From the IMG/VR virus record IMGVR_UViG_3300028422_001686: DNA of 64,000 bases; one strand, written 5' to 3'. This document shows, piece after piece, positions 1 through 64,000 of the stretch. Below the pieces are notes generated by a model. The model made no database searches. It was given only the letters and a program-made list of their open reading frames with translations, and had not been told where the DNA came from. Numbering within the stretch: the first letter of the stretch is position 1; the number at the start of each line of letters is the position of its first letter. The stretch comes from a virus. Lineage: Duplodnaviria > Heunggongvirae > Uroviricota > Caudoviricetes. The translations under genes and the position numbers were made by a program.

Positions 1-2
1 GT

Positions 3-920
3 TTGGAAGGAGAAACAGTTACTATTAAAATGGGTAATGTTAAATTTCCATCTATTGATTGTGAAAATAGAGAAGTTAACTTAAATGATTTTGTTAATCA
101 TGATTTTACTCTTTTAGAACATAGAGCATTAACGGCAACTTGGGCCGGACATGATCCAGGTTATTATGGTTATTTTACGTGGAACACAGATTCATATTCA
201 TATGATGTTGTATTTAATGCTTATGAAAGACTGTATATGAAGATTGTACCTTTATATGCAGATCAAAGTAATATTGATGATGAAGTTCTTTTTGAATCTG
301 TACCATTGGAACGCTTGTTAATTGTTGATGATGCAAGAGAAACTGAGTTGAAAGCAGTGGGAGTTTCTGGAACATTAGGACAAGATCTTAGTTATCAGGA
401 TATTGTTGATCAAATTCCATTAAGTGCAGCTGAGTTATCATTTAATACTAATCGAAGTAGTTATTATCAATTCCTGTATCAATTTGCAGTAAATGGTTTA
501 TTGAATCTTAATGGTTCAGCAAATATTGATTTAATTGGAAATAATGCTAGTTGCGGCATTGGTGCAGATTTTAGTGTTACTGATGGTATTTATGATCACC
601 TAAATGTTTGGGTAACTGAAGGTGGTGTTGATTATAACTATGAAGATGTTACTGAAGATATGGTAAACATTGGAATTGTTGGTTCAAGAATGGTTTTGAA
701 TAATGGCGCAGCAGGTACTAGATATTTTAGTCTTAATGATGAAGATATTGATCCTGCATGTACTGCGGTAGGAATGGATACTCTGTTTATTGGTGTTATT
801 GCTTATACTTATGCTCTTAATTATAATGGCGTAGGTTTTTATGATGCGACTATTTGTTATAATCCAAGCACTAAGGAAACAAAGTATATTAGTTATTGCC
901 GTACAGGATTAAACTTTTAG
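3..920 (+). CDS. hypothetical protein (5' partial at window edge), Gly/Asn/Tyr-rich, possibly structural
   Basis: Long ORF running in from the window start. The composition (G/N/Y/V-rich) resembles phage fibre or structural proteins. Confidence 0.45.
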   Translation: MEGETVTIKMGNVKFPSIDCENREVNLNDFVNHDFTLLEHRALTATWAGHDPGYYGYFTWNTDSYSYDVVFNAYERLYMKIVPLYADQSNIDDEVLFESVPLERLLIVDDARETELKAVGVSGTLGQDLSYQDIVDQIPLSAAELSFNTNRSSYYQFLYQFAVNGLLNLNGSANIDLIGNNASCGIGADFSVTDGIYDHLNVWVTEGGVDYNYEDVTEDMVNIGIVGSRMVLNNGAAGTRYFSLNDEDIDPACTAVGMDTLFIGVIAYTYALNYNGVGFYDATICYNPSTKETKYISYCRTGLNF

Positions 921-1240
921 TATCACTTTTTTATTATGAAGTTTTTATGAAAAATGATATTGATATTAATGATGCAGAAAAAATGATTAAGAAGATTGAA
1001 GAACTTTTAAAAGATATGTCTGATGAAGAATTCTGTTTAAATGCTCTTTCAATTTTAGAAGATTATTTTTCAGATTTTATTGTTAATGATTTTATGTTGC
1101 CGTTTCCTGGTATTGAAATTTATACTAAATCTTCAAAATATGTATATTTTCTTCATCATAAAAAATGGTTAAATCTGAACTTTATTGTATTTGAAGTTTC
1201 TAATCATGGCATTTTTGTGGAATTACGCAAAAATGACTAA
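896..1240 (+). CDS. hypothetical protein
   Basis: 114-aa ORF in the co-directional gene array. Confidence 0.35.
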   Translation: MPYRIKLLVSLFYYEVFMKNDIDINDAEKMIKKIEELLKDMSDEEFCLNALSILEDYFSDFIVNDFMLPFPGIEIYTKSSKYVYFLHHKKWLNLNFIVFEVSNHGIFVELRKND

Positions 1241-1277
1241 AAAATTATTTTACCATTCCATTAAGAAGGAGGTTCTT

Positions 1278-1589
1278 ATGGATAATGGGAATAAGGAGGT
1301 GGGTCAAAATGTAGATCATCTTGAAATTGAAAGTCCGTTGGCTTTCTTAGTTGATCTATTTGAAGACTCATTGTTAATTGTTGCAATTGTTCTTATCGTT
1401 GAAGCTATTTTTCATGGTTGGTTTATGATGCCAGTTGGTATCATATTGCTTGGTGTTTATGTATTTATGAGACATAAGCGCCCTAGCTTTAAAAAGCTAA
1501 TTGAGAAAAGTGCTAAAAGTTTGAACATGCGCATTAATTCTTTGACACAAGATCTAAACCTTTTTAAAAGAGGAGGAGAGATTGGCTAA
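1278..1589 (+). CDS. hypothetical membrane protein
   Basis: ATG at 1278 preceded by the RBS AAGGAGG. A hydrophobic helix (LLIVAIVLIVEAIF) is present. Confidence 0.45.
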   Translation: MDNGNKEVGQNVDHLEIESPLAFLVDLFEDSLLIVAIVLIVEAIFHGWFMMPVGIILLGVYVFMRHKRPSFKKLIEKSAKSLNMRINSLTQDLNLFKRGGEIG

Positions 1590-1842
1590 TGAGAAAGATG
1601 AAAAGCTTTCTTCATTAATCAAAGAACAGTTTTGTCATCCAGATGAAGAGTTTAATCAGTTTCTTACTGAGAAGATTCTTCTTCTGGTTGATGAGCTGTC
1701 TATGTATGAAAATGGAGAAGGACAGTTGGTGCCTTTTGGATATATTCTTGAATTATCTCAAGACACTACAGAAGTTTTACGTTCTTACTTTCAACATTTA
1801 TCAGAAACTGTTGAAGTAGAGTATGAATTGGAGGCAGTATGA
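1582..1842 (+). CDS. hypothetical protein
   Basis: 86-aa ORF, translationally coupled to its neighbours. Confidence 0.4.
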   Translation: MANEKDEKLSSLIKEQFCHPDEEFNQFLTEKILLLVDELSMYENGEGQLVPFGYILELSQDTTEVLRSYFQHLSETVEVEYELEAV

Positions 1843-2447
1843 AATTGTTTATCATATTGTTAATGCTTATGTTTGTTTCTTGTAGTTCTATTTCAACAGT
1901 ACGAAATGAACAAATTGAAGCATCTAATGAAATTTTGTTACTTGAAGATCAATATACTTCAAGACCAAGTTGGGAAAGTGATAAAGGTTATATTGATAAT
2001 AATATTGTTGTAGTTGGATCAGCAGAAGGTCCTGTAGAACAGAGTGAGATGTATTTGCAAGATGCGGCTGATTTTAATGCAAAAGTAATGTTAACAGAAG
2101 AGTTTCCTGAAGACATAAGGATTGCAGTACAGTCTGCTGCTTCGTCTGTAAACACTGATGTTTATCAGGAACATTTTAAAACAAGTTTAAAAACAATTTT
2201 AGGATTTCATTCATCAAGAGTTGTTGATCGTCATTGTGCAAAAGTTTTAAGACATTATTCTATTCAAAGTTCATTGAAAAGAGTTTGTTGGTCTAAAACT
2301 CAAGTTCCTGTAGCTATTGTTAAAAAAGTACTTATGGATAATTTGGCAAGATTAGCTGGTGAAAATAAAAGTCAAATGTTTGCAAAACGGTTAGATTCAG
2401 AATTAAGTAAACTTGAAGAAAAAAGACAATTGGATATTGTTAAATAG
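1839..2447 (+). CDS. putative lipoprotein
   Basis: N-terminal signal peptide plus a lipobox-like FVSCSS. Confidence 0.5.
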   Translation: MKLFIILLMLMFVSCSSISTVRNEQIEASNEILLLEDQYTSRPSWESDKGYIDNNIVVVGSAEGPVEQSEMYLQDAADFNAKVMLTEEFPEDIRIAVQSAASSVNTDVYQEHFKTSLKTILGFHSSRVVDRHCAKVLRHYSIQSSLKRVCWSKTQVPVAIVKKVLMDNLARLAGENKSQMFAKRLDSELSKLEEKRQLDIVK

Positions 2448-2474
2448 TTTATTTTTGTATAAAAGGGAGGTCTT

Positions 2475-3212
2475 ATGAAATATTATATTTTAATGTTAAT
2501 ATTAAGTCTCCCTTTATGTCTTTTTGCTAATTCTAGTTTTAATGTTAAAGATCTTGATAATTATGAATTAATAGAAAAAGTTAGAATTGTTAATTATTCT
2601 TGTTTTTCTGATGATATGAAAAAATCATTGGGAGATGGATATTATATTACTATTGAAGCTGATTCTTATGAAGATGCTGTAAATGTTTTAAAATTAAGAG
2701 CTCCAATGTTATTAAATAATTTTAATGCAACTGTAGCTATTCGTTCTAAAAATCATATTGTAGATATTGATGCTTTGGAGGTATCTACAATAAATTTTCC
2801 ATCTGCAACATTGTTTGCTTGTGAAAATAAAAAAGCTGTTAGTGGCTTTTTTCCTTATAAGAAAAAAGAATTTGAATATAATTTGGATAGTAAAACTATT
2901 GAGAATATAAAATTAGCCAGATTAAAAGGGATATCTGTTTTAGTTTTAATTTATCCTATTGGATATACTTGTAATTCCTTATATGCAAATTTTATGAAAA
3001 GTATTTATCATAAAAAGCATAAAGGAGCAGTAGTTTCTATTGTTATTTCTAATGGTATTTATGATATTATTTGTACTAATTCAAATGAAAAAATGTTTAA
3101 ATTTGAATTACCTACTTATCTACGAAAAGGCTTACAAGCAATAAACTTTAATAATCTTTATAGACTTCCTTATATACAGACTTCCGAATTAATTAAGAAA
3201 GTATTCCCTTAA
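2475..3212 (+). CDS. putative secreted protein
   Basis: RBS GGGAGG. An N-terminal signal peptide ends in the cleavage-site-like ...FANSSF. Confidence 0.5.
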   Translation: MKYYILMLILSLPLCLFANSSFNVKDLDNYELIEKVRIVNYSCFSDDMKKSLGDGYYITIEADSYEDAVNVLKLRAPMLLNNFNATVAIRSKNHIVDIDALEVSTINFPSATLFACENKKAVSGFFPYKKKEFEYNLDSKTIENIKLARLKGISVLVLIYPIGYTCNSLYANFMKSIYHKKHKGAVVSIVISNGIYDIICTNSNEKMFKFELPTYLRKGLQAINFNNLYRLPYIQTSELIKKVFP

Positions 3213-3270
3213 AATAAATATTAAATAAAATATTTATGATTACTTTTTATTATACTACGGAGGGATAGCT

Positions 3271-3480
3271 ATGAAGGAAATCGTTATTTGTTGCAGAGAA
3301 TCCTCAGTTAAATCTGATCTTGATGCTAAAGTTAATGTAGAAAAGAAATTTGTATGTATCCAGAAAGATAGGATTGTTTTTCATGGTATACCTATTGATT
3401 TTACTACTAAACGAGAAATGACTAAATGTACACATTGCAACAATAGAGGTTTTCTTTGTAAAGAATGTCTTACTTCGTGA
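3271..3480 (+). CDS. small Cys-rich (Zn-ribbon-like) protein
   Basis: RBS GGAGGG. C-terminal CTHCNNRGFLCKEC motif. Confidence 0.4.
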   Translation: MKEIVICCRESSVKSDLDAKVNVEKKFVCIQKDRIVFHGIPIDFTTKREMTKCTHCNNRGFLCKECLTS

Positions 3481-3535
3481 CCTGTTTTATATTTTTATTT
3501 TGTATCATTATGGAAGATGAGAAAAAGGAGTTAGT

Positions 3536-3889
3536 ATGGAAGCTTTAAGGGAGGTGGTTATGCACAGCTTTAATCAAGTCGTTGTTGTAGGTGGAGATCA
3601 AGAAAAAGTTGCTAAAATCACACGTGCTTTTATGGATTTTTCTAATGTTGTTATTCAATTTCCTAGTTTAGGAGAAACTTTATCTTCACTGTTTTCACAC
3701 AGAGAAATGAGTAGATTTAATGTCATGGTTATTGCTGATCATGGCTTTAATAAAGAAGACATTGATTATGCTTTAGCTAATAATGTTAAAATTATTTCTT
3801 TTGTAAGGTTATCTTTTCTTGATGATAAAGATTATAAGTGTTTAGATAAACTTTCAATTGATGATATTTCTGAATTAAAGGTTGCTTAA
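3536..3889 (+). CDS. hypothetical protein
   Basis: RBS AAGGAG upstream of a 117-aa ORF. Confidence 0.45.
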   Translation: MEALREVVMHSFNQVVVVGGDQEKVAKITRAFMDFSNVVIQFPSLGETLSSLFSHREMSRFNVMVIADHGFNKEDIDYALANNVKIISFVRLSFLDDKDYKCLDKLSIDDISELKVA

Positions 3890-4040
3890 AAGAGATAATT
3901 TTCTTTTTAGACATTTTTTCAAGAATATAGTGGAGTTCGCAGTCTATTGGTTTTTTTAACTTCGACATTTAACCAGTAGATTATGAGCTCCATTATATTT
4001 TTATTCAATAAAATCCTTAACAATAACAAAAGGATATCGT

Positions 4041-5069
4041 ATGAATTTTCAAGCTAAATTTCAATTAATCGACGATACTTTTGAACATTTTATTTCTGAT
4101 CTTAAAGAAATTAGAAGAAATGATAACTTCTTTAATATCTATTGTAATTCAAGAGAAACTAATCAATATGTTGAAAATAAAGTATGTTCAGATATTCGTC
4201 CAGATTGTTATTATTTAGAATTTTATCATAACAATTCTGTTATAGGAAATCCTATTGATCTTTGTTATTCTAGTAACGATGAATTTAAAAGAGTGGGTGA
4301 ACCTGTTACTTTTTTATCTGAAACAGCTTTAGCTACTGCTGTTGCAGAAAAACATAATGGTAATTCTTTGGTTATTATTCATCGTTTTACTATGAGATAT
4401 ATGTTTTTTAAATGTATTTATGATCGTTTAAAACAAATTGCTTTTAAACGAAGTTCTTACAAAACTATATCAGGAATGAGACCAAATACTTATCTTATTA
4501 TTAGAGATTTAAGTAAATTGTTTCAAAGGTTTTTTCTACTTAATGCTAATAGAGAAAATTTTCTTAAAAAAATGTCTAATAGAATTCAATTTGTTCCTTT
4601 CAAATGTAGAATTAAAGATAATTCTTATTTTTTTAACAACATTGCTAATTTTTCTATTGATAATTCAATGTTATGGGGTTTTCGTGCTTCCTTTAAAAAG
4701 GGAGATCCTAATCCTCAATTTGAAGAACATGTTAATGATTCTGGTGTTCTTGCTGATTGTTTAGATTGGGATAACGTTATTTTGGATAAAGATCGTTTAC
4801 TTTGGTATTGTAATGAACTTAATTTAACTTTGGCACCTTCTGGAGCTGAATCTGTAAATAAAGGTTATGTTGTATTACAGGATGAAAGTAATTATGAATC
4901 TTTATTGTGCGGTAATTCTATTACTGATAAAGGAAGTCATTTACATTATACAATGTTTGATGATCCTTCTAAAACTGTTGCTAGGGAACAGACTCATCAA
5001 ACAACTGATGGTGCCTATCTTGATAATATTGATTTATCTTTTGATTTTGAAGTTTTAAATAAAAACTAG
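4041..5069 (+). CDS. hypothetical protein
   Basis: 342-aa ORF with RBS AAAAGGA. Confidence 0.5.
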   Translation: MNFQAKFQLIDDTFEHFISDLKEIRRNDNFFNIYCNSRETNQYVENKVCSDIRPDCYYLEFYHNNSVIGNPIDLCYSSNDEFKRVGEPVTFLSETALATAVAEKHNGNSLVIIHRFTMRYMFFKCIYDRLKQIAFKRSSYKTISGMRPNTYLIIRDLSKLFQRFFLLNANRENFLKKMSNRIQFVPFKCRIKDNSYFFNNIANFSIDNSMLWGFRASFKKGDPNPQFEEHVNDSGVLADCLDWDNVILDKDRLLWYCNELNLTLAPSGAESVNKGYVVLQDESNYESLLCGNSITDKGSHLHYTMFDDPSKTVAREQTHQTTDGAYLDNIDLSFDFEVLNKN

Positions 5070-5078
5070 GAGTATTTT

Positions 5079-7892
5079 ATGGATAATGCAAGAAAAATAG
5101 ATGTTTCTAGAAATTATTTAAGCTATGATTCTGGTAAAATCCATCAAAAAGATCCTAATGTTAACAACGCTGTAGTTGTGTATTATCAAAGTGGGGTTGA
5201 TGTTACTTATTCATTTGATGATTTTTTATCTTTAAATGATGAAGAAAAGATGAGTTTTGTTGAACAACTCCATGGTGTTGATTGTCATATTATGGGAAGG
5301 AATTCTTTTTGCAATAGAACTGTTGTTTTTAAAAGAAAAGAGGTTTTACCTATTTTTGCTGAATCATTGTTTAATTCTTTTGCTGAAAATTTAGCTGATA
5401 AAGATTTTGTTTGGCCTAAAAGTGAACCTGTTGGTGTTTATGCCAAGTGTGAATGTGGCTCATTGTCATATCCTGCAATTATAAATGGTGATATGGATGA
5501 AACCGTTGCACTTGATTATGATTTAAAACCAGATCATAGTCATTGGTATTGTCCTGCTTGTGATTCTTTTCATGATACTGAAGGTACATTGCAATATCTT
5601 GCTTCAAGATATAATTCAGTTAAAGAAGTTTTTGTTACAGCTATCCCTTTTGATATTAATGATCCTGGTATTACTCTTAATTTAGGCCTTAAGGTTAAAA
5701 TTCAAGTTTCTCGTGGTATTTCTGAATCTGGAGCGAAAGGAATTGTTGTTCCTTATAAAGACAGTATGTTGGGTAAAGTTAGAGGAACTGTTGAAAATTT
5801 TGAAATTGATGAAAAATTGGATATTAATTTACCTGTGCATTTAGCTGTACCTTATGGTGCTATGAAAGGAAAAGGTGCAGGTATTGCTTTAAATGCTATT
5901 CGTTTAAGTAATGCTGTGTTTGGTACATTTGTTTGTCCTAATGAAATATACAAAAGTAATGGCAACTTAGACGTATTAAATGTAAAAATGAATAAAATTC
6001 ATAAAGGAGTTTGGACGCGTCAAGTTGTAACTAAAACTGGTTTTCAAATTGTACAATCTGAAGTTTGGTTTGGTTTGGAAGATTTAATTGTTACTGAGTT
6101 TAATGATGAATTTAGTAGGGCTAAGACTGACTTAGAATCAGTTGATTTATCTCCAGTTCAAAGTTTATTTTATCAAGTTTATGGTCTATCTAAATTAGAT
6201 GATATGTTACGAAAATGTTCAATTAAAGGATATGAACAAAATGGTGATTTTTTTCACCATTTAATTAAAACGGCTATTGGTGGATTTTCAGATAATTATT
6301 CAAAGTATAATTTTGAAAATTTCTTTAAAAATCCTAGAATGCTGGAACTATTTAATGTTAAGCATCCAAATGCACGTTTTAATTATGCTTTGAATTTACC
6401 TTTACCTTCATGGCAAAATCTTATTAGATATCATCCGTATTTTTCTCATGATTTTTTTAAGAAGGGTGTTGTTTTTGAAGATGTTGAAAAAGGTAAACTA
6501 TATGTACTTCCACCTTCTGGGATAATTGTACACTTAGTTAGTCAAGGCCGTCTTAATGACATTTATATTGGTGAACTTATATTGAAAATTCTAGATCTTT
6601 TTACTGCTATTTGGGCTAAAAAGAAATTGATAAATTCACCATCCAATGTCAGATTTTTTATTGATGATATTAGAAAGTTTTTTGAGAATGGAATTCAACA
6701 GAAAAGTTCTGCTTTATTAAGAGGAAAGAAAGGTTATTTTACTCTTTCAATGAGACAGACATTGAATGGATTTCAAGCTAAGAGTTTTACTTCAAATTTA
6801 GTTCCACCTTATACAGCTGTTATAGTTAAAAAATCTTTTTGGTTTAAAAAGAATAAGTCTGTTTTAGGTGAATCTGAAATTTATGGACCTTTGCATCGTG
6901 ATCCTTGTTTGTTTCCTTCTCAAGGTGATAATATTCATCGATTGTGGTCAGTTGAAGATTTTGATAAATATCTTAAGGAAAGATATAATGTTTCTTTCAA
7001 AGAAATTTATGGAAATTTTACTGGTATTATTTTAAATCCGATAAATACTATTCTCCATCATCAAATGGATTCTGACGGAGATTTAGTTCGTGTAGCTGTA
7101 CCTTTTGATAAAGAGTCTCAAGATGAACTAAAAAGAATTTATGATTTACGAAAAGATTTTTCTTTCTTTAAAGGAACTGAAAGTTTAGTGGCTAAGTATT
7201 TTTCTGAAGTTAATAATAATTGGTTATGGGACTATTTTGTTGGTGAATGTCAAAAAGCTGATGAAAAATCTTATTTTCCAACTTTAAAAGTAAGTGCTCA
7301 AACTACTTCTTCTAGAAATTTAATGATTATTAAATCTGCAAATAAAAAAGAAGATATTGGTCCAATTACTAAAAGTATGTGGTCTATTCATGCTTTAGCA
7401 TTTTCTTTATTAGCTAGAAAAGTATTAACATTGCAAGAAGTTATTTATATTGTTGCTACTTATCAAGCAATTATTGTTCAACAAGGAACAGTTAGATCTT
7501 TAAAGGCTTCGCTTGATTTAACACAATGTAATTTGAGTCCTCTTGCTCAAAATGTAATTTCTAATACTGATGCTACTAAAACTGTTAGGGAGTTATTGAA
7601 AGAAGAATTAGATCATAGGAATTTAGGTTTTGTTTTTCCTGCAATGGAAAAACTATTGGATTATTGGAACAATTTATTAACTTTGAGAAAACAGTTAAGA
7701 GAAAATGATCCTAATGCTGAAATTCCTGAAATGAGATGGAATGATTTAATTGTTCAAGTTATCTATGGTGCAAAAAGTGATAAATTTACAATTTATGATT
7801 TAAAGAAATATGCACCAAGATTTGTTCATGAAAAAACTCCAGAACTTCATTTGATGAAAGATTTATTGAAAGAAATTGTTAGTATATCTTAG
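5079..7892 (+). CDS. large protein with a Zn-finger and a DxDGD motif; candidate YonO-like single-subunit (two-barrel) RNA polymerase
   Basis: 937 aa. The motif HHQMDSDGDLVRV matches DxDGD, the metal-binding motif of YonO/crAss-type and qRdRP-type two-barrel RNA polymerases. A CxxC...CxxC cluster lies near the N-terminus. No NTPase Walker motifs were seen. Confidence 0.35.
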   Translation: MDNARKIDVSRNYLSYDSGKIHQKDPNVNNAVVVYYQSGVDVTYSFDDFLSLNDEEKMSFVEQLHGVDCHIMGRNSFCNRTVVFKRKEVLPIFAESLFNSFAENLADKDFVWPKSEPVGVYAKCECGSLSYPAIINGDMDETVALDYDLKPDHSHWYCPACDSFHDTEGTLQYLASRYNSVKEVFVTAIPFDINDPGITLNLGLKVKIQVSRGISESGAKGIVVPYKDSMLGKVRGTVENFEIDEKLDINLPVHLAVPYGAMKGKGAGIALNAIRLSNAVFGTFVCPNEIYKSNGNLDVLNVKMNKIHKGVWTRQVVTKTGFQIVQSEVWFGLEDLIVTEFNDEFSRAKTDLESVDLSPVQSLFYQVYGLSKLDDMLRKCSIKGYEQNGDFFHHLIKTAIGGFSDNYSKYNFENFFKNPRMLELFNVKHPNARFNYALNLPLPSWQNLIRYHPYFSHDFFKKGVVFEDVEKGKLYVLPPSGIIVHLVSQGRLNDIYIGELILKILDLFTAIWAKKKLINSPSNVRFFIDDIRKFFENGIQQKSSALLRGKKGYFTLSMRQTLNGFQAKSFTSNLVPPYTAVIVKKSFWFKKNKSVLGESEIYGPLHRDPCLFPSQGDNIHRLWSVEDFDKYLKERYNVSFKEIYGNFTGIILNPINTILHHQMDSDGDLVRVAVPFDKESQDELKRIYDLRKDFSFFKGTESLVAKYFSEVNNNWLWDYFVGECQKADEKSYFPTLKVSAQTTSSRNLMIIKSANKKEDIGPITKSMWSIHALAFSLLARKVLTLQEVIYIVATYQAIIVQQGTVRSLKASLDLTQCNLSPLAQNVISNTDATKTVRELLKEELDHRNLGFVFPAMEKLLDYWNNLLTLRKQLRENDPNAEIPEMRWNDLIVQVIYGAKSDKFTIYDLKKYAPRFVHEKTPELHLMKDLLKEIVSIS

Positions 7893-8388
7893 TAAAAGTT
7901 GGCCCTTCCACTTTATTGTGGAGGGGCTAATACGTGAGGTTTTTATGGCTTGGTATCATACGAATAAATGTTCATGTCCAGTAGGAAATTGTGATTGTCA
8001 TGAAGAAACCACAATTAGATTGCCTTTTGAAAATGATTTGGATTCTTTAGAAAGGATTTACAATTCCTTGAAAAAAGATCATAAAATGATTATTGAAAAA
8101 ATTTCTAAAAAAGAAGAATTCTTGATAAAGGAAGAAAGGAGAATTAGGCAATTAAAGCCAAATGTTTTACAAAAGTTAATTGAAGATCTGAAAGTAAATA
8201 AGGCTATTTTAGGTAAAGAAGTAAAAGATTTAACAAAAAGTTATAATTCTGTTGTTAAAGCTTTAGTTTTTTTACTTAAAAGAAAATCGTTATCTGGAGA
8301 TGAATTAGCAATTTTACTTGAATGTTATGAAGAAGTTGATGATGAAGATTTGTATGTTACTTTTAAAGAGAATCTTAAGAAGAAATAA
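7876..8388 (+). CDS. hypothetical protein (Cys/His cluster, coiled-coil)
   Basis: 170-aa ORF. An internal ATG near 7945 (MAWYHTNKCSCPVGNCDCHEE) is the likelier start. Confidence 0.4.
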   Translation: MLVYLSKSWPFHFIVEGLIREVFMAWYHTNKCSCPVGNCDCHEETTIRLPFENDLDSLERIYNSLKKDHKMIIEKISKKEEFLIKEERRIRQLKPNVLQKLIEDLKVNKAILGKEVKDLTKSYNSVVKALVFLLKRKSLSGDELAILLECYEEVDDEDLYVTFKENLKKK

Positions 8389-8399
8389 CTGGAGAATTT

Positions 8400-8885
8400 A
8401 TGGTTATTGCATTTACTGGTCATAGACCTAACAGAATTCCTAGTGATATTGTTTGTAAAAGTGCTATTCTTCGTTCATTAAAGGAATATAATGTTAATTT
8501 TATGACTGATGTTTTTCATGTAGGTGGCTGTCCAGGATTTGATACTTATGTTCTTGAGGTACTTATTGAAAACAATGTTCCTTATAGTCATATTTGTCTC
8601 TTTGTTCCATTTCCTAATTTTGAAAAATATGCCACAAGAAATAATGATGAAAATATAAGAGCTAATAATCTTAATTTGAAGGTTATTTCTGAAGGTTGTC
8701 AATTTAATGTTTCAGGAGGAAATTCAGGAACATTTGGTCAAAAATGTTATAGAAGAAACATTGCTTTATGTGAAAATGCAGATGTTTTGTTTACTAATCT
8801 ATCATCAAATAAAGGTGGAACTGCTAATACTGTTAATTTAGCTAAAAATCATTTTAAAATTCCTGTTATTAACATTCATTGTTAA
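8400..8885 (+). CDS. hypothetical protein, possibly a SLOG-type (DUF2493-like) nucleotide-binding fold
   Basis: N-terminal IAFTGHRP motif is reminiscent of SLOG-family Rossmann proteins. This assignment is tentative. Confidence 0.3.
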   Translation: MVIAFTGHRPNRIPSDIVCKSAILRSLKEYNVNFMTDVFHVGGCPGFDTYVLEVLIENNVPYSHICLFVPFPNFEKYATRNNDENIRANNLNLKVISEGCQFNVSGGNSGTFGQKCYRRNIALCENADVLFTNLSSNKGGTANTVNLAKNHFKIPVINIHC

Positions 8886-8902
8886 TTTTTTAAGGAGGAT
8901 GT

Positions 8903-9397
8903 ATGTTATATGATTTGGAAAGAGGATGTGCTTTAATTGATCCTGATGATTTAAAAGATGAGAATGATCTTTGGGGCGCTTTTATTAGAGCCAATAGTCA
9001 TAAGGCTACTCAAGATGCTGTTTTTAGAAGGTTAAATAAATTTATTGATTCTCTTCAACCATCGGAATCTTCTAATTTAGTTTGGACTAGATTGGCTAAA
9101 GAAATAGGAGATATGAGTGATAACTCAAAATCTGATATTTCTATTGTTGAAGAAGCTATTGCTCGGGCAGTAGGTAGAAATGATAGTAATTTTTTAAAAT
9201 TAGCAGGTCTTTTGTTTATGATTACTATTGCTGAAAGAAAAGAAACTTGGCTATCAGCTAAAACAAAAGAAAATGAAAGATATGATCCTATTACTGGTAA
9301 GGAGATTGCTTGGCGATCATATTGGATCAATGAAAACTTTAAGAAAAATGTTGATTTATCTGGCTTAAGTAAAAAATTTAAAGTTAAAACTAAGTAG
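8903..9397 (+). CDS. hypothetical protein
   Basis: RBS AAGGAGGA upstream of a 164-aa ORF. Confidence 0.45.
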   Translation: MLYDLERGCALIDPDDLKDENDLWGAFIRANSHKATQDAVFRRLNKFIDSLQPSESSNLVWTRLAKEIGDMSDNSKSDISIVEEAIARAVGRNDSNFLKLAGLLFMITIAERKETWLSAKTKENERYDPITGKEIAWRSYWINENFKKNVDLSGLSKKFKVKTK

Positions 9398-9413
9398 TTT
9401 TAAGGAGGATTTT

Positions 9414-9809
9414 TTGTTTATGAAAGTATTATCTAAAGAAGAGGAGAGTTTTATGCCATCTGAAAAAAAAGGGAAAAAGAAAACAAAGTACTCTGATAGT
9501 AAGAGGCAAGCTGTTTTTAGAAAGTTAAAGAAAGGAATTTCTCTTAAACTTATTTCTAAGGAAATGAATATTCCTTATGGTACTTTGATTTCTTGGAATA
9601 AAAAGTATAGACAATCTGTACTTCAAAGAACAAAGTCAAAAGTTAAAACTAAGAAAAATGTTCAATCAACTCTTGTCGCTGAATCTAAGCCAAGAAGAAG
9701 TGCTGAAACTGTTGAATTAACTCTTAGAAATCGTGCTCTTGAAGAAGAAAATGCAATTTTAAGAAAATTGGTTATTGATCAAATTATTGAATTTAAAGCT
9801 ATTAAGTAA
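9414..9809 (+). CDS. HTH DNA-binding protein resembling an IS3-family transposase OrfA (N-terminal HTH plus leucine-zipper)
   Basis: RBS AAGGAGGA. The segment KKGISLKLISKEMNIPYGTLISWNKKYRQ and the C-terminal LRNRALEEENAILRKLV follow the IS3 OrfA/InsN pattern. No OrfB follows. Confidence 0.4.
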   Translation: MFMKVLSKEEESFMPSEKKGKKKTKYSDSKRQAVFRKLKKGISLKLISKEMNIPYGTLISWNKKYRQSVLQRTKSKVKTKKNVQSTLVAESKPRRSAETVELTLRNRALEEENAILRKLVIDQIIEFKAIK

Positions 9810-9814
9810 TATTC

Positions 9815-10165
9815 AATTATTTTGGGCCTGTCTTTTGATGGGCCCAATCAATAAAACCCTTACAATAAAATTAACTTCATATTTTATTTATAAATCAAGA
9901 TAGTTTTTAAATAAATTAGGAAAATATTTAACTGACAAGCTCTGTCTTAATAATACATTTTTAAATAAAATTTTTATGGCTTTTTACTCTTTTTTAAAAG
10001 AGTAATTGCTACAATAAATAAATAATCTTTTACTTAATTCGTAGGCTCTGTCTTACTTATTAAGTAAAACTTTATGCAAAAAACTTATAATTTAGTTTCT
10101 TCAGTAACGCCTCTGACTTTTGACTTCGACTAATTAGTCTCAAGTAACGCCTCTGACTTTTTCTA
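9815..10165 (+). repeat. AT-rich intergenic region with five copies of a G(C)CTCTG(T/A)CTT motif, iteron-like
   Basis: The five copies are GGGCCTGTCTT (9815), GCTCTGTCTTA (9930), GCTCTGTCTTA (10035) and two 21-nt direct repeats CAAGTAACGCCTCTGACTTTT (10092 and 10141). Confidence 0.4.
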
Positions 10166-10225
10166 TTAATCTTTAAATAAAATATTTATGACGCTTAAAC
10201 TTACAATTAACTTTAGGAGGTTTTT

Positions 10226-10669
10226 ATGCTTAAGCACCAACAAAAATGTGTATTCAATCTGTTTGTTAAAGACACAACAGTAGAGAAAGAGTTTGACAGA
10301 AAAGACGAAAAAGGTGAAGTCGTAGGAAAATCTACATCTTATTATTTAAGGGGATACATGATCCCTGAAGACGGAACAACAAATCATTCTGATCTAATTC
10401 AAACTGAAATGGCTCTAACTTTAAGTAGAAATTATGGCCTTAAAAACTTGCTTGATGTTCAAGGTCTTTTGATGGCAAATCTAAATGACCTACAAGAAGG
10501 CAAGAAGTTCTTGAAAGTTACTGCCTATATGGCACCACGTGTAACTAAAGATGGTAGCAATGTTTACTATTCAGCTTGGCTTCATGATGCAGAGATTATC
10601 ACCCCTGTAGATGAAGACGCTAAGCAGCTAGAAGAAATTGCTAAGAACTTTAAAGAAATTTTAGTCTAG
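10226..10669 (+). CDS. hypothetical protein
   Basis: RBS AGGAGG. 147-aa ORF followed by a terminator. Confidence 0.5.
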   Translation: MLKHQQKCVFNLFVKDTTVEKEFDRKDEKGEVVGKSTSYYLRGYMIPEDGTTNHSDLIQTEMALTLSRNYGLKNLLDVQGLLMANLNDLQEGKKFLKVTAYMAPRVTKDGSNVYYSAWLHDAEIITPVDEDAKQLEEIAKNFKEILV

Positions 10670-10678
10670 TTTTTTAAT

Positions 10679-10701
10679 GGCCCTCGTTGTGGGGGCCTTT
10701 T
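10679..10701 (+). terminator. intrinsic terminator
   Basis: GGCCCTCGTTGTGGGGGCC hairpin followed by TTTTAAG. Confidence 0.5.
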
Positions 10702-10717
10702 AAGCAAGGAGAGCTTT

Positions 10718-10939
10718 ATGAAGTCTGCGCGTTTTATTGAGATCTTAGGTGAACAGTTTAAGTCAAATGAAGAAGAAAGGCACAAGCTAAAGGTGGCTGG
10801 TGTGTCTAATAACAAAATTGAAATTGCGGCCGGTTTAAAAAGAGACCATCCAGTTCTCTCTAATTGGTCATTAAATGAAGTAGTTAACATTTATTCTGGG
10901 GAGGAATTCAATGTTCGTGTTAAAAAAAATAAAAAATAA
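10718..10939 (+). CDS. hypothetical protein
   Basis: 73-aa ORF with RBS AAGGAGAG. Confidence 0.4.
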   Translation: MKSARFIEILGEQFKSNEEERHKLKVAGVSNNKIEIAAGLKRDHPVLSNWSLNEVVNIYSGEEFNVRVKKNKK

Positions 10940-11309
10940 GAAAAATCCTGTATATCATAACTCATACCAAATTAGAGAAGGGTTAAGCAAATGTAACCCA
11001 GAGTGTTTTTTGTATTTGTTTCAAAGAGGCGAATATAGGAAGTCTCTTGACATAAACAGTATTACCCAGTTAGCCGAATTAATTAAAGCCAACACTAATG
11101 AGTTTTATGAATGTTGTGTTGGAGTTGGAGATATTATTACAGGTCTTCGTACAAGTAAGATTCTCAGTGTTAAAGAGTATGATCAAGTTGATGAGTTTGA
11201 TGATTTATCAAAAGATGAATTATTAATTCTGGATACTGTTGCAGCCAAGACTGGACTGTATCTTGAAACTTATAACTCTTACTACCATATTGACAGATAT
11301 GAGGTATAA
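10911..11309 (+). CDS. hypothetical protein
   Basis: 132-aa ORF. Confidence 0.4.
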   Translation: MFVLKKIKNKKNPVYHNSYQIREGLSKCNPECFLYLFQRGEYRKSLDINSITQLAELIKANTNEFYECCVGVGDIITGLRTSKILSVKEYDQVDEFDDLSKDELLILDTVAAKTGLYLETYNSYYHIDRYEV

Positions 11310-11310
11310 T

Positions 11311-11709
11311 ATGTTTCGTGTAATTTTAATTAGCTTAACTTTGTTCTTAGTATCTCAAAGTTCAATGGCGGCACTATTTAAATGTCGCCTTTTAAATCCA
11401 TGTGCAAATAATCATCCAATGGCTTTGAATGAATGTATTTTTGAGACAATGGATATTGTTGTTTCTAAAACAAACAAAAATCGAGCTTCTTTGTATGCTT
11501 ATAAGGAAAATGGAAATACTAGAAGATTTTGGGGAGATATTGATTTAGGTAACAAACCTTACTTTTCAACCGATGCTAGATTCACACCAATTCAAATCTA
11601 TGCTTATATCGTCAGAGGCGATATGTTCGCTGGATACATGGAATATAAAGATGCTGAATTTAAGATTTCTTGCAAGTATAAACGTGATGGAATTGATATT
11701 TCAATCTAA
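11311..11709 (+). CDS. putative secreted protein
   Basis: ATG at 11311 after GAGGTATAAT. Signal peptide MFRVILISLTLFLVSQSSMA. Confidence 0.5.
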   Translation: MFRVILISLTLFLVSQSSMAALFKCRLLNPCANNHPMALNECIFETMDIVVSKTNKNRASLYAYKENGNTRRFWGDIDLGNKPYFSTDARFTPIQIYAYIVRGDMFAGYMEYKDAEFKISCKYKRDGIDISI

Positions 11710-11740
11710 AGAGTAATTATAATCCCTCTAGGAGCAAGTT

Positions 11741-12547
11741 ATGAGAATTTTATGCTTAACTGATACTCATAGAGGGTACTCAAGCAGAACGTCTAGAGTT
11801 CACGATAAGTTCTTTAAACGTATTAGAGATAATGAGCAGTTTGATTTAATTGTTCATTCTGGTGACATTGGAAGCAACTCCCAAAAAAGCACTTATGCTG
11901 GCTTAAAGTCTTTAAGAAGGGCATTTCCTGATCATGTTATTCTAACAGTAAAAGGTAATCATGATTGGTGGGATTGGTATAGTTTTAAGTCTAAAAAGAA
12001 GAACCCTTATAAAACACGATATACTTTTGATTTAATGGAGAGCGAATTCCGGCGTGTTTGTAAAGAAAACAAGATTCACTATTTACAAGATGGGGAATAT
12101 GTCTCAGAAGATGTCGTGATTTTTGGTTTTGATAGTTGGTATGGGCTAGATCCCTATGAATTTACCAATGATTTAAGCTATATGCCAATTGGTATAGAAG
12201 GAAGTACACATCATTTTATGAGACTAAGGTCTGATAGGGCTTTAGCCAAAATTTTTGATTTGACTGAAAAGTATTCTCAATCAAAAGTTTTAGTTACACA
12301 TTTTCCCTCCTATTGTGATGAGGAGAAATACAAGAGACTTCAAGGGCCACAGTATTACCTTGAGCATATACTTGAAGTTTTTGATTATTATATTGTGGGA
12401 CACACTCACAGGTCAGTAGACAGAGTTGAGGGTAAGTGCCGCATTATAAATGCAGGAACTAATAACCCTGAGTTTTGGGACGGCGGCTATGATCGGCCTG
12501 CGTATAAAATTATTGATACAATGGAGGTGGTTAATGGCCATTCTTGA
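11741..12547 (+). CDS. calcineurin-like metallophosphoesterase
   Basis: The four metallophosphatase motifs are present in order: LTDTHRG, HSGDIG, GNHDWW and GHTHR. Confidence 0.7.
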   Translation: MRILCLTDTHRGYSSRTSRVHDKFFKRIRDNEQFDLIVHSGDIGSNSQKSTYAGLKSLRRAFPDHVILTVKGNHDWWDWYSFKSKKKNPYKTRYTFDLMESEFRRVCKENKIHYLQDGEYVSEDVVIFGFDSWYGLDPYEFTNDLSYMPIGIEGSTHHFMRLRSDRALAKIFDLTEKYSQSKVLVTHFPSYCDEEKYKRLQGPQYYLEHILEVFDYYIVGHTHRSVDRVEGKCRIINAGTNNPEFWDGGYDRPAYKIIDTMEVVNGHS

Positions 12548-12947
12548 TAAAAAACCTCGTTTTAAATTTAAACCTATTAGTGAACTCGACAAGTTGTATG
12601 AAAAAGAGGCTAGCGGCGAACTATACTTGGAGGAGGTTGATGTGGAAAGTTTGGATAAGAACTATTTATTCCGTAAATTTAAACAAAAAATCTGCTCATT
12701 TGAATGGATTTTTAGCTTGGTTATGATAGTTATAGTTACTGCTTTAATTATTATTGGCTTTAAGCTTATAAAAGATAGCAGTACAGATGTAGAGATTAAA
12801 GAGATTTTTGCTTGTACATCTTTAAGTTCAGAAATAATTGAGTCAGCTGAAAAGATGAGTGCTTTAGCAGTTGAAGCTACTGATAATTGGGAAAAATGTG
12901 AAATTGAGAAAAGTCAGCTGATTCTAAAAATAGAGAGTTTGAAATGA
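12534..12947 (+). CDS. hypothetical membrane protein
   Basis: ATG at 12534 with RBS GGAGGTGG. One transmembrane helix (IFSLVMIVIVTALIIIGF). Confidence 0.4.
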   Translation: MAILDKKPRFKFKPISELDKLYEKEASGELYLEEVDVESLDKNYLFRKFKQKICSFEWIFSLVMIVIVTALIIIGFKLIKDSSTDVEIKEIFACTSLSSEIIESAEKMSALAVEATDNWEKCEIEKSQLILKIESLK

Positions 12948-13444
12948 ATAATCAAATAATTAAATGTGGGTATTGTCACCCTGAAAACCCTGGTAAAAGC
13001 AGACTTGGCCCATTTAAAAGTTATGACCATAAAGGTAAACTTTTAGATGAGGGTTGGCAGAATTGCCATATTTGTGATGGCAAAGGTGAGTATCCAGACA
13101 CTCTTGAATTTAGAGAAGAACACAATATCTGGGAAACTGCGGCTGAGACTAGAGAGCTTCTTCAGTTTTTAATTGATATTGTTGATAAAAAAGAAAAGTG
13201 GAGATGGGTAGAAAACTCACAATGCAAGTATATTGATATTCGGATTGATATGAGATCTATCAACTCTCTGCTATTCGGTCGTGATGGAGAAAAACGGATT
13301 ACTTTAGATAGACTTAAATATCAAATATCTAATGAAAAAGATATGAGATATTGTTATAAGTGTGAGAAAGATACACCTACTGTAAATGAAGATTGTGTTT
13401 ATTGTGGACTTTCTAAAGTAACGCCAGATCATTTAACTAAATGA
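12944..13444 (+). CDS. Zn-finger protein
   Basis: CGYCHPEN...CHICDGKGE and CYKCEKD...CVYCG motifs. Confidence 0.45.
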   Translation: MNNQIIKCGYCHPENPGKSRLGPFKSYDHKGKLLDEGWQNCHICDGKGEYPDTLEFREEHNIWETAAETRELLQFLIDIVDKKEKWRWVENSQCKYIDIRIDMRSINSLLFGRDGEKRITLDRLKYQISNEKDMRYCYKCEKDTPTVNEDCVYCGLSKVTPDHLTK

Positions 13445-13481
13445 TATAGAAACTGAAAAAAAATAAAAAGAGGAGATTATT

Positions 13482-13685
13482 ATGGCTGCGAATAAAGCTG
13501 TTATTGAAGGTTGGATTGAAAGAGCAAAAGAAGAAGGTGCTACACATATTGTTTCAGTGTGTGATCGTTTTGACTATGATGATTATCCAGTTTTTGTTAT
13601 GCCTGGACAAGATCCTAACCAAGTTGCATATGAATATAATAATAAAAGTATGCAAAGCGTTAATGAAATAATTATTGTAAAATAA
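13482..13685 (+). CDS. hypothetical protein
   Basis: RBS AGAGGAG upstream of a 67-aa ORF. Confidence 0.4.
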   Translation: MAANKAVIEGWIERAKEEGATHIVSVCDRFDYDDYPVFVMPGQDPNQVAYEYNNKSMQSVNEIIIVK

Positions 13686-13691
13686 TAATAT

Positions 13692-14212
13692 GGGGGTGAA
13701 TTAGTTTCGACACGGTTACGAGGTTTGTATTTGCATGTCCCGGATGGTTCTTGGCCGGGTTATCAATGAACTAAATCATAATTGGCAACGATTATATCGA
13801 ACTTCAAGCTGCTGCTTAATTAGCATTCAGTTGAATGAGGGCCTTACACCAATAACAAAAAGTAAGGGACATACGGACAGGTCTAATAATCGTCTAAAAA
13901 GTTCCCACGGAACGTTGACTCTGTGGCGTTGTTTTCCTTGTGTACAGTAAACAAACAAGGTGGTGGAGGGAACCATGTGTTCCCCTATTGAGTATCTTGT
14001 GACCAGGATATTCAGGTTGTGTGATGAGAGCAACTTTAAAGATTTTGAAACATGAGGCATCTAGTCATCAATTATGTGAAGGAATGGCCCAACCTTGTTA
14101 AAAAATGGTTACTATTTGCTTGGATAGTATTGGCATCAAAAACAAGCTAAACATGTAGACGATATTTATTGAGTAGTTGTGGACGCGGGGGCAGGGCCCG
14201 CCACCTCCACCA
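13692..14212 (+). ncRNA. ssrA: tmRNA (ssrA-like), unusually long at ~520 nt
   Basis: The 5' end GGGGGTGAATTAGTTTCGACACGG matches the tmRNA consensus GGGGNUGAUUCUGGAUUCGACGGG. The 3' end has a T-arm-like stem GCGGG/CCCGC and an acceptor 3' strand CACCTCC followed by A and CCA, which pairs with the 5' GGGGGTG. A tag-like frame at 13784-13818 ends GCT GCT GCT TAA and reads (G)NDYIELQAAA*. The region is GC-richer than its flanks and has no credible ORF. Confidence 0.6.
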
Positions 14213-14312
14213 TTTATGGCCATGGTAGTGTAAATAACACACTAGACGCATAATCTAGAGACAGAAGGGAAGTACTTCTACTTGGCCTCATTTATCATTA
14301 AGGAAGTTATTT

Positions 14313-14765
14313 ATGGCGTATAATGAAATTAAAGTGATTGGAGCAAAATTTGTCAATCTTGATAAGACAAAAGAATGGGAAGAACTTTTCACTCATAGAA
14401 ACATAAATTATGCTTTAGACTATGCTAGAGAGTTTTTAGGAAAAGACTGGAGTAATTTTTTAAATGAAGAATGCGTCCATGAAGTTGTTTCGATTGAAGA
14501 TAGAGAGTCTCAGGTAGACCATGGAAGATGGATGAAATATAAGGAGATAACTACAGATAAAGGCGAGAGCTTTGTTGTTGAGTCTGAGTTTCCTTTTTAC
14601 TACGATATTGATTATAAAATTGTTAAAGTTCCAGATGAAAAGAGTGGTTTAGCAGTAATTAAACAGTCTAATTTATGGCTCCGTAAAGAGATATTAAATT
14701 TATTCAAAAATTCTAAGCTTGAGTTGGCAGAGTTATCTCGAATGGTAGATCAAACTATAATTTAA
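14313..14765 (+). CDS. hypothetical protein
   Basis: RBS AAGGAAG upstream of a 150-aa ORF. Confidence 0.5.
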   Translation: MAYNEIKVIGAKFVNLDKTKEWEELFTHRNINYALDYAREFLGKDWSNFLNEECVHEVVSIEDRESQVDHGRWMKYKEITTDKGESFVVESEFPFYYDIDYKIVKVPDEKSGLAVIKQSNLWLRKEILNLFKNSKLELAELSRMVDQTII

Positions 14766-14782
14766 TTTATTGAGGATTTTTT

Positions 14783-15007
14783 ATGAACTTAAAGAAAGTT
14801 AGGCCTATAGTTCAAGCAAGGAAGAAAAAAGAAAGAAGATTAATTATGCAAAAGCGCATAAAAGACTTTGATCGTAGAGTTCATGAAAATATAGAAATAA
14901 TTAAAGCTATAGTCAGGAAACTTCCTATGATTGGAAGTATTATGGGCGCTTTGCAGATGGATTCACATACTATAGCAACTGCAATGGAACTATCTAGGAT
15001 AGACTGA
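14783..15007 (+). CDS. hypothetical small basic protein
   Basis: RBS GAGGA upstream of a 74-aa ORF. Confidence 0.35.
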   Translation: MNLKKVRPIVQARKKKERRLIMQKRIKDFDRRVHENIEIIKAIVRKLPMIGSIMGALQMDSHTIATAMELSRID

Positions 15008-15017
15008 GGAGCTTTTT

Positions 15018-15260
15018 ATGTCTCAATGTAATTCAAGCAATATTGATATAAGTATAGAGCTTTGCAATAATTGTGATGGAGCAGGTATCGTTACAAAAAA
15101 AGAGCTGTATTGTTGGCATAACGGAGTCTATACATACACACAGGATGTCTGTGAAAGATGTAATGGAACTGGAAGAGTGAAGAAAACCACATCAATTAAG
15201 ATTGAAGTAGAGGCCTATGTCCCTAGTACAGAATTAAAAGAGTGGAAGGGGCCTTTGTGA
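15018..15260 (+). CDS. small protein with a DnaJ-type CxxCxGxG zinc finger
   Basis: CNNCDGAGIV and CERCNGTGRV repeats. Confidence 0.45.
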   Translation: MSQCNSSNIDISIELCNNCDGAGIVTKKELYCWHNGVYTYTQDVCERCNGTGRVKKTTSIKIEVEAYVPSTELKEWKGPL

Positions 15261-15422
15261 GAAAGATGTTTGCCCCATCACAGTCTAATCAGATAACCAA
15301 GGAGTACTATTACACTCTTAATGGGCACTCTTGGAGTAAACATAGAGTTCAAAAAGTAATGAGGCAGAATGGCTCCTATGTTTATTGGACCTATCATCTG
15401 GTTGATACAAGGTAGGTTAAAT

Positions 15423-15758
15423 ATGAAAAAATATTTCAGTAGAAAAATGAAAGATGAGAGAAAAAAAGAGAAAAAGAAGAAGTTAATAAAAGGTGAAAAG
15501 AATGGACTGTGTAATGTCACAGCTTGTCAGTCACCAACTGATGTAGTCTTTTTTAATAAAGGAACAAGCAAGTACTATTGTGCCTCTTGTGCTCAACGTA
15601 TTAATGATGCGAATAAAGAGTATCCTGATACTGAAAGACTATTTGATGATAAGTATCTCTGTAGAACCGATGAAGGATTATTGCCTAGAGAGTTCTGGAG
15701 AAAACAATTTGAAGAGGAGATGGCTTATGTTCGTGAAAATAAAACCAATGTTGACTAA
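15423..15758 (+). CDS. hypothetical Cys-rich protein
   Basis: ATG at 15423. Motif CNVTACQSP...CASCAQR. Confidence 0.4.
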   Translation: MKKYFSRKMKDERKKEKKKKLIKGEKNGLCNVTACQSPTDVVFFNKGTSKYYCASCAQRINDANKEYPDTERLFDDKYLCRTDEGLLPREFWRKQFEEEMAYVRENKTNVD

Positions 15759-15999
15759 CATTGAAGAAGAAGATGTAGAACATCCTTTTGCAAGTATCCA
15801 ACCAACAGAAATTATTGTTTTAAGAGATCGATTAACACTTCATAAAATACCTAAATCAATCAATAAGGTTGAGGAGGGTAAGGCAATTGCTAATTATGAG
15901 TATTTTGCTCATATAGCAGCTGGTCTTAGTAAAGAAGAAAATGTTTACAGGATCTCTGATGAAGAGTATACTAGGTTAGAAAAAATGTTTTTGTTTTAA
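15727..15999 (+). CDS. hypothetical protein
   Basis: ATG at 15727, overlapping the upstream stop codon. Confidence 0.35.
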   Translation: MFVKIKPMLTNIEEEDVEHPFASIQPTEIIVLRDRLTLHKIPKSINKVEEGKAIANYEYFAHIAAGLSKEENVYRISDEEYTRLEKMFLF

Positions 16000-16004
16000 T
16001 GTAA

Positions 16005-16128
16005 AATAGGTGGGCCGAAGGTTATTGGTTATCATTTTTTTTGGAAATAAAAGCCGAGGTGGTTCGATTCCACCATTAGCCCATTTGGTAAAGGAGGGCG
16101 TTCCCAATACCATATTTGCTCACCTATT
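16005..16128 (+). ncRNA. Y-RNA-like (YrlA-like) small RNA immediately upstream of the Ro60/rsr gene
   Basis: The terminal helix AATAGGTG...TTATTGG (5') pairs with CCAATAC...CACCTATT (3'), with an internal bulge, and is followed by TTTTTT. Inside is a canonical T-arm, GGTGG-TTCGATT-CCACC. There is no ORF. Position and strand match the rsr-yrlA arrangement. Confidence 0.5.
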
Positions 16129-16156
16129 TTTTCATTTTATAAGTTAAGTTTCAATA

Positions 16157-16233
16157 CGGCAGGGTCGATAGACTAAGGGTTATCTAGGTTGTGATTTTCC
16201 CCTTAATCATTTCATTTACCCTGCCTTTCTTTT
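16157..16233 (+). ncRNA. second small structured RNA or long-stem terminator upstream of rsr
   Basis: CGGCAGGG and CCCTGCC form a stem enclosing ~55 nt, followed by TTTCTTTTTTTT. The enclosed GGTCGATAGA-N-TAAGGGTTATC motif recurs at 26420. Confidence 0.35.
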
Positions 16234-16271
16234 TTTTAATAATAATATTTTAATACATTATGGAGGACGAC

Positions 16272-17948
16272 ATGTCTTATCGCTATTCTTCTTTAATTAA
16301 AGAAACCCCACAAACTAGTGCAATTCCTGGTAAACAAATGGTTAAGAACAATGCAGGTGGCTTTGTTTTTAAAATTGATAAATGGCAACGTCTTATGCGC
16401 TTCTTAATTCTTGGCGCAGAGAGTGGTACTTATTATGTAAATCAAAAAGCTTTTGCATTAGAAAATATTGATAGAGTCCTTGAGTGTATTAATGAAGATT
16501 CAAGAAAAGTTCTTACTACATTGCTTGATGTCTCTCTCAATGGAAGGGCCTTAAAGCAAGATGCAACAATATTTTTATTGGCTCTTGTTTCAAGTCAAAA
16601 TAAGGGGACTAAAGATGTTGAGCTTAATGAGCTAATTAAGTCGGCTGTTTTAAAAGTTTGTAGAACGCCTACAATGCTTTTTATGTACCTTAAGTTTGTT
16701 AGAGACTTAAGAGGGATGGGTCCTTCTGTAAGAAAATCTATTGCAAAATACTATACTGAAACAGACTTTAGTCGACTTGACCTGAGTGTTATTAAGTACC
16801 GTAATCGTGAAGGCTATACTCATAGAGATGCCTTGCGTTTATCTCATCCAAAGGCTAAAGATGAAAAACGTCAGCAGCTTTTTGCGTATCTTGTAGGAAA
16901 AGCAAATGCTCCTGAAGGTACAATGTGTGAGCTTTTTGAAAAGCTAAAAACAATTGATCTAAATACTAAAAAGGGTGTTAGTGAATTAATTGGCCTAATC
17001 ACTAAACATAATATTCCTCGGGAGCTATTGCCAACTGCAGCATTGAATAATGCAGATGTATGGAGAGCAATGCTTCCAGGAATGCCTATTATGGCATTAG
17101 TCAGAAACTTAGGTAAAATGTCTAGCCTTAATATTTTTGATAGTAATCTAAGAGATGAAACTATCATGGTTGTGAATAAGCTAGGAAATAAAGAGGTTAT
17201 TGAAAAATCCAGAATTCATCCTATGCAGCTTTATATTGCATCTAAGGTATATTCAGCAGGTAGAGGGGTCAAAGGATCTTTATCTTGGAGACCTAATGCT
17301 AAAATTAGATCAGCCCTAGATACTGCAATGACATTGGCTTTTAAAAATATTAAACCAACAGGAAAGAGATTTCTTATTGGTGCTGATATTTCCGGTTCTA
17401 TGACTTGTTCGGTCTTAGGTACTGATTTTGTTTCAGCATATGAAGCTTCAGCTTGTTTAGTTACAACTCTTGTTAGAACTGAAGAAAATGTTGATGCAGT
17501 TGCTTTTGGTAGTCCATCTAAAGGTGGGTATAGATCTTGGAATGAACCAAGAAACTATGGCTTTTCTATAGGGAATAATGGCGTTTCTGTTATGCCTGTA
17601 AACAAGAAAGAATCGGTAGACTCACTTGTTGGTCGTATGCAAAGCAACTACCATATGGGTAGTGGAACTGATTGTTCTCTTCCTATTAGTTATGCCTTAA
17701 ATAAAAAGATACCTGTTGATGTATTTGTCATTACTACTGACAATGAAACATGGGCCGGCAAGGAGCATGTATGTCAGATTTTAGACAAATATAGAAAAAC
17801 AATGGGTATTAATGCAAAATTATTTGTGATGGCAACATCATCTTCAGATTTTACTATTGCTGATCCTAATGATCCTGGAATGCTTGATTGCGCAGGATTT
17901 GATGCTTCAGTATTCAGTCTATTGTCGGAGTTTGCCTTACAAGAATAA
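16272..17948 (+). CDS. rsr: Ro60/Rsr ortholog (TROVE domain plus C-terminal vWA with a MIDAS site)
   Basis: The N-terminal NAGGFVFKIDKWQRLMRFLILGAESGTYYV matches the TROVE signature. A vWA MIDAS motif, FLIGADISGSMT, lies in the C-terminal half. The ATG at 16272 follows the RBS GGAGGA. Confidence 0.75.
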   Translation: MSYRYSSLIKETPQTSAIPGKQMVKNNAGGFVFKIDKWQRLMRFLILGAESGTYYVNQKAFALENIDRVLECINEDSRKVLTTLLDVSLNGRALKQDATIFLLALVSSQNKGTKDVELNELIKSAVLKVCRTPTMLFMYLKFVRDLRGMGPSVRKSIAKYYTETDFSRLDLSVIKYRNREGYTHRDALRLSHPKAKDEKRQQLFAYLVGKANAPEGTMCELFEKLKTIDLNTKKGVSELIGLITKHNIPRELLPTAALNNADVWRAMLPGMPIMALVRNLGKMSSLNIFDSNLRDETIMVVNKLGNKEVIEKSRIHPMQLYIASKVYSAGRGVKGSLSWRPNAKIRSALDTAMTLAFKNIKPTGKRFLIGADISGSMTCSVLGTDFVSAYEASACLVTTLVRTEENVDAVAFGSPSKGGYRSWNEPRNYGFSIGNNGVSVMPVNKKESVDSLVGRMQSNYHMGSGTDCSLPISYALNKKIPVDVFVITTDNETWAGKEHVCQILDKYRKTMGINAKLFVMATSSSDFTIADPNDPGMLDCAGFDASVFSLLSEFALQE

Positions 17949-17961
17949 ATGTGAGGTAGAC

Positions 17962-18441
17962 ATGAAAACTATTGATAGACTTGTTAAAGAAGTTCTTGAT
18001 GAACACAAGGAAGGTGAAAAGTTTTTTGAGAACTTGGATGAAAAAGTCAGAGATAAAAAGTGGTGCCAGGCACTATGGACCTCATATGTAAAATCTGGCT
18101 TACGTGACAATATGGATTTTATTGTTATGTCAGGTAGATTTGGTCAGCTATTCTATAACTTTCTAGTTTCTATTGGTGTGACTCGACCCATCTTTTTAGT
18201 TAGAGGTGGGTTAAGGCGCAATCCAGAACTGGATGACTTGAATAGCTTTGAGCTAAGTGGTACACGCTTTGTTTTCTTTGATGACAGCCTTTATGCTGGA
18301 AGAACAAGGGATGCAATTCATAGTCATTTAGTCGATCTGGGGAGTAAAGGAATCCAACATACATTTGTTATTTATGATGGATCTGAAGTAAAAGAAGAGT
18401 CTGTACACTCACTGTATAGGTACTGGGATAACGAGGAATAA
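17962..18441 (+). CDS. phosphoribosyltransferase-like protein (PRPP-binding-like motif)
   Basis: RFVFFDDSLYAGRTRD resembles the PRTase motif (hydrophobic)4-DD-x-x-T-G-x-T. RBS GAGGTAGA. Confidence 0.35.
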   Translation: MKTIDRLVKEVLDEHKEGEKFFENLDEKVRDKKWCQALWTSYVKSGLRDNMDFIVMSGRFGQLFYNFLVSIGVTRPIFLVRGGLRRNPELDDLNSFELSGTRFVFFDDSLYAGRTRDAIHSHLVDLGSKGIQHTFVIYDGSEVKEESVHSLYRYWDNEE

Positions 18442-18443
18442 TT

Positions 18444-19526
18444 ATGAGAAAATTAGCAAGTATTCAAGAAGTTTTGGCTGTTGAAGATATTGAGGGAGCT
18501 GACAGAATTCAACTTGCTTCTGTTTTAGGATGGAAGTGTATTGTTAAAAAAGGTGAATTTAAAGCTGGAGACTTAGCTGTATATATTGAAATTGATTCTA
18601 TTTTGCCTGAATGGCCAGAATTTGAATTTTTACGTGAAAAGAAATTCAGAATCAAAACATGGAAGTTAAATAAGTTTGGTGTTATTTCTCAAGGTATTTT
18701 ATTTCCTGTAGACATCTTGCCTGCTTATGACTCTAGAAATCCCCCAAAAGAAGATGACGATGTAACTAAGATTCTGGGTGTTACTAAATACGAACAACCT
18801 GATACTGTTATCATTGAACCAAAAAAGCACAAAGGTATTATTAAGTATCTTATGAAGTATAGTCTTTTTAGAAAGATGTATCTGTATTTACATGGAAATC
18901 GTAAAGCAGATTTTCCTTCTTTTATTGAAAAGACAGATGAAACAAGAGTTCAGAGCCTTAAAAAGATTTATAAAGTCTATAAAGAGAAAGGCTACTGGGT
19001 TCCTTCTGAAAAATTAGAAGGGTGTTCTGCTACATATTTTGCCAAGAAAGAAGGTAGAAAGATCATTTTTGGTGTTTGCAGTAGAAATCAATGGCTTAAA
19101 AAGAACGACGGATCCCATTATTGGAGCATCGCTATTAATTATGATCTTGAAAAGAAGCTTAAAGACTCTTTAAAAGAAATGAAAAATGTAGACTTGCTTG
19201 TTGTTCAAGGTGAAATTACTGGCCCAGGAATACAGGGAAATATTTATGGATTAGCTACTCATCAATTTAATATTTTTAATATTGTTATTGATAATAAAAG
19301 AGTTGCACTAAATAAGACATGCGCCTGGAAAGGCATTGATACAGTTCCTATTTTTCCAGCAAGAATTATTCCTGATGAAATTGATCAAATTATTGAATGG
19401 TCTAATGGAAAAAGTGAAATTAATCCTAATGTTATGAGAGAAGGTCTTGTGTTTAGGAACTTTGAAGACCCAAGTCTTTCATTTAAAGTCGTGTCTCCAG
19501 AGTATCTATTGAAAAATGGGAAATAA
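18444..19526 (+). CDS. ATP-dependent RNA ligase (Rnl-type nucleotidyltransferase with an N-terminal OB-like domain)
   Basis: Candidate nucleotidyltransferase motifs occur in the expected order: I (EKLEGCS, Kx[DE]G), Ia (VCSRNQ), III (LLVVQGEITG), IV (EGLVFRNFED) and V (SFKVVSPEYLLK). The N-terminal ~60-aa segment MRKLASIQEV...ADRIQL resembles the Rnl5/DraRnl N-domain. Confidence 0.5.
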   Translation: MRKLASIQEVLAVEDIEGADRIQLASVLGWKCIVKKGEFKAGDLAVYIEIDSILPEWPEFEFLREKKFRIKTWKLNKFGVISQGILFPVDILPAYDSRNPPKEDDDVTKILGVTKYEQPDTVIIEPKKHKGIIKYLMKYSLFRKMYLYLHGNRKADFPSFIEKTDETRVQSLKKIYKVYKEKGYWVPSEKLEGCSATYFAKKEGRKIIFGVCSRNQWLKKNDGSHYWSIAINYDLEKKLKDSLKEMKNVDLLVVQGEITGPGIQGNIYGLATHQFNIFNIVIDNKRVALNKTCAWKGIDTVPIFPARIIPDEIDQIIEWSNGKSEINPNVMREGLVFRNFEDPSLSFKVVSPEYLLKNGK

Positions 19527-19528
19527 CA

Positions 19529-20095
19529 ATGAGTAATTTAGGATTAAAATATAAAACAATTATCGGAATTGGGGATGAAATTCTTCGTCGTATAAATGAA
19601 GTTTATATCCCCGCCGTAGTTATTTTAACTGAGAACTCTTATTTTGCCATGGGAAATGATTACGAGTTTCAATTAAGTTCTACTAATTGTAGTATCTGTC
19701 ATTATGTTTTGTGGGATAAGGGTAATTCTCAGACAAAATGTTATTCTTGCCCTTTAAGAATGCGTGACCATGAAAGAAAGTTTGCTGGAATTAAAAAGAT
19801 AGACTACCATTGTATTCCTTATTCAAGGAAAACAAATATGTTAGATCAAGCTGGGAAGTATCATGATCTGGCAGAGAACATAGTAGAAAAAGCATGGAAT
19901 TTACAAAATAGTGAATTCCAATCTAAATGGCCATCTAAACCGAGGTCTATTTTTTCTAAAAACTTTAGAGATATAGAAACTAAAGATACCATTAAGCGAA
20001 TAAAGCGAAGGGTTTCTTGGCTAATTAAAAGAATTAATAAAGAATTAAAATCCATTGATGCCGAGACTATTCATGTAACTTGGGGAGGGTATTAG
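19529..20095 (+). CDS. hypothetical Cys-cluster protein
   Basis: Motif CSICHYVLWDKGNSQTKCYSCPL. Confidence 0.45.
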   Translation: MSNLGLKYKTIIGIGDEILRRINEVYIPAVVILTENSYFAMGNDYEFQLSSTNCSICHYVLWDKGNSQTKCYSCPLRMRDHERKFAGIKKIDYHCIPYSRKTNMLDQAGKYHDLAENIVEKAWNLQNSEFQSKWPSKPRSIFSKNFRDIETKDTIKRIKRRVSWLIKRINKELKSIDAETIHVTWGGY

Positions 20096-20322
20096 AAATG
20101 AAATATTTATTTTTTATTTTATTTGCAGTTTTCTTTGGTTGTTCTAATGATTATTATGTTGAGATACATCGTAAAGATGGTAAATGTCTTCAAAAAGAAG
20201 GTGAGGTAGTTTACTATTCATGTAAAGAGGAAGTCTGGGGTATGGATAATACAGTTGCATTATGTGATACAAAAGAAGAATGTAACAAGATATGTGAAGG
20301 GTATAGGGAGAAACAAAAATAA
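20080..20322 (+). CDS. small putative lipoprotein
   Basis: Signal peptide plus FFGCSNDY lipobox, and four further Cys. Confidence 0.4.
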   Translation: MGRVLEMKYLFFILFAVFFGCSNDYYVEIHRKDGKCLQKEGEVVYYSCKEEVWGMDNTVALCDTKEECNKICEGYREKQK

Positions 20323-20331
20323 AAAAAATAA

Positions 20332-20408
20332 GCGCTCTTAGCTCAGTCGGTTAGAGCTCCCGGCTCATAACCGGGTGGTCATGTGTTCAAGTCACATAGG
20401 GCGCACCA
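20332..20408 (+). tRNA. tRNA-Met/fMet (CAT)
   Basis: Acceptor GCGCTCT pairs with AGGGCGC. D-arm GCTC-AGTCGGTTA-GAGC. Anticodon stem CCCGG with loop CTCATAA. T-arm ATGTG-TTCAAGT-CACAT. The 3' end is ACCA. Confidence 0.8.
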
Positions 20409-20411
20409 TAA

Positions 20412-20568
20412 TTGCCCTTTTAGCATATATCAGGAAATGCACAGGAAGCCAAAAAGAGAAGCAAGAACAGCAAGTACGATCTTTAGATGTGTTTCTTGCC
20501 TATTCTGCTATGAAGCTAGTAGCTAGGTGAAATGGGAACTGGAGTTCAAATCTCTAGATTGGGCACCG
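20412..20568 (+). ncRNA. candidate ~155-nt ncRNA with a tRNA-like 3' end
   Basis: No ORF. It ends in a T-arm-like TGGAG-TTCAAAT-CTCTA followed by GATTGGG-C-ACC and TTTTTT. No matching 5' acceptor strand or D/anticodon arms could be found. Confidence 0.3.
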
Positions 20569-20593
20569 TTTTTTAAGTAGAGAGGTTGCTGCT

Positions 20594-20839
20594 ATGAATA
20601 AAGCAAAAGTTATTATTTATGATGCAGATAATAAAGAGGTTATGTCTTTAATATGTACTGATGTACGGTATACAATTGTTAATGACTTAAAAACACTTCC
20701 TGTTTTAAAGAATAAAATTGGAATGAAAAGCCCCCTGTATTCAACAGGAGCATTTATAGACTTTAATGGATATATTCCTAGAGATAAAGAGTCTATAAAC
20801 AAAGATGTTGATCAAATTTTAAAGGAAAGTTATGAGTGA
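20594..20839 (+). CDS. hypothetical protein
   Basis: RBS AGAGAGG upstream of an 81-aa ORF. Confidence 0.4.
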   Translation: MNKAKVIIYDADNKEVMSLICTDVRYTIVNDLKTLPVLKNKIGMKSPLYSTGAFIDFNGYIPRDKESINKDVDQILKESYE

Positions 20840-21434
20840 TGACAATAAGGTTTTAGTTATTGTTGATATGCAATATGATTTTATTAACAAAGATGGAGCT
20901 CTTTATGTTGGAGAAAAAGCTGAAAGCATTATTGAGAACATAGTAGCTTTTAAAAAACTTTTTAAAAAAGTTGTATTTACTCGAGACATTCATCCTTGCT
21001 TGAATGGAACAGATACTCAAGATGAGATAAATGAGTTTACTCAGTTTGGTAAGCATTGTCATGATGTGAAGACAAGTGCAATTGATTCTCGATTGATAGA
21101 TCAAAATGATTTCACTGGGAAAGAAGAGGTTATTTTTAAAAGCTCATTTGCAACATCTATGGCTGAAAGATTTTTTACTAGAGTAGATCCTCGAAAAGCC
21201 GAGTTTCATGTGACAGGTGTCTGTACCCATATTTGTGTTCATGATGTGATTGCTGAAATTGTCAATTACTCTAAAAACATATATAACAGATTACCTAAAA
21301 TCTATTTATATAAAAATATGATTGGTGACTTTGATGCTGAAATGGAAGCATTTGCAATTAAACGTCTCCAAAAATTATATGGAGTTCAAATGGTTGAATT
21401 TGCTCATGTAGGAACTATGGGGATAGAAAAATGA
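20832..21434 (+). CDS. pncA: nicotinamidase / isochorismatase-family cysteine hydrolase
   Basis: VLVIVDMQYDF is the N-terminal nicotinamidase motif. A catalytic Cys lies in VTGVCTHICVHD. Confidence 0.7.
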   Translation: MSDDNKVLVIVDMQYDFINKDGALYVGEKAESIIENIVAFKKLFKKVVFTRDIHPCLNGTDTQDEINEFTQFGKHCHDVKTSAIDSRLIDQNDFTGKEEVIFKSSFATSMAERFFTRVDPRKAEFHVTGVCTHICVHDVIAEIVNYSKNIYNRLPKIYLYKNMIGDFDAEMEAFAIKRLQKLYGVQMVEFAHVGTMGIEK

Positions 21435-22213
21435 AAGAGATAAGATACAAAAAATTTTCTAATGGACAGGTGTTTGCCCTTAAAACAAGTGACGGATATC
21501 CAATAGAAGTAACTGAAACTTTTCTTCCTTTTTATACAAAAGACGCAATAGGTAGGAAACAGAATTTTTTAGATTCAGAAGCTTTAGGTGATCGATCTGA
21601 AAGATGGATGATTGGTGTTTCTTGTATGTCTGGCTGCCCTGTTAGATGTAAGTTCTGCGCTACTGGAAATCTTCCTAAATATAGAAATCTAACTGGTCAG
21701 GAAATTTTTGATCAAGTTGAATTTGCTATTGAAAAAGGTGGAGCGAATCCGCTTGAAGCAAAAGAATTTAAGATTAATTATACAAGAATGGGTGAGCCTT
21801 TTCTTAATATCGAAGCGATTAAAGAGGCTATTACGTTAATTGATGCCAAGTATCCTAATACTCATCATTATGTTTCTACTATTGGAATTAAGGGGTCTGA
21901 CTTTAGTTGGATCAAAGACAATGTTACGCTTCAATTATCTCTTCACTCTTTAGACGAAGATAGAAGAAACGATTTAATTCCTTTTAAAAACAAGATGTCT
22001 ATCAAAGAACTTGGCGAGGTTGTTACTCAGAGTAATCTTAAAACAACCTTAAATCTTACTTTAGTTGATGAAAAAGATTTTAATATTGATTTATTGAAAG
22101 AGTATTTTGACCCCAATAAGTTTTTTGTGAAGCTCAGTCCTATTAATGTGAATGATGTTTCAGAGAAAAACAATATGGGTGAAGGTATTATAAAAGGTGT
22201 TAATCTTCTATAG
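21431..22213 (+). CDS. radical SAM enzyme
   Basis: The motif CMSGCPVRCKFCATG contains CxxxCxxC. Confidence 0.55.
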   Translation: MKEIRYKKFSNGQVFALKTSDGYPIEVTETFLPFYTKDAIGRKQNFLDSEALGDRSERWMIGVSCMSGCPVRCKFCATGNLPKYRNLTGQEIFDQVEFAIEKGGANPLEAKEFKINYTRMGEPFLNIEAIKEAITLIDAKYPNTHHYVSTIGIKGSDFSWIKDNVTLQLSLHSLDEDRRNDLIPFKNKMSIKELGEVVTQSNLKTTLNLTLVDEKDFNIDLLKEYFDPNKFFVKLSPINVNDVSEKNNMGEGIIKGVNLL

Positions 22214-22223
22214 GAGGTATTCT

Positions 22224-22346
22224 ATGATTGAGATTAAAAACCAACTAGAATCAGCAGGATATGACTATGCCGTAGCTGTTGCTACTCAATCTGAGATTGA
22301 AAACGGCGCAGCTTGTGGACAATTGTCTATCATTACTGAGGATTAG
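22224..22346 (+). CDS. 40-aa small peptide (MIEIKNQLESAGYDYAVAVATQSEIENGAACGQLSIITED)
   Basis: RBS AGGAGGT lies 7 nt upstream of the ATG. The gene sits directly downstream of the radical-SAM gene and directly upstream of a strong terminator. It is too short to appear in the ORF track. Confidence 0.35.
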   Translation: MIEIKNQLESAGYDYAVAVATQSEIENGAACGQLSIITED

Positions 22347-22352
22347 TTAAAG

Positions 22353-22376
22353 GAGCTTCGGCTCCTTTTTTATTTA
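22353..22376 (+). terminator. intrinsic terminator
   Basis: GGAGCTTCGGCTCC hairpin followed by TTTTTTATTT. Confidence 0.65.
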
Positions 22377-22387
22377 AGGAAAAAGAA

Positions 22388-22741
22388 ATGAATAAAGTTA
22401 AATCGTTTTTAAAAGATGTCTATATGGTGGTAGTATTTTCTCTTCTTTCATTTGTACTAGGAGTCTTAATAGTTCGTCCTGATGCTGAGAGGTATAAGAG
22501 GATATATGATCTTTATAATAGTTGCTATGTGGAAAAGCCTACTGTTACAAAGTATAAGGCCGAAGATTTAGTTCAATATGAAACAGGTTATCTTCCCGTA
22601 AAAAATGCATTTGGAAAAATCGACAAAATTAATGTTGAATTTGACAATCAAAGAAAAGAGATCAGTTATTTTATTAATGGACTTCTTGTTCCTGAAAAAT
22701 GGATTCTAAATAAGGTTGTAATAGTTAAAGAAAAGGAATAG
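22388..22741 (+). CDS. hypothetical membrane-anchored protein
   Basis: N-terminal transmembrane helix (VVVFSLLSFVLGVLIV). Confidence 0.45.
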   Translation: MNKVKSFLKDVYMVVVFSLLSFVLGVLIVRPDAERYKRIYDLYNSCYVEKPTVTKYKAEDLVQYETGYLPVKNAFGKIDKINVEFDNQRKEISYFINGLLVPEKWILNKVVIVKEKE

Positions 22742-22744
22742 TTC

Positions 22745-23650
22745 ATGAGTGAATTATTAAAAGTAGATGAAGATCTTAAGTCGTTTGCAAACTTTCTTTA
22801 CTTTTTAGGTGGAGATCTTTCTTCCTATAATTTTTCAGAGTATACCCTTCTAAAGAAAGAAGCTAATAGTCTTTTAACGGATATTGACAATGACAATATT
22901 GAACATGGTTGTGATATCTTATGTTCACTTAAAGCTTATAAAAAAGCTTTAAGTAAAGTGCTTAGAGAGTATAAAAAAAGAGGTTGGGACACTCTGCTTT
23001 CAGATAAATATTTTTTTAAAAGTAAAAAATGGTTTGAGGATTTCGTTAAAAGAGCCTATCGTTTTGGTGACATGGATGATGATGAAAGAGATGATATAAA
23101 CCAGTTGGTTGAAGAAATCTATAGAAACAGTAAAAGAGAGAAAATGAATGCTGATCTAAAAGGTGAGATTAAAGAGGCTAGCAAGCATATGGATGCTGTA
23201 GGTAAAGCACAAACAACTCTTTCTGATCTAAACTCTTTAACTATGATTGATGATTACAGCTTTCAGTCTGGTACTGTTGAGTATGATATGAGTCATGTAA
23301 AATTTGAATGTAATTTAGATGGGGTTGTACCCCTAAAAGATAATGAGGAGAAAAAGATGAGTGCAAATTTAATTAATAAAATGAACGGCTTAAAGAAAGG
23401 TGAAGAGCATGTTGTTGATTTAGTTCAAGAAACTGAAGAGATCAAAACCGTCTCAATTAGTCTTGAGAAAATCCTAAGTAACTACTCTAAAGTTAAGCAA
23501 ATGAAGCTTGGAGAGAAAGCACTTCTCAGAAAACTTTCTGTTAATGATGACAAAGTTACCCTAGAAATCTCTGTAGGAGATGTAGAAAGAGAAGAAAATG
23601 CTGTTGTATTAGCAAATTTGAACTCTATTCTAACTCAAGAAAAGAAATAA
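22745..23650 (+). CDS. hypothetical protein
   Basis: 301-aa acidic coiled-coil ORF. Confidence 0.5.
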   Translation: MSELLKVDEDLKSFANFLYFLGGDLSSYNFSEYTLLKKEANSLLTDIDNDNIEHGCDILCSLKAYKKALSKVLREYKKRGWDTLLSDKYFFKSKKWFEDFVKRAYRFGDMDDDERDDINQLVEEIYRNSKREKMNADLKGEIKEASKHMDAVGKAQTTLSDLNSLTMIDDYSFQSGTVEYDMSHVKFECNLDGVVPLKDNEEKKMSANLINKMNGLKKGEEHVVDLVQETEEIKTVSISLEKILSNYSKVKQMKLGEKALLRKLSVNDDKVTLEISVGDVEREENAVVLANLNSILTQEKK

Positions 23651-23805
23651 TATGGGTTTCTTAAAAGACAATTACCATAAAATTGCTATAGGTTTTGCTT
23701 TAATGGTAGCCCTTTATTCTGGGGCCTTAATTTATTCTGCGTATAAATTCGGCTCTTTTATGGAAGGGCTGAATTCTTATTACATGAAGCATTCAGAGGT
23801 TGTTA

Positions 23806-24948
23806 ATGAAAAATTATATGATTGAACCAATTATAACAAGCTTATTAGATAATGATCTTTATAAGTTTACTATGCAGTACGCAAGTAGACATATAGGGCA
23901 TGCTTATATGCCACGTAGAGGCATTGTAAAGTATAAGCTGTACAATAGAAGCAAAAACAGTCTTTTAGGAATAAAAGATTTGCTGGAAGCTCAGATTGAT
24001 ATGTTATGTCAATTGAGATTTACAAATGAAGAGATTAACTATCTTCGTACATTAAATCTTTTTGATGAGGACTATCTGTGCAAGCTCAAAAATTTTACTT
24101 TTTTTCGTGAAAACATTATAGTTGATACACGTGAAGGTGACCTTGCTCTTGAGATAAAAGGTGCATGGTATAGTACAATTCTTTTAGAAGTACCATTACT
24201 GGCAATTATTAGTGAACTTGTTTCTCATAAAAGTTACGCTTCAAATCCAACCCCACAAATGGGTGCATTTGATGGAAGTTATTCTATTTATGATTTTGGA
24301 ACAAGAAGACGACATAGTTTTGCTCATCAAAAAGAAGTTTTAACTGGACTTAAAGGAATGCCAGCATTTAAGGGCACTTCTAACGTCTATTTTGCACGAT
24401 TGTTAAACCTTCCAGTGTTTGGATCTATGGCACATGAATGGATGCAATATCATCAAATTTTTGGTATAGAGCAATTCCAAGAATTTGCGCTTAACGGTTG
24501 GTCTGACACTTTTAAAGGAAAATGTGGGATAGCTTTAACTGACACTATTAACATGGATTCTTTTTTAAAAGAGTTTGATGGAAAACTAGCTCGTATTTAT
24601 GATGGCTGTCGCCATGATTCAGGCGATCCTTTTATTTGGGGAGAAAAACTACTGTCTCACTATATGGAATTAGGTATTGATCCAAGATTTAAAACGTTAG
24701 TTTTTTCTGATGGTTTAGACTTTAATACCATAAAGGATATTCAAGAAGCTTTTGCTCATAGAGTAAGAGTCTCATTTGGAATTGGAACTAAGCTAATGAA
24801 TAGATCCATTGACCCTCCATCGATTGTAATTAAAATGGTTTCTGCAGAAGGACAGCCTGTGGCGAAGATTTCTGATGAACCATTTAAGACAGTTTGTGAA
24901 GACTTGAATTACTTAAAAGAAGTAAAAGAAAGACTAAATGTTATTTAA
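23806..24948 (+). CDS. pncB: nicotinate phosphoribosyltransferase
   Basis: The N-terminus MIEPIITSLLDNDLYKFTMQ matches the NAPRTase signature (LLDTDLYKLTM). Length is ~380 aa. The ATG at 23806 follows GAGG. Confidence 0.7.
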   Translation: MKNYMIEPIITSLLDNDLYKFTMQYASRHIGHAYMPRRGIVKYKLYNRSKNSLLGIKDLLEAQIDMLCQLRFTNEEINYLRTLNLFDEDYLCKLKNFTFFRENIIVDTREGDLALEIKGAWYSTILLEVPLLAIISELVSHKSYASNPTPQMGAFDGSYSIYDFGTRRRHSFAHQKEVLTGLKGMPAFKGTSNVYFARLLNLPVFGSMAHEWMQYHQIFGIEQFQEFALNGWSDTFKGKCGIALTDTINMDSFLKEFDGKLARIYDGCRHDSGDPFIWGEKLLSHYMELGIDPRFKTLVFSDGLDFNTIKDIQEAFAHRVRVSFGIGTKLMNRSIDPPSIVIKMVSAEGQPVAKISDEPFKTVCEDLNYLKEVKERLNVI

Positions 24949-25164
24949 GGAGATAGTTAGGTGAATACATTTTAAGCAAAAAAGTATTTGACAATAATAT
25001 CTTATGTATTTTATAATACGTGTATGAATATGAATACAAAACCATCCATTAATAATTATTGGAATACTGACTCAGAGGAGACAGTATAGGGTTTAGTTTT
25101 ATATTATATTCATAAATAAAGCTAAAACCCTAACCTTAAAACAGTTAGGGTTTTTTGTTTTTGC

Positions 25165-25241
25165 GGGGGTGTAGTTAAGTTGGTTATAACGCTACCCTGT
25201 CACGGTAGAGGCCACGGGTTCGAGCCCCGTTACTCCCGCCA
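25165..25241 (+). tRNA. tRNA-Asp (GTC)
   Basis: Acceptor GGGGGTG pairs with TACTCCC. D-arm GTTA...TAAC. Anticodon stem CTACC with loop CTGTCAC. T-arm ACGGG-TTCGAGC-CCCGT. The 3' end is GCCA. Confidence 0.75.
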
Positions 25242-25254
25242 TATTTTTAATAGT

Positions 25255-25331
25255 GTCCTCTTAGCTCAGTTGGTGGTAGCAGCTGACTGTTAATCAGCAG
25301 GCCTTTGGTTCAAATCCAAAAGGGGACGCCA
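25255..25331 (+). tRNA. tRNA-Asn (GTT)
   Basis: Acceptor GTCCTCT pairs with AGGGGAC. Anticodon stem GCTGA with loop CTGTTAA. T-arm TTTGG-TTCAAAT-CCAAA. The 3' end is GCCA. Confidence 0.75.
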
Positions 25332-25335
25332 TTTT

Positions 25336-25421
25336 GCGTAGGTGGCCGAGTGGTTAAAGGCAGCAGACTGTAAATCTGCCCTCTTCGGAGTACGGTGGTT
25401 CAAATCCACCCCTGCGCACCA
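25336..25421 (+). tRNA. tRNA-Tyr (GTA), with long variable arm
   Basis: Acceptor GCGTAGG pairs with CCTGCGC. D-arm GCCGAGTGGTTAAAGGC. Anticodon stem GCAGA with loop CTGTAAA. T-arm GGTGG-TTCAAAT-CCACC. The 3' end is ACCA. Confidence 0.75.
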
Positions 25422-25424
25422 TTT

Positions 25425-25550
25425 AAAGTTGTTATAGGTGAGAACGGACAAAGCCAAGCAACCCGCACCTGAGAAAAGAATGCAACGGCTAGGGAGCCAT
25501 CCTGAAGGCACGGATCATCCGTGAAAAGCTGACAGCCAGGAAAGTACTGG
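25425..25550 (+). ncRNA. candidate structured small RNA between tRNA-Tyr and tRNA-Glu
   Basis: ~130 nt with no ORF. It contains the hairpins AGGTG...CACCT, GGCTAGGGAGCC and CACGGATCATCCGTG. Confidence 0.3.
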
Positions 25551-25556
25551 CAATAT

Positions 25557-25634
25557 GCACCCATCGTCTAATCAGGTTCAGGACACTACCTTTTCACGGT
25601 AGGTATCCGGGTTCAAATCCCGGTGGGTGTACCA
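25557..25634 (+). tRNA. tRNA-Glu (TTC)
   Basis: The sequence aligns arm-for-arm with E. coli tRNA-Glu. Acceptor GCACCCA pairs with TGGGTGT. Anticodon stem CTACC with loop TTTTCAC. T-arm CCGGG-TTCAAAT-CCCGG. The 3' end is ACCA. Confidence 0.75.
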
Positions 25635-25655
25635 TTTTAAATAGAAGATTAGTAT

Positions 25656-25731
25656 CTCCGTATAGCGCAGCTGGTAGCGCACAATTTTTGGGAAGTTGGG
25701 GTCGTAGGTTCAAATCCTACTACGGAGACCA
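25656..25731 (+). tRNA. tRNA-Pro (TGG)
   Basis: Acceptor CTCCGTA pairs with TACGGAG. D-arm GCGC-AGCTGGTA-GCGC. Anticodon stem CAATT with loop TTTGGGA. T-arm GTAGG-TTCAAAT-CCTAC. The 3' end is ACCA. Confidence 0.7.
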
Positions 25732-25740
25732 AATAAAAAA

Positions 25741-25817
25741 GGTAGCTTAACTCAGTTGGTTAGAGTGCTAACCTGATAAGTTAGAAGTCCCAAGTTCAAA
25801 TCTTGGAGTTACCACCA
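25741..25817 (+). tRNA. tRNA-Ile (GAT)
   Basis: Acceptor GGTAGCT pairs with AGTTACC. D-arm ACTC-AGTTGGTTA-GAGT. Anticodon stem CTAAC with loop CTGATAA. T-arm CCAAG-TTCAAAT-CTTGG. The 3' end is ACCA. Confidence 0.75.
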
Positions 25818-25838
25818 TAAATTTTGTAAACAAGTTTT

Positions 25839-25914
25839 GCCTTTACTTGGTAGAGTGACTCAACGGAGCACTGATAAAGCTCAGAGGTTAGGTTAAAATC
25901 CTACAGTAGAGGCA
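25839..25914 (+). tRNA. degenerate tRNA-like element (possible pseudo-tRNA, anticodon-loop-like CTGATAA)
   Basis: Acceptor-like GCCTTTA pairs with TAGAGGC. An anticodon-like hairpin GAGC-(A)CTGATAA-(A)GCTC is present. The T-arm is weak (TAGG-TTAAAAT-CCTA) and there is no regular D-arm or encoded CCA. Confidence 0.3.
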
Positions 25915-26318
25915 ATTTAAGGGTTTCCCTTGCTCAGGAAGCGCGCGAAAACGCACTTAAATAATGAGCTAAAATATAGTGTCACCTACAACGAACTAGA
26001 TAGCGCTAGTCGTGCTTAGTGGTGAGGTTGATAGGCTGCTATCTTCTAATAGATAAAAAGGAGAAAAAATGATAATTATTCATTTTTTAGGGATAATGTG
26101 CATTCTTGTTCTTGTATCTATTTTAATTATGTCATTAGTTGATTTTATAAGGAGGCTTGTATTTGCGGACTATACCAAAAAGAAAACTCCTGTTATTGGT
26201 CGTTCATTTGATCAATTAAAAATTCTGAAAGATCTTGAAGAAACTTATAATAATCATAACCCTAAAACTTGTAGGGTTGATTGTTGTATATTATGTTATT
26301 CAGAGAGAAATGAAAAAA

Positions 26319-26393
26319 GGGCATCTAGCATAACTGGTAGTGCAGCGGAGTCCAAATCCGCGTGTTTGGGTTCAAGTCCTGGGGTGCCCGCCA
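26319..26393 (+). tRNA. tRNA-Trp (CCA)
   Basis: Acceptor GGGCATC pairs with GGTGCCC. D-arm GCAT-AACTGGTA-GTGC. Anticodon stem GCGGA/TCCGC with loop GTCCAAA. T-loop TTCAAGT on a weak, GU-rich T-stem. The 3' end is GCCA. Its layout aligns with E. coli tRNA-Trp. Confidence 0.6.
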
Positions 26394-26412
26394 TTTAAAA
26401 AATAATTAAAAT

Positions 26413-26556
26413 TTATAGTAGGTCGATAGAGATAGGTTATCGCATTTTAAGCCGTAGGTTATAGGTTCAAATCCTATCCTTGCAGCCATTTTATTGCAAG
26501 GTAGCTCAATTGGCAGAGCAACGTAAACGTCTATTTCAACTTTTTTACTTACTATT
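26413..26556 (+). ncRNA. circularly permuted tRNA-like RNA, YrlA-like (copy A)
   Basis: The order along the strand is a T-arm ATAGG-TTCAAAT-CCTAT, then the acceptor 3' strand CCTTGCA, then G-CCA, then the linker TTTTAT. After that come the complementary acceptor 5' strand TGCAAGG and a canonical D-arm GCTC-AATTGGCA-GAGC. The outer helix ATAGTAG...CTTACTAT is followed by TTTTTT. Confidence 0.45.
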
Positions 26557-26573
26557 TTTTATAAGAGGTTTTT

Positions 26574-26849
26574 ATGTCTGAAGTCAGAGTATTATTAGCT
26601 GATGTAAAGATTAAGCATAATTATGAATGCGGGAATTGTGGTGCTTTAAGAGAGGGAAGCAGTAGCTATACTACAACTATAATTGCGTCAGATACTACTG
26701 AGCTGAAAGAGGTAATGGACTCAATTTTGCCACACCCAAATAATATGCCCATAGGCTGGGCTTCTTTCTTTTCTCCAAAAGGAACTATATATTTGTGTTC
26801 AGAATGTAAAGATGAGGGCTATAAAGATGGCAAAGAAAAAAACACCTAA
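26574..26849 (+). CDS. small Zn-ribbon protein
   Basis: CGNCGAL...CSECKDEG motif. RBS AAGAGG. Confidence 0.45.
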   Translation: MSEVRVLLADVKIKHNYECGNCGALREGSSSYTTTIIASDTTELKEVMDSILPHPNNMPIGWASFFSPKGTIYLCSECKDEGYKDGKEKNT

Positions 26850-27093
26850 AAAGTCAGAGGGTACTCGAAGAGGTAAGATGTTAATTTCATCTGAGCTTTT
26901 ATCTCAATTTATTTTTGGTAGATCTTTGCAGCATATTGAAATAGTTAAAGATAATGATACTGATTTGTTTACTATTTTCATGAAAGACCCAAGCCTTGAT
27001 ATTGTGCCAGAAGGAGTTTGTACTCCTAGATACATACTTGATGAAGATAAAGATTTAACTAGAATTATAGGAGAATACCATGGGACTATTTGA
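26827..27093 (+). CDS. hypothetical protein with a basic N-terminus
   Basis: ATG at 26827 (MAKKKTPKK). Confidence 0.4.
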   Translation: MAKKKTPKKSEGTRRGKMLISSELLSQFIFGRSLQHIEIVKDNDTDLFTIFMKDPSLDIVPEGVCTPRYILDEDKDLTRIIGEYHGTI

Positions 27094-27694
27094 TTTAGTA
27101 GCACATAAGCCCGATAAGGATCTAAGGATCTTAAGTAAAAGGGTTAGTGATATTAGACATGATGCTGAGACATTAAGAAATGCGCTAGTATCTATAACTG
27201 ATGTAAACTCTTCTTTAGTACATGTCGTTGAAAAGATTGAGGGAGCTCAATTCACTACGCAGAAAGAAAAAATCAGTAAATTAAAAGTTGATGATGACTA
27301 CAAAAAAGAACTGATTGAGTCAATTGATAACTGTAAAAAAATGGCCCTAGATACGCTTAAGCCATTAATGGAGCATTCTTCTAAATTAGAAGGAAATATG
27401 GTTGCTGCAGAGATTAAGGGTAAGACAATGCTCGTTATCTTAGAGGCTCAAAAGAAAGTAGTTGAGTCTGGTCATATGCAACTTAAGCTTATTAAGCAAA
27501 TTGAGGCTGAAGGAAATAAAAATTCTGCTAAGATTAAAGAGTTAGTTTCTGAAGCAGAAAAAATCAACAATATCACTAGAAATGCTGTTGAGACTTTTAG
27601 TACAAGTGGAGCGGAAATTGATAGTGTTATCAATACTTTTGGTGAAAAGAATGGTTCTATTTCAGATATGTTAAAAAGTAACTGGATGAATTAA
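27080..27694 (+). CDS. hypothetical coiled-coil protein
   Basis: 204-aa ORF. Confidence 0.5.
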   Translation: MGLFDLVAHKPDKDLRILSKRVSDIRHDAETLRNALVSITDVNSSLVHVVEKIEGAQFTTQKEKISKLKVDDDYKKELIESIDNCKKMALDTLKPLMEHSSKLEGNMVAAEIKGKTMLVILEAQKKVVESGHMQLKLIKQIEAEGNKNSAKIKELVSEAEKINNITRNAVETFSTSGAEIDSVINTFGEKNGSISDMLKSNWMN

Positions 27695-27695
27695 A

Positions 27696-28256
27696 ATGAG
27701 CTTGCCATATACTGAGAAAAATTTTAAGCTGTATCAATCTTTTTGTTCTCACTTAACAAAGAACGATATATTTGGCCATTATGCTTCAACTGCCGTTGAA
27801 ACATTTATCTTTCAGGCTATTTTTGATAGATGTAAGCATGCTAGATTTAGATTTGGTGAATGCAATGAGCATTCTTTCAATAAAGAGTATTGTGAATGTC
27901 CGAGTAACTGGTGTCCATTAAAATCAAGTGTTAGCGAAAGAAAGAGATCTATTTCTTCTAATTTTTGGAGAAATAAATATCTCGAAATGGTAAATTTCTT
28001 AAAATGTAATGAGCTTCCTCTACGAAAAGCTTTTACTTTGGCAGACATTAACTATATATTGGAAGTTTTCTATCAGAGGGCCTTAAAAGAAAGAGAAGAG
28101 ATAAAGAAAAATAAAAGCCATGTTTCTAGCTTTTGTAAATTCGAGCCGATCTATAAGAAGATCGAAACTAAATTTATTTTAAAAGAAAATATGTGGCAAA
28201 AATTTAAGTCAGGTAACATGAAGGAGGATTTATGTTCTATTGTATCGGACTTTTAA
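27696..28256 (+). CDS. hypothetical Cys-rich protein
   Basis: 186-aa ORF. Confidence 0.5.
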   Translation: MSLPYTEKNFKLYQSFCSHLTKNDIFGHYASTAVETFIFQAIFDRCKHARFRFGECNEHSFNKEYCECPSNWCPLKSSVSERKRSISSNFWRNKYLEMVNFLKCNELPLRKAFTLADINYILEVFYQRALKEREEIKKNKSHVSSFCKFEPIYKKIETKFILKENMWQKFKSGNMKEDLCSIVSDF

Positions 28257-28473
28257 CTGTAGGATCTATTTGTTATTTTGGATATCAAGGCTGGAAAGCT
28301 ATCAAAAATAATGATTCCTATGAAAAGAGTTTTAAAGTTTTTAGCAAACCTTTTGTCCTTACGATTAATGAAGAAGGCGTAGGTATCACTAGAGACGAAA
28401 AGTAGTTAGTTATGGCTAGCATCTTTTGGGAGAAGCTTGTGTTTCAATAAGTAATTTTACTTAGGAGAAACAC

Positions 28474-29046
28474 ATGTATGACATTAATTTTAAAAGAAAA
28501 ATTCTTTCACAATTAGATAGTGAATTTAATTCTATCCCTCAAGAAGAGTATGAGTCTTATAGTTTGTTCTATAATAGCTGGGTAGTTAAAGTAAGAGTTA
28601 GTAATAAAGGATGGGATTTTTTACATAGAGCTTATTATTTATGTAAAAATGTTTATGAAATTATAGATATTCCATTTATTGATTTTGCTAATCACTTTAT
28701 ATATCGAAGAGGCTGGAGAAATAGCCTTATCCCCTATTCATGGACACACAAAAGAACATGGTGTCGTTTTGGTCGTGAGCGACATAAGTATCAAAAAAAA
28801 TCACACCATAAAAAGAAAGTTCTTACTGAGCATGAAAAAGCAAAGAAAGAATGGAGAGTAAAAACAAAGGATCCTAGAGATCAAGGTGAAAGATACTCTA
28901 ACAACAGTATGTATACATATGCTCGTCGTCGGGCTAATAGAGATGTAAGAAGAAAGGTTAAGCAATTGATTTATCATTGTGGTGACTGGGACGCTTATGT
29001 CCATCCTGACAAGAATGAGTTTCTTGACCCATGGGATTATAGTTAA
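28474..29046 (+). CDS. hypothetical basic protein
   Basis: RBS AGGAGAAA. The C-terminal half is Lys/Arg-rich. Confidence 0.5.
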   Translation: MYDINFKRKILSQLDSEFNSIPQEEYESYSLFYNSWVVKVRVSNKGWDFLHRAYYLCKNVYEIIDIPFIDFANHFIYRRGWRNSLIPYSWTHKRTWCRFGRERHKYQKKSHHKKKVLTEHEKAKKEWRVKTKDPRDQGERYSNNSMYTYARRRANRDVRRKVKQLIYHCGDWDAYVHPDKNEFLDPWDYS

Positions 29047-29471
29047 AAGTTTTAATAGGTCGACAAATAATGGTTATCAATGATGTTGTAGTAGTGTTTT
29101 TTTAATTTTTCGCTAGTTGTTTTCCTATTTCTCTTGAGGCATAATTAATTGCTTTTGAAGAGGGAAGTAGATTGGTTTTAAAAAATTAACCGTAGAGGGT
29201 ACTTCTCGTGGTGTCAGCCACGTAAATAATATGACAGAGTGAACTGTAAACTCCACCTCCACTAGAAGGTGTGCACTAGTGGAAAACAAGGGAGTAACGC
29301 GTAAGATCTTATGATACGAGAAGCGGCCGATTTGTGGATTTTTATTCCATTATTTAACTATTTACCTATTTTTTAGGCTAAAACACAATGCGGATTAACC
29401 TTAAGGTCGTGTGACGGATCGACTATAAAAATAACGCTACCAGTGTGTGGATACTGAGGCATGTGTTTTCA

Positions 29472-29501
29472 GGGCTCACTATTTTAGTGGGCCCTTTTTA
29501 T
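29472..29501 (+). terminator. intrinsic terminator closing the 29050-29500 non-coding region
   Basis: GGGCTCACT-ATTTT-AGTGGGCCC followed by TTTTTATTTTT. Confidence 0.6.
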
Positions 29502-29520
29502 TTTTAAGGATGTATTTTTT

Positions 29521-29778
29521 ATGAGTATAACATTGATAAAAAAAGAGAAGGTTATTAAGGAAGTAAAATACCTTAATGTATGTGCTAAATGTTCAGATTG
29601 TTTTTCTGGTGATCTGTTAGATTCACAAGGCAATATCGTCCATGACTATGATGGATATGTTCCATCTGGGCTAGGTATTGGTCGTGGAGACTATGTAGAA
29701 TTTAAGGTTGACTTAGAAACTGGTCAGATCTTAAATTGGAAAAAACCAGAAGACATTATTATTGAAGATAATGATTAG
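29521..29778 (+). CDS. hypothetical protein
   Basis: 85-aa ORF. Confidence 0.45.
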   Translation: MSITLIKKEKVIKEVKYLNVCAKCSDCFSGDLLDSQGNIVHDYDGYVPSGLGIGRGDYVEFKVDLETGQILNWKKPEDIIIEDND

Positions 29779-29780
29779 TA

Positions 29781-29925
29781 AATAGTGTATGCCGAAAGAA
29801 TTTGATTACCATATCAAGGAGTAGGTCGTAGGTTCGAGTCCTGCTCTCCTCCCCATTTTATGGAGGAGATAGCTCAGTGGGTAGAGCAACTAAAGCTCAA
29901 ATTCACCCTTTTGCTTACACTATTT
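29781..29925 (+). ncRNA. circularly permuted tRNA-like RNA, YrlA-like (copy B)
   Basis: The outer helix AATAGTGTATGC pairs with GCTTACACTATT and is followed by TTTTATTTT. Inside are a T-arm GTAGG-TTCGAGT-CCTGC, the acceptor 3' strand TCTCCTC, C-CCA and the linker TTTTATG. These are followed by the complementary acceptor 5' strand GAGGAGA and the D-arm GCTC-AGTGGGTA-GAGC. Confidence 0.45.
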
Positions 29926-30037
29926 TTATTTTAAATATTCTTTAGCTAGGTCGAATGACATTCCGTTATCATTTGTTTTGGGTATAAATAGACCGGAGTC
30001 AATTTTATTACTTAGCTTTATATTAAAAGGAGGGAAG

Positions 30038-30664
30038 ATGAAAGAACGAATCTTTCTTGCACTTGCTATCTTTTTAACTATTTTTATTATCGGTAACGCT
30101 GAAGCCACTTCTCCTAAAGATGTAGATAAATGGTGTAAGTATTATCAATATGATAATTGTGAGTTAGTTCATGCAATTATAAAAAGTGAATCAGGATATA
30201 ATCCAACATCTTTTGTTGATGAAAAATCAGGAAGTTATGGGTTAATGATGGTTCAGTGTGATACCGCTAAGGATCCTCGTCTTGAAGCCCCACTTAAATA
30301 TGGCTGTGATCAACTGTTTAATCCTCAGCTAAATGTAAGATATGGAATTATGTATCTTAAGATGATTCAGAAACTACTTATAATAGCTGATTCTGAAGAA
30401 GAGTTTATTAAAGACTTAATTGCTGTATACAATGCAGGGTTTGATAAGACTAAAATAAGCAAAGAAATAACTGTTGCTGGAGACATTATTGTCGCTACTG
30501 GATATAAACCACGTAAATGTAAACACTATAATAAGTTTAGATATGATGGTTTTCCTCCACAAGAATGCTATCCCGGTGAATACATTAATGAAGAACATGT
30601 TTGGAAAGTTTATAGACGATACAAGTTTTTAAAGGAGAAGTCTAATGAAATGGTTAAAAAGTGA
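30038..30664 (+). CDS. lytic transglycosylase (SLT domain), secreted
   Basis: Signal peptide. The catalytic-region signature ESGYNPTS...GSYGLMMVQ matches the SLT pattern E-S-x-x-N-P ... G-x-x-G-L-M-Q. RBS AAGGAGGG. Confidence 0.65.
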   Translation: MKERIFLALAIFLTIFIIGNAEATSPKDVDKWCKYYQYDNCELVHAIIKSESGYNPTSFVDEKSGSYGLMMVQCDTAKDPRLEAPLKYGCDQLFNPQLNVRYGIMYLKMIQKLLIIADSEEEFIKDLIAVYNAGFDKTKISKEITVAGDIIVATGYKPRKCKHYNKFRYDGFPPQECYPGEYINEEHVWKVYRRYKFLKEKSNEMVKK

Positions 30665-31121
30665 AGTAAACCAAAAACGTTTTAATTGGCTTGTTGTGGT
30701 CAATATTTTTTTGATCTATTTATTAATTGCACTATCTAATAGCGCCAAGGCTCAAGATCAAATTGGATCAGTTAATACTAAAGGACTTATCTTTAAAGAT
30801 AAGATTAATGTCGTTGCATTTGATGATCCCGGTATTTCAGGAGTTACATGTTATACAACTCAACATAAAAAAGCTTTAAGTCTTGTTGATAGCTCTAGTG
30901 TTTCTTTGGCTTGTAGGCAGACCGGTGCAATTAACTTAAGTAATACTAATAATGCTTCAAATGTTTTTTCTACAATGAAAGGACTCTTTTTTAAAGAGAC
31001 AGTTATTGATAGATTTATTGACAATAAAAGAGGTGTTATTGTTTATTTAGCTTATACAAAAGCTCTTGGTGGTAAAAATGCTAGTCATAGTATTTCTACT
31101 GTAGTTGTAAGGCCCTGGTAG
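30645..31121 (+). CDS. putative secreted protein
   Basis: Signal peptide ending in SNSAKA. Confidence 0.45.
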   Translation: MKWLKSEVNQKRFNWLVVVNIFLIYLLIALSNSAKAQDQIGSVNTKGLIFKDKINVVAFDDPGISGVTCYTTQHKKALSLVDSSSVSLACRQTGAINLSNTNNASNVFSTMKGLFFKETVIDRFIDNKRGVIVYLAYTKALGGKNASHSISTVVVRPW

Positions 31122-31130
31122 GAGAAAATT

Positions 31131-31376
31131 ATGTTTTTAGCGTATATTGCATTTTGGATGATTATAGTTGGGCTCGTTACTTACTGTGCTTTATATATTT
31201 TTGAAAAGATTGAAATTAAAGCAACTCAAAGTGCTATTAGAAGGCAGATTGAGGAAAAAATTGATGATACTCTTTTTCATGATAATCAAGCCCAAGTAAT
31301 TAAAGAGTTTAGAGAGTTTTCAAATGAGCATGGTCTTAATGGTAAAGATGATGTTAAAAATTTTATAAATAGCTAA
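31131..31376 (+). CDS. small membrane protein
   Basis: N-terminal transmembrane helix. Confidence 0.4.
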   Translation: MFLAYIAFWMIIVGLVTYCALYIFEKIEIKATQSAIRRQIEEKIDDTLFHDNQAQVIKEFREFSNEHGLNGKDDVKNFINS

Positions 31377-31391
31377 GGAGGATTTTAAGCT

Positions 31392-32615
31392 ATGAAAGCA
31401 AGTAAAAAAATTGTTATTGTAATGATTGTTGCAGCTTCAATTTTGTTTTTATCACTGTTGGGTAACATTGTAGAGACAAATATGGCTGGACAGTTCCAGA
31501 TTAAACAGGCAGCTATTAGCGGTGAAATGTCAGTCAGGTTTGAACCAGGAATGTATTGGCAAACTTTTGGTACGATTCACCCTTATAAGAATGTTGCTAC
31601 CGTAGGTTTTGGAAAAGAAAATGATGGAGATGGTTCTGCAGATATTGATGCAATTCCTGTAATTTTTAATGATGGATCTAAGGCCAATATTTCTGGATTG
31701 ATCAGAGTAAAATTGCCTGCAACAATAGAAGGTGCAAAAAACCTTAAAAAGGAATATGCTGGTGGGTTTGATCATTTTATTAAATCAGGTATTGTTCCCA
31801 TTGTAAGAAATGCTGTAAGGTTGAGCGCAAACTTAAGAAGTGCACAGGAAGCATATACTACTCTTGCACTTTTTCAACAAGCAGTTGAAGATCAACTTAG
31901 AAACGGCCCCTATGTAACTAAATCTGATACAGTTAGAATTAGCAAGAGTACAGGTGATGTTGAAGAACAAAAAGTTACTGTTATTGTAAGAGATGAGAAG
32001 ACAGGTGAACCACTTCGTCTTAATAATAGATTTCAAGAGCTTGGTTGTGAAGTTCTTGAAGCTGTAATTGATGTTCCAAATTTTGATAAGAAAGTTGAAG
32101 ATATGATTGCTAAGCGTAAAGATGAAGCAATGTTGACTGAACTTTCAAAACAATCGGCCTTAAGAGCAAAACAAGATGCTATTACTGCTATTGAACAAGG
32201 TAAAGCTGATGTAGCAAAAGCTGAAGCAGATGCTTTGGTTGAGAAGAAAAAGGCTGTCGTTGAAGCACAAAAAGAAAAAGAAGTAGCAGAAACACAAGCT
32301 CGCAAGAAATATGAAGTTGAAAAGCTTGCAGCGCTAGAGGCCTTAGAGAAAGCTAAGAAAATTAAGGCTGAAGGTATGGCTGAAGCTGCTGCTGCTGCTG
32401 CAAAAGTTAAAGCTGGTTTGACACCACTTGAAGCTGCAACTATTCGTAAAGACACAATGATTGGTATGATGGAAGCTTGGGCTAAAAGAGCTGTTCCTAC
32501 AACAATCTTTGGTGGTAGTGATAGTAAAGGTGGATCCAATACTGTAATGGAAATTTTAGGGGCTGATTCTGCATTTAATTTAGTTGACAGAATGGCTGCT
32601 AGAAGTAAACAATAG
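31392..32615 (+). CDS. SPFH/band-7 domain protein with an Ala/Lys/Glu-rich coiled-coil tail
   Basis: N-terminal transmembrane helix, then an SPFH-like core, then a long AKAE-repeat coiled coil. RBS AAGGAGGA. Confidence 0.55.
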   Translation: MKASKKIVIVMIVAASILFLSLLGNIVETNMAGQFQIKQAAISGEMSVRFEPGMYWQTFGTIHPYKNVATVGFGKENDGDGSADIDAIPVIFNDGSKANISGLIRVKLPATIEGAKNLKKEYAGGFDHFIKSGIVPIVRNAVRLSANLRSAQEAYTTLALFQQAVEDQLRNGPYVTKSDTVRISKSTGDVEEQKVTVIVRDEKTGEPLRLNNRFQELGCEVLEAVIDVPNFDKKVEDMIAKRKDEAMLTELSKQSALRAKQDAITAIEQGKADVAKAEADALVEKKKAVVEAQKEKEVAETQARKKYEVEKLAALEALEKAKKIKAEGMAEAAAAAAKVKAGLTPLEAATIRKDTMIGMMEAWAKRAVPTTIFGGSDSKGGSNTVMEILGADSAFNLVDRMAARSKQ

Positions 32616-32638
32616 AAACCCGTAACAAAGGAAAAGTT

Positions 32639-32857
32639 ATGTCAGAGGGAACAAACAACTTGCTTGAAAAAGCAGTTCAAGAAATGAATGAAACTGATGC
32701 AAAAGGTGCAGTTGGTCAAATCAAAAATTTGATCAGAGGCATTAATGCAAACGATGAAAAAATCGCTGTGCTTGTAAAGCACAATGATGACCTTAAGAAA
32801 CAAATCAACAAGCTTGTTTCTAAGGGTGGATTGACTGCAGATAAATTTGCAGCTTAA
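32639..32857 (+). CDS. hypothetical protein
   Basis: 72-aa ORF. Confidence 0.4.
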   Translation: MSEGTNNLLEKAVQEMNETDAKGAVGQIKNLIRGINANDEKIAVLVKHNDDLKKQINKLVSKGGLTADKFAA

Positions 32858-32898
32858 TTTAAATTAAGTGCTTCCTCCTTTTGGAGGAGGCACTCATT

Positions 32899-33375
32899 AT
32901 GAGGTGTGTTATGTCTGTTACTCCAAGTATTAGTGAATGTCCATTTTGTGGTCACAACTCCACTTCCTTTTCTACTGTATCTTATGATAGTGGTGAGCTC
33001 GACTATATTATTACGTGTGATAATGAAGAGTGTGGAGCATCAATGTCGTTAGATGCAAAGCCTGAATTGGTTAGTAGAAGTGAATTAGAGGCCTTAGAAG
33101 AACTAACTAATAAGTGGAATAAGAGATATAATCCATATGATAATGTTATTAAGTTTCCTATAGAAAGGCCTATCCCTTTAAAAGAAGCCCAAGAAAACTA
33201 TAATGAACAAGAGAGCATTAAGGGAAAAAGAAATCAGATATATAATGATATTCTTTCAGTTAAAGGAATGTATCCACGATTTGCAAATGCTAAAATGCAA
33301 CAAGATGCTAAATCATTTTTTAGATCTTTATGGCAAGTTCATTCAGGAGGTAAAGATGAGGGGTCGAATCAATAA
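32899..33375 (+). CDS. Zn-ribbon protein
   Basis: CPFCGH...CDNEECG motif. RBS GGAGGAGG. Confidence 0.4.
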   Translation: MRCVMSVTPSISECPFCGHNSTSFSTVSYDSGELDYIITCDNEECGASMSLDAKPELVSRSELEALEELTNKWNKRYNPYDNVIKFPIERPIPLKEAQENYNEQESIKGKRNQIYNDILSVKGMYPRFANAKMQQDAKSFFRSLWQVHSGGKDEGSNQ

Positions 33376-33625
33376 AATACCTAATTTCTTAGATCCTAGA
33401 GGGGTCTGTTGCTCAAGTGCTGTAGTTTTAGATCGTTGGTTAAAGTCATGTACAAATTTAGATCAAGTTAAAACTGTAGAAGGCTTTATTCAAAGACATG
33501 GAAAAGAGTTTCGTTTGTGTAGGTGGTGTGAAATCTACATAGAGGCCTTGCTTTTAGAGTATATGCAAAAATATAATGTAGATCCAGAACACATTAAGCA
33601 TCTGGAGGAGGAATGGAAAGACTAG
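33356..33625 (+). CDS. hypothetical Cys-rich protein
   Basis: ATG at 33356 after CAGGAGGTAAAG. Confidence 0.4.
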   Translation: MRGRINKIPNFLDPRGVCCSSAVVLDRWLKSCTNLDQVKTVEGFIQRHGKEFRLCRWCEIYIEALLLEYMQKYNVDPEHIKHLEEEWKD

Positions 33626-33891
33626 ACCTTAAAGAAATTGCTCAGTTTATTTCTGATTTTATAAAAATGAATGAAATGGATCCAGAATATATTGGGTATA
33701 TAAAAAAATTAGTGGACTTAGGTCCAAGACTATCTTTGGTTTCTTGTAAAAATTGTAGCTATTCATCTAATTTTTCTGGTTTAGATAATACTAACTTCTA
33801 TTGCATGAAGTCACATGCTCCGTGGTATGGCAAGGGTGTAAAAGCAGATTATTACTGTAATTTTTATAAAGAGAAGACTAATGAAGACTGA
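33613..33891 (+). CDS. hypothetical Cys-rich protein
   Basis: 92-aa ORF. Confidence 0.4.
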   Translation: MERLDLKEIAQFISDFIKMNEMDPEYIGYIKKLVDLGPRLSLVSCKNCSYSSNFSGLDNTNFYCMKSHAPWYGKGVKADYYCNFYKEKTNED

Positions 33892-34195
33892 CATGGAATA
33901 CTTAAATAGAATGTTACTCGCTATTATAGATAGTGATATAGATAATAAGGATAGTATTGACAAAGAAGAGATAGAGGAAGATAATACTTTAAGTTTTTAT
34001 AAAAAGGACTAGTTATGGCTGACATTGATTATCAAGATTTTGTTGATGAATACTGTAGTGAAAATGAATTAAATGAAGATGAATTAACTGATTTAGATAA
34101 AAAAGCAATCAGACTAATCCTTATAAAAGAGCTTTTAAAAAGAAAGACTAGCAAAGGCAGTGTTTCTATTATTAACACATTTAAAAAGGATTAAA

Positions 34196-35788
34196 ATGAA
34201 GAAATTATTACAAATTTGTTCTTTTTTGATTTTTCTATCACTGATGTCTATTAATACACATGCGGCATTGGGAGCAAAATCATACAAGAAAAACTATGTT
34301 CCTGGTGAATATATAGTTAAAGTTGAAAATGCAAGCGTCTTAAAGAACTTAAAAAGAACTTGTACAAAAGTTCAGTTTATTAATAAAGAATATGTAAAAG
34401 CGAATTGTTCTGTTGTAAATATGAGAGGTTTCTATAAAGCCTTTAGTACAGATGTTCATATTGAGCCAAATTATATTTGGACTATTGATGATTACACTGT
34501 GACTGATCCTGGTTTTTCTAAGACCTGGGGGCTTTACAATAAGACAAATGGTGTAGATATTAATGCTTTAAAAGCCTGGAATTTAACACGTGGCTCTGAA
34601 GATATCAAAATTGCTGTAATTGATACAGGCATTGATTACAATCATCCTGATCTTGCTGCCAATATTTGGACTAATGAAGCAGAAGCAAATGGTCAACCAG
34701 GTGTTGACGATGATGGAAATGGTTATGTTGACGATATTCATGGATATGATTTTGCTAATAATGATAGTGATCCTATGGATGGTAATGGCCATGGTACTCA
34801 TTGTGCCGGTACTATTGGCGCTGTTCATAATAATATTGGTGTTCCTGGTGTCATGGCTAATGTCAGCCTTGTTCCAGTAAAATTTCTTACTGATGAAGGT
34901 TCAGGTTCCACTGAAGGTGCTATTAAAGCTATCGAGTATGCAATTAAAGTTGGTGTTAATGTCATGAGTAACTCTTGGGGCGGTGGCGGATACTCTGAAG
35001 CCCTTAAAGACGTTATTGAAAAAGCAAAAAATGCCGGAATTGTATTTGTTGCTGCTGCAGGTAACTCAAGTACAAATAATGATACTTCTCCACATTATCC
35101 TTCTAGTTATGATGTAGACAATGTTATTGCTGTTGCTTCCATTGATTCTGACGGTGGTATTTCTGATTTTTCATGTTATGGAAAACAATCAGTTGATGTT
35201 GCTGCTCCTGGTAGAGATATTTACTCTACATGGCCAGGTGGTGGATATAAGTCTATCTCTGGTACATCTATGGCAACTCCACATGTTTCTGGTGTTATGG
35301 GCCTATATTTGTCAATGTATAACTTTGATAGTTTTGTTGAACTAAAAAAGAAGTTAATGGAAACGGCTGTCTACTCTTCTGCTTATAAAAATAAAATTTT
35401 AAGTCAAGGTAGAGTGGATGCTTTTAATTTCCTTACAAATACAAAGCCAGCAAGACCCGTGTCTCCTCCAGAAAGTAACTGGAAGACTAAAAGAATTAAT
35501 GCTGTTCAAAGCGACCATCCATATGTAGATAACTTTTATAAAATTTATGAAATAAAAGTTCCTGAAGCTAAATACATTAGGGTTAAAGTAAAGAAATATG
35601 ATCTTGAAACTAACTACGATAAGCTCTTCATTACTGATGCTAAAAATGGATTGGCTGATACAATTACTGGAGCTGGTGAAAACTATGTTTCAGAATATGT
35701 AGAAGGTGATACAGTAAAGGTTACTTTAAAAACTGATAGAAGCGAGACTCGCTGGGGCTTCTATATTAATGAGATTGAATATCAATAA
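34196..35788 (+). CDS. subtilisin-like serine protease (peptidase S8), secreted
   Basis: The Asp, His and Ser catalytic-triad motifs are all present: AVIDTGIDYNHPDL, HGTHCAGTIGA and GTSMATPHVSGV. Signal peptide MKKLLQICSFLIFLSLMSINTHA. Confidence 0.75.
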   Translation: MKKLLQICSFLIFLSLMSINTHAALGAKSYKKNYVPGEYIVKVENASVLKNLKRTCTKVQFINKEYVKANCSVVNMRGFYKAFSTDVHIEPNYIWTIDDYTVTDPGFSKTWGLYNKTNGVDINALKAWNLTRGSEDIKIAVIDTGIDYNHPDLAANIWTNEAEANGQPGVDDDGNGYVDDIHGYDFANNDSDPMDGNGHGTHCAGTIGAVHNNIGVPGVMANVSLVPVKFLTDEGSGSTEGAIKAIEYAIKVGVNVMSNSWGGGGYSEALKDVIEKAKNAGIVFVAAAGNSSTNNDTSPHYPSSYDVDNVIAVASIDSDGGISDFSCYGKQSVDVAAPGRDIYSTWPGGGYKSISGTSMATPHVSGVMGLYLSMYNFDSFVELKKKLMETAVYSSAYKNKILSQGRVDAFNFLTNTKPARPVSPPESNWKTKRINAVQSDHPYVDNFYKIYEIKVPEAKYIRVKVKKYDLETNYDKLFITDAKNGLADTITGAGENYVSEYVEGDTVKVTLKTDRSETRWGFYINEIEYQ

Positions 35789-35881
35789 AGTTTTATGCCC
35801 GTTTGGGTTCATAAAAACCTCCGTCTCTTGGTTACGAAGGGAGGGGCTTAGGCCTCTCCCTTTTTTATTTTAAGGAAGAAT

Positions 35882-36184
35882 ATGTTTATGAATAGTTGTG
35901 TAGAATATTTATATCTTGTATATGATAAAAAGGAAGATTGTCTTGTTTTAGTTGAGAAGGATATTAGCCTAGATACTTTTATGACTCAGTTTAAAATTCT
36001 TTCATCTACATATATAGATAAAGAGGGTGATCTTCTAAGTACGCTATATGTTCCAAAAGAATTAGTTTCAGATTATCATATGGCTGGAAAACATGTAATT
36101 CCTCATGTTATCAGAATGTTTAATTTAGATATGATTTTTTCTTCAAAAAGCGGTATCTATTATAGGTCTAGAAAAATTAAATAG
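35882..36184 (+). CDS. hypothetical protein
   Basis: 100-aa ORF. Confidence 0.4.
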   Translation: MFMNSCVEYLYLVYDKKEDCLVLVEKDISLDTFMTQFKILSSTYIDKEGDLLSTLYVPKELVSDYHMAGKHVIPHVIRMFNLDMIFSSKSGIYYRSRKIK

Positions 36185-36204
36185 TTAGCCATAAAGGAGA
36201 ATAG

Positions 36205-36789
36205 ATGAAATGCTCTATATGTGGTAGTCAAACGTATTACAGTGGTGGCTGTATGGGTGAATGGGAATGTGACAATCCTAGGTGTGGAGAGTCTGATAAT
36301 TGCAACAGAGAAACAATAAGAGAAGGGATGGAAAAAGAAAGAGGGAGTAAAATGAGTAATAAACCTTTTGACTATGAGCAACTTAAGGAGTTAAAACCGA
36401 GTGATGATAATCCAGTTGTTTTGGAAAGAGTACAGAAATGCGGAAATTATGAAGATGTACTTATTGTGAAAACAGCCCATATTTGCAGAGAGGGATTTAT
36501 CCACTATTTCTATGCCGATGGAAATGGAAAGGGGGTTATGACGCCACTAACACTAAAGCGATTCTACTGCCTCAAAAAGAAAGAGAAGATCGTAGAGTTT
36601 TATGAGCATTTTTATATCGTATCGGGAGATACTAAATTCTTGGACGAGAACTTAAGATTGTATAATCTAGTGACTGGCAAGATTAGTGACACTCCGTATA
36701 AGTCAGATAGTGTCATAAAAATCCCAAACGGTCGCACTCTTCTGATTGATGTTGAAAATAACAAGATGATTGGGTTTAAGGTTGAGTGA
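36205..36789 (+). CDS. hypothetical protein (N-terminal Cys cluster plus a domain shared with the 37305 gene)
   Basis: CSICGS...CDNPRCGESDNC cluster. The segment FDYEQLKELKPSDDNPVVLERVQK is paralogous to the start of the 37305 ORF. Confidence 0.45.
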   Translation: MKCSICGSQTYYSGGCMGEWECDNPRCGESDNCNRETIREGMEKERGSKMSNKPFDYEQLKELKPSDDNPVVLERVQKCGNYEDVLIVKTAHICREGFIHYFYADGNGKGVMTPLTLKRFYCLKKKEKIVEFYEHFYIVSGDTKFLDENLRLYNLVTGKISDTPYKSDSVIKIPNGRTLLIDVENNKMIGFKVE

Positions 36790-37022
36790 TGTATACAAGA
36801 AGGAGAATGGATGAATGTGAAACATTCACTGAGTTCTGTGCAAGCCATACATGTAATATATATGGTGAAGTAGAGTCATCATGTCCCCTTGCTAAGTTTC
36901 AGCAACCAAATAAAAGGCCGAGTGAAAATGCGAGAGCGTATCAGAAACCTAGTGAATACTTAAGTCGGGTTAATTTAGAGTGTGAAAAAGAGTTTAATAG
37001 GCTTAAGAGAGAAAGGGAATAA
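36786..37022 (+). CDS. hypothetical protein
   Basis: 78-aa ORF. Confidence 0.35.
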   Translation: MMYTRRRMDECETFTEFCASHTCNIYGEVESSCPLAKFQQPNKRPSENARAYQKPSEYLSRVNLECEKEFNRLKRERE

Positions 37023-37024
37023 CT

Positions 37025-37303
37025 ATGTTAGTCGATAGTGTGGGAAATGAGTATAGGGTTGGTGCTATTGTTAGAATGAAGCACTTTGATACAAATAGAA
37101 AAAAGTACTACATGTATAAACAAGTATTTTCTATAGATAATGAAAAAGGAAGAGTTGGCTTTTCTCATTTGCCTGCAAGTGAAAAAGAGTTTAGGCTTCA
37201 TTTTTATTTAGGGGACACTGAATTAAGAAGAGATACAGTAATAGTAGAATGCTATTATGAAGATTATAGAGAATTAAAAAGAAATAGAGCAATGAGGGAT
37301 TAA
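37025..37303 (+). CDS. hypothetical protein
   Basis: 92-aa ORF. Confidence 0.35.
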   Translation: MLVDSVGNEYRVGAIVRMKHFDTNRKKYYMYKQVFSIDNEKGRVGFSHLPASEKEFRLHFYLGDTELRRDTVIVECYYEDYRELKRNRAMRD

Positions 37304-37304
37304 T

Positions 37305-37733
37305 ATGGACACTAATATGTTTGTATATGAAGAGCTAAAGTCATTAAAACCAAGTGATGACAATCCGGTAGTATTGGAGAGAATAAAAAAACTTGGTGAC
37401 CCTAAAGATATAATCATTTTTTACTCTTCAAACATGTCTCAGTTTGGAGATATTGTTGGTTTTGATCTTGATAACTCTTGGATTAACTTAGCAAGAAGTG
37501 ATTTAAAACTATACAGAGTAAGAAATGACACTACTGTTGAGATGAGAATGTATGGGTGGTTAGCTAGAGATACAGAGTCCCAAACATGGGAATTTCTTCT
37601 TGAGTCTACGGACAATATTAAAGATCTAGAAGATACTTATGGAGACATAAATGATAGATATGTTAGGGTTCCAGAGAAAGACGAAGTCCTTACTGTCGAT
37701 ATGAATAAACAATATAAAGTTGAGTTTGAATAA
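37305..37733 (+). CDS. hypothetical protein (paralogous domain to the 36205 gene)
   Basis: YEELKSLKPSDDNPVVLERIKK matches the 36205 protein. Confidence 0.45.
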   Translation: MDTNMFVYEELKSLKPSDDNPVVLERIKKLGDPKDIIIFYSSNMSQFGDIVGFDLDNSWINLARSDLKLYRVRNDTTVEMRMYGWLARDTESQTWEFLLESTDNIKDLEDTYGDINDRYVRVPEKDEVLTVDMNKQYKVEFE

Positions 37734-38881
37734 TGAATAATGAATCAGTAAATAGTAAATATGGTGTTTATACCATAAAAGAGTCAGATGATGTAAAAGT
37801 TTTTATTTCAGAAAACTATAAGTATCATTTAGATAAAAATAATGGCCATTTTATAAGAACAGGAAAAACTCTAGCAGATGACCCTTCTATGAGTGTTTTC
37901 GGGCCTGAAATTGCAGATATTGAAATTTCAACAATTTGTCATGGGATTCCGCCTGTAGGTATGGATAAACCTGTGCCATGTAAATTTTGTTATAAATCAA
38001 ATAGTGGTCGTGGCGAAAATATGAGCCTCGACACTTTCAAGCAGATTTTTCATAAATTTCCAAGGTCATTGACTCAGATTGCTTTTGGTATTGGCGATAT
38101 TGACTCTAATCCTGATCTTTGGAATATTATGCGTTATTGCAGGGATAATAACTATCAGTTTATTGTCCCTAACGTAACTGTAAATGGATATAATTTAAAA
38201 GATGAATATGTTCAAAACCTAAAAGAGCTGTGTGGCGCGGTAGCTGTGTCTAGATATAAAAACTATGACGTATGCTATGACGCAGTTAAAAAGCTTACTG
38301 ATGCGGGAATGGATCAAGTAAATATTCATATGCTTGTATCAGAAGAGACATTTGAAGACTGTTTACAAGTCGTTAAAGATAAAGCGAGTGACCCTAGATT
38401 AGAAAAGCTTAATGCTATTGTCTTTTTGTCTTTAAAGCCAGTAGGAAAGACTAATACTTATAAGAGCTTAGATTCTAAGAGGTATCGTGAAATCATCGAT
38501 CTTGCTTTGGATTTGAAAGTAGGTATTGGCTTTGATTCTTGTTCTGCACCTAAGTTTTTAAAGGCAGTAGAAGACTGTGAAGCATTTGAAGCCTATAAAG
38601 TCTTAGCTGAGCCTTGTGAATCATTTTCTTTCTCTATCTATGTTAATCAGAGAGGAGAAGTTACTCCCTGTTCATTTTTAGAACACAGTGACAAATACAA
38701 GCCCATTAATCTGCTAGAGGTTAATGACTTTATGGATGAGGTTTGGCATTCTGATTTAGCCAATACTTTTAGAAGCCATTTGGCCGAAACAGAGTCAAAG
38801 TGCTCTATGGATTGTCGAATGTGTCCAGCATTTGATATTTATGGGCCAGAGCTATATAAGAAGGCTAATGATGTCGAATAA
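37733..38881 (+). CDS. putative radical-SAM-like enzyme with a non-canonical Cys motif
   Basis: ISTICHGIPPVGMDKPVPCKFCY gives a CX14CX2C spacing of the kind seen in QueE-type radical-SAM enzymes. A C-terminal Cys cluster CSMDCRMCP is present. This assignment is tentative. Confidence 0.3.
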   Translation: MNNESVNSKYGVYTIKESDDVKVFISENYKYHLDKNNGHFIRTGKTLADDPSMSVFGPEIADIEISTICHGIPPVGMDKPVPCKFCYKSNSGRGENMSLDTFKQIFHKFPRSLTQIAFGIGDIDSNPDLWNIMRYCRDNNYQFIVPNVTVNGYNLKDEYVQNLKELCGAVAVSRYKNYDVCYDAVKKLTDAGMDQVNIHMLVSEETFEDCLQVVKDKASDPRLEKLNAIVFLSLKPVGKTNTYKSLDSKRYREIIDLALDLKVGIGFDSCSAPKFLKAVEDCEAFEAYKVLAEPCESFSFSIYVNQRGEVTPCSFLEHSDKYKPINLLEVNDFMDEVWHSDLANTFRSHLAETESKCSMDCRMCPAFDIYGPELYKKANDVE

Positions 38882-39062
38882 AACTCTTGTAGAAAAATTG
38901 ACTGAGATTGCATCTGCTGCATTAGTAGAAACGTTGTCTGAAATGGCGAATGAAAGCATAAAACATTTAAAAAATAAAACAAGTAAGGGCCGTAAAGATG
39001 GCTCATCACGTAAAGTGACACCTAGAAGTACGAAGGGTGGAAAAAGTACGAAGACTTCTTGA
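38868..39062 (+). CDS. hypothetical basic protein
   Basis: ATG at 38868. Confidence 0.35.
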   Translation: MMSNKTLVEKLTEIASAALVETLSEMANESIKHLKNKTSKGRKDGSSRKVTPRSTKGGKSTKTS

Positions 39063-39165
39063 AATCAGAGGTCAAAACAGGATAAAACCGCAGGACTAGC
39101 GGTATATAAGTAGAGCAAAGTTTGCACATTACTAAAATATGTGATTAATCTGAAGGGAGAGGCCT

Positions 39166-39402
39166 ATGTCTCTCCCTTTTAATTTAAGAGAGAGTGGTAT
39201 GGTTTATAAGGATATGACATTTTGCGGACTTAGAATGTGTACAAAGTTTGATAAATGCGAAAGAGCTTTAACTGAAAAAGTTATTGAAGGTGCTAACTAC
39301 TGGTGGATGGACATGCTAGGAGACCCGCCAATATCTATTTTTGCAGAACCACCAGAGTGTTATAGTTTAAATGAAAAAGATATGAATAAGGATTTAAAAT
39401 GA
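39166..39402 (+). CDS. hypothetical protein
   Basis: 78-aa ORF. Confidence 0.4.
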   Translation: MSLPFNLRESGMVYKDMTFCGLRMCTKFDKCERALTEKVIEGANYWWMDMLGDPPISIFAEPPECYSLNEKDMNKDLK

Positions 39403-39785
39403 ATTTAAAAATAGATTTATCAGCAACTGACGTAGGTAAAGAGATTCAAAGATCTATCCTTGAGTTAGTTAGAGATGCTGTTAAAAATGAAGTAAGAGAT
39501 CAATTTAATGATATTATAAAAATGACCGTTAAAGAGGTTGTTGATAGAAAACTTGGGGCTGTAGCCGGTTATACTTGGGCAAATCTTTATCAAAATGTCG
39601 CTAGAGAACAAATCAAGCACTCATTATGGCGTACTGATCTTAAAGATATGCTAGTTGCTAAAGTCCAAGATGAGATTAATTCTTCATCAGATATGGTTAA
39701 AAAAGAATATAAAGATATTGCTAAAAGACTATTGAGTCAAATTGATCTAGACAAGCTGATTGCTTTAACTAAGGTAAACTCTTAA
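39399..39785 (+). CDS. hypothetical protein
   Basis: 128-aa ORF. Confidence 0.4.
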   Translation: MNLKIDLSATDVGKEIQRSILELVRDAVKNEVRDQFNDIIKMTVKEVVDRKLGAVAGYTWANLYQNVAREQIKHSLWRTDLKDMLVAKVQDEINSSSDMVKKEYKDIAKRLLSQIDLDKLIALTKVNS

Positions 39786-40036
39786 GGCTATAGTGCACCA
39801 CCTTTTTAAAGGAGATTTTTATGGAAAATATTACGGTAAAAAGATATAAAAATCCTAAAAAAGTTGGATGGAAAGGTTTTATTGAACCTAAGGATGGTTC
39901 TTGGATTGCGTTTATTCGGTTAGATGGGGTGCCTGTTTTTTATCTTAAAAGAGATAGCTCAGGTAGGGTTTTAGACTAGATTTGTGTGGTGCACTGACTG
40001 TGTGGATGGCACAGTCTTTTTTTTAAGGAAAGCTTT

Positions 40037-40237
40037 ATGATGCGTTCAGAAGATGAAGATTATTATAGATCTATAGAAGAAAGTGACATGTATTCTCGTC
40101 TTCAAGAAGAGAATCAAAAGCTTCAAGCTGCGATAGATACTATTGAAATTATCATTAAACCTATAATTGATGACCCATATAGCAATAGCGTGTCTGCAGT
40201 GAAAAGAATTAGGAATGTTATTAACTCCATAAAGTAA
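40037..40237 (+). CDS. hypothetical protein
   Basis: 66-aa ORF. Confidence 0.35.
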   Translation: MMRSEDEDYYRSIEESDMYSRLQEENQKLQAAIDTIEIIIKPIIDDPYSNSVSAVKRIRNVINSIK

Positions 40238-40246
40238 GAGGTCACT

Positions 40247-40612
40247 ATGGATAAAATTGATTATGAAAATAGTGAGCTGTTGGCTATCTTAAAAAGAGAG
40301 TCTCCTAGGCTTTTTGATCGAATTGCTATAATGTATAAAACTAAGAAAAAATATGAAAATTCTTTAGAAAAATTAGTTGGGAAAAAAGTTAGGACTTTGA
40401 GGTCTGGTTTTTGTGGCGGAGAAGGAGCTATTAGACTGATCAAAGAAGTCTCGTGGGCTGATACAGAAAAGACAATTCCCTGCTTTCTATTAATTGATCC
40501 TGCAGATGTAGAAAATAAGCATGAAAGTTTAAGTATTATTAATTGGACAAATCCACGAACGGGCGACTGTTATGACTGGTATAGAGATTTTATAGTTATT
40601 GAGGAAGAATAA
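40247..40612 (+). CDS. hypothetical protein
   Basis: 121-aa ORF. Confidence 0.4.
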   Translation: MDKIDYENSELLAILKRESPRLFDRIAIMYKTKKKYENSLEKLVGKKVRTLRSGFCGGEGAIRLIKEVSWADTEKTIPCFLLIDPADVENKHESLSIINWTNPRTGDCYDWYRDFIVIEEE

Positions 40613-40613
40613 T

Positions 40614-41042
40614 ATGAAAATAAGAAATGGTTTTGTTAGCAATTCGAGTTCAAGTTCTTTTCTTGTTATAGGAGAAGAAAATCTAAGAAAACTTGGGGCT
40701 GAATATGTTAGGTTAACCCCCAATCAAGCAAAAGTTGCAATAGAGGATTATTTAGAAGGTTATTCTTGGAGAAAAAATGACAAGAACTTCTTTAATGATT
40801 GTAATATTAATGATATTTATTTAACTGAATTTATTAGCGATTGCTCAGACACCTATGACAAGGTTAATGATTTAGATGAAGCTGTTCATTGGGAAGAAGG
40901 TGGTCATGGTTCACCATATGACCATGATGATTATATCTCTTTAAACGGCCTTCCTGTTGATAGCTATGATTGTGTTCACTTTCCTAAATATCTTCAAGAT
41001 AAAGTCATTGAAATGGAGTATAAACTGCAAAAGGAAAGTTAA
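40614..41042 (+). CDS. MK[IV]RxGFVSNSSSSSF-family protein (paralog 1)
   Basis: N-terminus MKIRNGFVSNSSSSSFLVIG. Confidence 0.5.
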   Translation: MKIRNGFVSNSSSSSFLVIGEENLRKLGAEYVRLTPNQAKVAIEDYLEGYSWRKNDKNFFNDCNINDIYLTEFISDCSDTYDKVNDLDEAVHWEEGGHGSPYDHDDYISLNGLPVDSYDCVHFPKYLQDKVIEMEYKLQKES

Positions 41043-41314
41043 TGAAAATTAGAAATGGTTTTGTTTCAAACTCAAGTAGTTCTAGCTTTATGATACCAAG
41101 GATTTTTGTTTCTAGATATCAGTTAGAGCAAATAGAGAACCATATTGAAGTAGCTGAAAGCTTAGATATGTATCCAGATATTTCTGATGCTTGGCATATT
41201 GATAGTGACGACTATAAAGTAGAGGGTTGGACATCAATGGACAATTTTGATATGCATAAATTTTTAAACTTAATAGGCGTTCCTGCAGAAGCAGTTAAAT
41301 GGGAGTATGAATGA
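41042..41314 (+). CDS. MK[IV]RxGFVSNSSSSSF-family protein (paralog 2)
   Basis: N-terminus MKIRNGFVSNSSSSSFMIPR. Confidence 0.5.
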   Translation: MKIRNGFVSNSSSSSFMIPRIFVSRYQLEQIENHIEVAESLDMYPDISDAWHIDSDDYKVEGWTSMDNFDMHKFLNLIGVPAEAVKWEYE

Positions 41315-41799
41315 AAGTAAGAAAAGGCTTTGTAAGCAATAGTAGCAGTTCATCTTTTATTATTGGCATTGGGAAAGTAAAAGATATCCAAAAATTTAGA
41401 GGGTGGATAAAAGATAATTCCATAAAAGAGAATAATTGGAATGGCCTTCAAGTAAAGTCTACAACTGAAGTTTTAGAAACTAACTTTAATTATTCTAATG
41501 GATATCGTTTAAGAGATATGAAAGAACTTGTAACTGAAGGATGTGTTAATTCTGAGCCAGAAGTCAGCACCCCATTTGATCCGTCTAAAGAAGAGTATTA
41601 CTGTATTGTAAATATTGGAAATGATGAAGGTGATTGTGCTTTTGCAGATCCCAATAATGGCTTTTGGGCTGAACCTGACTATGATCAAGTAGATGAAAAT
41701 TGGTTTGAGGGCGAACAAAAAGCTATTTTAGATATGCTTATGGATGGTCAATTATTAGCAAAAGGTAATTGGCAGTTTGGTGCCGATAGGAACGGTTAA
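41311..41799 (+). CDS. MK[IV]RxGFVSNSSSSSF-family protein (paralog 3)
   Basis: N-terminus MKVRKGFVSNSSSSSFIIGIG. Confidence 0.5.
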   Translation: MKVRKGFVSNSSSSSFIIGIGKVKDIQKFRGWIKDNSIKENNWNGLQVKSTTEVLETNFNYSNGYRLRDMKELVTEGCVNSEPEVSTPFDPSKEEYYCIVNIGNDEGDCAFADPNNGFWAEPDYDQVDENWFEGEQKAILDMLMDGQLLAKGNWQFGADRNG

Positions 41800-41800
41800 T

Positions 41801-41980
41801 ATGGAAGATTTAATGTACAAACTTTTATTGGATAGAATAGACGTTTTGGTAGTCGAAAATGCGTTAATGGACTACAGAACGATTGTTAAAAATAGCATGA
41901 CTCTAACTAGAGAAGAAAAAGAAGTTTTATTGTTTAGGTTGAATCGTGTTATTGATAGGCTTAAAGCAGAAAATAATTAA
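41801..41980 (+). CDS. hypothetical protein
   Basis: ATG at 41801. Confidence 0.35.
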   Translation: MEDLMYKLLLDRIDVLVVENALMDYRTIVKNSMTLTREEKEVLLFRLNRVIDRLKAENN

Positions 41981-42134
41981 GGAGTAGTTATGCCCATTTT
42001 TATAAAAGCTTTAATTGCCCTATTGTTAGTTCATGTTTTATGCGTTTTTATTATTTCAATTAAAAAATTTGATAAAACGGCAAAAAAAAGGACTAAAAAA
42101 GGAAACTTTAAAAGATTTCTTTTTGGAGAATAAG

Positions 42135-42443
42135 ATGAAGATTCGACTAAGTAAGGAGTATTGGAATTTCTGTAAAAGTTCATGGACAATTAAGTGTCGT
42201 AATTGTGAAACAAAACTCTCTTTTACTTCTCATGAAATTGCAGATCTTAATAATAGGTTCTATATCTGTCCTGTCTGTAAAAACTCAGTTCTTATTCGTT
42301 TTGAAGAAACTATTCATAACACTTATCTTAAGCTGATAAAAATGAGAAAAGCGAAGTGGATTAAATGGTATAAAAAGCAAAAAAATAAAAATAATTTTTT
42401 TATTAACTTAAAGGATGCTTTTATTGACTGGTTAAATAGCTAA
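42135..42443 (+). CDS. Zn-ribbon protein
   Basis: CRNCETK...CPVCKNS motif. ATG at 42135. Confidence 0.4.
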   Translation: MKIRLSKEYWNFCKSSWTIKCRNCETKLSFTSHEIADLNNRFYICPVCKNSVLIRFEETIHNTYLKLIKMRKAKWIKWYKKQKNKNNFFINLKDAFIDWLNS

Positions 42444-42452
42444 GAGGTTATT

Positions 42453-42968
42453 ATGTCTAATGTCTTTACAGAGAGGTTTTTAGCTAGAATAAAAGGGTCT
42501 AAATTTGAAGACTTAATTCTTAAATATCCAGAACTATATGGTGATCCAGACCCAGAGGGTGGCTGTAAATATGCTGTTCAAAGATACGGCATTCAAACCC
42601 CCATAGGATGGAAGAAAGTTATTGAGGATTTTTCTCAAGAACTATCTACTTATATTAAAGAAAACCCTGTCAAAGACTTCTGTGTTCATCAGGTTAAGAG
42701 CAAGTTCGGCTCTTTGTGTATTTATTTAAGTTATTATGATGATGCTATTAGAAGTATGATAGATAAGGCGGAAGATAAAGCTTCTAATCATTGTCCAGAC
42801 TGCGGTAGTACAAGAAGGTTTAAAGAAAATCTTGGTGGTGGATACTGGTGTTATGCTTGTGTAGATTGTGCGGAGGAAGAAGATGGAAAAACCTTGTGGA
42901 CTATTGCCCCTGACAGAGATAGAAGTGAAATTAGACCAATGGGCGAGGCACTTAGAGAGTCAAAATAA
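42453..42968 (+). CDS. hypothetical Cys-rich protein
   Basis: CPDCGS...CYACVDC motif. Confidence 0.45.
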   Translation: MSNVFTERFLARIKGSKFEDLILKYPELYGDPDPEGGCKYAVQRYGIQTPIGWKKVIEDFSQELSTYIKENPVKDFCVHQVKSKFGSLCIYLSYYDDAIRSMIDKAEDKASNHCPDCGSTRRFKENLGGGYWCYACVDCAEEEDGKTLWTIAPDRDRSEIRPMGEALRESK

Positions 42969-42969
42969 A

Positions 42970-43122
42970 ATGTTATTAGATGCCATTTATAGTGCGAGAA
43001 AGATTAATGGATGTAAGGATAATGAGTGTAACGATAAATATCACAGAATCTCTGATCCTTGGACAGAGTATGATTGCCCTTTATGCGAAGTGACCGCCAA
43101 AATAAAAAGGACTACTAAATGA
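42970..43122 (+). CDS. hypothetical small Cys protein
   Basis: ATG at 42970. Confidence 0.3.
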   Translation: MLLDAIYSARKINGCKDNECNDKYHRISDPWTEYDCPLCEVTAKIKRTTK

Positions 43123-43592
43123 AAATTAGAGAAGGATTTGTTTCAAATTCAAGTTCAAGTAGCTTTGTAGTTATAGGAACTTCTGGAGTAAAACAAGAGA
43201 TTAATTTAGAGGAAGATAGTACATGGTATATTATTGGTGAGCAAGGCGAAACAGAGTTTGGCTGGGGTCCTTATAAAATTAAGGACATTCATAGCAGAAT
43301 TAATTTTGCCTATATTCAAGCTACAGCGATAGAGCATCAAGGGTGGCAAGATATGCTAGAAGAAGTTTTAAGAGAGAATCTTAACCTTCGTATTGATTGC
43401 TGTATCACAAGTGATTGGTCTAAGTCAGCTTCATCTAATTCAAGTAAATATGTTAAAGAGTATGGTTATATTGACCACCAATCTTCTGCCACGGAGGGAG
43501 AGAATATTGAGATCTTTGATTCAAAAGAAAATTTATATAATTTTATTTTTGATAAAGATTCATATATTCAATTAGATCACGATAATCATTAG
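43119..43592 (+). CDS. MK[IV]RxGFVSNSSSSSF-family protein (paralog 4)
   Basis: N-terminus MKIREGFVSNSSSSSFVVIG. Confidence 0.5.
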   Translation: MKIREGFVSNSSSSSFVVIGTSGVKQEINLEEDSTWYIIGEQGETEFGWGPYKIKDIHSRINFAYIQATAIEHQGWQDMLEEVLRENLNLRIDCCITSDWSKSASSNSSKYVKEYGYIDHQSSATEGENIEIFDSKENLYNFIFDKDSYIQLDHDNH

Positions 43593-43600
43593 GAGATATT

Positions 43601-44182
43601 ATGAAAGTAAGGTCTGGCTTTGTCTCAAATTCAAGTTCAGCAAGTTTTATCGTTGAAGTTAAGACCCCAACCCGGGATGATATGAAAAAGCTTTGCTATG
43701 CTTTATATGACAATATCCCTTGTTTTTCGGATGATGGATGTAAAGATCTACTAGAAAAAAGGCTTAATTTTTACGAGACATATAAGAAGCCAAAAGATGA
43801 TGCCCCTGATAATGTAAAAAGGTCCTACCAAAGAGAGATTGATCATATACAAAAGGAGCTAGACTATTTAAGGAACTATGTAAGAGAAGAATACAAGTTT
43901 AGTAATGAAAAGTTAGCAATTGAGAATAATAAAATCATCTCTATAAGAGAAAATAAACATAAAGAAAAAGTTGTGGAGATTGCAGTAGATGCATTGCACT
44001 GGAATTTTTCTTTGGATACAATTAATGGCATTAATTACACTGTGATTGATGCAGGTGGACCTATTATTTATAATGACTGGCATGATGTTAGGGTTAGAAA
44101 AAACTATATGGAGCTAATAGCTTTCTTAAAGTTTTATAATTATGACATAAATATAAGGGTTTCTGGAGATTGGAGTTTATAA
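43601..44182 (+). CDS. MK[IV]RxGFVSNSSSSSF-family protein (paralog 5)
   Basis: N-terminus MKVRSGFVSNSSSASFIVEV. Confidence 0.5.
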   Translation: MKVRSGFVSNSSSASFIVEVKTPTRDDMKKLCYALYDNIPCFSDDGCKDLLEKRLNFYETYKKPKDDAPDNVKRSYQREIDHIQKELDYLRNYVREEYKFSNEKLAIENNKIISIRENKHKEKVVEIAVDALHWNFSLDTINGINYTVIDAGGPIIYNDWHDVRVRKNYMELIAFLKFYNYDINIRVSGDWSL

Positions 44183-44481
44183 TGGTATATGAAAATGCAA
44201 TTAATGCTATTAAGGCACTGGATAGTTCTAGTCCAGACTATGAAGATATGATGGGCTGTATTATTAAGAAAACGGTCCATGAAGAGAAGCATCATGTTTA
44301 TCGGAAGATTGCTTATGATTTAAAATATGGGCCAAAAAAAGCAAGAGCCTATAAGAGATATACTCATAGCTTAATTGATACTTTTCTTAAACTTAAGATT
44401 GAGACTCATAAAAAGTTTTCAAGTAAACCATATGATATGCAGATATATGGAAAGTTCAACTGGAAAAGAAAAAATGTGTAG
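44182..44481 (+). CDS. hypothetical protein
   Basis: ATG at 44182 overlaps the upstream stop codon. Confidence 0.4.
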   Translation: MVYENAINAIKALDSSSPDYEDMMGCIIKKTVHEEKHHVYRKIAYDLKYGPKKARAYKRYTHSLIDTFLKLKIETHKKFSSKPYDMQIYGKFNWKRKNV

Positions 44482-44719
44482 ATCAAGTTACAAGGCTCAA
44501 GTTGCAGCTATGAGATATCTAGCTATAAAAAAGCCTAAAGAATACTATATGGAGTTTAAAAAAACAGATGCTTTTCTTAAAATGCAGGAGAGAAGAAATC
44601 TTTCTTGTTTTGTTCTTTATGAAAAAAGAAAAGAGTATTATGGGTCAATTATAATTACAGAATATGACCCATTCCATATAGTCTATTTAGCGGATAAGGA
44701 GTACGAAGGTGCAAAATAA
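44474..44719 (+). CDS. hypothetical protein
   Basis: ATG at 44474. Confidence 0.35.
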   Translation: MCRSSYKAQVAAMRYLAIKKPKEYYMEFKKTDAFLKMQERRNLSCFVLYEKRKEYYGSIIITEYDPFHIVYLADKEYEGAK

Positions 44720-45602
44720 CATTACTGTTTTTCATCACAATGACCCAGATGGTTATTGTGCAAAGTTTTGGTTTCACTTCTTTCATTTTATGGAACCTTA
44801 TTGTGCAAAAGTAGTAAATGTGTCTTATTTTGAGTATGCTTATGGTTCAATTGAAAATATTGAATTAATAAAGGATAATACTGTTTATTTTCTTGATTGT
44901 TCACCTGCCAATATAGCTGATGTGGAGAGTTTGAAAGCGCAAGGAAATAAGATCATTATTATTGACCATCATGCTACAGCTTATGACCGATACAAAGAAG
45001 ATTCAGAGATTGAGCTATACTATGATGTAAAACATTCTGGATGTGAATTAACAAGGCTTTATTTTCAAAACAAATACACTGATGGCGAAGCTCTTTATCC
45101 AACACTTTTTTCTAAGCTCATAGAAGATTGGGATATTTGGAAATTTGAATTAGACAACACAGAAGAATTTATCTTTGGATTACAGTCTCAAGACATTAAA
45201 GATATGAAAGTGTGGGAAGAGCTACTTTATGAAGGGACAGATGAAATAAGCAAGTATATATCTATCGGAAAGCACTTAATTGCTTTTAGAAAGAATATGG
45301 CTGAAATTATTATTAAAAACACTGGTCAAGAAATTTATTTTCATGGTTTTAGTTGTTATGCGATTAATAATTGTCTTCCTTCATCAAAATGGTTTCTAGA
45401 TAAAGCTAAAGAGTATGATTGTATATTGAACTGGGCTATTCAATCTGATGGAAAAGTGAAGATTTCTCTGTACAGTGAATTTCCAGAGAAAGTTCAGGCT
45501 GGCAAGCTTTTAGAAAAATACTATGGTGGCGGTGGTCATGCTGGTGCTGCTGGTGCCATAATTGAAAGAGACAGATTCTTTAAAAATATATTTGGTTGGT
45601 AG
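44709..45602 (+). CDS. DHH-family phosphoesterase (NrnA/RecJ-like, DHH plus DHHA1)
   Basis: Three conserved motifs are present: VFHHNDPDGYC (motif I), IIIIDHHAT (DHH) and GGGGHAGAAGA (DHHA1 GGGH). Confidence 0.6.
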   Translation: MQNNITVFHHNDPDGYCAKFWFHFFHFMEPYCAKVVNVSYFEYAYGSIENIELIKDNTVYFLDCSPANIADVESLKAQGNKIIIIDHHATAYDRYKEDSEIELYYDVKHSGCELTRLYFQNKYTDGEALYPTLFSKLIEDWDIWKFELDNTEEFIFGLQSQDIKDMKVWEELLYEGTDEISKYISIGKHLIAFRKNMAEIIIKNTGQEIYFHGFSCYAINNCLPSSKWFLDKAKEYDCILNWAIQSDGKVKISLYSEFPEKVQAGKLLEKYYGGGGHAGAAGAIIERDRFFKNIFGW

Positions 45603-45605
45603 TTT

Positions 45606-45827
45606 ATGCTTGATAAAATTGTTAGTTTAATTGAGTCTACATCTAGGCTTGTTGATTCATTGAGTGAGTACTCAAAGGAAAGAGAAAGAGAAAGGCTTGA
45701 AGTGCTATATCAAGAGGCTAAGAAAAAAATTCTTAAGAAAAAAGTAATTAATTCTAAAGATTATTTAAAGTGTGAAGAGTTAGATAGCGCTTTGTTTTTC
45801 TTAAAAGAAGGGAAAGATGATGACTGA
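45606..45827 (+). CDS. hypothetical protein
   Basis: 73-aa ORF. Confidence 0.35.
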   Translation: MLDKIVSLIESTSRLVDSLSEYSKERERERLEVLYQEAKKKILKKKVINSKDYLKCEELDSALFFLKEGKDDD

Positions 45828-46005
45828 AGAAAAGATGAAACGATTATTTAGAGAGATATTTCATATGTTAAAATCTTCAGAGTATTCAGATGACTTAAAT
45901 ACTATCTTATTTGAAGTAGGGTCGAATAGAAAAGAGCTGGATGAAGCATTAGTCTATTTAAGTTGGACTGGAGAAGAAGATAGAATGGGGCAATAAGGAG
46001 ATTTT

Positions 46006-46521
46006 ATGATTTTGTCTTATGTAATTTGTTTTATTGCTATGCTGATAGCTCATTATATTGGGGATTATTTTCTTCAATCAAGAGAGGTCGCTGTAAATAA
46101 AAGTACAAGTACCAAACACATGTTTAGTCATTTTACTGATTTGTACTGTTCTTTCACATTGGCTTTTATTATTCTTGTAAGCATTGGTTTTCTTTTTAAT
46201 AGTCCTTGCTTTCTTAAAGCAGCAGATATAATGTTTTATATTGATCTTTTGTATTGTATTGTTCATGTTATTCAAGATACTTATATTTGGCGATTCTATA
46301 AAAAAGTAGTGATTAAAAGAGTTGAAAGAGGTTTAAGGTATGAGCCGGTAATTGGTTTAACAACCTTTGAAAAGAAAAGAACTGAAGCTTTGTCAGCTTT
46401 TTATTCAGATAAGTTGTATGCTGAAGATAAATTATTCTATGATTTTATTGGTCTAGATAATTTACTGCACATATTGACGTTAACTGGTTTAATTGGGGGT
46501 TTTTATGCATTGTTTAACTGA
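46006..46521 (+). CDS. hypothetical multi-pass membrane protein
   Basis: At least four hydrophobic segments. Confidence 0.45.
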   Translation: MILSYVICFIAMLIAHYIGDYFLQSREVAVNKSTSTKHMFSHFTDLYCSFTLAFIILVSIGFLFNSPCFLKAADIMFYIDLLYCIVHVIQDTYIWRFYKKVVIKRVERGLRYEPVIGLTTFEKKRTEALSAFYSDKLYAEDKLFYDFIGLDNLLHILTLTGLIGGFYALFN

Positions 46522-46670
46522 GGCTTTTGATGCAATATGTGAATCATTTGTAGGGCCATTTAGGGTGATGCATGACTTTGTAGATAAGTTCTATCACATT
46601 GTTACCTGTAAAGGGTTGACTTTAATTGAATCGTGACTATAATACCTTTTTAACATAAAGAGGAGAATTA

Positions 46671-46922
46671 ATGGATATTTTAATGAACCATAATATAGCA
46701 TACCCTTGCTATGTTTTAATTAAAGAAGAGGAAAACACTCTTATAGCAAATAGCGATGGTGTTGGTAAAGTTGCCTTACATCATCCAGATTCCTTTTTAA
46801 AGAAGGGGATGAAGGTTTACTTTAATAATTTAAAAAAAAGTTGTGTTGTCATAAATGGTGAATCATTTTTTGTGTTAAAGCAAGAAGACATCTATTTATA
46901 CGAAGAGGCTGGACATGAGTAA
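46671..46922 (+). CDS. putative co-chaperonin (GroES-like)
   Basis: 83 aa, directly upstream of and overlapping the GroEL-like gene. The segment VLIKEEENTLIANSDGVGKVALHHPD fits a GroES-type beta layout. The assignment rests on position and size. Confidence 0.3.
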   Translation: MDILMNHNIAYPCYVLIKEEENTLIANSDGVGKVALHHPDSFLKKGMKVYFNNLKKSCVVINGESFFVLKQEDIYLYEEAGHE

Positions 46923-48603
46923 GAAAAATGTAAGAACCGCTGAAACAAAAAGTGTTGTATCTCAGGGGCTATGTCTTCTAGAAGATATTGTCTGTGGAAC
47001 AATGGGGCCTGGTGGACGAAATGTTATTCTTGAAAATTCATCTGGCGCACCAGTGATTACAAAAGATGGTGTAACTGTTGCACAATCAGTACCTGACCTT
47101 GAAGACAATGAGTTGAATTTAATTGTTAGAATCATTAAAGAGTCAGCTGAAAAAACAAATAGAGAAGCTGGTGATGGAACTACTACTAGTATTTGTTTAA
47201 CACATGCAATTTATAATGCTGGTGTGGACATTATTGAGTCAAACAAAATAAAAAATGTTAATAAGCTAAAGAAAGAAATCAAGGATGGTGTTGATCTAAT
47301 TATTCAGAGTATTGATAAATACTTTAAAGTCGACATCGCAAACTTGCCTGATGAAGAAAAGAAAAAGTATCTTTATAGCATTGCAAATATCTCTTTAAAC
47401 GGAGATAAAAAGTATGCTTCATTAATTTCAGATGTAGTAGCAAAAGCTGGACTAACCTCAATGATTGCAGTTGAGGACGGTAAAGGGTACACAGATGAGT
47501 TAATTAAGATTGAAGGGATGCAGTTTAATAAAGGTTGGGTTTCACCTTACTTTAAACAGACTGAACAACAAAAAGAGATTTCATTAGATAATCCATATAT
47601 TTTTATGACAACTTTTGATCTCACAAGTACTGGGCAGTTGGGCCTTTTAGAAAAAGCACTTAACCCATTAATTGCTGGTGGCAAACAACTTTTAATCATT
47701 GCTCCAAATGTGAGTGGTGGACTTCTTAATAGTCTGATTGCAAACAATAAACAAAAGAATTTAGTAAACTGTGCTGTATTTGCTCCTTATTATGGGAACG
47801 TAAGAAAAGAGTTTATGCAAGATTTGGCAATTAGTACAGGTGCTACAATTATTGATCAAGCTGAAGGACACTCTCTTTCTAAGGTTGAAGTTAGCCATTT
47901 TGGTAAATGTGAAAGGGCAATTGTAACTGCTACTGGAACGTCAATTATTGGTGGAGCTGGAGATACTTCAAAGGTTAAAGCTAGAATTAACTTCTTAAAA
48001 GAGGAAGCTAAAAAAGTTAACCCCCATAATGACTTAGATAAGGTTCACGAAAGATTGGCTAAAATTGAAGGTGGAGCTTATGTTATACAGCTTGCTAATC
48101 AATCGTATATTGAAGGGTTAGAGCTTAAGCATAGAATTGAGGATGCTGTAAATGCATGTAAAGGTGCTCTTGAGGGTGGTATTGTTGCAGGTGGAGGAGC
48201 TACTTTGTTCGCCGCAGCTAAAACATCATTAGATTGTTCAATTCCTGGTCACCTTATTTTATCTAAAGCTTGTGAAGCCCCGATGGAAAAGATACTCTAT
48301 AATATTGGTGTTGATTTTTCAGATAGAAATGAGTTGTTACAATTCTTTTTAGATAAGCGCATTAGGTCATGGGAAAAAGAAAAAGAGTCTAAGCCTTTTT
48401 CAAGTACTTATACAATTTCCGAAAAGAACGATAAAGGTGTTAAGTTAAATGATGACTGTTTTGCTACAGGTGTTGTAGATCCAGCAAAAGTAACTAAACA
48501 TGCTCTTTCTAATGCAGCTTCAGTTTCAGCTACTTTATTAACTACTAATGGTATTATTTCCTCTATTCCTGAGGTAAATCCAATGCCATTTTCAATGTAT
48601 TAG
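46915..48603 (+). CDS. groL: GroEL-like chaperonin (Cpn60)
   Basis: The N-terminal LLEDIVCGTMGPGGRNVILENSSGAPVITKDGVTVAQSV matches the GroEL signature TLGPKGRNVVL...ITKDGVSVA. Length is 562 aa and the C-terminus ends in MY. Confidence 0.75.
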   Translation: MSKKNVRTAETKSVVSQGLCLLEDIVCGTMGPGGRNVILENSSGAPVITKDGVTVAQSVPDLEDNELNLIVRIIKESAEKTNREAGDGTTTSICLTHAIYNAGVDIIESNKIKNVNKLKKEIKDGVDLIIQSIDKYFKVDIANLPDEEKKKYLYSIANISLNGDKKYASLISDVVAKAGLTSMIAVEDGKGYTDELIKIEGMQFNKGWVSPYFKQTEQQKEISLDNPYIFMTTFDLTSTGQLGLLEKALNPLIAGGKQLLIIAPNVSGGLLNSLIANNKQKNLVNCAVFAPYYGNVRKEFMQDLAISTGATIIDQAEGHSLSKVEVSHFGKCERAIVTATGTSIIGGAGDTSKVKARINFLKEEAKKVNPHNDLDKVHERLAKIEGGAYVIQLANQSYIEGLELKHRIEDAVNACKGALEGGIVAGGGATLFAAAKTSLDCSIPGHLILSKACEAPMEKILYNIGVDFSDRNELLQFFLDKRIRSWEKEKESKPFSSTYTISEKNDKGVKLNDDCFATGVVDPAKVTKHALSNAASVSATLLTTNGIISSIPEVNPMPFSMY

Positions 48604-48610
48604 GTGATAT

Positions 48611-48841
48611 ATGATGACAGGTATTAGTGGGCTAATTTTATTAATAACTTTATATTCTCTTATTCTTGTTTTATATAAGATGCTTTCTACAAATCACTGG
48701 ACAACTGGAAAGAAAGTTCTTATTTCTTTTGTTGCTTCTGTGCTATGGTTACTACTTTTTCTAGATAGTACTGTAGTTATTGCGATGTCTCCGTTGTGTG
48801 TTACGTCGTTAGGCTTATGTATTCTTACCTTTAGGAGGTAG
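48611..48841 (+). CDS. small membrane protein
   Basis: Two transmembrane helices. Confidence 0.4.
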   Translation: MMTGISGLILLITLYSLILVLYKMLSTNHWTTGKKVLISFVASVLWLLLFLDSTVVIAMSPLCVTSLGLCILTFRR

Positions 48842-48843
48842 TA

Positions 48844-49098
48844 ATGGGATCACAAGTTACTGAACTCCTTGGCGTTTACGGTCAAGGAGGACTCACTGTT
48901 TTGTTAGCAGTTATTATTTATTTATTAGTTCGATTTTTCTGGATTGAATTAAAAAAGATAACTGATAAGCATGAAGAAGCCTATAAGAGTTTGGTTGGGC
49001 AGATGTTTGATGTTGTTAATAAAAACACTCAGTCGTCAACCCATTTAGCATCTACTATAGAGGGCTTGAAATCTTTTATAGAGTACAGGGAGAAGTAG
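48844..49098 (+). CDS. small membrane protein
   Basis: One transmembrane helix. Confidence 0.4.
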   Translation: MGSQVTELLGVYGQGGLTVLLAVIIYLLVRFFWIELKKITDKHEEAYKSLVGQMFDVVNKNTQSSTHLASTIEGLKSFIEYREK

Positions 49099-49344
49099 GT
49101 GGTTGAAACATTTCTTCAAAGTGTAGATAAGCGTCTTATAAGAAAGTATGGGAAAAAGTATTTAGAAACAAGCTTTGGCTTCTTTTCAGATAGTTTTAAA
49201 AACAACGATAGCACTACAGAGTTAATCGAAAGTATCGTAGGGTTAGAGTCATGCTTAACGTTGTTTAAAGCAAGAAATAATCTTACTAGTATTATTGCTG
49301 ATAAGATGAAAGTCGAATTAGAGGACTTTAAAAAGATACTTTAA
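49099..49344 (+). CDS. hypothetical protein
   Basis: 81-aa ORF. Confidence 0.35.
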   Translation: MVETFLQSVDKRLIRKYGKKYLETSFGFFSDSFKNNDSTTELIESIVGLESCLTLFKARNNLTSIIADKMKVELEDFKKIL

Positions 49345-49357
49345 CAAGGAGAATTTA

Positions 49358-49564
49358 GTGTATAAAATTATTATTCAACATTCAGATGATGATATTAAAG
49401 AGGTTCAATGGGGAAAGGAAGACTTAAAAACTGCTTCTATCCTAATTAGCTTTTATGGATTGAGAATAGATTATTTATTAACACTAGACTCTCATAGATT
49501 AAAAAAAGAGTTAGAGGACAAGGAGCTTCATCATGTCAAATCAATCTCAGGATTTCATATGTAG
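49358..49564 (+). CDS. hypothetical protein
   Basis: 68-aa ORF. Confidence 0.35.
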   Translation: MYKIIIQHSDDDIKEVQWGKEDLKTASILISFYGLRIDYLLTLDSHRLKKELEDKELHHVKSISGFHM

Positions 49565-49751
49565 CTGCTGTAAAAAAGAAGTAGGTGAACTTTATTCAGC
49601 AAGTGAATATAAGGATTTTGAACCTAAAAATACGCCTGAAGAAGAAAAATTAAGACTAAAAAGGAATATTTTTGCTTTAAAAAATGTAGATAAGTGGTTT
49701 TGTCTAACATGTTTTGAAAGTGGAATATCACATACTAGAGTAAAATTTTAG
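49533..49751 (+). CDS. hypothetical Zn-ribbon protein
   Basis: CSCC...CLTC motif. Confidence 0.35.
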   Translation: MSNQSQDFICSCCKKEVGELYSASEYKDFEPKNTPEEEKLRLKRNIFALKNVDKWFCLTCFESGISHTRVKF

Positions 49752-49791
49752 GATAAATGTAAACATTTAGATATTTTTTACTTTTTAGTAT

Positions 49792-50025
49792 TATGTAAAT
49801 TACATTCCCCTGAAACAGGGTAAGTGATTCCTTCAGGAATGCTTGTACGGGTATCACTAATCGATCACCCTCCCCAGCATTCCACCAGGAATCACATCCC
49901 CTCCCGTCTATAGACGGGAAGGTTTCAGGGGATAGTAATTTACCAGGTGGCCAGATCCAAAACCGGTACCCGAGACGGATACCTGCTGGCCGCCTGACCC
50001 TTTTAGGGTTAATAGAAACTGGAGT
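49792..50025 (+). ncRNA. GC-rich, highly structured non-coding element (candidate ncRNA or cis-regulatory leader)
   Basis: A 10-bp long-range helix CCCCTGAAAC...GTTTCAGGGG encloses two ATTCC-N4-GGAAT hairpins and a CCCGTC-TATA-GACGGG hairpin. An 11-bp helix CAGGTGGCCAG/CTGGCCGCCTG follows. There is no ORF and GC content is well above the flanks. Confidence 0.4.
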
Positions 50026-50030
50026 TTTTT

Positions 50031-50228
50031 ATGATAAGGATGTTTAATATTCTTCTTGGAAAAGTATTCAATAAGTATTGTGATTCTAACATGATAGGGC
50101 TATGTCATGAGTGTTTTGCTATACTTAAAGACAACAATGTTGCATATTGTAATTTATGTAAAAAACACGTTTATAAATATCGTCTTATAGTTAAAACTAT
50201 TATTAAGGGAATCTTTTATGACAAATAA
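50031..50228 (+). CDS. hypothetical Cys-rich protein
   Basis: 65-aa ORF. Confidence 0.35.
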   Translation: MIRMFNILLGKVFNKYCDSNMIGLCHECFAILKDNNVAYCNLCKKHVYKYRLIVKTIIKGIFYDK

Positions 50229-50469
50229 AATTTCTGTTTGTGCAGATGGGGTAAAAGTAAAATATGAAATAATCGGCGGGAAAGAAGTTCCTGTTTTTAT
50301 TATTCCTCCTGGAATGTCTAGTTTGAGTCCAGAGCAATTAAAAGAGATGGAAGAAATAGATAACCGAGTTATTAAGAAAAAAGAAAAAGAAGAGGAAAGA
50401 ACTATTCCTGATGAAGATGATTTTGAAGGTTGGCAAGATTATGAGCCAGAGGATTATCAATGGGACTAA
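50218..50469 (+). CDS. hypothetical acidic protein
   Basis: 83-aa ORF. Confidence 0.4.
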   Translation: MTNKISVCADGVKVKYEIIGGKEVPVFIIPPGMSSLSPEQLKEMEEIDNRVIKKKEKEEERTIPDEDDFEGWQDYEPEDYQWD

Positions 50470-51104
50470 AGCATTTAGACATTTTTGTAATTGGTGATTG
50501 TCATTTTGGACATGAAGCCATTATCGATTATGCAAATAGACCCTTTATTAACCTAAAAGAAATGCATGATGTTTTAATTTATCAGTGGAATAAAAAGGTA
50601 AAGAAAGATGATATTGTTTTTATTTTAGGTGATCACGCTTTTTCTTATTTAAAGAAAACGGAAATAAAAGAAATTAATAGCAAATTAAATGGTAAAAAGA
50701 TCCTTGTAAAGGGGAATCATGACAAAGTGAGCGGCATAGTTAATGCTATTAATCAAGGATATGATTTAGTGGTAAATGAAGTATGCCTAGCTTATGGTGG
50801 AATTAATTTTAGATTGTCTCACTTCCCTAAAAGGTCGTTTTGGTATCAAATTAAGACTTCCATTAAATCCCTGTTATTTCCTAAAAAATTTAGAAGAGAG
50901 TATTATCTAGCAGATAAATTTCATGATAAAAGACCTCAATATTGGGACGGCAATAAGTGGGTTATTCATGCACATACACATTCTAAAAATAAAATTAATG
51001 TAGACTTAAGATCTGTATGTGTTTCAGTGGAAGCATGGGACTATTCGCCAACTAATATGAATGAAGTTGTTAGTTTAATAAAAGAAAATAGTAAGTCAAA
51101 ATAG
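50460..51104 (+). CDS. metallophosphoesterase (second copy)
   Basis: The four metallophosphatase motifs are present: VIGDCHFGH, ILGDHAF, GNHDK and AHTHS. Confidence 0.65.
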   Translation: MGLKHLDIFVIGDCHFGHEAIIDYANRPFINLKEMHDVLIYQWNKKVKKDDIVFILGDHAFSYLKKTEIKEINSKLNGKKILVKGNHDKVSGIVNAINQGYDLVVNEVCLAYGGINFRLSHFPKRSFWYQIKTSIKSLLFPKKFRREYYLADKFHDKRPQYWDGNKWVIHAHTHSKNKINVDLRSVCVSVEAWDYSPTNMNEVVSLIKENSKSK

Positions 51105-51142
51105 AGGGTGACTTACTAGTTTTATATATCAAAGGAGAATTT

Positions 51143-51511
51143 ATGGAAAGTAGAAGTAAAATTAAAACAGGCGATGTTTATCAAATTCGCAAAAGCGGAA
51201 GAAACTACATTGCTATCGGTAAAGCAAAAGACAATGCAGGAAATGTTTACATTTGTTCTGTGTTAAATGGAAATGTTAATCCAGATGGAACTATGAAAGT
51301 TTATACAAACAGAAAGCCATCTATTCATTTTCATAAAGCACGTAATGTGTATCGTGTTCATTCTACACGTGAAGTTGATTACGGGACTTTTGTAAGTGCA
51401 AATCCAAAGATGGTTAAGTTGGTACGTCCTATGGCTCAAAATACTGGCGTAGAGATTGTTTCACCAAACATTCCATATCAATTGAAAAATCTATTTAAAA
51501 TTGTAAGCTAG
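51143..51511 (+). CDS. hypothetical protein
   Basis: RBS AAGGAGAA upstream of a 122-aa ORF. Confidence 0.45.
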   Translation: MESRSKIKTGDVYQIRKSGRNYIAIGKAKDNAGNVYICSVLNGNVNPDGTMKVYTNRKPSIHFHKARNVYRVHSTREVDYGTFVSANPKMVKLVRPMAQNTGVEIVSPNIPYQLKNLFKIVS

Positions 51512-51553
51512 TTGTTTCAACTATCTATAATTAAGTAGATTTTATTATTTCTT

Positions 51554-51900
51554 TTACCAGCTAACTTTCAGGGACCAGGAATCCTTTCAGATCATGATTG
51601 TGAACAATCTCTCCTGAATGAATCCCAGGACCCTTCAGTAGCTGGTAAAAATTGTAAACTTGGTCAGGAGGAGGTAACTCCTCCTGAAAAAGTTTTTTTC
51701 TATTTTAAAAAAAATCTGTAGTTATATTTAATGACAGTAAGAAGTATCTTCTTATTTTTAAATACTTACTACTGTCAAACATGTTAACGTAAACATCTCA
51801 TCCTTCACTAATCGTTCGGAAGGAGATGTTAACGTTTACATGTTTGGATCCTTCAGGATGTCTTCAGTCATCCTGGAGGATCACCCCTTGGGGTGATTAT
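51554..51900 (+). other. ~350-bp non-coding region packed with long inverted repeats and hairpins
   Basis: Five elements are present. First, a perfect 10-bp outer stem TTACCAGCTA/TAGCTGGTAA (51554 and 51639) enclosing repeated GGACC-N-TTCAG units. Second, the hairpin CAGGAGGA-GGTAAC-TCCTCCTG (51665-51686). Third, an imperfect hairpin at 51735-51774. Fourth, a 22-bp inverted repeat (20 of 22 paired) AACATGTTAACGTAAACATCTC...GAGATGTTAACGTTTACATGTT (51778-51844). Fifth, the hairpins GGATCCTTCAGGATG...CATCCTGGAGGATC and ATCACCCC/GGGGTGAT (51846-51899). Confidence 0.5.
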
Positions 51901-51958
51901 AATTAGTTATTTTATGACACAATGTTGTGTCTATATTTGTTGCTATAAGGAGGAAACT

Positions 51959-52132
51959 ATGGCACGTGTACTTTATTTTGAAGGTCAAGAACTTCCACTA
52001 CAAGACGGTATGACTATTGATGAAGCTAAAGAATGGGCTCAGGTAGTATTTCCAGGTCTTGAATCTGCTGAAGGCTATGAAGATGAAGACGGAAACTACG
52101 TCTTCACAAAGAAAGCCGGAACTAAAGGGTAG
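51959..52132 (+). CDS. small protein ending in Gly; candidate ubiquitin-like (beta-grasp) protein
   Basis: 57 aa, ending in the C-terminal residues ...KKAGTKG. The strong RBS AAGGAGGAAACT lies just upstream of the ATG. It is the first gene downstream of the structured region and upstream of the E2/JAB/E1 genes. It is absent from the ORF track at this start. Confidence 0.35.
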   Translation: MARVLYFEGQELPLQDGMTIDEAKEWAQVVFPGLESAEGYEDEDGNYVFTKKAGTKG

Positions 52133-52207
52133 TTAATACCCTTAGACATTTATTTACTTTATAGCCTTTTGTATTAAAGGATTTTAAATTATTAATTAGG
52201 AGGGACT

Positions 52208-52483
52208 ATGTCATTAGGTCTAACTTTATTTAATTCATTAAAAGAGAGTAAGGAGCTAGAAAACATTATCCCTCTAGAGTACTCAAAAGTAGTGGCAGAT
52301 CTGGCCGATGTGTCAGACTGCCAACAACTAGAAAAATTAATGGGTGAAATAACCCTATTCGATATAATCGATAAATATAAAGATAGTGAATCATCTCTAG
52401 TCTTTCAAAAGAAAAGAATGAGAGACATCTATCATAGGCTGCTAAGGCTTGAAGCCGTTCCAGGAATCTGTAATTTTATATAA
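52208..52483 (+). CDS. hypothetical protein
   Basis: RBS AGGAGGGA upstream of a 91-aa ORF. Confidence 0.45.
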   Translation: MSLGLTLFNSLKESKELENIIPLEYSKVVADLADVSDCQQLEKLMGEITLFDIIDKYKDSESSLVFQKKRMRDIYHRLLRLEAVPGICNFI

Positions 52484-52495
52484 TAGGAGAATAAT

Positions 52496-53278
52496 ATGTT
52501 AAATAACGTTTTGAGTAAAGATGTACAAAATAAATTGTTAATCTCTTATTATTATTCATTTGGAAGATCGCTAGGTTTGTTATCTGCAAAAAGAGGAATA
52601 AAAAGCGATGCTTTATGGAAAATCATTAAAGCTTTAATGAATAAAGCTTTGCCCTTTATTCCTGTATCTAAAGAAAGAAACTCTGATTGTATGTTAATAT
52701 CCATACAGAAAGGTCTAACTGGATACATGGTCTCATTAAGAGCTATGATAAGAAATTTAATTTCACAAAGAGATCCTACTTATTGGAGGAGTGAGGATAG
52801 AACTCTACCAAATAAAAGCCACATGATTACTGGCCCAGATAAGCTTCATGTATTAAGTAAAAAACTTCTTAAGTTCATGTATGGTGATGATTACAAGAAA
52901 CATTTTCCAACTCTTATCATCCCTAACTTTTTAACTCAGACGGAGACATGGACTTCTGCTCTTCGAGCTGATTTTGTAAATGTATATAAGGTTCTTAATG
53001 AACCATGCATTAAGGGCTTACAAAAGATAAATACAGATGAAATGAAACAAAATCTGAATGTAGGAATAAAAAAAGCCTATATTTCAATGATTCGGCATTC
53101 GTTACTTCAAGCATTAAGGCATGATACTCATGCAGTAATAAAGGATGCTAATAATAATTTTAAAAATGTTACTGAAACTACAGCTGAATTAGCAGAGGAT
53201 GGTGAAGGAAAGGTTAGTGCTTTTCCCAATCAACTAAGATCTAGCTATTACCTATATACAGACAGGAGTACAACATGA
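52496..53278 (+). CDS. hypothetical protein (upstream member of the E2-JAB-E1 operon)
   Basis: 260-aa ORF, translationally coupled to the E2-like gene. Confidence 0.45.
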   Translation: MLNNVLSKDVQNKLLISYYYSFGRSLGLLSAKRGIKSDALWKIIKALMNKALPFIPVSKERNSDCMLISIQKGLTGYMVSLRAMIRNLISQRDPTYWRSEDRTLPNKSHMITGPDKLHVLSKKLLKFMYGDDYKKHFPTLIIPNFLTQTETWTSALRADFVNVYKVLNEPCIKGLQKINTDEMKQNLNVGIKKAYISMIRHSLLQALRHDTHAVIKDANNNFKNVTETTAELAEDGEGKVSAFPNQLRSSYYLYTDRSTT

Positions 53279-54009
53279 GTTTATGCAATATTGAAATAAA
53301 TGAAAGCTCAGCAATCTTAACATATAAAGAGCACCATAGAATGGCTGCTGTAACTTCTAAGTCAATTGACATTGCTGATTTAGGTAAGGTTCTGGCGGCT
53401 AATGTTGAGATGGATAGTGGACTTATTTATACTCCTCCAACCATGCAAATTAAGAGGTATATGAAGAAAGGTTCTTCAGAAATGGTTTTAATTGAAGAAG
53501 CTCCAAGAAAACGAAAAATAAAGCATTACGACTGTGGCGAGCTTGAAATTATGCTTCCTAGACTAGTCTATGGAATCCTACATAACTCTCAATTGTCTGG
53601 AAGATCTGCCTTGAACATGAGAATTGGAACGGTTAAGGGTCCTATAATAACTGGTAAAGAGCCAATTTACCGGTTCTTTTTTCCAAATGTATATGATACT
53701 GGAACTATTTGTTGGGGTTATTCAAGAGATAGAAATGAGGATTCCTTAAATTCTATTACTTATGCTTTAGCTTTGATTGAATCTTTTTGGGGTGGGGTAT
53801 CTAATAATGATTTATATAGATCTCCATTGGCAGATACAGATAGAATAAAAAGTGACAAGTTAGGTCTTGATTATTGTGACAAGTATTTAAAATATATTGC
53901 GACACTAGATCAGTATCCAGAGGAGTTTATTCATTCTCCTCTAAGTTCAAAAGTTGGATTTTCAGTAAACAATTTCTGTAGCCTAGTGTTAGGAAACTCG
54001 GGAGAATAG
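53275..54009 (+). CDS. E2-like (UBC-fold) ubiquitin-conjugating-enzyme homolog
   Basis: FFPNVYDTGTICWGY resembles the UBC active-site motif HPN-x(5-8)-G-x-IC, with a candidate catalytic Cys. Gene order matches Bil-like operons. Confidence 0.5.
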   Translation: MSLCNIEINESSAILTYKEHHRMAAVTSKSIDIADLGKVLAANVEMDSGLIYTPPTMQIKRYMKKGSSEMVLIEEAPRKRKIKHYDCGELEIMLPRLVYGILHNSQLSGRSALNMRIGTVKGPIITGKEPIYRFFFPNVYDTGTICWGYSRDRNEDSLNSITYALALIESFWGGVSNNDLYRSPLADTDRIKSDKLGLDYCDKYLKYIATLDQYPEEFIHSPLSSKVGFSVNNFCSLVLGNSGE

Positions 54010-54011
54010 TC

Positions 54012-55064
54012 ATGGGAAAAAAAGAAGATTTTTTAAAGTCAGTTATAAACTACCATTGTGGTGAATCAAAAGATACAGTTATTAATCCATTCTTTAATTA
54101 TATAGTTCAATCTGACGGTGACTACTATGTAGAAAAGAATTCAATTGGAACTTTTGTTGCGAAAGTTCTTGAAGTAAAAGATGGTGAAAAATTACGCCCA
54201 GGCCTTCCTGTAGAATACAAGGGGTCCTTTGTAGATTTTTCTCTTCCTAAAATTCCTGAAGATATTTTTTATCAAATTTTAGGCTTTTTTCAAGCTATTG
54301 CTCACGATATGGGTGATTCAGAAGCCTTTATACAAATTTATTATGACAAAACTAATAATGAATATCAGGTTGTAGTACCCAAGCAAACAGTATCTAAAGC
54401 TTCTGTAAACTATGATAGAGACAAGGATTTACATATTTTATATCCTTCTCGATATATTCTAGTTATGGATATCCACAGCCATAATAGTATGCCTGCTTTC
54501 TTTTCTGGAACTGATAATAGAGATGAAAAGTGTACAAGGTTTTATGGTGTTTTAGGTAAGGTTTGCAGTGATCAAATTGAAGAAAAATATAGATTTGTTT
54601 TAAAAGGAAGAGAAGTTCTTTTAAATAGATCTGACATTTTTGATGTTAAAGAAAAAACTGCTGTATTTCCCACTAATTGGAAAGATTCAATAAGTAAGTA
54701 TACCCAGCCCGCTGTGACAGCTGGTCCAACTCGTTATCCAGGAACATACAACTTTCCTACTACAGGAAGAGAAACATTTGACGACCTTAATGATTATTGG
54801 CCAAATGACAGTCTAGTTAACCCTAATACTGGGGAGCTAAGTTCGTATGATGGATATAATGATAGTTATGATTCATCGAATATGAAGTATTATGAAGGTA
54901 GTGATCAAATTGTAGACATGATCAAATATACAAATAACGATAATTGGACAGATCGTGATTATAGAAAAGTAATTTCAAATATCTTCTCATATTATTATGA
55001 GGAAGCCCCTGATGTTTTTCACGAATATATGGAAGTTTATTGTGAAGAACCTGACGGAGAATAG
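54012..55064 (+). CDS. JAB/MPN (JAMM) metallopeptidase, deubiquitinase-like
   Basis: HSHNSMPAFFSGTD matches the JAMM motif H-x-H-x7-S-x2-D exactly. Confidence 0.65.
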   Translation: MGKKEDFLKSVINYHCGESKDTVINPFFNYIVQSDGDYYVEKNSIGTFVAKVLEVKDGEKLRPGLPVEYKGSFVDFSLPKIPEDIFYQILGFFQAIAHDMGDSEAFIQIYYDKTNNEYQVVVPKQTVSKASVNYDRDKDLHILYPSRYILVMDIHSHNSMPAFFSGTDNRDEKCTRFYGVLGKVCSDQIEEKYRFVLKGREVLLNRSDIFDVKEKTAVFPTNWKDSISKYTQPAVTAGPTRYPGTYNFPTTGRETFDDLNDYWPNDSLVNPNTGELSSYDGYNDSYDSSNMKYYEGSDQIVDMIKYTNNDNWTDRDYRKVISNIFSYYYEEAPDVFHEYMEVYCEEPDGE

Positions 55065-55076
55065 AAAGAGGTAAAA

Positions 55077-55943
55077 ATGCAAGAGTTAAGTTCAAAAATA
55101 GAGGTAACTGTGGCTAGACCCGTTGCTCCTGAAGTTAAAATACCTGTTAAACCTTCTACTTCTACTGTTGCTGTGGCTCCTATAAGAACAAAACTAGGAG
55201 AGTCTTTAGGCTATGATAGAGAAGAAGATGGGATGCCTGCTCTAACAGTTTTTGTTGTTGGTTTAGGCGGGACAGGGGGATATGTTTTACGAGATCTGGC
55301 TCGATATGCTTACTATCTTAGAGTAAGTAAGAAAGCCGAACTCAATATCGTTCTTTATGATGGTGATACAGTAGAAGAAAAGAATCTTTTAAGACAGAAC
55401 TTTATCACTAGCGATCAAGGCAAGTATAAGGCTGAGGTTTTAGCAAAAAGATATTCTGCAGCTTTTGGTGTAGATATAAAGTTTGTAAATGAATACTTGT
55501 CTACTAAAAATATGGTTTCTCTTAATTATGGTAGATCCATTATAATTTCTTGTACTGACAGTAATGATGCTAGAAGGTTAATTCATAATGAAATTCTCCG
55601 CTCTAGAGTTGGACTTGTCTCTTGGATAGATTCTGGAAATGAAAAACGTAGTGGTCAAGTTATTCTTGGGGAAAAGAATAGAGGTTATTCTGGCTTCCAG
55701 ACATTTAAGTCTTGTATCGAGCTCTTTCCTGAACTAGCTGATCCTGCTAACGATCCGGTAGATACTCGTTCTTGTGCAGATGTTGGAATTGATGAATCAC
55801 AGAATTTATTTATCAATTCTATGGCAGCCATGATGGTAATGAATTTTGTTAGAGTTTTAGTTGAGAATGAATGGACCAATTTAAATGGTGTTTCTTTTGG
55901 GATTAATGGTGTTTCAACGCCAATTTTTATAGATAATAAGTAA
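55077..55943 (+). CDS. E1-like ubiquitin-activating enzyme homolog (ThiF/MoeB family)
   Basis: VVGLGGTGGYV is the GxGxxG nucleotide loop. YDGDTVEEKNLLRQNF is the D-x-D...NL-x-RQ motif. SCTDSNDARRL is the E1/MoeB C-x-D-N...R active-site region. Confidence 0.7.
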   Translation: MQELSSKIEVTVARPVAPEVKIPVKPSTSTVAVAPIRTKLGESLGYDREEDGMPALTVFVVGLGGTGGYVLRDLARYAYYLRVSKKAELNIVLYDGDTVEEKNLLRQNFITSDQGKYKAEVLAKRYSAAFGVDIKFVNEYLSTKNMVSLNYGRSIIISCTDSNDARRLIHNEILRSRVGLVSWIDSGNEKRSGQVILGEKNRGYSGFQTFKSCIELFPELADPANDPVDTRSCADVGIDESQNLFINSMAAMMVMNFVRVLVENEWTNLNGVSFGINGVSTPIFIDNK

Positions 55944-55956
55944 GGTGGAGTTTCGT

Positions 55957-56535
55957 ATGTCATATATAAGGCCTTTAGTTTTTGAAGACCCTTTAGAGTC
56001 TGAGACAAGAAATGATATTTCTATCCTAGAAAATCTTGGTGATGAATCATTTCTTTATGATATTTTTTATGACAGTAGGATTGGCGGGGTATGTCATCAC
56101 TATGCCTTTAATGGATTTAATGTTGGAATCTATTTTAGATCTAATGGAGTTATATGGACAAATGCAGTTTGTTTTTTTGATAGAAATTATTATTATCTAG
56201 GAATGAATGCGGATGGGACACTGAATACTTCACCAGTTAGTCGTTATGGAATACCATCAAGATTACATCTGACTTTACTTGTAGATGGAGATCCAGTAGA
56301 GTTTTTTCAAAATCAAAACTGTACTGTTCACTTCTTGCCTGGATCCTATAATTTAGATTTTTTAAAAAATTATACAGAAGAAACTGACCTAGACCTTGAA
56401 GAAGAGGATAGAGTTTCAGCAGAAAAGAAACTTCAATCATCTCTCTTGGCTTATTTTTTAAATATAGCTGAATATTTTGGTGGAGTTATCGATGGGCAAG
56501 ATGTATCGGATTCAGACAACCTCACAGAGTTTTAA
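55957..56535 (+). CDS. hypothetical protein between the E1-like gene and the RT
   Basis: ATG at 55957 preceded by AAGGTGGAG. About 192 aa. Its end overlaps the RT start. Confidence 0.45.
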   Translation: MSYIRPLVFEDPLESETRNDISILENLGDESFLYDIFYDSRIGGVCHHYAFNGFNVGIYFRSNGVIWTNAVCFFDRNYYYLGMNADGTLNTSPVSRYGIPSRLHLTLLVDGDPVEFFQNQNCTVHFLPGSYNLDFLKNYTEETDLDLEEEDRVSAEKKLQSSLLAYFLNIAEYFGGVIDGQDVSDSDNLTEF

Positions 56536-57367
56536 TAATTGTTTTTATATTAAAAGTACTGTTTTAAAAAAGAATGGTAAAAATAGAGTTATCTATGCCC
56601 CTTCTGATAAATTAAAAGAGTATCAAAAAGAAATTTCTAACATTCTTGAAAGTGGTTTTTCTGACATCTTAAATAGTAGTCATATAATGGGATTTGTTAA
56701 ACAAAAATCTATTGTCGATAATGCAACTAAGCATTTAGGTAAAGATTGGGTCATTAATATCGATATTAAAGATTTTTTTCCTAATATAAAAGGTCAGTAT
56801 GTTTATGATCTTATCTCTAAGAGGTCTATTATCTTTTCAGACTTTATATCTAAGTATAATAGCAGCTTGATAGATGTAGTAAGACTTTTAACATTAAAGG
56901 ACAAATTAATTCAGGGAAGCCCAGCTAGTCCTATAGTGGCAAATTTAATCGGTGCTGCGATGATTGACAATAAGGTTAAAGACTTTTTAGATTGCTATGC
57001 GCTTGATGATTTAGATTATACTCGTTATGCGGATGATCTTACAATCTCTTTCAATTCTGAGTTGAAAAAGCATGAACTAAAAGATATAATACACTCTTTA
57101 AAAAAAAGTTTAGACCCTTTTCAGTTCACAAAGAAAAAGACGATTATAAGTTCTAGATACGATAGACAAGAGGTGACTGGTATTACAGTAAATAATACTA
57201 GATGCAATCTTGGAAGAGAAAAAAGAAATTCTTTAAGAGGTTGGATTCATTCGGTTATTCAGAGTGGTAGATCAATTAAAGATGATCAAAGATTAATGGG
57301 ACACTTGTCTTATTTAAGATATGTTAATCCCGAAAGTTATAATAGATTAATAAAGAAATACAGTTAA
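56492..57367 (+). CDS. reverse transcriptase, retron-type (RT domain only)
   Basis: RT motifs occur in order: RVIYAPSDKLKEYQK (1), DIKDFFPNI (2/A), LIQGSPASPIVANL (4/B'), YTRYADDLTISF (5/C, YADD) and RQEVTGITVNN (the VTG motif typical of retron RTs). There is no maturase or endonuclease domain. Confidence 0.65.
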   Translation: MGKMYRIQTTSQSFNNCFYIKSTVLKKNGKNRVIYAPSDKLKEYQKEISNILESGFSDILNSSHIMGFVKQKSIVDNATKHLGKDWVINIDIKDFFPNIKGQYVYDLISKRSIIFSDFISKYNSSLIDVVRLLTLKDKLIQGSPASPIVANLIGAAMIDNKVKDFLDCYALDDLDYTRYADDLTISFNSELKKHELKDIIHSLKKSLDPFQFTKKKTIISSRYDRQEVTGITVNNTRCNLGREKRNSLRGWIHSVIQSGRSIKDDQRLMGHLSYLRYVNPESYNRLIKKYS

Positions 57368-57377
57368 GGAGTATTTT

Positions 57378-57704
57378 ATGCAAGTTACAGATGCAAGTTT
57401 TTTTCCAGTTAATAATGGCCCAACAGTTGCTTTGGGGCAAGTTATTTTAGATAAAGTCTTGAAGCTTAATGTAAAGATCATGAATGGTAAAAATGGTCTC
57501 TGGGTTGCTTTCCCTTCAAAATTAAGTCAAAAAGATAATAAATATTATTCGGATTTTAATTTTATTGATAAAGATGCACATGCTGATTTTTCTACAGCTG
57601 TTCTATCTGCTTATCATACAACTAATTCTCAAGGAAATGGTAGTCCTTTAAGTAGAAACAGTAACTCTGAAGCAGAGATTATGCAGGATGACTTACCATT
57701 TTAA
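57378..57704 (+). CDS. spoVG: SpoVG-like nucleic-acid-binding protein
   Basis: MQVTDASFFPVNNGPTVALGQVILDKVLKLNVKIMNGKNGLWVAFPSKLSQKDNKYYSDFNFIDKDAHADFSTAVLSAYH is collinear with B. subtilis SpoVG ([33 protein letters not shown].EY). Confidence 0.6.
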   Translation: MQVTDASFFPVNNGPTVALGQVILDKVLKLNVKIMNGKNGLWVAFPSKLSQKDNKYYSDFNFIDKDAHADFSTAVLSAYHTTNSQGNGSPLSRNSNSEAEIMQDDLPF

Positions 57705-57724
57705 GCTTCACTTTTTAGAGACCT

Positions 57725-57860
57725 AGTAGAACATTATAAAAACTACTAGATGTTCGCTTTAATGTAACCGCCAAAACCGAAAGGCTTTGGCGTTCCGTTT
57801 GATCTGAAGGCATTACAGTCAAAGCAGGATTCCTGCCTACTCTATTTTGGGTAGGCAGGA
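57725..57860 (+). other. hairpin-rich non-coding segment downstream of the RT/SpoVG genes
   Basis: The helices are CTAGTAG...CTACTAG, CGCCAAA-N10-TTTGGCG and a perfect 9-bp CCTGCCTAC...GTAGGCAGG. Confidence 0.35.
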
Positions 57861-58020
57861 CAAATGGAAGAATGAAGGGGTGATAAGATGACAATAGAAA
57901 AAAAGTTTAAAGAACCTGAACAATTAGTTTTATGGGACTTTAAAAATAACGATGATAAAGATAGAATTAGAGGTCTTAATACTAATGGCATTCTTTATGA
58001 TGACCAATGGTTAGGAACTA

Positions 58021-58341
58021 ATGATGACAAAGAAAAAGACAGGGCCGAAGAAGTTTACAGTTAATGATAAGCGTTTAAGGCATGGGGCAGAGATTAAGGA
58101 TATGCTTTATTACTGCTCAAATTATAAGTGTGTTGCAGAATTAATTAAATGGGATCCTGTCTCTGAGTTTTTTACTTTAAGACCAATTCCTTTAAGTATG
58201 GAAGAAGAAAAGTCTTTACCTAAGTTAATAAAGACTAGAGATGAATTTACATTTAGGCCTTGGTGTATAAAAAATAAAGAAAGAAAAAGATATAAAGAGT
58301 TTATACGTCTAAGAAATATTCTGAAGAGATGCGTCGCTTAG
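58021..58341 (+). CDS. hypothetical basic protein
   Basis: 106-aa ORF. An overlapping 59-aa ORF starting at 57888 has a better RBS (GAAGGGGTG) and may be the real gene instead. Confidence 0.35.
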   Translation: MMTKKKTGPKKFTVNDKRLRHGAEIKDMLYYCSNYKCVAELIKWDPVSEFFTLRPIPLSMEEEKSLPKLIKTRDEFTFRPWCIKNKERKRYKEFIRLRNILKRCVA

Positions 58342-58870
58342 CTTCAGCCTTTATATCCTTTGCTCCACTTTTAGTAATTCTACCATGATCTAGAATATGT
58401 CTGAGAGATAATCTCATTAACTCTATGTCATAGTAAAAAGATTTCAGTGGTAAGCTTAGACCAAGATAGTCTGCTAATTCAATAGAGTATTTTATGGCCT
58501 GTTCTTCTACATAGATAATAACGTCTTTACATACAGAAGGACATGGTTCACTTAAATTATCTTCGGGATAGTACTCATAAGCAGCCGTTTCTATTTCTGG
58601 CTCGCCCCGTTTAATAAAGTCTATATGATGTCCAAGCTCATGTAGTAGGGCAAAAATTGTTTTTAATGTAGAAAGGTTTTTAGCCACTCTGATAATAGGA
58701 CTTGATACGACGTTTTTACTTAGATAGTATGCTTCAAAATTATCTTCAGGAGTAACATTAATAAACTGAATATCAATGTTGAGAATTTCTTCTCCATATT
58801 TAATAATTTTTAGTAATTGATTGAGTTGTTTCTTAGGGTATCTTTCAAGGTCCTTTTTTGTTAAATTCAT
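58301..58870 (-). CDS. ImmA/IrrE-family HExxH metallopeptidase (the only minus-strand gene)
   Basis: FALLHELGHHIDF contains the HExxH motif in an ImmA/IrrE-like context. It lies on the minus strand, convergent with the upstream operon. The RBS GGAGGGAGG is visible in the reverse complement. Confidence 0.55.
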   Translation of the reverse strand: MNLTKKDLERYPKKQLNQLLKIIKYGEEILNIDIQFINVTPEDNFEAYYLSKNVVSSPIIRVAKNLSTLKTIFALLHELGHHIDFIKRGEPEIETAAYEYYPEDNLSEPCPSVCKDVIIYVEEQAIKYSIELADYLGLSLPLKSFYYDIELMRLSLRHILDHGRITKSGAKDIKAEAKRRISSEYFLDV

Positions 58871-58974
58871 TATATCCTCCCTCCTCTGACACCTATATAA
58901 TATCCTATTTTTTAGAAAATAAGTACTATGCTTTTCAGTAAAAGATTGATAATATAGTTCGATTAAAAGGGGAG

Positions 58975-59364
58975 TTGTCTATGTTGCACACATCTCAAAT
59001 GTCTGAAATTATTAAAGAATCAGTTTCTGCTATTATGACAAATAGCCGAAATAACTTTGATGCTATCTTGATGTTAAGTCAGCTTCTAATGAAGGTTGGA
59101 CAACGCATAAGTAAGATAAAAATAGATTTAGACACAGCAGATTATAAAGAATTAAATAAAATATATTATTTAGGTGATGGTTCTGATGCCGGACTTGGAC
59201 TTATTCTTAATGGAGTAAGTTTAATGTCTGCCTTACCAGATACCTATTTAGATTCAATAGAAGGAGAACAAAATGCTTTATCCATGTCCAGTAAGATTTC
59301 ACAAGAGAACAGTACAGCTTCAGTTGTCACTAAGTCTTCCAAGGCTAGAAGACGGAAGAACTAA
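58975..59364 (+). CDS. hypothetical protein
   Basis: RBS AAGGGGAG upstream of a 129-aa ORF. Confidence 0.45.
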   Translation: MSMLHTSQMSEIIKESVSAIMTNSRNNFDAILMLSQLLMKVGQRISKIKIDLDTADYKELNKIYYLGDGSDAGLGLILNGVSLMSALPDTYLDSIEGEQNALSMSSKISQENSTASVVTKSSKARRRKN

Positions 59365-59419
59365 AGAAGGCTGCGTCTTTCTTGAAATCGCAAAAGCCCT
59401 TGACGAAGAAGGGAAAAGA

Positions 59420-59725
59420 ATGGATTGGGACAATAAACTAGTTATGAAGCTAGGTTTGCCTGATCTAGTAGAGATTTTAGTTAAATTAAAAACTAAAGCT
59501 TTTCCAGCTAAGCTATTTCACAAAATTGATAATGGCCCATCCTCTACGTTGGAAGTTTCTGAAGGAAACAAAGCTGGAACTTATAGATGGTTCGTATCAA
59601 AAGACGGATCTTCTATGCCAATTTTCTTAGATGCAAAAGATATGTATCTAATTAGTGTATTACTTGAAAATGCTATTTCAGTAACTCAAGCTTGGGTTCC
59701 GGTAGCAAAGCCAAGGAATGCATAA
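59420..59725 (+). CDS. hypothetical protein
   Basis: Internal ATG (MDWDNK...) of the 59273 ORF. The start is uncertain. Confidence 0.35.
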   Translation: MDWDNKLVMKLGLPDLVEILVKLKTKAFPAKLFHKIDNGPSSTLEVSEGNKAGTYRWFVSKDGSSMPIFLDAKDMYLISVLLENAISVTQAWVPVAKPRNA

Positions 59726-59741
59726 AATGAAAGGAGAACAA

Positions 59742-60356
59742 ATGGAAGAGATTGCTGCGGCTGCGGAAGGAATGTTGCCTGCAAACTACCTACAAGGGTT
59801 TGACTTGTTTGGTGGTGGAACAGAGACAAAAACACGAAGCCTTATTGTTACTGGTGAGGTTGGAGAGTCTTTGGTGTCTAGCATAACTAAGAATTTATTA
59901 TCTCTTAGTGCTGAAGACCCTGAGATTCCAATTACTATGTACATCAACACCTATGGTGGATCTGCTTATGACATGTTTGCGATTTATGATGTAATGAATT
60001 TTGTAGAAACTCCAATTTATACAGTTGGATATGGTAAGGTAATGTCTGCCGGAGTTCTCCTTTTAGCTGCTGGAGAGCCAGGCCATAGATTTTTAACCCC
60101 CAATGCTAGTGTAATGATACACAGAATGAAGGGTGGAGTTTATGGTGGTGTCGCAGATTGGGAGTCAGAAAAAGAACATTTTGCTGACTTAGAAAAAAGA
60201 ATGGCCGCTCTCTTAAAAAGTCATTCTAAGCTTACTCAAGCGCAACTTAAAAGCTATTTAGATAATCAAAACATTTATTTAAATGCTAAAGATGCTAAAA
60301 AGTATGGTATTGTTGACCACGTTAAAGGTACAATGCCAAAGATCCTTAAAGGATAA
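59742..60356 (+). CDS. ClpP-like serine protease (S14 fold), possible prohead protease
   Basis: YINTYGGSAYDMFAIYDVMNFVETPIYTVGYGKVMSAGVLLLAAGEPGHRFLTPNASVMIHR aligns with the ClpP core (INSPGG...GxAASMG...R...P...MIHQ), including the active-site Ser. RBS AAAGGAG. Confidence 0.6.
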   Translation: MEEIAAAAEGMLPANYLQGFDLFGGGTETKTRSLIVTGEVGESLVSSITKNLLSLSAEDPEIPITMYINTYGGSAYDMFAIYDVMNFVETPIYTVGYGKVMSAGVLLLAAGEPGHRFLTPNASVMIHRMKGGVYGGVADWESEKEHFADLEKRMAALLKSHSKLTQAQLKSYLDNQNIYLNAKDAKKYGIVDHVKGTMPKILKG

Positions 60357-60380
60357 TTAATATAAGATGTTGAGGGACAG

Positions 60381-60869
60381 ATGAATAATAAAGAAAAACA
60401 GATGTTATCTATTTTAGATGAAGTAAAAATGAAGCTTAAAGAAATTGAAAAACTTGTTTCTACTTCTTTTGTTGAAGATTTATCTATCCCTCACATTTTG
60501 TATTATGAATTTAATAAAGACGGTGATACCCATATTTATTGCTCATACTTTGTCTATGGTGAAGAAGTCGTAATTCTTAATACTCCTTTATTTTTAAAAG
60601 AGGCAAAAAGTAGTGATGATAAAGAGCTTGTAGTTCATAGTGCTAATAGTATCATTAGGCGTGGACTAAGGAGGCTTCCTTTAAATTTTGAAGTTGAAGG
60701 GTATCTTGGTAGGGCTGTATTGATAACAAACACAGATGAGGCTATACCGATAGACCTACCAGAAGCTATTTCTGAATTATCTAAAACATATCAAACTACA
60801 ATCTATTATGCTGATTCTGATTTATCTAAAAAAGCTTACTCTTATGTGAGCGGAAATATTTCATCTTAA
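60381..60869 (+). CDS. hypothetical protein
   Basis: 162-aa ORF. Confidence 0.45.
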   Translation: MNNKEKQMLSILDEVKMKLKEIEKLVSTSFVEDLSIPHILYYEFNKDGDTHIYCSYFVYGEEVVILNTPLFLKEAKSSDDKELVVHSANSIIRRGLRRLPLNFEVEGYLGRAVLITNTDEAIPIDLPEAISELSKTYQTTIYYADSDLSKKAYSYVSGNISS

Positions 60870-60874
60870 TTTTT

Positions 60875-61417
60875 TTGGAGATAAACATGTTAACTTTTAT
60901 CGTAAATGACTCAGGTGAGGCATCTGAAATCATACGCAAATGTTGCTCTTCTTTAGGGTTTAGTTCTTATACAATTCTTGATCCAAAAAGTAACACTATT
61001 CCTAAGAAAATTTATTATGTTTTAGAGGTTGGTGAGACCGGATTAAAGCCCGCGTCTTACTTTGCTAAAATTAAAGGGCAGGTAATTTCTCCAACATTAT
61101 CTATGACACCTGAAAATAAAAGAACCTTCTTTGATCAATTAAAAGAAAATGTTGATCGCTATAGGATGATGGCAGAAAATGACACAGTAAAAAAGGGTGA
61201 CCTTCCGCCATTAAAAACGCTAAAAGAGATGCTGAACGAAATGTATGGTCAGGTAGTAGAGGTTAGACTTCCTGATAGAAGAAAAGTTGGTATTTATCCA
61301 GACTCTGAAAAAAAGAAGGGTCTTTATGATTTAGAATATCATGCTTCATATGTTTATAATATGGCTTTAATTTCAGAGTTATTTGGTGCAAATGAACTGA
61401 TTATTAAAGACTTATAG
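60875..61417 (+). CDS. hypothetical protein
   Basis: 180-aa ORF. Confidence 0.45.
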   Translation: MEINMLTFIVNDSGEASEIIRKCCSSLGFSSYTILDPKSNTIPKKIYYVLEVGETGLKPASYFAKIKGQVISPTLSMTPENKRTFFDQLKENVDRYRMMAENDTVKKGDLPPLKTLKEMLNEMYGQVVEVRLPDRRKVGIYPDSEKKKGLYDLEYHASYVYNMALISELFGANELIIKDL

Positions 61418-61426
61418 GAGATAATT

Positions 61427-61675
61427 ATGAGTAAGAGTAATAGCGGATTTTATAAAAAATACCATGTATCTAAAATATCTAATCCAGATAAAAAGATAGA
61501 TGCTCTTGTTTTAGAATTTGATGATCCTGTCGGCGTGGCGATTGCTTCTATCTGGGCAACCTTAATGTTAAAGCTAGGTTATACTGAGGCTTATGAAGGA
61601 ATTAGTAGAAAGATGAGCTCTCTTGAGCCTGAAGTTATTGCTAAGGCTACTACGATTTTATCTAAATATTTTTAA
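61427..61675 (+). CDS. hypothetical protein
   Basis: 82-aa ORF. Confidence 0.4.
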   Translation: MSKSNSGFYKKYHVSKISNPDKKIDALVLEFDDPVGVAIASIWATLMLKLGYTEAYEGISRKMSSLEPEVIAKATTILSKYF

Positions 61676-61687
61676 TAGGGAAACAAA

Positions 61688-62074
61688 ATGAATAATGAAT
61701 TTGAATTTCAGGTTGGTGATATTGTAGAATGTTACCTTTTAAATGGTGAACATATTTTGCAAAAGAGTGAGAATTGTTTTTATCCACTTTGTATTAAAAG
61801 AGATTCATTTAGTAAAACTTTTACTAAAGATGGAAAGCTTTGTACTAGTCATGACAAGCCTATACTTAAACTATTAAGAAGACCAAAGGAAGTCAGAAAA
61901 GTTAAATTATGGCAATTTGTTGATACATATTGTGTTGCAATAAAACAATTTCATACAGAAGACAAGAATGAAATTTTGATAGATGGAAAATTGCGTAATA
62001 CTTCTTATCTAAAAACCTCTAGAGATACATGGATTAAAACAAATTGTTTTATTGAGGCAGAGGTTGAAGAATAG
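61688..62074 (+). CDS. hypothetical protein
   Basis: 128-aa ORF. Confidence 0.4.
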   Translation: MNNEFEFQVGDIVECYLLNGEHILQKSENCFYPLCIKRDSFSKTFTKDGKLCTSHDKPILKLLRRPKEVRKVKLWQFVDTYCVAIKQFHTEDKNEILIDGKLRNTSYLKTSRDTWIKTNCFIEAEVEE

Positions 62075-62077
62075 TTT

Positions 62078-62451
62078 ATGAAAAGAGTAATGCAAGACAA
62101 ATTTGGGTATCCTGATGGAAATTGTTTTCAGGCATGTTTAGCTACTTTTTTAATAAAAATCTTTGTGATGTCCCAGACTTTAAAGGGAATGAGTGGTTTG
62201 AGAATTTTCAAAAATGGCTAGGACCCATGGGGTTTTATGCTTTATTTTATGAATGTCCTAATGGTTTGCCTGATTGGTTTGTTGAGACTGGTATAACTGC
62301 TATCTGTGGTATTGACTCTCCAAGAGGAGATTTTATGCATGCTGTTATTGCACAAGGAAAAGAGGTCTTGCATGATCCTCATCCAGACCAAGATGGATAT
62401 GATAAATTAATTAAAGACTTTATTATTATTGCTAGAAAAATATGCTTTTAA
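62078..62451 (+). CDS. OTU-like (papain-fold) cysteine peptidase, apparently split by a +1 frameshift in a T6 run
   Basis: Frame A (from 62078) encodes MKRVMQDKFGYPDGNCFQACLATFL, with an OTU-type D-G-N-C-F Cys motif. The ORF continues in frame B (62122-62451) after TTTTTT at 62146-62151 and contains GDFMHAVIA, a candidate catalytic His. Neither frame alone encodes a full domain. Confidence 0.35.
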
Positions 62452-62460
62452 TTTAAGCGG

Positions 62461-62754
62461 GTGATTATGGGTGGATTATTAGGTTCTTTTACAAAAGCTT
62501 TTATGAATTATGTTGTTTTTCATTATTCAAAGAAGTTAGCTAACTCCATAATATATTATGGCCATAATACCCATAGAAAATATATGCTACATAGATGCTG
62601 TACATGTTTCTCTTTATATTCTGGCTATACTGAGTATTGTCCAAAGTGCTGTGGATCTGTAATTCAGAGACTCTACTTGGATTTAGATTCAGAAGAAAAT
62701 GAAAATAATTTTATTGAGACCTATGAAAAAGGTCTTGGTATATTTAGAACCTAG
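62461..62754 (+). CDS. hypothetical Cys-rich protein
   Basis: 97-aa ORF. Confidence 0.4.
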   Translation: MIMGGLLGSFTKAFMNYVVFHYSKKLANSIIYYGHNTHRKYMLHRCCTCFSLYSGYTEYCPKCCGSVIQRLYLDLDSEENENNFIETYEKGLGIFRT

Positions 62755-62764
62755 GAGGTTTTTT

Positions 62765-62914
62765 ATGTATATTTGCCCTAGATGTTCGAGTACCAATACT
62801 AAAACAGAAAGAAGGCCTGATGGCTTTACTGAATGTCTAGATTGTGGATATGTCGAACTAAGCTCTAAATTTCCTCATGAAGATAAGAAGGTAGAAGATG
62901 ACTCAGAACAGTAA
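62765..62914 (+). CDS. small Zn-ribbon protein
   Basis: CPRCSS...CLDCG motif. RBS TAGGAGG. Confidence 0.4.
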   Translation: MYICPRCSSTNTKTERRPDGFTECLDCGYVELSSKFPHEDKKVEDDSEQ

Positions 62915-63440
62915 TCCTCAAGCTACAATGGTTCAAGAAGAAGCTAGACAACTAATTGAGTCTGCAGATCAAATTAGAACCTCTTTAACAAATGTTGTTA
63001 GAGCCTATACTTCTTTTGAGAAGACATATGATGATTGGCACAAAGAGTTGGTTGTAAAAATTGATCCAGCTGCAGATCCTGCTAGAGTTGTTAGGTATTG
63101 TAGTGACCTATCCAATAGTGTCAACATAGCATATCGATTATTATCTAGATCAAAACTGCTTTTAACCTCATATATTATGACTCATGATAAATCTGTTAAT
63201 GATAAAATTCAATTTATGGCAAATAATAGTACAAGAAAAGTCTTGCCTTCGGCCGATACATTGGATAAAATAGCTAATAGTTCAATGGGTGATAGAGTTG
63301 CAGCAAAAGCATTGCTTGAAGCTCAAGTTACTTTTTGGACAGATATGGTCTTTAAAATTAAAGAGCAGATCAGACTTGTGAATATGATAGCGATGTCAAA
63401 TGGAACGTTATATAAGATTGGTGAACCAACAAATTTATAG
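62898..63440 (+). CDS. hypothetical protein
   Basis: 180-aa ORF. Confidence 0.45.
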   Translation: MTQNSNPQATMVQEEARQLIESADQIRTSLTNVVRAYTSFEKTYDDWHKELVVKIDPAADPARVVRYCSDLSNSVNIAYRLLSRSKLLLTSYIMTHDKSVNDKIQFMANNSTRKVLPSADTLDKIANSSMGDRVAAKALLEAQVTFWTDMVFKIKEQIRLVNMIAMSNGTLYKIGEPTNL

Positions 63441-63451
63441 GAGTTACAATA

Positions 63452-63865
63452 ATGGAAAATCAAGAAATTAAAAATATTTTGAAAAGCAGACGTGATGGGA
63501 TTCAAAATGTTAAAAAAGTGGATGAGGATGCTGTATTTGAAGGTACAGAACAAAAAAGAATTTCTAAGAAAAAAGCTGTGACTAAAAAGAAAACTATCTC
63601 TCAGCCAATTGCTAGTGAGCCTGCTCCTGCTCCAGTTCAAGAAACTAAAGATGAGCAACAAAAAATTGACATTAATTTGGTAAAAGGTATTACTGTAGGG
63701 ATTGACGATAAAGGATCTGTTTATTTCTCTAATTTTGGAAATCCAAACTATATGGAAATGGCAGGTTTTAGTCAGTTCTTAAAATTGAAAATTGATGAAA
63801 TTTTAAACGTGGTAGGAAATACTATCGTTTATAAAACTTTCACAAAATTGAATAAAGAATCTTAA
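63452..63865 (+). CDS. hypothetical protein
   Basis: 137-aa ORF. Confidence 0.45.
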   Translation: MENQEIKNILKSRRDGIQNVKKVDEDAVFEGTEQKRISKKKAVTKKKTISQPIASEPAPAPVQETKDEQQKIDINLVKGITVGIDDKGSVYFSNFGNPNYMEMAGFSQFLKLKIDEILNVVGNTIVYKTFTKLNKES

Positions 63866-63866
63866 T

Positions 63867-64000
63867 ATGATCTCGCCAGAACAAGAACTGCTATTAGCGA
63901 TTTTAAGACAAGCAATTAAAGATTACTTAAACTTGGATCCTGATTCAGATACTTGTGCGGCAGATTATTATATAAGTGAAGGGGAAGACTATAAGACTGC
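63867..64000 (+). CDS. hypothetical protein (3' partial at window end)
   Basis: ATG at 63867. The ORF runs off the window. Confidence 0.35.
   Translation, partial: MISPEQELLLAILRQAIKDYLNLDPDSDTCAADYYISEGEDYKT

What the first reader, a model, noticed from the sequence alone, without database searches (positions are those of the whole stretch)
26413..26556. Circularly permuted tRNA-like gene, copy A (3' half, then CCA-TTTTAT linker, then 5' half)
The sequence reads in order: a T-arm (ATAGG-TTCAAAT-CCTAT), the acceptor 3' strand CCTTGCA, G-CCA, TTTTAT, then the exactly complementary acceptor 5' strand TGCAAGG, then a textbook D-arm (GCTC-AATTGGCA-GAGC). No anticodon arm is present. The unit is bounded by an outer helix (ATAGTAG...CTTACTAT) and a U-tract. 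This is a tRNA whose acceptor stem is capped by a loop and whose ends sit where the anticodon stem would be. That is the topology reported for the tRNA-like domain of YrlA RNAs, and the Rsr gene lies elsewhere in this window. It is not a normal tRNA and not a pseudogene fragment, because both halves are intact and complementary.
Basis: partly seen in the sequence, partly recalled or inferred. Interest (0 to 1): 0.7.

Follow-up and report, generated by a model that had tools for sequence, protein, structure and literature searches.

The report
Phage Y RNA mimicking permuted tRNA
This is a gene for a small non-coding "Y RNA" of the known YrlA type, with a protein-binding stem and a tRNA look-alike whose halves are in swapped order; it sits in an uncharacterised phage that also encodes the Ro60-like protein such RNAs bind, so it is a correct catch but a new member of a known family.

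Summary
Window 26415-26555 (+) reads: outer helix, T-arm, acceptor 3' strand, G-CCA-UUUUAU, complementary acceptor 5' strand, canonical D-arm, outer helix, U-tract. There is no anticodon arm.

The interpretation (YrlA-type Y RNA) is supported.
- The outer helix carries the Ro-binding signature: 9 bp, a bulged C, G.U/A-U, and GUCGAUAG, close to GNCGAAN0-1G.
- The phage encodes Rsr/Ro60 at 16260-17948.
- A covariance model built only from 23 Rsr-adjacent elements of other contigs scores copy A at 82.9 bits (E 2e-18) and copy B (29782-29923) at 88.1 bits. YrlAs of cultured Ro-encoding actinophages score 74-96 bits.
- Rfam's own YrlA model gives 35 bits, below its cut-off of 69. Rsr-adjacent phage elements also fall below it (43-45 bits).
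- The tRNA tertiary pair 15-48 covaries perfectly across the family.

I found three more Y-RNA-like elements: two directly upstream of rsr and one after copy B.

The acceptor cap looks like the 3' end of this phage's own tRNA genes (NCCA plus a U-rich trailer) on a 7-8 bp stem. This predicts RNase P cleavage into a two-piece, CCA-ended RNA, as shown for M. smegmatis YrlA.

Verdict: new member of a known kind, of moderate interest.

The parts
26415..26555 (+). Copy A, whole YrlA-type Y RNA gene (141 nt), followed by U-tract 26556-26560
   Evidence: Sequence. Rfam YrlA 35.3 bits. Leave-out model R1 82.9 bits, E 2.4e-18. Fold z -2.7.
26415..26426 (+). P1 5' strand (Ro60-binding helix): AUAGUAGGU, bulged C26424, then GA. 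The motif GUCGAUAG lies at 26422-26429.
   Evidence: Pairs with 26545-26555 in the MFE. P1 covaries in the family alignment: 8 of 8 pairs change on both sides. Motif regex.
26429..26436 (+). P2 5' strand GAGAUAGG; pairs with UCUAUUUC at 26530-26537
   Evidence: Copy B has GAAUUUGA/UCAAAUUC at the same place, with 2 compensatory pairs.
26435..26441 (+). GGUUAUC motif, equal to the conserved CGGUUAYC of Rsr-adjacent YrlAs
   Evidence: Alignments A3 and A4
26456..26477 (+). Variable-loop equivalent AGGUU (26456-60) and T-arm AUAGG-UUCAAAU-CCUAU (26461-77)
   Evidence: U48 pairs with A15 (Levitt pair); across the family 27 of 27 sequences keep this pair.
26478..26488 (+). Acceptor 3' strand CCUUGCA, discriminator G26485, CCA 26486-88
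   Evidence: All 8 tRNA genes of the window likewise encode NCCA.
26489..26494 (+). Linker UUUUAU capping the acceptor stem. Predicted to be removed after RNase P cleavage 5' of U26495 and 3' trimming to CCA.
   Evidence: Identical 9-nt CCAUUUUAU in copy B although the stems differ. The processing is inferred from M. smegmatis YrlA (PMC4201824).
26495..26520 (+). Acceptor 5' strand UGCAAGG, U8-A9, D-arm GCUC-AAUUGGCA-GAGC (26504-19), A26
26545..26560 (+). P1 3' strand UU + ACUUACUAU (to 26555), then U-tract
29782..29923 (+). Copy B, second full YrlA-type gene. Perfect GNCGAAN1G (GCCGAAAG 29791-98), bulged C29793, T-arm 29828-44, UCUCCUC-C-CCA-UUUUAU-G-GAGGAGA at 29845-69, D-arm 29872-87, U-tract 29924-27.
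   Evidence: R1 88.1 bits, E 1.4e-19.
16006..16127 (+). Element C, a Y RNA directly upstream of rsr. P1 AUAGGUGGGC(C)GAA / GCUCACCUAU, GGUUAUC, T-arm 16058-74 and a D-arm-like hairpin, but no acceptor stem.
   Evidence: R1 38.3 bits, E 1e-7. Weak Rfam Y_RNA hit of 21.9 bits.
16158..16225 (+). Element D, a minimal stem-loop Y RNA upstream of rsr. Its 5' module GGUCGAUAGA..GGGUUAUC is nearly identical to that of copy A.
   Evidence: z -3.5. R1 16.9 bits, E 0.016.
29944..30017 (+). Element E, a candidate minimal Y RNA 16 nt after copy B. AGCUAGGU(C)GAAUG ... ACUUAGCU; GUCGAAUG is a perfect GNCGAAN1G.
   Evidence: z only -2.0. R1 11.5 bits, E 0.3. Weakest of the five.
16260..17948 (+). rsr: Ro60 orthologue, the presumed protein partner. 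The likely true start is ATG 16272, behind a GGAGG.
   Evidence: Pfam TROVE 1e-38 and vWA_Ro60 1e-47. PDB Ro60 9nen 1e-97, 1yvp, and D. radiodurans Rsr 2nvo 6e-86.
18444..19526 (+). RNA ligase (context: Rsr / Y RNA / RNA-ligase association)
   Evidence: Pfam PHA02142 OB-fold + RNA_ligase. PHROG 968 RNA ligase, 2e-69.
24988..26393 (+). Perfect sigma-70 promoter (TTGACA-18-TATAAT, 24988-25017) and a cluster of 7 tRNA genes. It ends with tRNA-Trp 26319-26393, 21 nt before copy A, so this is the probable transcription unit.

Best explanation
Copy A (26415-26555) is a gene for a YrlA-type Y RNA of about 141 nt. It is one of five Y-RNA-like genes in an uncharacterised AT-rich phage.

Architecture. 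The 5' and 3' ends pair into a helix with a bulged C followed by G.U and A-U pairs. This is the binding site for the ring-shaped Ro60/Rsr protein, which the phage encodes 8.5 kb upstream. A second helix (P2) then leads into a module that folds like the top half and elbow of a tRNA (acceptor stem, T-arm, D-arm, variable loop, all tertiary-contact nucleotides). The module is in permuted order and has no anticodon arm.

Function, by analogy with characterised systems (inferred). The RNA tethers or gates Rsr and presents a tRNA-shaped surface to a partner. In D. radiodurans and S. Typhimurium that partner is PNPase. The complex acts in structured-RNA decay or quality control, or shields against tRNA-targeting nucleases, alongside the phage's RNA ligase, tRNAs and tmRNA.

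Processing (inferred). The acceptor stem is 7-8 bp, and its cap is a tRNA-style 3' end (discriminator, CCA, U-rich trailer) of the kind that follows this phage's tRNA genes. I therefore predict that RNase P cuts 5' of the acceptor 5' strand and that exonucleases trim back to CCA. This would leave a two-piece RNA (about 74 + 61 nt) held together by its helices, as shown experimentally for M. smegmatis YrlA.

What is shown and what is inferred. Shown: sequence anatomy, family membership by covariance model, covariation, and the presence of rsr. Inferred: Rsr binding, the effector, and processing.
For: - Anatomy read directly from the sequence.
- Rfam YrlA RF02553 is the best non-tRNA family for both copies: 35.3 and 36.4 bits, window-wide E 5e-4 and 3e-4.
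- Model R1, built only from 23 Rsr-adjacent elements of other contigs, scores copy A at 82.9 bits (E 2e-18) and copy B at 88.1 bits. tRNA dimers in the same window reach at most 26.6 bits. YrlAs of cultured Ro-encoding phages Big4, Sixama and Phredrick, also untrained, score 74-96 bits.
- RNAalifold on 28 sequences predicted P1, the T-arm, the acceptor and the D-arm on its own. The outer helix P1, which my detector did not select for, is 85% paired, and all 8 of its pairs change on both sides. The covariation score is 0.75 against 0.23 in shuffles and at most 0.19 with slid partners.
- The Levitt pair 15-48 is G-C in 20 sequences and A-U in 7, with no exception. Copy A is A-U and copy B is G-C.
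- Ro-site signature: the regex GNCGA[AU]N?G...RRUUAYC hits 4 times in the window, against 0.2 in shuffles (0 of 200 shuffles reach 4). All four hits are intergenic and on the + strand, and two lie in the 260-nt gap upstream of rsr. Element D next to rsr shares copy A's 5' module almost verbatim.
- Rsr is intact.
- NCCA plus a T/A-rich trailer follows all 8 tRNA genes.
- The 9-nt CCAUUUUAU is identical in A and B, although 5 of 7 acceptor pairs differ.
- Literature: the YrlA definition, its presence in phages, and RNase P cleavage plus a CCA end for M. smegmatis YrlA with a 7-bp stem (PMC4201824); tRNA-like crystal structure and 'circularly permuted tRNA' wording (10.1101/312249); the Rsr / Y RNA / RNA ligase operon and the decoy idea (PMC7790460).
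Against: - The Rfam gathering score (69 bits) is not reached. Rsr-adjacent phage elements also miss it: L239 44.9, L242 42.8 and 44.6; L153 (Rsr adjacency unknown) scores 59.8.
- Copy A's motif is GUCGAUAG, one position off GNCGAAN0-1G.
- Copy A lies 8.5 kb from rsr rather than next to it.
- For copy B the tRNA-like fold is 13.6 kcal/mol above the MFE.
- In alignment A3 the T-arm, acceptor and D-arm were required by my detector, so their pairing percentages are partly by construction.
- There are no expression, binding or processing data.
- The -1:73 positions can pair (U.G in A, G-C in B). This could shift or weaken RNase P cleavage.
Confidence: 0.85

Rival explanations
1. A tRNA-shaped RNA that works independently of Rsr. 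It could be an RNase P 'punctuation' site that processes the polycistronic tRNA/mRNA transcript. Or it could be a decoy for host tRNA-targeting nucleases or tRNA-binding defence proteins, with the outer helix merely structural.
For: - Copy A lies 21 nt after tRNA-Trp and 14 nt before the ribosome-binding site of the next ORF. Copy B lies 4 nt after a stop codon.
- Other phage tRNA clusters carry permuted tRNA-like elements without a Ro-binding module (L213, L026, L163, L129). Model R1 matches only their core, positions 49-105.
- The decoy idea has been raised for YrlA (PMC7790460).
Against: - The outer helix has the Ro-site features: bulged C, GNCGA(A/U)NG and GGUUAUC. These are shared with the elements next to rsr in this window and in about 25 other loci.
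- R1 aligns full-length over positions 1-144, not only over the core.
- rsr is present.
- The two roles do not exclude each other.
Confidence: 0.08
2. A non-functional remnant of two adjacent tRNA genes: the 3' half of one, the spacer, and the 5' half of the next. Alternatively, a chance tRNA-dimer-like false positive.
For: - The cap NCCA-UUUUAU looks like a tRNA 3' end plus an inter-tRNA spacer.
- Chen et al. warn that dimeric tRNAs can score as false YrlAs.
- Real tRNA dimers in the window score up to 26.6 bits with R1.
Against: - The two acceptor strands are perfectly complementary to each other in both copies, although their sequences differ. Five of 7 pairs are compensatory.
- The flanks form P1 and P2 rather than anticodon arms.
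- The scores of 83-88 bits are far above the dimer scores.
- The Levitt pair and all tertiary nucleotides are intact.
- A tandem-tRNA origin is plausible as evolutionary history, but not as the present state.
Confidence: 0.03
3. A true circularly permuted tRNA gene of the Cyanidioschyzon type, or a split tRNA, matured into a decoding tRNA by excision, ligation and acceptor opening. The phage RNA ligase might do the ligation.
For: - The gene order (3' half, linker, 5' half) and the encoded CCA are the same.
- An RNA ligase gene lies next to rsr.
- Wang et al. raise the possibility that some YrlAs are processed further.
Against: - There is no anticodon stem-loop. Only 3 bp (CGU/ACG) lie where the anticodon stem would start, and they are followed by P2 and P1.
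- I recognised no bulge-helix-bulge (BHB) motif in the folds, though I ran no dedicated search for one.
- ARAGORN finds a tRNA only when a foreign anticodon arm is grafted in.
Confidence: 0.02
4. A two-piece (permuted) tmRNA-like gene.
For: Permuted ssrA genes also read T-arm, acceptor 3' strand, CCA, intervening segment, acceptor 5' strand. The phage does use trans-translation RNA: a tmRNA lies at 13692-14212.
Against: - No Rfam tmRNA or tmRNA_permuted hit lies at 26400-26560 or 29780-29930.
- There is no tag reading frame and no pseudoknots.
- The D-arm is canonical, unlike that of tmRNA.
- There is no G3:U70. Positions 3:70 are C-G in copy A and G-C in copy B.
- The RNA is only 141 nt.
Confidence: 0.01

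Closest known systems
YrlA RNAs (Rfam RF02553; S. Typhimurium YrlA, Chen et al. 2014, PMC4201824; structure in Wang et al. 2018)
   Same: - Two-module plan: a terminal Ro60-binding helix with the GNCGAAN0-1G region, and a tRNA-like module in the order T-arm, capped acceptor stem, D-arm.
- Conserved U8, A14, G18G19, G46, the 15-48 pair, G53-C61 and the UUCRA T-loop.
- Encoded in a genome that has rsr and an RNA ligase.
   Different: - AT-rich sequence, scoring only 35 bits on the Rfam model.
- About 17 nt (GGUUAUC...) lie between P2 and the 3-bp anticodon-stem stub, instead of 3 nt.
- A 7-8 bp acceptor stem instead of 6 bp.
- The cap encodes NCCA plus a U-rich trailer instead of a plain loop.
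- Located 8.5 kb from rsr, at the end of a tRNA cluster.
M. smegmatis YrlA (Chen et al. 2014)
   Same: [quoted passage not shown] It is experimentally cleaved by RNase P and ends in CCA, and both halves stay with Rsr. This is the processing I predict here.
   Different: There only one C is templated, and CA is added after nibbling. Here the full discriminator plus CCA is genome-encoded, as in the phage's own tRNA genes. Processing here is not shown.
YrlA-like elements of Ro-encoding actinophages (Gordonia phage Sixama, Streptomyces phage Phredrick, Microbacterium phage Big4) and of Rsr loci in metagenomes
   Same: - They score the same with model R1: 74-96 bits, against 83-88 here.
- Several Y-RNA-like elements per phage, interleaved with tRNA genes 1-3 kb from the Ro gene.
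   Different: - Those are GC-rich, and most have 5-6 bp acceptor stems capped by tetraloops.
- An NCCA cap appears in only 2 of about 11 distinct Rsr-adjacent elements with stems of 7 bp or more (L239, which is the same contig as L284, and L275).
Metazoan Y RNAs / nematode sbRNAs (RF00019)
   Same: The Ro-binding helix has a bulged C followed by G.U and A-U, and a GGUUAUC-type motif. The 5' end of element C, GGGCCGAAGGUUAUUGGUUAUC, resembles hY1 GGUCCGAAGGUAGUGAGUUAUC (the hY1 sequence is quoted from memory).
   Different: Metazoan Y RNAs have no tRNA-like module. Copy A gives no RF00019 hit.
Circularly permuted tRNA genes (Cyanidioschyzon merolae, Soma et al. 2007) and two-piece tmRNA genes
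   Same: The gene order is 3' half, CCA, linker, 5' half, and the acceptor stem is initially closed by a loop.
   Different: Those carry an anticodon arm or a tag ORF plus pseudoknots and mature into translation-active RNAs. This element has neither.

Membership tests
YrlA-type bacterial/phage Y RNA | The 5' and 3' ends pair into a Ro60-binding helix with a bulged nucleotide | tested here: met
   AUAGUAGGU / ACUUACUAU (9 bp), bulged C26424, then G.U and A-U. The helix covaries across the family: 8 of 8 pairs change on both sides. The pair before the bulge is U-A in copy A, as in 7 other members, against C-G in 13.
YrlA-type bacterial/phage Y RNA | Literal GNCGAAN0-1G motif in the 5' strand (Chen et al. 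2014) | tested here: inconclusive
   Copy A has GUCGAUAG, with U instead of A at position 6. Copy B (GCCGAAAG) and elements C and E match exactly. The same GUCGAU variant occurs next to rsr in element D and in L273, L257 and L242a. It therefore lies within the family's natural variation.
YrlA-type bacterial/phage Y RNA | tRNA-like module in the order T-arm, acceptor-like stem-loop, D-arm, with conserved D/T nucleotides and no anticodon loop | tested here: met
   Levitt pair A15-U48, G18G19, G53-C61 and U54U55C56 are present. The 15-48 covariation holds in 27 of 27 sequences.
YrlA-type bacterial/phage Y RNA | Score at or above the Rfam RF02553 gathering threshold (69 bits) | tested here: not met
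   35.3 bits. The threshold is also missed by elements that abut rsr in other phages: L239 44.9, L242 42.8 and 44.6. A leave-out model of 23 Rsr-adjacent elements gives 82.9 bits, E 2e-18. The failure therefore reflects the composition of the Rfam seed rather than non-membership.
YrlA-type bacterial/phage Y RNA | Encoded in a genome with an rsr/Ro60 gene, typically near it | tested here: met
   rsr lies at 16260-17948. Copy A is 8.5 kb downstream on the same strand. Two further Y-RNA-like elements lie within 260 nt upstream of rsr.
YrlA-type bacterial/phage Y RNA | Physical binding to Rsr; modification by TruB/DusA | not testable with these tools
   Needs RIP, EMSA and modification mapping.
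RNase P-processed, CCA-ended YrlA (M. smegmatis type) | Seven-bp acceptor stem; RNase P cleavage; 3' CCA | tested here: inconclusive
   The 7-bp stem (8 bp with U-1.G73) and the encoded G73-CCA are present. Cleavage itself cannot be tested here.
Circularly permuted tRNA gene (decoding tRNA after processing) | Complete anticodon stem-loop, reconstituted from the termini | tested here: not met
   Only a 3-bp stub (26453-55 / 26521-23) precedes P2 and P1. ARAGORN finds no tRNA unless a foreign anticodon arm is added.
Two-piece tmRNA | Tag reading frame, pseudoknots, G3:U70, degenerate D-loop | tested here: not met
   No tmRNA or tmRNA_permuted hit lies at the locus. Positions 3:70 are C-G. The D-arm is canonical.

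The most novel reading that the evidence does not exclude
The genome-encoded discriminator-CCA-trailer on a 7-8 bp acceptor stem means these phage YrlAs mature into two-piece tRNA mimics with a free CCA end, and these are actually aminoacylated. Copy B, like L239 and L213b (with NCCA caps) and L153 (whose cap holds only CA after C73), carries G-1:C73. That pair is the main bacterial HisRS identity element, and the window holds no tRNA-His. The CCA end would then couple Rsr to a synthetase, EF-Tu or the ribosome. That would make it a charged Y RNA rather than a passive tRNA-shaped tether.
Probability: 0.1. Interest if true: 0.7.

Novelty: new member of a known kind. Interest (0 to 1): 0.35.

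Why it matters
- It extends YrlA-type Y RNAs and Rsr to a phage lineage far from the actinophages where they were catalogued. The genome is about 33% GC. It has no DNA match among 50,697 phage records, and the best Rsr identity found is 41%.
- One phage can carry a graded set of five Y RNAs: full tRNA mimic, acceptor-less, and minimal.
- The fully encoded NCCA-plus-trailer cap, conserved between two otherwise diverged copies, argues that the RNase P-cleaved, CCA-ended form seen once in M. smegmatis is a selected state rather than a curiosity. It also offers a clean system to test this.
- Practically, Rfam's YrlA threshold misses these genes, and phage annotations can mislabel them as short tRNAs.

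Tried and rejected
- Megablast of 25000-30500 against phages gave no match. An exact-protein look-up of Rsr found nothing on record. The genome could therefore not be identified.
- The IMG/VR scans GGTTCRARTCC-N-CCATTTTAT and CCATTTTAT-N7-8-TAGCTCA mostly returned ordinary or tandem tRNAs. After filtering, only L129, L153 and L177 share the cap. These were ascertained by the pattern, so they cannot be used as statistics.
- Scanning GCCGAAG-N-GGTTATC in IMG/VR gave 122 hits, almost all chance matches; only 1 was a plausible element. This was useless for an unbiased census of caps.
- Rsr-based locus searches in viral and metagenome contigs found no close relative of this phage (identity at most 41%). 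Synteny-based conservation of copy A could not be tested. These loci did, however, supply the unbiased training set.
- A relaxed 'helix + bulged C' search was too noisy.
- Pfam and PHROGs gave nothing for the ORFs flanking copies A and B, apart from an SLT lysozyme domain at 29978-30664.
- The readings as permuted decoding tRNA, tmRNA-like gene and tRNA-dimer remnant were considered and rejected (see rivals).

Full report
**Observation**

The sequence at 26413-26556 is exactly as described. The parts are:
- T-arm ATAGG-TTCAAAT-CCTAT, 26461-77
- Acceptor 3' strand CCTTGCA, 26478-84
- G26485, CCA 26486-88, TTTTAT 26489-94
- Perfectly complementary TGCAAGG, 26495-501
- TA, then D-arm GCTC-AATTGGCA-GAGC, 26504-19
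- An outer helix, ATAGTAGGT (26415-23) with ACTTACTAT (26547-55), followed by a T-run

ARAGORN and the Rfam tRNA model report eight ordinary tRNAs in the window but nothing here. When the two halves are re-permuted around a donor anticodon arm, ARAGORN calls a canonical 76-nt tRNA. In native order it calls none. The MFE fold of 26415-26560 contains the outer helix, T-arm, acceptor and D-arm (z = -2.7).

**A second copy**

A second copy lies at 29782-29923. Between the copies:
- Five of 7 acceptor pairs are changed on both sides.
- P2 is GAGAUAGG/UCUAUUUC in one and GAAUUUGA/UCAAAUUC in the other, with two compensatory pairs.
- The T-stem and the 3-bp anticodon-stem stub have one compensatory pair each.
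- The 9-nt cap CCAUUUUAU is identical in both.

**What it is**

Rfam's YrlA model (RF02553) is the best non-tRNA match for both copies. It gives 35.3 and 36.4 bits, with whole-window E-values of 5e-4 and 3e-4, below the gathering score of 69.

The window encodes an intact Ro60/Rsr at 16260-17948. Pfam gives TROVE 1e-38 and vWA_Ro60 1e-47. PDB matches are Ro60 9nen at 1e-97 and D. radiodurans Rsr 2nvo at 6e-86. An RNA ligase follows at 18444-19526.

The outer helix is more than a boundary. It consists of 9 bp, a bulged C (26424), then G.U and A-U. Its 5' strand reads GUCGAUAG, one position off the GNCGAAN0-1G motif that defines bacterial Y RNAs (PMC4201824). Copy B has a perfect GCCGAAAG with a bulged C at 29793. 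After P2, both copies carry GGUUAUC or GAUUACC.

**Comparison with Rsr-adjacent elements elsewhere**

Searches with the Rsr protein gave 100 loci from viral and metagenome contigs. None is closer than 41% identity. A topology detector found about 25 distinct elements within roughly 1 kb of rsr. They show the same plan and the same GGGCCGRAG...CGGUUAYC motifs.

MAFFT aligned the window copies with these motif for motif. RNAalifold then predicted P1, the T-arm, the acceptor and the D-arm on its own.

On that structure 94% of cells pair. The covariation score is 0.75, against 0.23 in shuffles (0 of 500 reach it) and at most 0.19 for slid partners. The three tRNA helices were required by my detector, so the informative part is P1, which was not required. 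P1 is 85% paired, and all eight of its pairs change on both sides.

The tertiary Levitt pair 15-48 was also not imposed. It is G-C in 20 sequences and A-U in 7, with no exception. Copy A is A-U and copy B is G-C.

**Membership test**

As an explicit test I built a covariance model (R1) from 23 Rsr-adjacent elements only, leaving out the window. With filters off it gives:
- Copy B: 88.1 bits (E 1.4e-19)
- Copy A: 82.9 bits (E 2.4e-18)
- tRNA dimers in the window: at most 26.6 bits

Untrained YrlA-like elements of the cultured Ro-encoding phages Big4, Sixama and Phredrick score 74-96 bits. Elements that abut rsr in other phages also miss the Rfam threshold (L239 44.9, L242 42.8 and 44.6; L153, whose Rsr adjacency is unknown, scores 59.8). 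The Rfam failure therefore reflects the seed, not the element.

**More Y RNAs in the window**

The Ro-site regex hits four times, against 0.2 expected (0 of 200 shuffles reach 4). All four hits are intergenic and on the + strand. They are at 16014, 16164, 26422 and 29791.
- Element C (16006-16127) has a 10-bp P1 with a bulged C, GGUUAUC, a T-arm and a D-arm-like hairpin, but no acceptor stem. R1 gives 38.3 bits, and there is a weak hit to metazoan Y_RNA.
- Element D (16158-16225) is a minimal stem-loop. Its 5' module, GGUCGAUAGA..GGGUUAUC, is almost the same as that of copy A. This ties copy A to the rsr locus internally.
- Element E (29944-30017) is a weaker candidate. It follows copy B, in the manner of a yrlA/yrlB pair.

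**Mechanism**

Shown:
- The anatomy
- Membership in the family
- Covariation
- The presence of rsr

Inferred from characterised systems:
- The RNA binds Rsr through P1.
- It presents a tRNA-shaped module to a partner, which is PNPase in D. radiodurans and S. Typhimurium.
- It thereby contributes to structured-RNA decay or quality control, or acts as a nuclease-resistant tRNA decoy.

The genomic company fits an RNA-maintenance role. It comprises a tRNA cluster behind a perfect sigma-70 promoter at 24988-25017, a tmRNA, an RNA ligase and a metallophosphoesterase.

The cap deserves its own reading. All eight tRNA genes of the window encode NCCA followed by a T/A-rich trailer, and the YrlA cap looks the same. 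In the unbiased Rsr-locus sample most caps are tetraloops on 5-6 bp stems. NCCA occurs in only 2 of about 11 distinct elements with stems of 7 bp or more.

M. smegmatis YrlA has a 7-bp stem. It is cleaved by RNase P and ends in CCA in vivo, and both halves stay bound to Rsr. I therefore predict RNase P cleavage at 26494/26495 and trimming to A26488, which would give halves of about 74 nt and 61 nt. I put this step at about 0.5. The pairable -1:73 positions (U.G in copy A, G-C in copy B) could shift or dampen cleavage.

**Rivals**

- *Permuted decoding tRNA.* Excluded by the lack of an anticodon arm: only a 3-bp stub is present.
- *tmRNA-like gene.* Excluded because there is no model hit, tag, pseudoknot or G3:U70.
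- *Dead tRNA-dimer remnant.* Excluded by the compensatory changes and by the P1/P2 helices.
- *Rsr-independent tRNA-shaped processing signal or decoy.* This stays possible at a low level. Other phage tRNA clusters hold permuted tRNA-likes without a Ro module. Here, however, the Ro module is present and R1 aligns over its full length.

**Novelty and score**

YrlAs, their presence in phages, their resemblance to circularly permuted tRNAs, and RNase P/CCA processing of one member are all published. This is a new member of the family in a very distant AT-rich phage. Its notable variant features are a fully encoded NCCA-plus-trailer cap, five Y-RNA genes of graded complexity, and placement at the end of a tRNA cluster 8.5 kb from rsr. 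I score the interest at 0.35.

Noticed in passing
window 16006-16127 and 16158-16225: Two further Y-RNA-like genes lie in the 260-nt gap directly upstream of rsr. Element C has a T-arm and a D-arm-like hairpin but no acceptor stem. Element D is a minimal stem-loop. Both have P1 with a bulged C, the GNCGA(A/U)NG motif, GGUUAUC and a U-tract.
   Followed up: yes
window 29944-30017: A candidate fifth, minimal Y RNA lies 16 nt after copy B. It has a perfect GUCGAAUG, an 8-bp P1 and a bulged C. The fold statistics are weak (z -2.0) and R1 gives only 11.5 bits.
   Followed up: partly
window 13692-14212: Phage-encoded tmRNA. Rfam gives 94 bits, but the gene is 521 nt long with an insertion of about 260 nt relative to the model. 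ARAGORN does not report it.
   Followed up: no
window 25841-25912: A degenerate tRNA-like sequence (Rfam tRNA 32.8 bits, missed by ARAGORN). It has a GAU anticodon, an aberrant D-arm and a T-loop UUAAAAU, and sits right after a normal tRNA-Ile(GAU). The 155 nt that follow (25913-26068) are unassigned.
   Followed up: no
window 26069-26398: An ORF with a good ribosome-binding site (AGGAG) and a hydrophobic N-terminus reads straight through tRNA-Trp (26319-26393). It stops just after the CCA.
   Followed up: no
window 29852/29862; L239 (T-arm from 11766, +), L213 (about 11151-11360, -), L153 (368-528, -): Copy B and several NCCA-capped relatives have G-1 paired with C73, giving an 8-bp acceptor. 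This is the hallmark of bacterial tRNA-His. The window has no tRNA-His gene among its 8 tRNAs.
   Followed up: partly
L213 (12506-12715 and 11151-11360, - strand), L026, L163, L170, L206: Other phage tRNA clusters carry permuted tRNA-like elements (T-arm, capped acceptor, D-arm). Their 5' flank has a recurrent ACAGCAA motif instead of the Ro-binding motif. For L213, L026 and L163, R1 matches only the tRNA-like core; for L170 and L206 it matches a partial stretch (model positions 26-125), still without the terminal helix. They may form a separate, undescribed class. L213 also holds a ROOL RNA (300 bits) in the same cluster.
   Followed up: partly
L335 (Gordonia phage Sixama), L336 (Streptomyces phage Phredrick), L337 (Microbacterium phage Big4): Cultured Ro-encoding actinophages hold 3-6 Y-RNA-like elements interleaved with tRNA genes, and none is annotated. 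In Big4 the annotated 68-nt 'tRNA-Ser(cga)' (L337 1098-1165) overlaps a 95.8-bit YrlA (1090-1243), so it is probably a misannotation.
   Followed up: partly
window 16260-16274: The rsr ORF as listed starts at ATG 16260. A GGAGG at 16263-67 precedes ATG 16272, which is the more likely start.
   Followed up: no
window 11741-12547, 18444-19526, 20832-21434, 23800-24948: The context genes are a calcineurin-like phosphoesterase, an RNA ligase with an N-terminal OB domain, an isochorismatase/nicotinamidase-like protein and NAPRTase (NAD salvage). Together with the tRNAs, the tmRNA and Rsr, they suggest an RNA-repair and anti-defence gene neighbourhood.
   Followed up: partly

What the first reader, a model, noticed from the sequence alone, without database searches (positions are those of the whole stretch)
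29781..29925. Second permuted tRNA-like (YrlA-like) gene, copy B, with the same CCA-TTTTAT(G) junction
Copy B is independent of copy A, 3.3 kb away, and has the same architecture. It reads T-arm GTAGG-TTCGAGT-CCTGC, then acceptor 3' TCTCCTC, C-CCA and the linker TTTTATG. Next come acceptor 5' GAGGAGA and the D-arm GCTC-AGTGGGTA-GAGC. An outer 12-bp helix AATAGTGTATGC/GCTTACACTATT is followed by a U-tract. The arm sequences differ from copy A, but the acceptor strands remain mutually complementary. That is compensatory covariation, arguing for a functional RNA family. All three loci (16005, 26413, 29781) start with (A)ATAG and end CTAT plus Us.
Basis: seen in the sequence. Interest (0 to 1): 0.65.

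Follow-up and report, generated by a model that had tools for sequence, protein, structure and literature searches.

The report
Phage YrlA-type tRNA-mimic Y RNA
This is a small non-coding RNA gene of a known kind, a YrlA-type Y RNA that partners the phage's own Ro60 protein. Its middle mimics a tRNA turned inside-out, and here it has a built-in CCA end, which suggests it is cut open like a real tRNA precursor.

Summary

- **Family match:** Rfam's YrlA model aligns end to end, at 36 bits. That is below the curated 69 bits.
- **Family features present:** the 5' GNCGAANG motif, the YUAY element and the 15:48 Levitt pair.
- **Partner protein:** the phage encodes a Ro60/Rsr protein (16260-17948) on the same strand.
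- **Other Y RNAs:** four more Y-RNA-like genes lie in the window (16005, 16158, 26415, 29944).
- **Covariation:** it is strong across 8-11 related cores. The acceptor helix is 96-100% paired, and all 7 of its pairs show changes on both sides.

The "permuted tRNA" view of YrlA is already published, and so is RNase P opening plus CCA addition in M. smegmatis YrlA. What may be new is a recurrent subclass with a genome-encoded N73-CCA and a tRNA-type U/A-rich spacer. I found eight examples. At least five of the eight come from phage or viral contigs, and one lies beside a TROVE (Ro60-family) gene in a Rhizobiales genome.

Best reading: copy B is an Rsr-bound tRNA mimic that is probably opened by RNase P. 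It is a new member of a known kind, of moderate interest.

The parts
29781..29925 (+). Copy B: the complete YrlA-type Y RNA gene (outer helix, Ro-binding module, tRNA-like core), followed by the T-run 29923-29932
   Evidence: Sequence. YrlA model 36.4 bits over model positions 1-114. R1 98.6 bits. Fold z -4.7.
29791..29798 (+). GCCGAAAG, matching the GNCGAAN0-1G motif. This is the presumed Rsr contact. UUAC (YUAY) follows at 29806-29809.
   Evidence: Motif defined in PMC4201824. A regex for the 5' module gives 5 hits in the window, all on the + strand, against 0.33 in shuffles.
29828..29844 (+). T-arm mimic: GTAGG / TTCGAGT / CCTGC
   Evidence: T stem 97.5-98% paired across relatives, with 3-4 of 5 pairs changed on both sides.
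29845..29869 (+). Acceptor-stem mimic. It consists of TCTCCTC (66-72), C73, CCA (29853-55), spacer UUUUAU, G(-1) at 29862 able to pair with C73, then GAGGAGA (1-7).
   Evidence: Across 8 CCA-type relatives the acceptor helix is paired in 56 of 56 cells, and all 7 pairs change on both sides.
29872..29887 (+). D-arm mimic: GCTC / AGTGGGTA / GAGC. G15 (29877) forms the Levitt pair with C48 (29827).
   Evidence: The 15:48 pair is C:G in 7 and U:A in 4 of 11 cores, with none broken. Copy A has U:A and copy B has C:G.
26415..26555 (+). Copy A: a paralogous YrlA-type gene directly after tRNA-Trp. Its acceptor region reads CCTTGCA-G-CCA-TTTTAT-TGCAAGG.
   Evidence: 35.3 bits; 67.4 bits; minimum-energy fold equals the tRNA-like fold.
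16005..16128 (+). Y-RNA-like gene with the 5' module GCCGAAG...GGTTATC and a T-arm but no D-arm. It lies just upstream of rsr.
   Evidence: (Y_RNA RF00019 21.9 bits, E 0.03).
16158..16225 (+). Short YrlB-like Y RNA hairpin (GGTCGATAG...GGTTATC) followed by a T-run. It lies between the previous gene and rsr.
   Evidence: (z -3.3 to -3.4).
29944..30017 (+). Possible second YrlB-like Y RNA immediately after copy B (AGCTAGGTCGAATG...GTTATC...ACTTAGCT)
   Evidence: Regex hit. Fold has an 8-bp closing helix, z -2.3. This is weaker evidence.
16260..17948 (+). Ro60/Rsr orthologue, the presumed protein partner
   Evidence: Pfam TROVE 1.3e-38 and vWA_Ro60 1.1e-47. 33-38% identical to proteins annotated "Ro-like RNA binding protein" in actinophages.
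18444..19526 (+). RNA ligase two genes downstream of rsr (context; involvement is only inferred)
   Evidence: Pfam PHA02142 OB-fold plus RNA_ligase. PHROG 968 RNA ligase 2e-69.

Best explanation
Copy B is a gene for a YrlA-class Y RNA. This is a roughly 145-nt non-coding RNA made on the + strand and ended at the T-run.

Shown here:
- Its two ends pair into a long, interrupted stem. That stem carries the 5' GCCGAAAG motif.
- Its centre folds as a tRNA without an anticodon arm. It has a T-arm, a 7-bp acceptor helix, a D-arm and the 15:48 tertiary pair.

Inferred from the family:
- The stem binds the phage's own Ro60/Rsr ring.
- The tRNA-like head is the effector-binding module. It tethers Rsr to a host factor such as PNPase. 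This was shown for Deinococcus and Salmonella, and in vitro for Thermus phage phiLo.

Inferred, at about even odds:
- The acceptor helix is exactly 7 bp. It is followed by an encoded C73-CCA and a U/A-rich spacer like the trailers of this phage's own tRNAs.
- The closing "loop" would therefore be processed like a tRNA-tRNA junction. RNase P cuts before G(-1)/G+1, and 3' trimming stops at CCA.
- The product is a nicked, two-piece Y RNA with a free CCA end, as seen for M. smegmatis YrlA.
For: Family identity:
- The YrlA covariance model aligns end to end to B and to A.
- The GNCGAAN0-1G and YUAY features are present.
- rsr is on the same strand.
- Five Y-RNA 5' modules occur in the window, against 0.33 expected.

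Structure:
- 92-93% of pair cells are paired, against 64-68% in shuffles and 29-50% when partners are slid.
- All 7 acceptor pairs and 3-4 T-stem pairs show changes on both sides.
- The Levitt pair covaries perfectly in 11 cores.

Relatives next to rsr have the same design:
- L005, Rsr 38% identical.
- L276, Rsr 55% identical.
- Microbacterium phage Zooman.
- A Rhizobiales genome, L233.

Processing:
- All eight CCA-type cores have exactly a 7-bp acceptor helix.
- The base at -1 is U in six. It is G in two, and both of those have C73.
- All 8 window tRNAs and the tmRNA carry an encoded CCA followed by a U/A-rich trailer.
- CCA-UUUUAU is a common genuine inter-tRNA spacer.
- M. smegmatis YrlA has a 7-bp acceptor stem. 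It is cut by RNase P in vivo and in vitro, and it gains CCA (PMC4201824).
- A phage Ro60 binds phage Y-like RNAs and forms a complex with host PNPase in vitro (PMC12135203).
Against: - The Rfam score is about half the curated threshold.
- Copy B lies 11.8 kb from rsr, whereas published YrlAs are nearly all within 4 kb.
- B's computed minimum-energy fold is not the tRNA-like one.
- No orthologue of A or B was found in any collection, so conservation rests on paralogues and distant family members.
- Three of the eight CCA-type examples were found by a pattern that required CCATTTTAT. Their linker identity is therefore not independent evidence.
- The alignments were fitted to my own model.
- There are no expression, binding or cleavage data.
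- Most phage YrlAs (11 of 19 cores here) have closed loops without CCA.
Confidence: 0.8

Rival explanations
1. It is the same YrlA-type Y RNA, but it is never opened. The acceptor helix stays closed by an 11-nt loop. The NCCA-plus-spacer is only a relic of origin from a tandem duplication of one tRNA gene.
For: - Salmonella and Deinococcus YrlA/Yrn1 are not cleaved (PMC4201824).
- Most phage YrlAs here have closed loops.
- Tandem identical tRNA-Ala genes in phage Zooman mimic the arrangement and score 34-38 bits, showing how such an element could arise.
Against: - NCCA sits at the exact tRNA position in 5 of 16 cores that were found without requiring it. Chance for CCA there is about 1/64 per core.
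- It always comes with a 7-bp helix and with U(-1) or a G(-1):C73 pair.
- The stems have diverged heavily while CCA is kept.
Confidence: 0.3
2. It is a decaying remnant of two adjacent tRNA genes (a pseudogene junction) with no function of its own.
For: It lies in or near the tRNA cluster. The spacer is like real inter-tRNA spacers.
Against: - There is no 5' half of an upstream tRNA and no 3' half of a downstream one. ARAGORN and the Rfam tRNA model find nothing there.
- The flanks instead form the Y-RNA stem with the Rsr motif.
- Two paralogues keep all helices through compensatory changes.
- Real junctions have broken acceptor pairing.
Confidence: 0.03
3. It is a true circularly permuted tRNA gene. 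As in the red alga Cyanidioschyzon, the ends would be joined (perhaps by the phage RNA ligase) and the acceptor opened, giving a working tRNA.
For: - The order of parts is that of a permuted tRNA.
- An RNA ligase is encoded nearby.
- Wang et al. 2018 raise this possibility for some YrlAs.
Against: - The anticodon-stem equivalent is only 3 bp in A and B.
- It continues into a ~37 + 36-nt Y-RNA stem with no anticodon loop.
- I saw no bulge-helix-bulge site by eye in the folds and did not run a dedicated search. No splicing endonuclease turned up among the scanned ORFs.
Confidence: 0.02
4. It is a two-piece (permuted) tmRNA gene, or a phage attachment site built from a tRNA 3' half.
For: - Permuted tmRNA genes also place T-arm, acceptor 3' strand and CCA before the acceptor 5' strand.
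- attP sites often copy tRNA 3' ends.
Against: - ARAGORN finds no tmRNA here, and no tmRNA_permuted match appears in the E<=10 scan of 29700-30000.
- There is no room for a tag reading frame or pseudoknots.
- A standard tmRNA already sits at 13692-14212.
- No integrase was seen among the scanned ORFs.
- An attP would not need the complementary 5' strand and a D-arm.
Confidence: 0.01

Closest known systems
YrlA of Salmonella Typhimurium and relatives (Rfam RF02553; Chen et al. 2014; structure in Wang et al. 2018)
   Same: - Rsr-binding terminal stem with GNCGAAN0-1G.
- YUAY/V region.
- T-arm, acceptor-like helix, D-arm, and the tRNA tertiary pairs.
- Encoded with rsr on the same strand.
   Different: - The Salmonella acceptor helix is 6 bp, closed by a short loop, has no CCA and is not cut by RNase P.
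- Copy B has 7 bp plus C73-CCA plus a spacer.
- Copy B lies 11.8 kb from rsr.
- Copy B scores only 36 of the 69 bits required.
Mycobacterium smegmatis YrlA (Chen et al. 2014)
   Same: The acceptor helix is 7 bp. The expected outcome is the same: opening by RNase P into two base-paired pieces, the 5' piece ending in CCA.
   Different: In M. smegmatis only the first C is encoded and CA is added after trimming. Here the whole CCA and a tRNA-type U/A-rich spacer are encoded. Processing of copy B is untested.
Yrl1/Yrl2 of Thermus phage phiLo with phage Ro60 (NAR 2025, PMC12135203), and the mycobacteriophage YrlAs of Chen et al. 2014
   Same: These are phage-encoded Y RNAs with a CGAA motif, partnering a phage Ro60. 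The proposed role is hijacking host PNPase.
   Different: - The phiLo RNAs lie directly upstream of the Ro60 gene, and that paper does not use the terms tRNA-like, CCA, YrlA or RNase P.
- The YrlA-like core R1 finds beside the Ro-like gene of mycobacteriophage Bxz1 (31.1 bits; not individually confirmed as the published one) has a longer closed acceptor stem-loop.
Circularly permuted tRNA genes (Cyanidioschyzon merolae; Soma et al. 2007, as cited in Wang et al. 2018)
   Same: The gene order is 3' half, CCA-side junction, 5' half. The acceptor stem is initially closed.
   Different: Those mature into real tRNAs through a circular intermediate and have an anticodon arm. Copy B has none and carries a Y-RNA stem instead.
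Tandem tRNA genes with short spacers
   Same: The local string is T-arm, acceptor 3' strand, NCCA, UUUUAU, acceptor 5' strand, D-arm. This is a known false-positive class for YrlA models.
   Different: In true tandems the two acceptor strands belong to different tRNAs and do not pair, and complete tRNAs flank the junction.

Membership tests
YrlA-type Y RNA (Chen et al. 2014; Rfam RF02553) | GNCGAAN0-1G motif near the 5' end, within the terminal stem | tested here: met
   GCCGAAAG at 29791-29798. Copy A has the near-match GTCGATAG.
YrlA-type Y RNA (Chen et al. 2014; Rfam RF02553) | Near-invariant T and D stem-loops with tRNA-like loop nucleotides, in the order T then D | tested here: met
   GTAGG-TTCGAGT-CCTGC and GCTC-AGTGGGTA-GAGC. 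D stem invariant and T stem 98% paired in 11 cores.
YrlA-type Y RNA (Chen et al. 2014; Rfam RF02553) | Acceptor-like stem-loop between T and D, variable in sequence but always paired | tested here: met
   Seven Watson-Crick pairs in B. 96% paired in 11 cores and 100% in 8 cores, with changes on both sides at all 7 pairs.
YrlA-type Y RNA (Chen et al. 2014; Rfam RF02553) | YUAY at the start of the V region | tested here: met
   UUAC at 29806-29809. UUAU is at the equivalent place in copy A and in the two loci near rsr.
YrlA-type Y RNA (Chen et al. 2014; Rfam RF02553) | Levitt 15:48 pair kept as G:C or A:U | tested here: met
   B has G15:C48 and A has A15:U48. Eleven of 11 cores are paired: 7 C:G and 4 U:A.
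YrlA-type Y RNA (Chen et al. 2014; Rfam RF02553) | Encoded within about 4 kb of the Ro60/Rsr gene, on the same strand | tested here: not met
   The strand is the same, but B starts 11.8 kb and A 8.5 kb downstream of rsr (16260-17948). Two other Y-like RNAs lie within 260 nt upstream of rsr.
YrlA-type Y RNA (Chen et al. 2014; Rfam RF02553) | Score at or above Rfam's gathering threshold (69 bits) | tested here: not met
   36.4 bits (B) and 35.3 bits (A). Neither is reported in the gathering-threshold scan. Part of the loss comes from the 11-12-nt insertion in the acceptor loop and from the divergent outer stem.
YrlA-type Y RNA (Chen et al. 2014; Rfam RF02553) | Bound by Rsr; T and D loops modified by TruB and DusA | not testable with these tools
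   Needs immunoprecipitation and modification mapping.
RNase P-opened YrlA (M. smegmatis type) | Seven-base-pair acceptor helix stacked on a 5-bp T stem | tested here: met
   All eight CCA-type cores have exactly 7 bp.
RNase P-opened YrlA (M. smegmatis type) | Cleavage at +1 and a CCA 3' end on the 5' piece | not testable with these tools
   Only sequence features speak for it: encoded NCCA, U(-1) or G(-1):C73, and a U/A-rich spacer like the phage's tRNA trailers.
tRNA gene | Cloverleaf with an anticodon arm, detected by tRNA finders | tested here: not met
   ARAGORN finds 8 tRNAs elsewhere and none here. There is no Rfam tRNA match in 29700-30000 at E<=10.
Two-piece (permuted) tmRNA | Tag reading frame, pseudoknots, and a match to tmRNA models | tested here: not met
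   ARAGORN finds no tmRNA and RF04321 gives no match at this locus. The window's tmRNA is at 13692-14212.

The most novel reading that the evidence does not exclude
Copies A and B belong to a distinct "openable" subclass of Y RNAs. I found eight examples. At least five of the eight come from phage or viral contigs, and one lies beside a TROVE (Ro60-family) gene in a Rhizobiales genome.

In this reading, the encoded N73-CCA and tRNA-type spacer make the RNA a constitutive RNase P substrate. The mature form is a two-piece, CCA-ended tRNA mimic held on Rsr.

That form could be aminoacylated. Copy B and L005 carry the G(-1):C73 pair, which from general knowledge is the main histidine identity mark. 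The opened RNA could then engage EF-Tu, synthetases or tRNA-end-targeting host toxins, either as a decoy or as a tether during infection.
Probability: 0.12. Interest if true: 0.75.

Novelty: new member of a known kind. Interest (0 to 1): 0.4.

Why it matters
- **Wider host range for the system.** This places a complete Ro60/Y-RNA system in an uncharacterised large phage. It has one Rsr and up to five Y RNAs, next to an RNA ligase, a tRNA cluster and a tmRNA. The phage has no close relative in the phage, IMG/VR or JGI collections.
- **The M. smegmatis form may not be an oddity.** A genome-encoded CCA in the acceptor "loop" recurs in several phage lineages and in at least one bacterium. That suggests the opened, CCA-ended form first seen in M. 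smegmatis is a selected state. The effector function of the tRNA-like head is a long-standing open question, and this makes it testable with simple assays.
- **Annotation gap.** None of the six annotated phage records I inspected lists any Y RNA, including the one in Microbacterium phage Zooman.

Tried and rejected
- **Megablast of 29000-31000 and tblastn of a 937-aa ORF against GenBank phages.** No match. The phage could not be named.
- **Search for orthologues of A and B.** An A/B-specific pattern in JGI metagenomes gave 6 hits, all tandem tRNAs. The T-loop-anchored CCATTTTAT pattern gave 41 hits in IMG/VR, of which only L031 and L081 are true. Only L233 is convincing there. The other 6-7/7 "paired" cases are real tRNA pairs counted through G.U pairs.
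- **MAFFT alignment of four cores.** It misplaced the single indel and broke the pairing register. I built the model from two equal-length sequences instead and let Infernal align the rest.
- **Tandem identical tRNA-Ala genes in Zooman.** They passed the model threshold and were removed by hand.
- **Pfam and PHROG scans of about 50 ORFs.** No CCA-adding enzyme, aminoacyl-tRNA synthetase, RNase P protein, splicing endonuclease or integrase turned up.
- **Literature.** The supplementary tables of Chen et al. 2014 and the 2020 Annual Review are not held. I therefore could not check whether an encoded CCA is visible in published YrlA alignments.
- **Rejected readings.** tRNA pseudogene junction, true permuted tRNA, two-piece tmRNA and attP. 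See the rival explanations.

Full report
**What is in the sequence.**
- The ends: a 12-nt 5' strand (AATAGTGTATGC) pairs 11 of 12 with GCTTACACTATT at the 3' end. A T-run follows.
- The centre, in order: a T-arm (GTAGG/TTCGAGT/CCTGC), the acceptor 3' strand TCTCCTC, C, CCA, and the spacer TTTTATG.
- Then come the acceptor 5' strand GAGGAGA (seven Watson-Crick pairs), TA, and a D-arm (GCTC/AGTGGGTA/GAGC).
- Copy A (26415-26555) has the same plan with different stems.

No ORF of 40 aa or more overlaps copy B. It fills the gap between an 85-aa ORF ending at 29778 and an SLT transglycosylase gene starting at 30038.

**Is it more than chance?**
- Fold energies are lower than shuffles: z -4.7 for B and -2.7 for A.
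- For A, the unconstrained minimum-energy fold is the tRNA-like fold. For B it is 5.8 kcal/mol above an alternative. That is a common situation for tRNAs, whose tertiary contacts the energy model ignores.
- The most telling control is the tandem-tRNA junction, which has the same local string.
  - In the window's own tRNA cluster such junctions score 29 bits or less with my core model, and their acceptor pairs are broken. A scores 67.4 bits.
  - Of 118 viral stretches matching CCATTTTAT-N7/8-TAGCTCA, only two have complementary acceptor strands.

**What it is.**
- Rfam's YrlA model (RF02553) aligns over all 114 positions to B (36.4 bits, E 1.2e-6 for the 301 nt searched) and to A (35.3 bits).
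- Both scores are below the curated 69 bits, so neither appears in the gathering-threshold scan.
- The features Chen et al. 2014 use to define YrlA are present (PMC4201824):
  - the 5' GNCGAAN0-1G motif (GCCGAAAG, 29791-98);
  - YUAY (UUAC, 29806-09);
  - the T, acceptor-like and D stem-loops in that order;
  - a 15:48 Levitt pair that switches between G:C (B) and A:U (A).
- The window encodes a Ro60/Rsr orthologue at 16260-17948, with TROVE and vWA_Ro60 domains, on the same strand.
- A regex for the Y-RNA 5' module finds five sites, all on the + strand, against 0.33 in shuffles.
  - Two lie just upstream of rsr: 16005-16128 (T-arm only) and 16158-16225 (a YrlB-like hairpin).
  - The others are A, B, and a possible further YrlB-like hairpin at 29944-30017 directly after B (z -2.3).

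**Relatives and covariation.** I built a core model, R1, from B and one viral relative. I then searched loci anchored on Rsr homologues.
- YrlA-like cores appear beside rsr in many of these loci.
- In an alignment of 11 cores, 92% of pair cells are paired. Shuffles give 64%, and sliding the partners gives 29-44%.
- All 7 acceptor pairs and 4 of 5 T-stem pairs show changes on both sides. The D stem is invariant. The Levitt pair is C:G in 7 and U:A in 4, with no exception.
- These alignments are fitted to the model, so they lean towards it. The slide control and the tertiary pair, which the model does not encode, argue that the signal is real.

**The CCA junction.** Most phage YrlAs have a closed acceptor loop without CCA (11 of 19 cores). 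These include cores in mycobacteriophage Bxz1, Streptomyces phage Moab and Gordonia phage Sixama. Eight cores carry N73-CCA at the exact tRNA position after a helix of exactly 7 bp.

| Core | Source | How found | Acceptor junction |
|---|---|---|---|
| Copy A | window | — | G-CCA-UUUUAU |
| Copy B | window | — | C-CCA-UUUUAU-G |
| L005 | beside rsr | without requiring the linker | C-CCA-ACUGU-G |
| L276 | phage whose Rsr is 55% identical | without requiring the linker | A-CCA-UUAUUAAAUUUUAU |
| Zooman | cultured Microbacterium phage; unannotated gap 3 kb upstream of its Ro-like gene | without requiring the linker | G-CCA-AUCAU |
| L031 | viral contig | pattern containing CCATTTTAT | G-CCA-UUUUAU-U |
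| L081 | viral contig | pattern containing CCATTTTAT | U-CCA-UUUUAU |
| L233 | Rhizobiales genome, about 100 nt after a TROVE gene | pattern containing CCATTTTAT | U-CCA-UUUUAU |

- In this subset the acceptor helix is paired in 56 of 56 cells.
- The base before +1 is U in six. It is G in two, and both of those have C73, giving a G(-1):C73 pair.
- All eight tRNAs of the window and its tmRNA also have an encoded CCA followed by a U/A-rich trailer.
- CCA-UUUUAU is a frequent genuine inter-tRNA spacer.
- The junction therefore looks like a tRNA processing site rather than a hairpin loop.

**How it most likely works.**
- *Shown:* the anatomy, its conservation, and the presence of the partner gene.
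- *Inferred from the family:* the terminal stem binds Rsr. The tRNA-like head recruits another factor, with PNPase as the precedent (Chen 2013/2014 as summarised). For a phage Ro60 with phage Y-like RNAs and host PNPase in vitro, see PMC12135203.
- *Inferred at about even odds:* RNase P opens the acceptor "loop" and trimming stops at CCA. This gives two base-paired pieces, as demonstrated for M. smegmatis YrlA, the only characterised YrlA with a 7-bp helix.
- *Context:* rsr sits with an RNA ligase two genes downstream, a tRNA cluster and a tmRNA. This echoes the Salmonella rsr-yrlBA-rtcBA RNA-repair operon (PMC7790460). That link is only an analogy.

**Against, and limits.**
- The Rfam threshold and the "within 4 kb of rsr" criterion are not met.
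- No orthologue of A or B was found anywhere. The nearest Rsr is only 56% identical.
- Three CCA-type examples were ascertained by the linker itself.
- There are no expression data.

**Comparison with what is known, and novelty.**
- YrlAs are described in the literature as resembling circularly permuted tRNAs with closed acceptor loops and as lacking a free CCA end (Wang et al. 2018).
- The M. smegmatis exception shows that opening and CCA addition occur.
- Phage-encoded YrlAs have been known since 2014.
- Copy B is therefore a new member of a known kind.
- A full CCA plus a tRNA-type spacer encoded in the gene recurs in several phages and one bacterium. I did not find this stated in the main texts I could read. 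I could not inspect the supplementary alignments. It is a modest but testable extension.

**Verdict.** The mechanism is largely by analogy. Interest is moderate at 0.4.

Noticed in passing
window 29944-30017 (+): A possible fifth Y-RNA-like gene immediately after copy B. It has an 8-bp closing helix AGCTAGGT/ACTTAGCT, GTCGAATG and GTTATC motifs, and fold z -2.3. It would make B plus this hairpin a YrlA/YrlB-style pair like the one upstream of rsr.
   Followed up: partly
window 16005-16128 (+); L233 about 5850-5960: The Y-like RNA next to rsr has a T-arm but no D-arm. After the T-arm it carries AGCCCATTTGGTA. The second Y-like RNA downstream of the Rhizobiales TROVE gene has a similar TTCCCATTTTGGTA after its T-arm. 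This may be a second conserved Y-RNA type.
   Followed up: partly
window 13692-14212 (+): A phage-encoded one-piece tmRNA (94 bits). It is unusually long at 521 nt, with about 260 nt inserted relative to the model. ARAGORN missed it. By eye the tag reads GNDYIELQAAA.
   Followed up: partly
window 16260-20408 (+): The gene order here is rsr, a 194-aa unknown, an RNA ligase (PHA02142 OB-fold plus RNA_ligase), a 188-aa unknown, then tRNA-Met. A metallophosphoesterase lies at 11741-12547. The layout resembles a phage counterpart of the bacterial rsr-Y RNA-rtcB RNA-repair operon. A related phage contig fetched here (L276) also carries this ligase.
   Followed up: partly
L142 2992-3064 (Microbacterium phage Zooman OK040793, about 96712-96784): An unannotated YrlA-type RNA with encoded G-CCA in a cultured phage. 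It sits in a feature-free gap of the tRNA cluster, 3 kb upstream of the Ro-like gene. None of the six annotated phage records I inspected lists any Y RNA.
   Followed up: partly
L142 2401-2657: Three tandem tRNA-Ala genes give covariance-model hits of 34-38 bits, because identical neighbours have complementary acceptor strands. This is a concrete false-positive class. It is also a plausible evolutionary route to YrlA-like RNAs.
   Followed up: yes
L233 4138-6300 (Rhizobiales bacterium UCML01000006): A TROVE gene is followed by an array of at least three or four Y-like RNAs, each starting with GNCGAATG...ACTACA. The first is a CCA-UUUUAU YrlA in a 67% GC core, where the U-rich spacer stands out.
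   Followed up: partly
window 53275-57367 (+): A run of genes for a prokaryotic E2-like protein, a JAB-like protein and a ThiF/E1-like protein, followed by a reverse transcriptase (RVT_1). It may be a ubiquitin-like conjugation module plus an RT of unknown role.
   Followed up: no
window 20832-24948, 46915-48603 and 59718-60356 (+): Auxiliary genes typical of very large phages. These are an isochorismatase-like protein and NAPRTase (NAD salvage), two radical-SAM proteins (21431, 37733), a GroEL-like chaperonin, ClpP, a subtilase with a CUB domain (34160), and CreA and SLT proteins that hint at a Gram-negative host.
   Followed up: no
whole window: Almost every ORF of 100 aa or more is on the + strand. 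The window has no nucleotide match in GenBank phages. Its YrlA pattern is absent from IMG/VR and the JGI metagenomes. The closest Rsr proteins (50-56% identity) come from Logan assemblies of sequencing runs.
   Followed up: yes

Follow-up and report, generated by a model that had tools for sequence, protein, structure and literature searches.

The 64 kb stretch of phage DNA analysed here (the window) contains, in its ORF list, exactly five + strand ORFs whose products start with MK[IV]R[NKES]GFVSNSSS[SA]SF followed by two hydrophobic residues (starts 40614, 41042, 41311, 43119 and 43601). These tagged genes and the other features that bear on their interpretation are as follows.

37733..38881, + strand: radical-SAM + SPASM enzyme (Pfam), 382 aa, predicted maturase of the tagged proteins
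39996..40016, + strand: terminator-like hairpin (8-bp stem and T run, consensus match only), an uncertain, possible transcription-unit boundary
40614..41042, + strand: tagged protein A, 142 aa; tag codons 1-18 at 40614-40667; 40.1 bits
41042..41314, + strand: tagged protein B, 90 aa; tag at 41042-41095; 38.9 bits
41311..41799, + strand: tagged protein C, 162 aa; tag at 41311-41364; 36.9 bits
43119..43592, + strand: tagged protein D, 157 aa; tag at 43119-43172; 39.6 bits
43601..44182, + strand: tagged protein E, 193 aa; tag at 43601-43654, with Ala at position 14; 35.3 bits
59718-60356: ClpP (PF00574, 2e-44), 15 kb from the array

A sequence-only reading had picked out these five genes as sharing an N-terminal motif, and that observation is fully borne out: a six-frame regular-expression search over the 64 kb returns the same five tagged ORFs and no others, and a tag HMM scores them at 35-40 bits, with the next best stretch at 7 bits. 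Among the five copies, 13 of the first 16 tag positions are invariant. The length of protein A is counted from its ATG, the ORF program opening the frame at an upstream TTG (40599). Start/stop overlaps with the preceding ORF, of 1 nt at 41042 and of 4 nt at both 41311 and 43119, indicate tight, operon-like packing. The array lies in a neighbourhood of non-structural genes, with the hairpin and six small ORFs between it and the enzyme gene. Around an RT-like gene in the window, a search for a DGR found no repeats, and a DGR is rejected on that ground.

Copies of the tag are 56-81% identical in nucleotides and 81-100% identical in amino acids, and in each pair 4-8 of the 16 tag codons differ synonymously, including switches between AGY and TCN serine codons. 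Because the copies differ at synonymous codons, the tag is a conserved peptide and not a DNA repeat; judged from these codons, selection on it works at the peptide level. The tandem, start/stop-overlapped arrangement of the genes might suggest that their likeness is an artefact of recent duplication or recombination, or that it reflects a DNA- or RNA-level element such as a ribosome-loading or regulatory signal. We give this explanation practically no weight: the synonymous differences refute it, sequences with GC contents from 0.26 to 0.64 encode one and the same peptide, and an exhaustive search finds the tag in 21,524 protein clusters (50% identity), nearly always from residue 1.

Searching other phages for the motif, as had been proposed, thus found it widely, in those 21,524 clusters and in arrays on large phage contigs. 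A word-indexed search returned 537 matches. In the best 141 of the 21,524 clusters the strict motif is present in 141 of 141, at residue 6 in 130 of them. Among tagged proteins the positions that lie outside the search pattern (M1, K2, R4, S15 and F16) are 98-99% conserved. The consensus reads M-K-[IV]-R-x-G-F-V-S-N-S-S-S-x-S-F-h-h, h standing for a hydrophobic residue. Conservation along the tagged proteins collapses at position 19. Across 50 viral loci of 20 kb each, the tag stands at the start of the ORF in 229 of 244 cases, with 1-13 co-oriented copies per 20 kb; overall, the arrays consist of 1-14 co-oriented tagged genes on large phage contigs. The tagged set of 489 unique proteins (61-279 aa) falls into 132 body clusters, giving at least 132 unrelated body classes, and the tagged set has no Pfam family. 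Literature searches with the motif string and on phage rSAM/RiPP modules found no description of it; the tag family is very large and, in the literature searched, undescribed.

Behind the tag, the five proteins of the window share nothing that we could detect. With the tag removed, no BLASTP pair is better than E 0.006, in agreement with the earlier claim that the bodies diverge; the best hhalign probability between body clusters is 16.8%, and two subfamilies compared profile against profile align over the first 30 columns and nowhere else. The body of protein A belongs to cluster 6 and weakly resembles PHROG 17758 / SPO1 gp60; that of protein B is a member of the largest body class; protein C belongs to a class with the motifs GNDEGD, DYD and a C-terminal GAGRNG; protein D falls in cluster 4 of a separate clustering, with 13 members; and the body of protein E forms a small cluster in common with two other tagged proteins, P0014 and P0069. 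None of the five matched anything in Pfam, NCBIfam, PADLOC or PDB sequence searches, and in PHROGs the tag alone was matched: the first 18-37 profile positions of PHROG 7397 match the tag of all five (E 8e-5 to 9e-4), the alignment covering only the tag of a family that carries no annotation and is just one of the 132 or more body classes. Nothing informative came from 50,697 phage records searched with the region (megablast) and with four bodies (tblastn), under a BLAST low-complexity filter that masks the Ser run.

AF2 models, which we computed for two of the five proteins, show where the tag ends and the folded body begins. In protein B (pLDDT 84.5) residues 1-10 score below 50 and a strand starts at residue 14; in protein C (pLDDT 89.8) residues 1-5 score below 50 and the strand spans residues 13-23. 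In both, tag residues 1-10 form an exposed, flexible tail and residues 13-18 form strand beta1. The check suggested by the earlier reading, whether the motif forms a common beta strand, thus gives a strand for residues 13-18 in both models. Because residues 13-18 are buried as strand beta1, part of the conservation of the tag may be structural. The protein C model has no fold match in PDB or BFVD, and Foldseek gives both models an insignificant, ferredoxin-like/PII-like resemblance, so that a common minimal alpha/beta core might conceivably lie beneath the bodies. The BLAST and hhalign results nevertheless argue against a shared globular domain in the five bodies: the motif does end in the first strand of the fold, as the sequence-only reading had foreseen for such a domain, but the bodies have no detectable domain in common. 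Its central claim, that proteins otherwise unrelated have a leader or tag in common, is supported both by the BLAST and hhalign comparisons and by the low-confidence tail at residues 1-10.

A second gene of the window gives this tag a likely partner. The enzyme encoded at 37733-38881 matches Radical_SAM (PF04055, 36.2 bits, cut-off 29.5) and SPASM (PF13186, 27.5 bits, cut-off 21.5), and it is 49% identical to array-adjacent enzymes at other loci. Seven cysteines are invariant in 31 homologs: C69, C83 and C86 (Cx13CxxC-YK), together with C270, C295, C313 and C364. The spacer between the first two cysteines varies from 3 to 13 residues in the family, and the window enzyme keeps all of the cluster-binding cysteines. 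Because its TIGR04085 score is below the cut-off, its auxiliary domain may be either a twitch domain or a complete SPASM. Pfam detects no RRE/PqqD-like recognition domain, the place of which is taken by a conserved N-terminal extension of ~65 aa of unassigned fold, with N30, F33, G38, W43, G44, D50 and P51 among its conserved residues. The enzyme corresponds to PHROG 7293, where no function is assigned, and in NCBIfam it finds generic matches and no characterised subfamily. In a profile search its best PDB matches are BtrN and SkfB (E ~0.002); anSME is matched neither in NCBIfam at E<0.1 nor in the PDB profile search, and FxsB is not matched in NCBIfam. The enzyme is unrelated to Ophion, an rSAM defence system.

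Tag and enzyme are linked in both search directions. Counting within ±10 kb of the seeds, an rSAM gene is found at 36 of 51 tag-seeded loci, and tagged ORFs at 71 of 80 rSAM-seeded loci (53 of 62 non-overlapping). The rSAM gene lies upstream of the array at 27 of the 36 loci, and in five loci the gap between tag and rSAM genes is 2-14 nt. Within 10 kb, the partner is missing from about 10 of the 51 loci found through the tag and from 9 of the 62 found through the enzyme, and the rSAM gene sometimes lies elsewhere on the same contig as the array (L032/L085 and L019/L102). The enzyme family is broader than the tag, since Slopekvirus phages such as Klebsiella phage Miro carry a 39%-identical homolog with no tagged neighbours within 8 kb. 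We found no third gene family recurring near the arrays, including no peptidase and no ClpP. The Ser run might be phosphorylated or glycosylated, as the sequence-only reading suggested; no kinase or glycosyltransferase is linked to the tag.

The same pair occurs in chromosomal operons of Acidobacteriota and Verrucomicrobiota (GC 0.51-0.64), in the order STAND NTPase, ORF125, tagged protein, rSAM. The NTPase is a SMEK-NACHT STAND protein, and the single tagged protein is followed by an rSAM enzyme that is ~30% identical to the phage enzymes, while the tag itself is unchanged. The rSAM enzyme is thus the sole gene that co-varies with the tag, both in phages and in the STAND-NTPase operons of bacteria. 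Its presence in phages as well as in STAND/NLR-like operons suggests that the pair serves immunity or counter-immunity.

These distributions bear on the functions that had been offered for the tag, the leading example being a capsid-targeting sequence or propeptide that directs proteins into the prohead, is removed by a prohead or ClpP-like protease and lets the proteins be injected with the DNA. The internal proteins of phage T4, which are tandem, rapidly diversifying and equipped with a short, constant N-terminal capsid-targeting sequence, do resemble such an array of hypervariable small proteins, and a ClpP gene is present in the window. We nevertheless regard this explanation as very improbable. 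The ClpP is a bona fide, canonical ClpP and not a prohead protease, lies 15 kb off and does not recur near arrays; positions 1-18 of the tag contain no acidic residue (no Glu) and no recognisable protease site, and hence no acidic cleavage motif; and the tag could not be removed whole, since strand beta1 of the folded body is built from residues 13-18. Moreover, unlike the T4 proteins, the arrays have no link to structural genes, that of the window sitting among non-structural ones, and the tag is also found in bacterial chromosomal STAND operons, where capsid genes are absent. A secretion signal, another of the options, is unlikely because the tag has no hydrophobic h-region, which in Sec/Tat signals comes after a positively charged n-region and spans about 7-15 residues: residues 9-15 are Ser or Asn (Ala also at position 14), only 2-6 hydrophobic residues follow, and the Sec/Tat pattern is absent. 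The remaining option, a modification-recognition tag, is favoured among them because tag and rSAM/SPASM enzyme turn up together whichever of the two seeds the search, and also in bacterial operons.

We therefore consider it probable that the rSAM/SPASM enzyme at 37733-38881, which would have many substrates, recognises the N-terminal 16-18 residues as a tag and in all likelihood modifies them as well. A single phage maturase would serve an array of small proteins with unrelated bodies and a common tag. Several observations weigh against this: the hairpin and six small ORFs between enzyme and array, the loci where the partner is missing within 10 kb, the lack of an RRE/PqqD-like domain and of a match to any characterised subfamily, the Slopekvirus homolog with no tagged neighbours, and the burial of residues 13-18. 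The enzyme would bind the extended tail, and a 5'-deoxyadenosyl radical would abstract a hydrogen, placing the modification within residues ~6-13. We put forward modification, site and chemistry alike as predictions. Two candidate chemistries, drawn from characterised rSAM-SPASM enzymes and each with a mass change of -2 Da, are an AtsB/anSME-like conversion of Ser to formylglycine and an FxsB-like, three-residue cyclophane from Phe7 to Ser9, the tag containing FxSxx.

Two other readings accept the conserved tag and assign it a different role. The tag might be an autonomous motif, a strand for self-association or partner binding (a Ser/Asn zipper, or a degron recognised by ClpXP of the host or by the ClpP of the phage), with its linkage to rSAM reflecting co-regulation alone. 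In both models a beta strand makes up the second half of the tag, and the S/N-rich composition of the tag, flanked by Phe, looks zipper-like to us, but this reading, which we judge improbable, leaves unexplained why rSAM is the sole co-varying gene across ~30-100% enzyme identity in phages and bacteria, and why the disordered residues 1-12 are invariant. Alternatively, the tag might dock on the rSAM enzyme unmodified, as an adaptor, while different bodies capture different third-party molecules for the enzyme (proteins of the host or of a rival phage, nucleic acids or metabolites), in the manner of F-box adaptors for an E3 ligase. The same genomic linkage of tag and rSAM would be expected, and the extreme diversity of bodies behind a constant tag, with no residue conserved across all of them, would fit. 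However, such an arrangement is without precedent, known rSAM-SPASM enzymes act on the bound peptide or protein (PMC10114670), and 13 consecutive positions that hardly vary, small polar Ser and Asn among them, are more in keeping with a substrate in an active site than with a docking strand; an adaptor role thus seems unlikely to us.

Elements of the favoured reading, a tag modified by the rSAM/SPASM enzyme, are known from other systems, each of which differs in important respects. In prochlorosin-type RiPPs one lanthipeptide synthetase acts on many precursors that have a conserved leader of ~65 aa and hypervariable short cores. The likeness lies in one enzyme with many substrates, and in a conserved recognition segment on a hypervariable remainder in multi-copy families; here, by contrast, the enzyme is an rSAM-SPASM protein, the variable parts are folded domains of 60-280 aa and the conserved segment is 16-18 aa long. 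Glycyl-radical enzymes have the consensus R-V-x-G-[FWY] in a loop of the glycyl-radical domain, whereas R-x-G-F in the tag is one residue shorter and N-terminal on small bodies that are not GREs, and the enzyme has a SPASM domain. AtsB/anSME, an rSAM-SPASM enzyme, abstracts the Cbeta hydrogen of a Ser in whole proteins and yields formylglycine (PMC10114670). It too acts on full-length proteins through a short motif conserved close to their N-terminus, with one enzyme for several substrates, but that motif, (C/S)-x-(P/A)-x-R, also written (C/S)xPxR, is absent from the tag, and the predicted substrates here are small proteins that are neither sulfatases nor related to one another, carry the tag from residue 1 and stand in arrays in phage genomes. 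The FxsA/FxsB system, placed with other three-residue cyclophane (triceptide) systems and in which FxsB is reported to form cyclophanes (PMC10114670), couples an rSAM-SPASM enzyme with an FxSxx-COOH peptide inside NTPase-centred (STAND/AP-ATPase) conflict operons (PMC7159879). The tag contains F7-V8-S9-N10-S11, of which F7-V8-S9 is invariant, and its bacterial version adjoins a SMEK-NACHT NTPase. By itself this string match with FxSxx would not establish a crosslink. The Fxs motif is the extreme C-terminus of a processed peptide in a system with a peptidase, whereas residues 7-11 here lie at the extreme N-terminus of folded proteins of 61-279 aa with no linked peptidase.

With less assurance, we suggest that the tagged proteins may be diversifying effectors in phage-host conflict, in which the targets would be set by the variable body, and a function common to all by the modified tag. 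Extending this, it is quite possible, though somewhat less likely than not, that the system is a hitherto unrecognised and very widespread protein-level analogue of RiPPs: a phage rSAM/SPASM enzyme would put a new modification, a crosslink or an aldehyde, on the tag of effector arrays, and the pair would also be the effector module of bacterial SMEK-NACHT immune operons, both sides of the conflict using one tag chemistry.

If the tag is the substrate of the rSAM enzyme, it would define a new post-translational modification system that acts on folded proteins and not on peptides, likely with new radical-SAM chemistry. A short, portable N-terminal tag that an enzyme can address is a possible tool for protein engineering, and for phage genomes it would make thousands of 'ORFans' recognisable by 16 residues.

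Five open reading frames (ORFs) in the window each begin with MK[IV]RxGFVSNSSS[SA]SF and two hydrophobic residues, here called the tag, followed by a divergent body:

40614-41042, + strand, tagged ORF A, 142 aa
41042-41314, + strand, tagged ORF B, 90 aa
41311-41799, + strand, tagged ORF C, 162 aa
43119-43592, + strand, tagged ORF D, 157 aa
43601-44182, + strand, tagged ORF E, 193 aa

Thirteen of 16 tag positions are invariant among the five. A six-frame scan of the 64-kb window returns five motif matches, each at an ORF start, and a tag HMM scores these copies at 35-40 bits and every other stretch at 7 bits or less. With the tag removed, BLASTP detects no similarity between the bodies (best E 0.006), so the sequence-only reading of a common N-terminal motif on divergent bodies is borne out. 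Because synonymous codons differ between copies (4-8 per pair within 16 codons, AGY/TCN serine switches included; 56-81% nucleotide versus 81-100% amino acid identity), the conserved object is the peptide; a DNA repeat or recent duplication as its source is ruled out. Start/stop overlaps of 1 and 4 nt reflect operon-like packing. Three untagged Cys-rich/zinc-ribbon-like ORFs at 42033-43122 (136, 171 and 84 aa) separate tagged ORFs C and D within the array; they have only weak PaaD and CoiA zinc-ribbon matches and no conservation in other loci by ORF clustering across 131 loci. Residues 37-95 of the protein at 40614-41042 weakly resemble PHROG 17758 (E 0.0015) and SPO1 gp60 (tblastn E 0.05-0.4), a gene of the SPO1 host-takeover module, at most a hint that the bodies could be proteins of the early host-takeover type.

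The five proteins have no match in Pfam, NCBIfam, PADLOC or PDB sequence searches, and no near relative of the region was found among 50,697 deposited phage genomes; PHROG 7397 (function unknown) aligns to them through its first 18-37 positions only, which are the tag. The motif search in other phages proposed from sequence alone gave 463 occurrences of the GFVSNSSS pattern in IMG/VR. When 1.84 billion cluster representatives were searched exhaustively with HMMER, residues 1-32 of the five window proteins serving as the sole query, 21,524 of them matched at E <= 0.001: this is a very large family with the tag at its head. Among the matches listed, the strict motif is present in 141 of 141 new ones, with Gly at residue 6 in 130. 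A profile search of a word-indexed collection returned 537 proteins, all of 70-210 aa, without a Pfam domain and with MKIRNGFVSNSSS[SA]SF at the extreme N-terminus. Across 334 catalogued sequences M1, K2, R4, S15 and F16, which lay outside the search pattern, are 98-99% conserved; positions 3, 5 and 14 vary, with hydrophobic residues at 17-18 and a collapse of information content at 19. The few proteins with two tag matches consist of two whole tagged units joined head to tail. In the database proteins P0123-P0129, which have this form, each internal tag opens with its own Met, and these proteins may be tandem genes read through, via recoded stop codons or assembly or gene-calling errors.

In the 50 loci fetched from the 463 pattern matches, mostly on phage contigs of 30-550 kb, 1-13 co-oriented, mostly tandem tagged ORFs occur per locus, and in 229 of 244 cases the ORF opens with the tag. 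Further loci bring the catalogue to 489 unique proteins of 61-279 aa, forming 132 BLAST clusters, 95 of them singletons. When the 14 largest body clusters were compared profile against profile, the maximum probability was 16.8%, and the full-length profiles of the A3 (C-type) and A4 (B-type) subfamilies align over their first 30 columns only. One of ten large representatives scanned contains a Pfam domain, the STAS-like DUF4325. One clade of tag-bearing phages carries a second multi-copy short motif, CxxCxx[RK]FxC[FWY][TS], frequently C-terminal in small ORFs and absent from the window: 130 matches in 11 loci (L007, L012, L013, L017, L036, L039, L063, L064, L068, L071 and L075; e.g. L007:1862, 2815, 3225, 5096), 7-16 per 20-kb locus, also inside the body of one tagged protein. 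Another Fe-S or radical-SAM enzyme may use the products of these ORFs as a second family of substrates.

AF2 models of two of the five types, built on subfamily alignments, reached pLDDT 89.8 (C-type) and 84.5 (B-type). In both, the first ten residues are extended and of low confidence (mean pLDDT 49 and 45), and the first beta strand of the body spans residues ~13-23 and 14-19, respectively. The models thus depict the tag as a flexible tail (residues 1-12) running into strand beta1 (13-18). The sequence-only reading had offered, as what would overturn it, a tag that is simply the first strand of one shared domain: the end of the tag is indeed strand beta1, but the two modelled bodies differ in size and secondary-structure order, and no common domain links the bodies in BLAST or profile comparison. 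A minimal alpha/beta core may still be common to them. Foldseek of both models against PDB and BFVD gave no significant match, only vague ferredoxin-like/PII-like resemblances.

A radical-SAM gene adjoins the arrays of L007, L020 and L025. Of 51 tag-seeded loci, 36 encode a radical-SAM/SPASM (rSAM) homolog; the window is one of them, its copy (37733-38881, + strand, 382 aa) preceding the first tagged gene by 1.7 kb. In 27 of the 36 the enzyme gene comes before the array, and in five the intergenic gap is only 2-14 nt. Several loci without it are contig-end truncations, and in some (L032/L085, L019/L102) it lies elsewhere on the same contig. Conversely, an enzyme-alignment-seeded search found 189 relatives in IMG/VR; tagged ORFs occur in 71 of the best 80 loci, and 53 of the 62 enzyme-seeded loci sharing no sequence with the tag-seeded set (85%) carry 1-13 of them. 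The 2.9 million contigs hold ~463 tag matches and ~200 enzyme matches, so co-occurrence by chance is negligible. Among + strand ORFs of 131 loci, only tagged proteins (120 loci) and rSAM (117) recur, the next commonest family reaching 13; this clustering linked no protease, transporter or separate recognition protein to the arrays.

The window rSAM exceeds Pfam gathering scores for the Radical_SAM and SPASM auxiliary-cluster domains. Across 31 array-linked homologs C69, C83 and C86 (then Y-K) and four C-terminal cysteines are invariant, as are many residues of a ~65-aa N-terminal extension. NCBIfam gives generic matches only. In the PDB the family profile matches best, though marginally (both E ~0.002), to BtrN, which is an rSAM alcohol dehydrogenase, and to the peptide thioether synthase SkfB. 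By sequence, the enzyme falls outside any characterised subfamily. A homolog with 39% identity is encoded by 172 cultured T4-like phages (Slopekvirus and relatives), for example Klebsiella phage Miro (L051, NC_041981.1 91043-92197), where no tagged gene lies within 8 kb; the enzyme family is therefore broader than its tag association, and the substrate in these phages may bear a different motif.

The surroundings bear on the proposal that the tag is a capsid-targeting leader cut by the ClpP-like protease encoded in the window. Genes identified there include:

16260-19526, in order, 'RNA-binding protein' (PHROG 850, 562 aa), a 194-aa ORF and RNA ligase (PHROG 968); these may form an RNA-repair module
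23800-24948, nicotinamide phosphoribosyltransferase-like, auxiliary
44709-45602, DHH phosphoesterase, auxiliary
46915-48603, GroEL, auxiliary
56477-57367, polymerase/reverse-transcriptase-like ORF (PHROG 2825 at 2e-48; PHROG 1423 'reverse transcriptase' at 5e-9)
59718-60356, canonical ClpP, auxiliary

Capsid targeting is unlikely, because this ClpP is unlinked (15 kb from the array, not recurring near arrays elsewhere), identifiable window genes encode auxiliary or nucleic-acid enzymes and include no structural module, the tag has no acidic protease site and is partly core strand, and it also occurs in bacterial chromosomal operons. A secretion signal is unlikely too, the tag having no signal-peptide-like hydrophobic region. 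The 188-kb source contig resembles Fe-S/ClpP-rich marine T4-like genomes (PMC5332604). No DGR-type template/variable repeats were found at 54-60 kb.

rSAM-SPASM enzymes are standard maturases of ribosomal peptides; AtsB/anSME act on whole proteins, abstracting Ser Cbeta-H to give formylglycine, and cyclophanes are the products of XyeB, GrrB and FxsB (PMC10114670). The FxSxx peptide effectors of STAND/AP-ATPase conflict systems were predicted by Kaur et al. to be modification targets of such enzymes (PMC7159879). The tag is coupled to the enzyme and residues 1-12 of the tag are accessible; we infer that rSAM would bind and modify this tail. Tag and rSAM probably act jointly, the tag being either a substrate or an obligate partner. 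An FxSxx string (F7-V8-S9-N10-S11) and a Ser run in the tag suggest a Phe7-Ser9 cyclophane or Ser oxidation to formylglycine (each -2 Da), although we place little confidence in any specific chemistry: the tag lacks the anSME motif (C/S)xPxR, Fxs peptides carry their motif at the C-terminus whereas the string here is N-terminal, and the window rSAM fits neither family model. Alternatively, the tag might only dock variable 'adaptor' bodies onto rSAM, which we rate lower than modification.

Among genome assemblies the tag occurs in MAGs only, and low-GC matches look like binned phage contigs. Seven high-GC contigs (0.51-0.64; one of 1.47 Mb) from Acidobacteriota and Verrucomicrobiota encode a single 137-aa tagged protein, with an rSAM only ~30% identical to the phage enzymes within ~12 nt after it. 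In six of the seven (L133:6787-11502; equivalents in L136 and L138-L141) the gene order is an SMEK_N + NACHT STAND NTPase of 940-960 aa (Avs2-like in PADLOC), a ~125-aa ORF, the tagged protein and rSAM; two tyrosine-recombinase genes flank the L133 operon. Across operons the tagged protein is 43-75% identical overall with the tag unchanged (MKIR[SAT]GFVSNSSSTSFLI), and its body shows a weak relationship to a single phage body class. The NTPase and ~125-aa ORF are absent from phage loci.

We found no description of the tag, its family or the phage module in searchable literature. The rSAM-SPASM class is already known; new are the substrate family and its N-terminal place on folded proteins, together with the gene arrays in phages and the use shared with STAND operons. 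Retention of the pair across such evolutionary distance and GC range is the strongest argument for direct functional coupling of tag and enzyme, and the four-gene bacterial operon is a candidate undescribed NLR-like defence system with a putative rSAM-modified effector.
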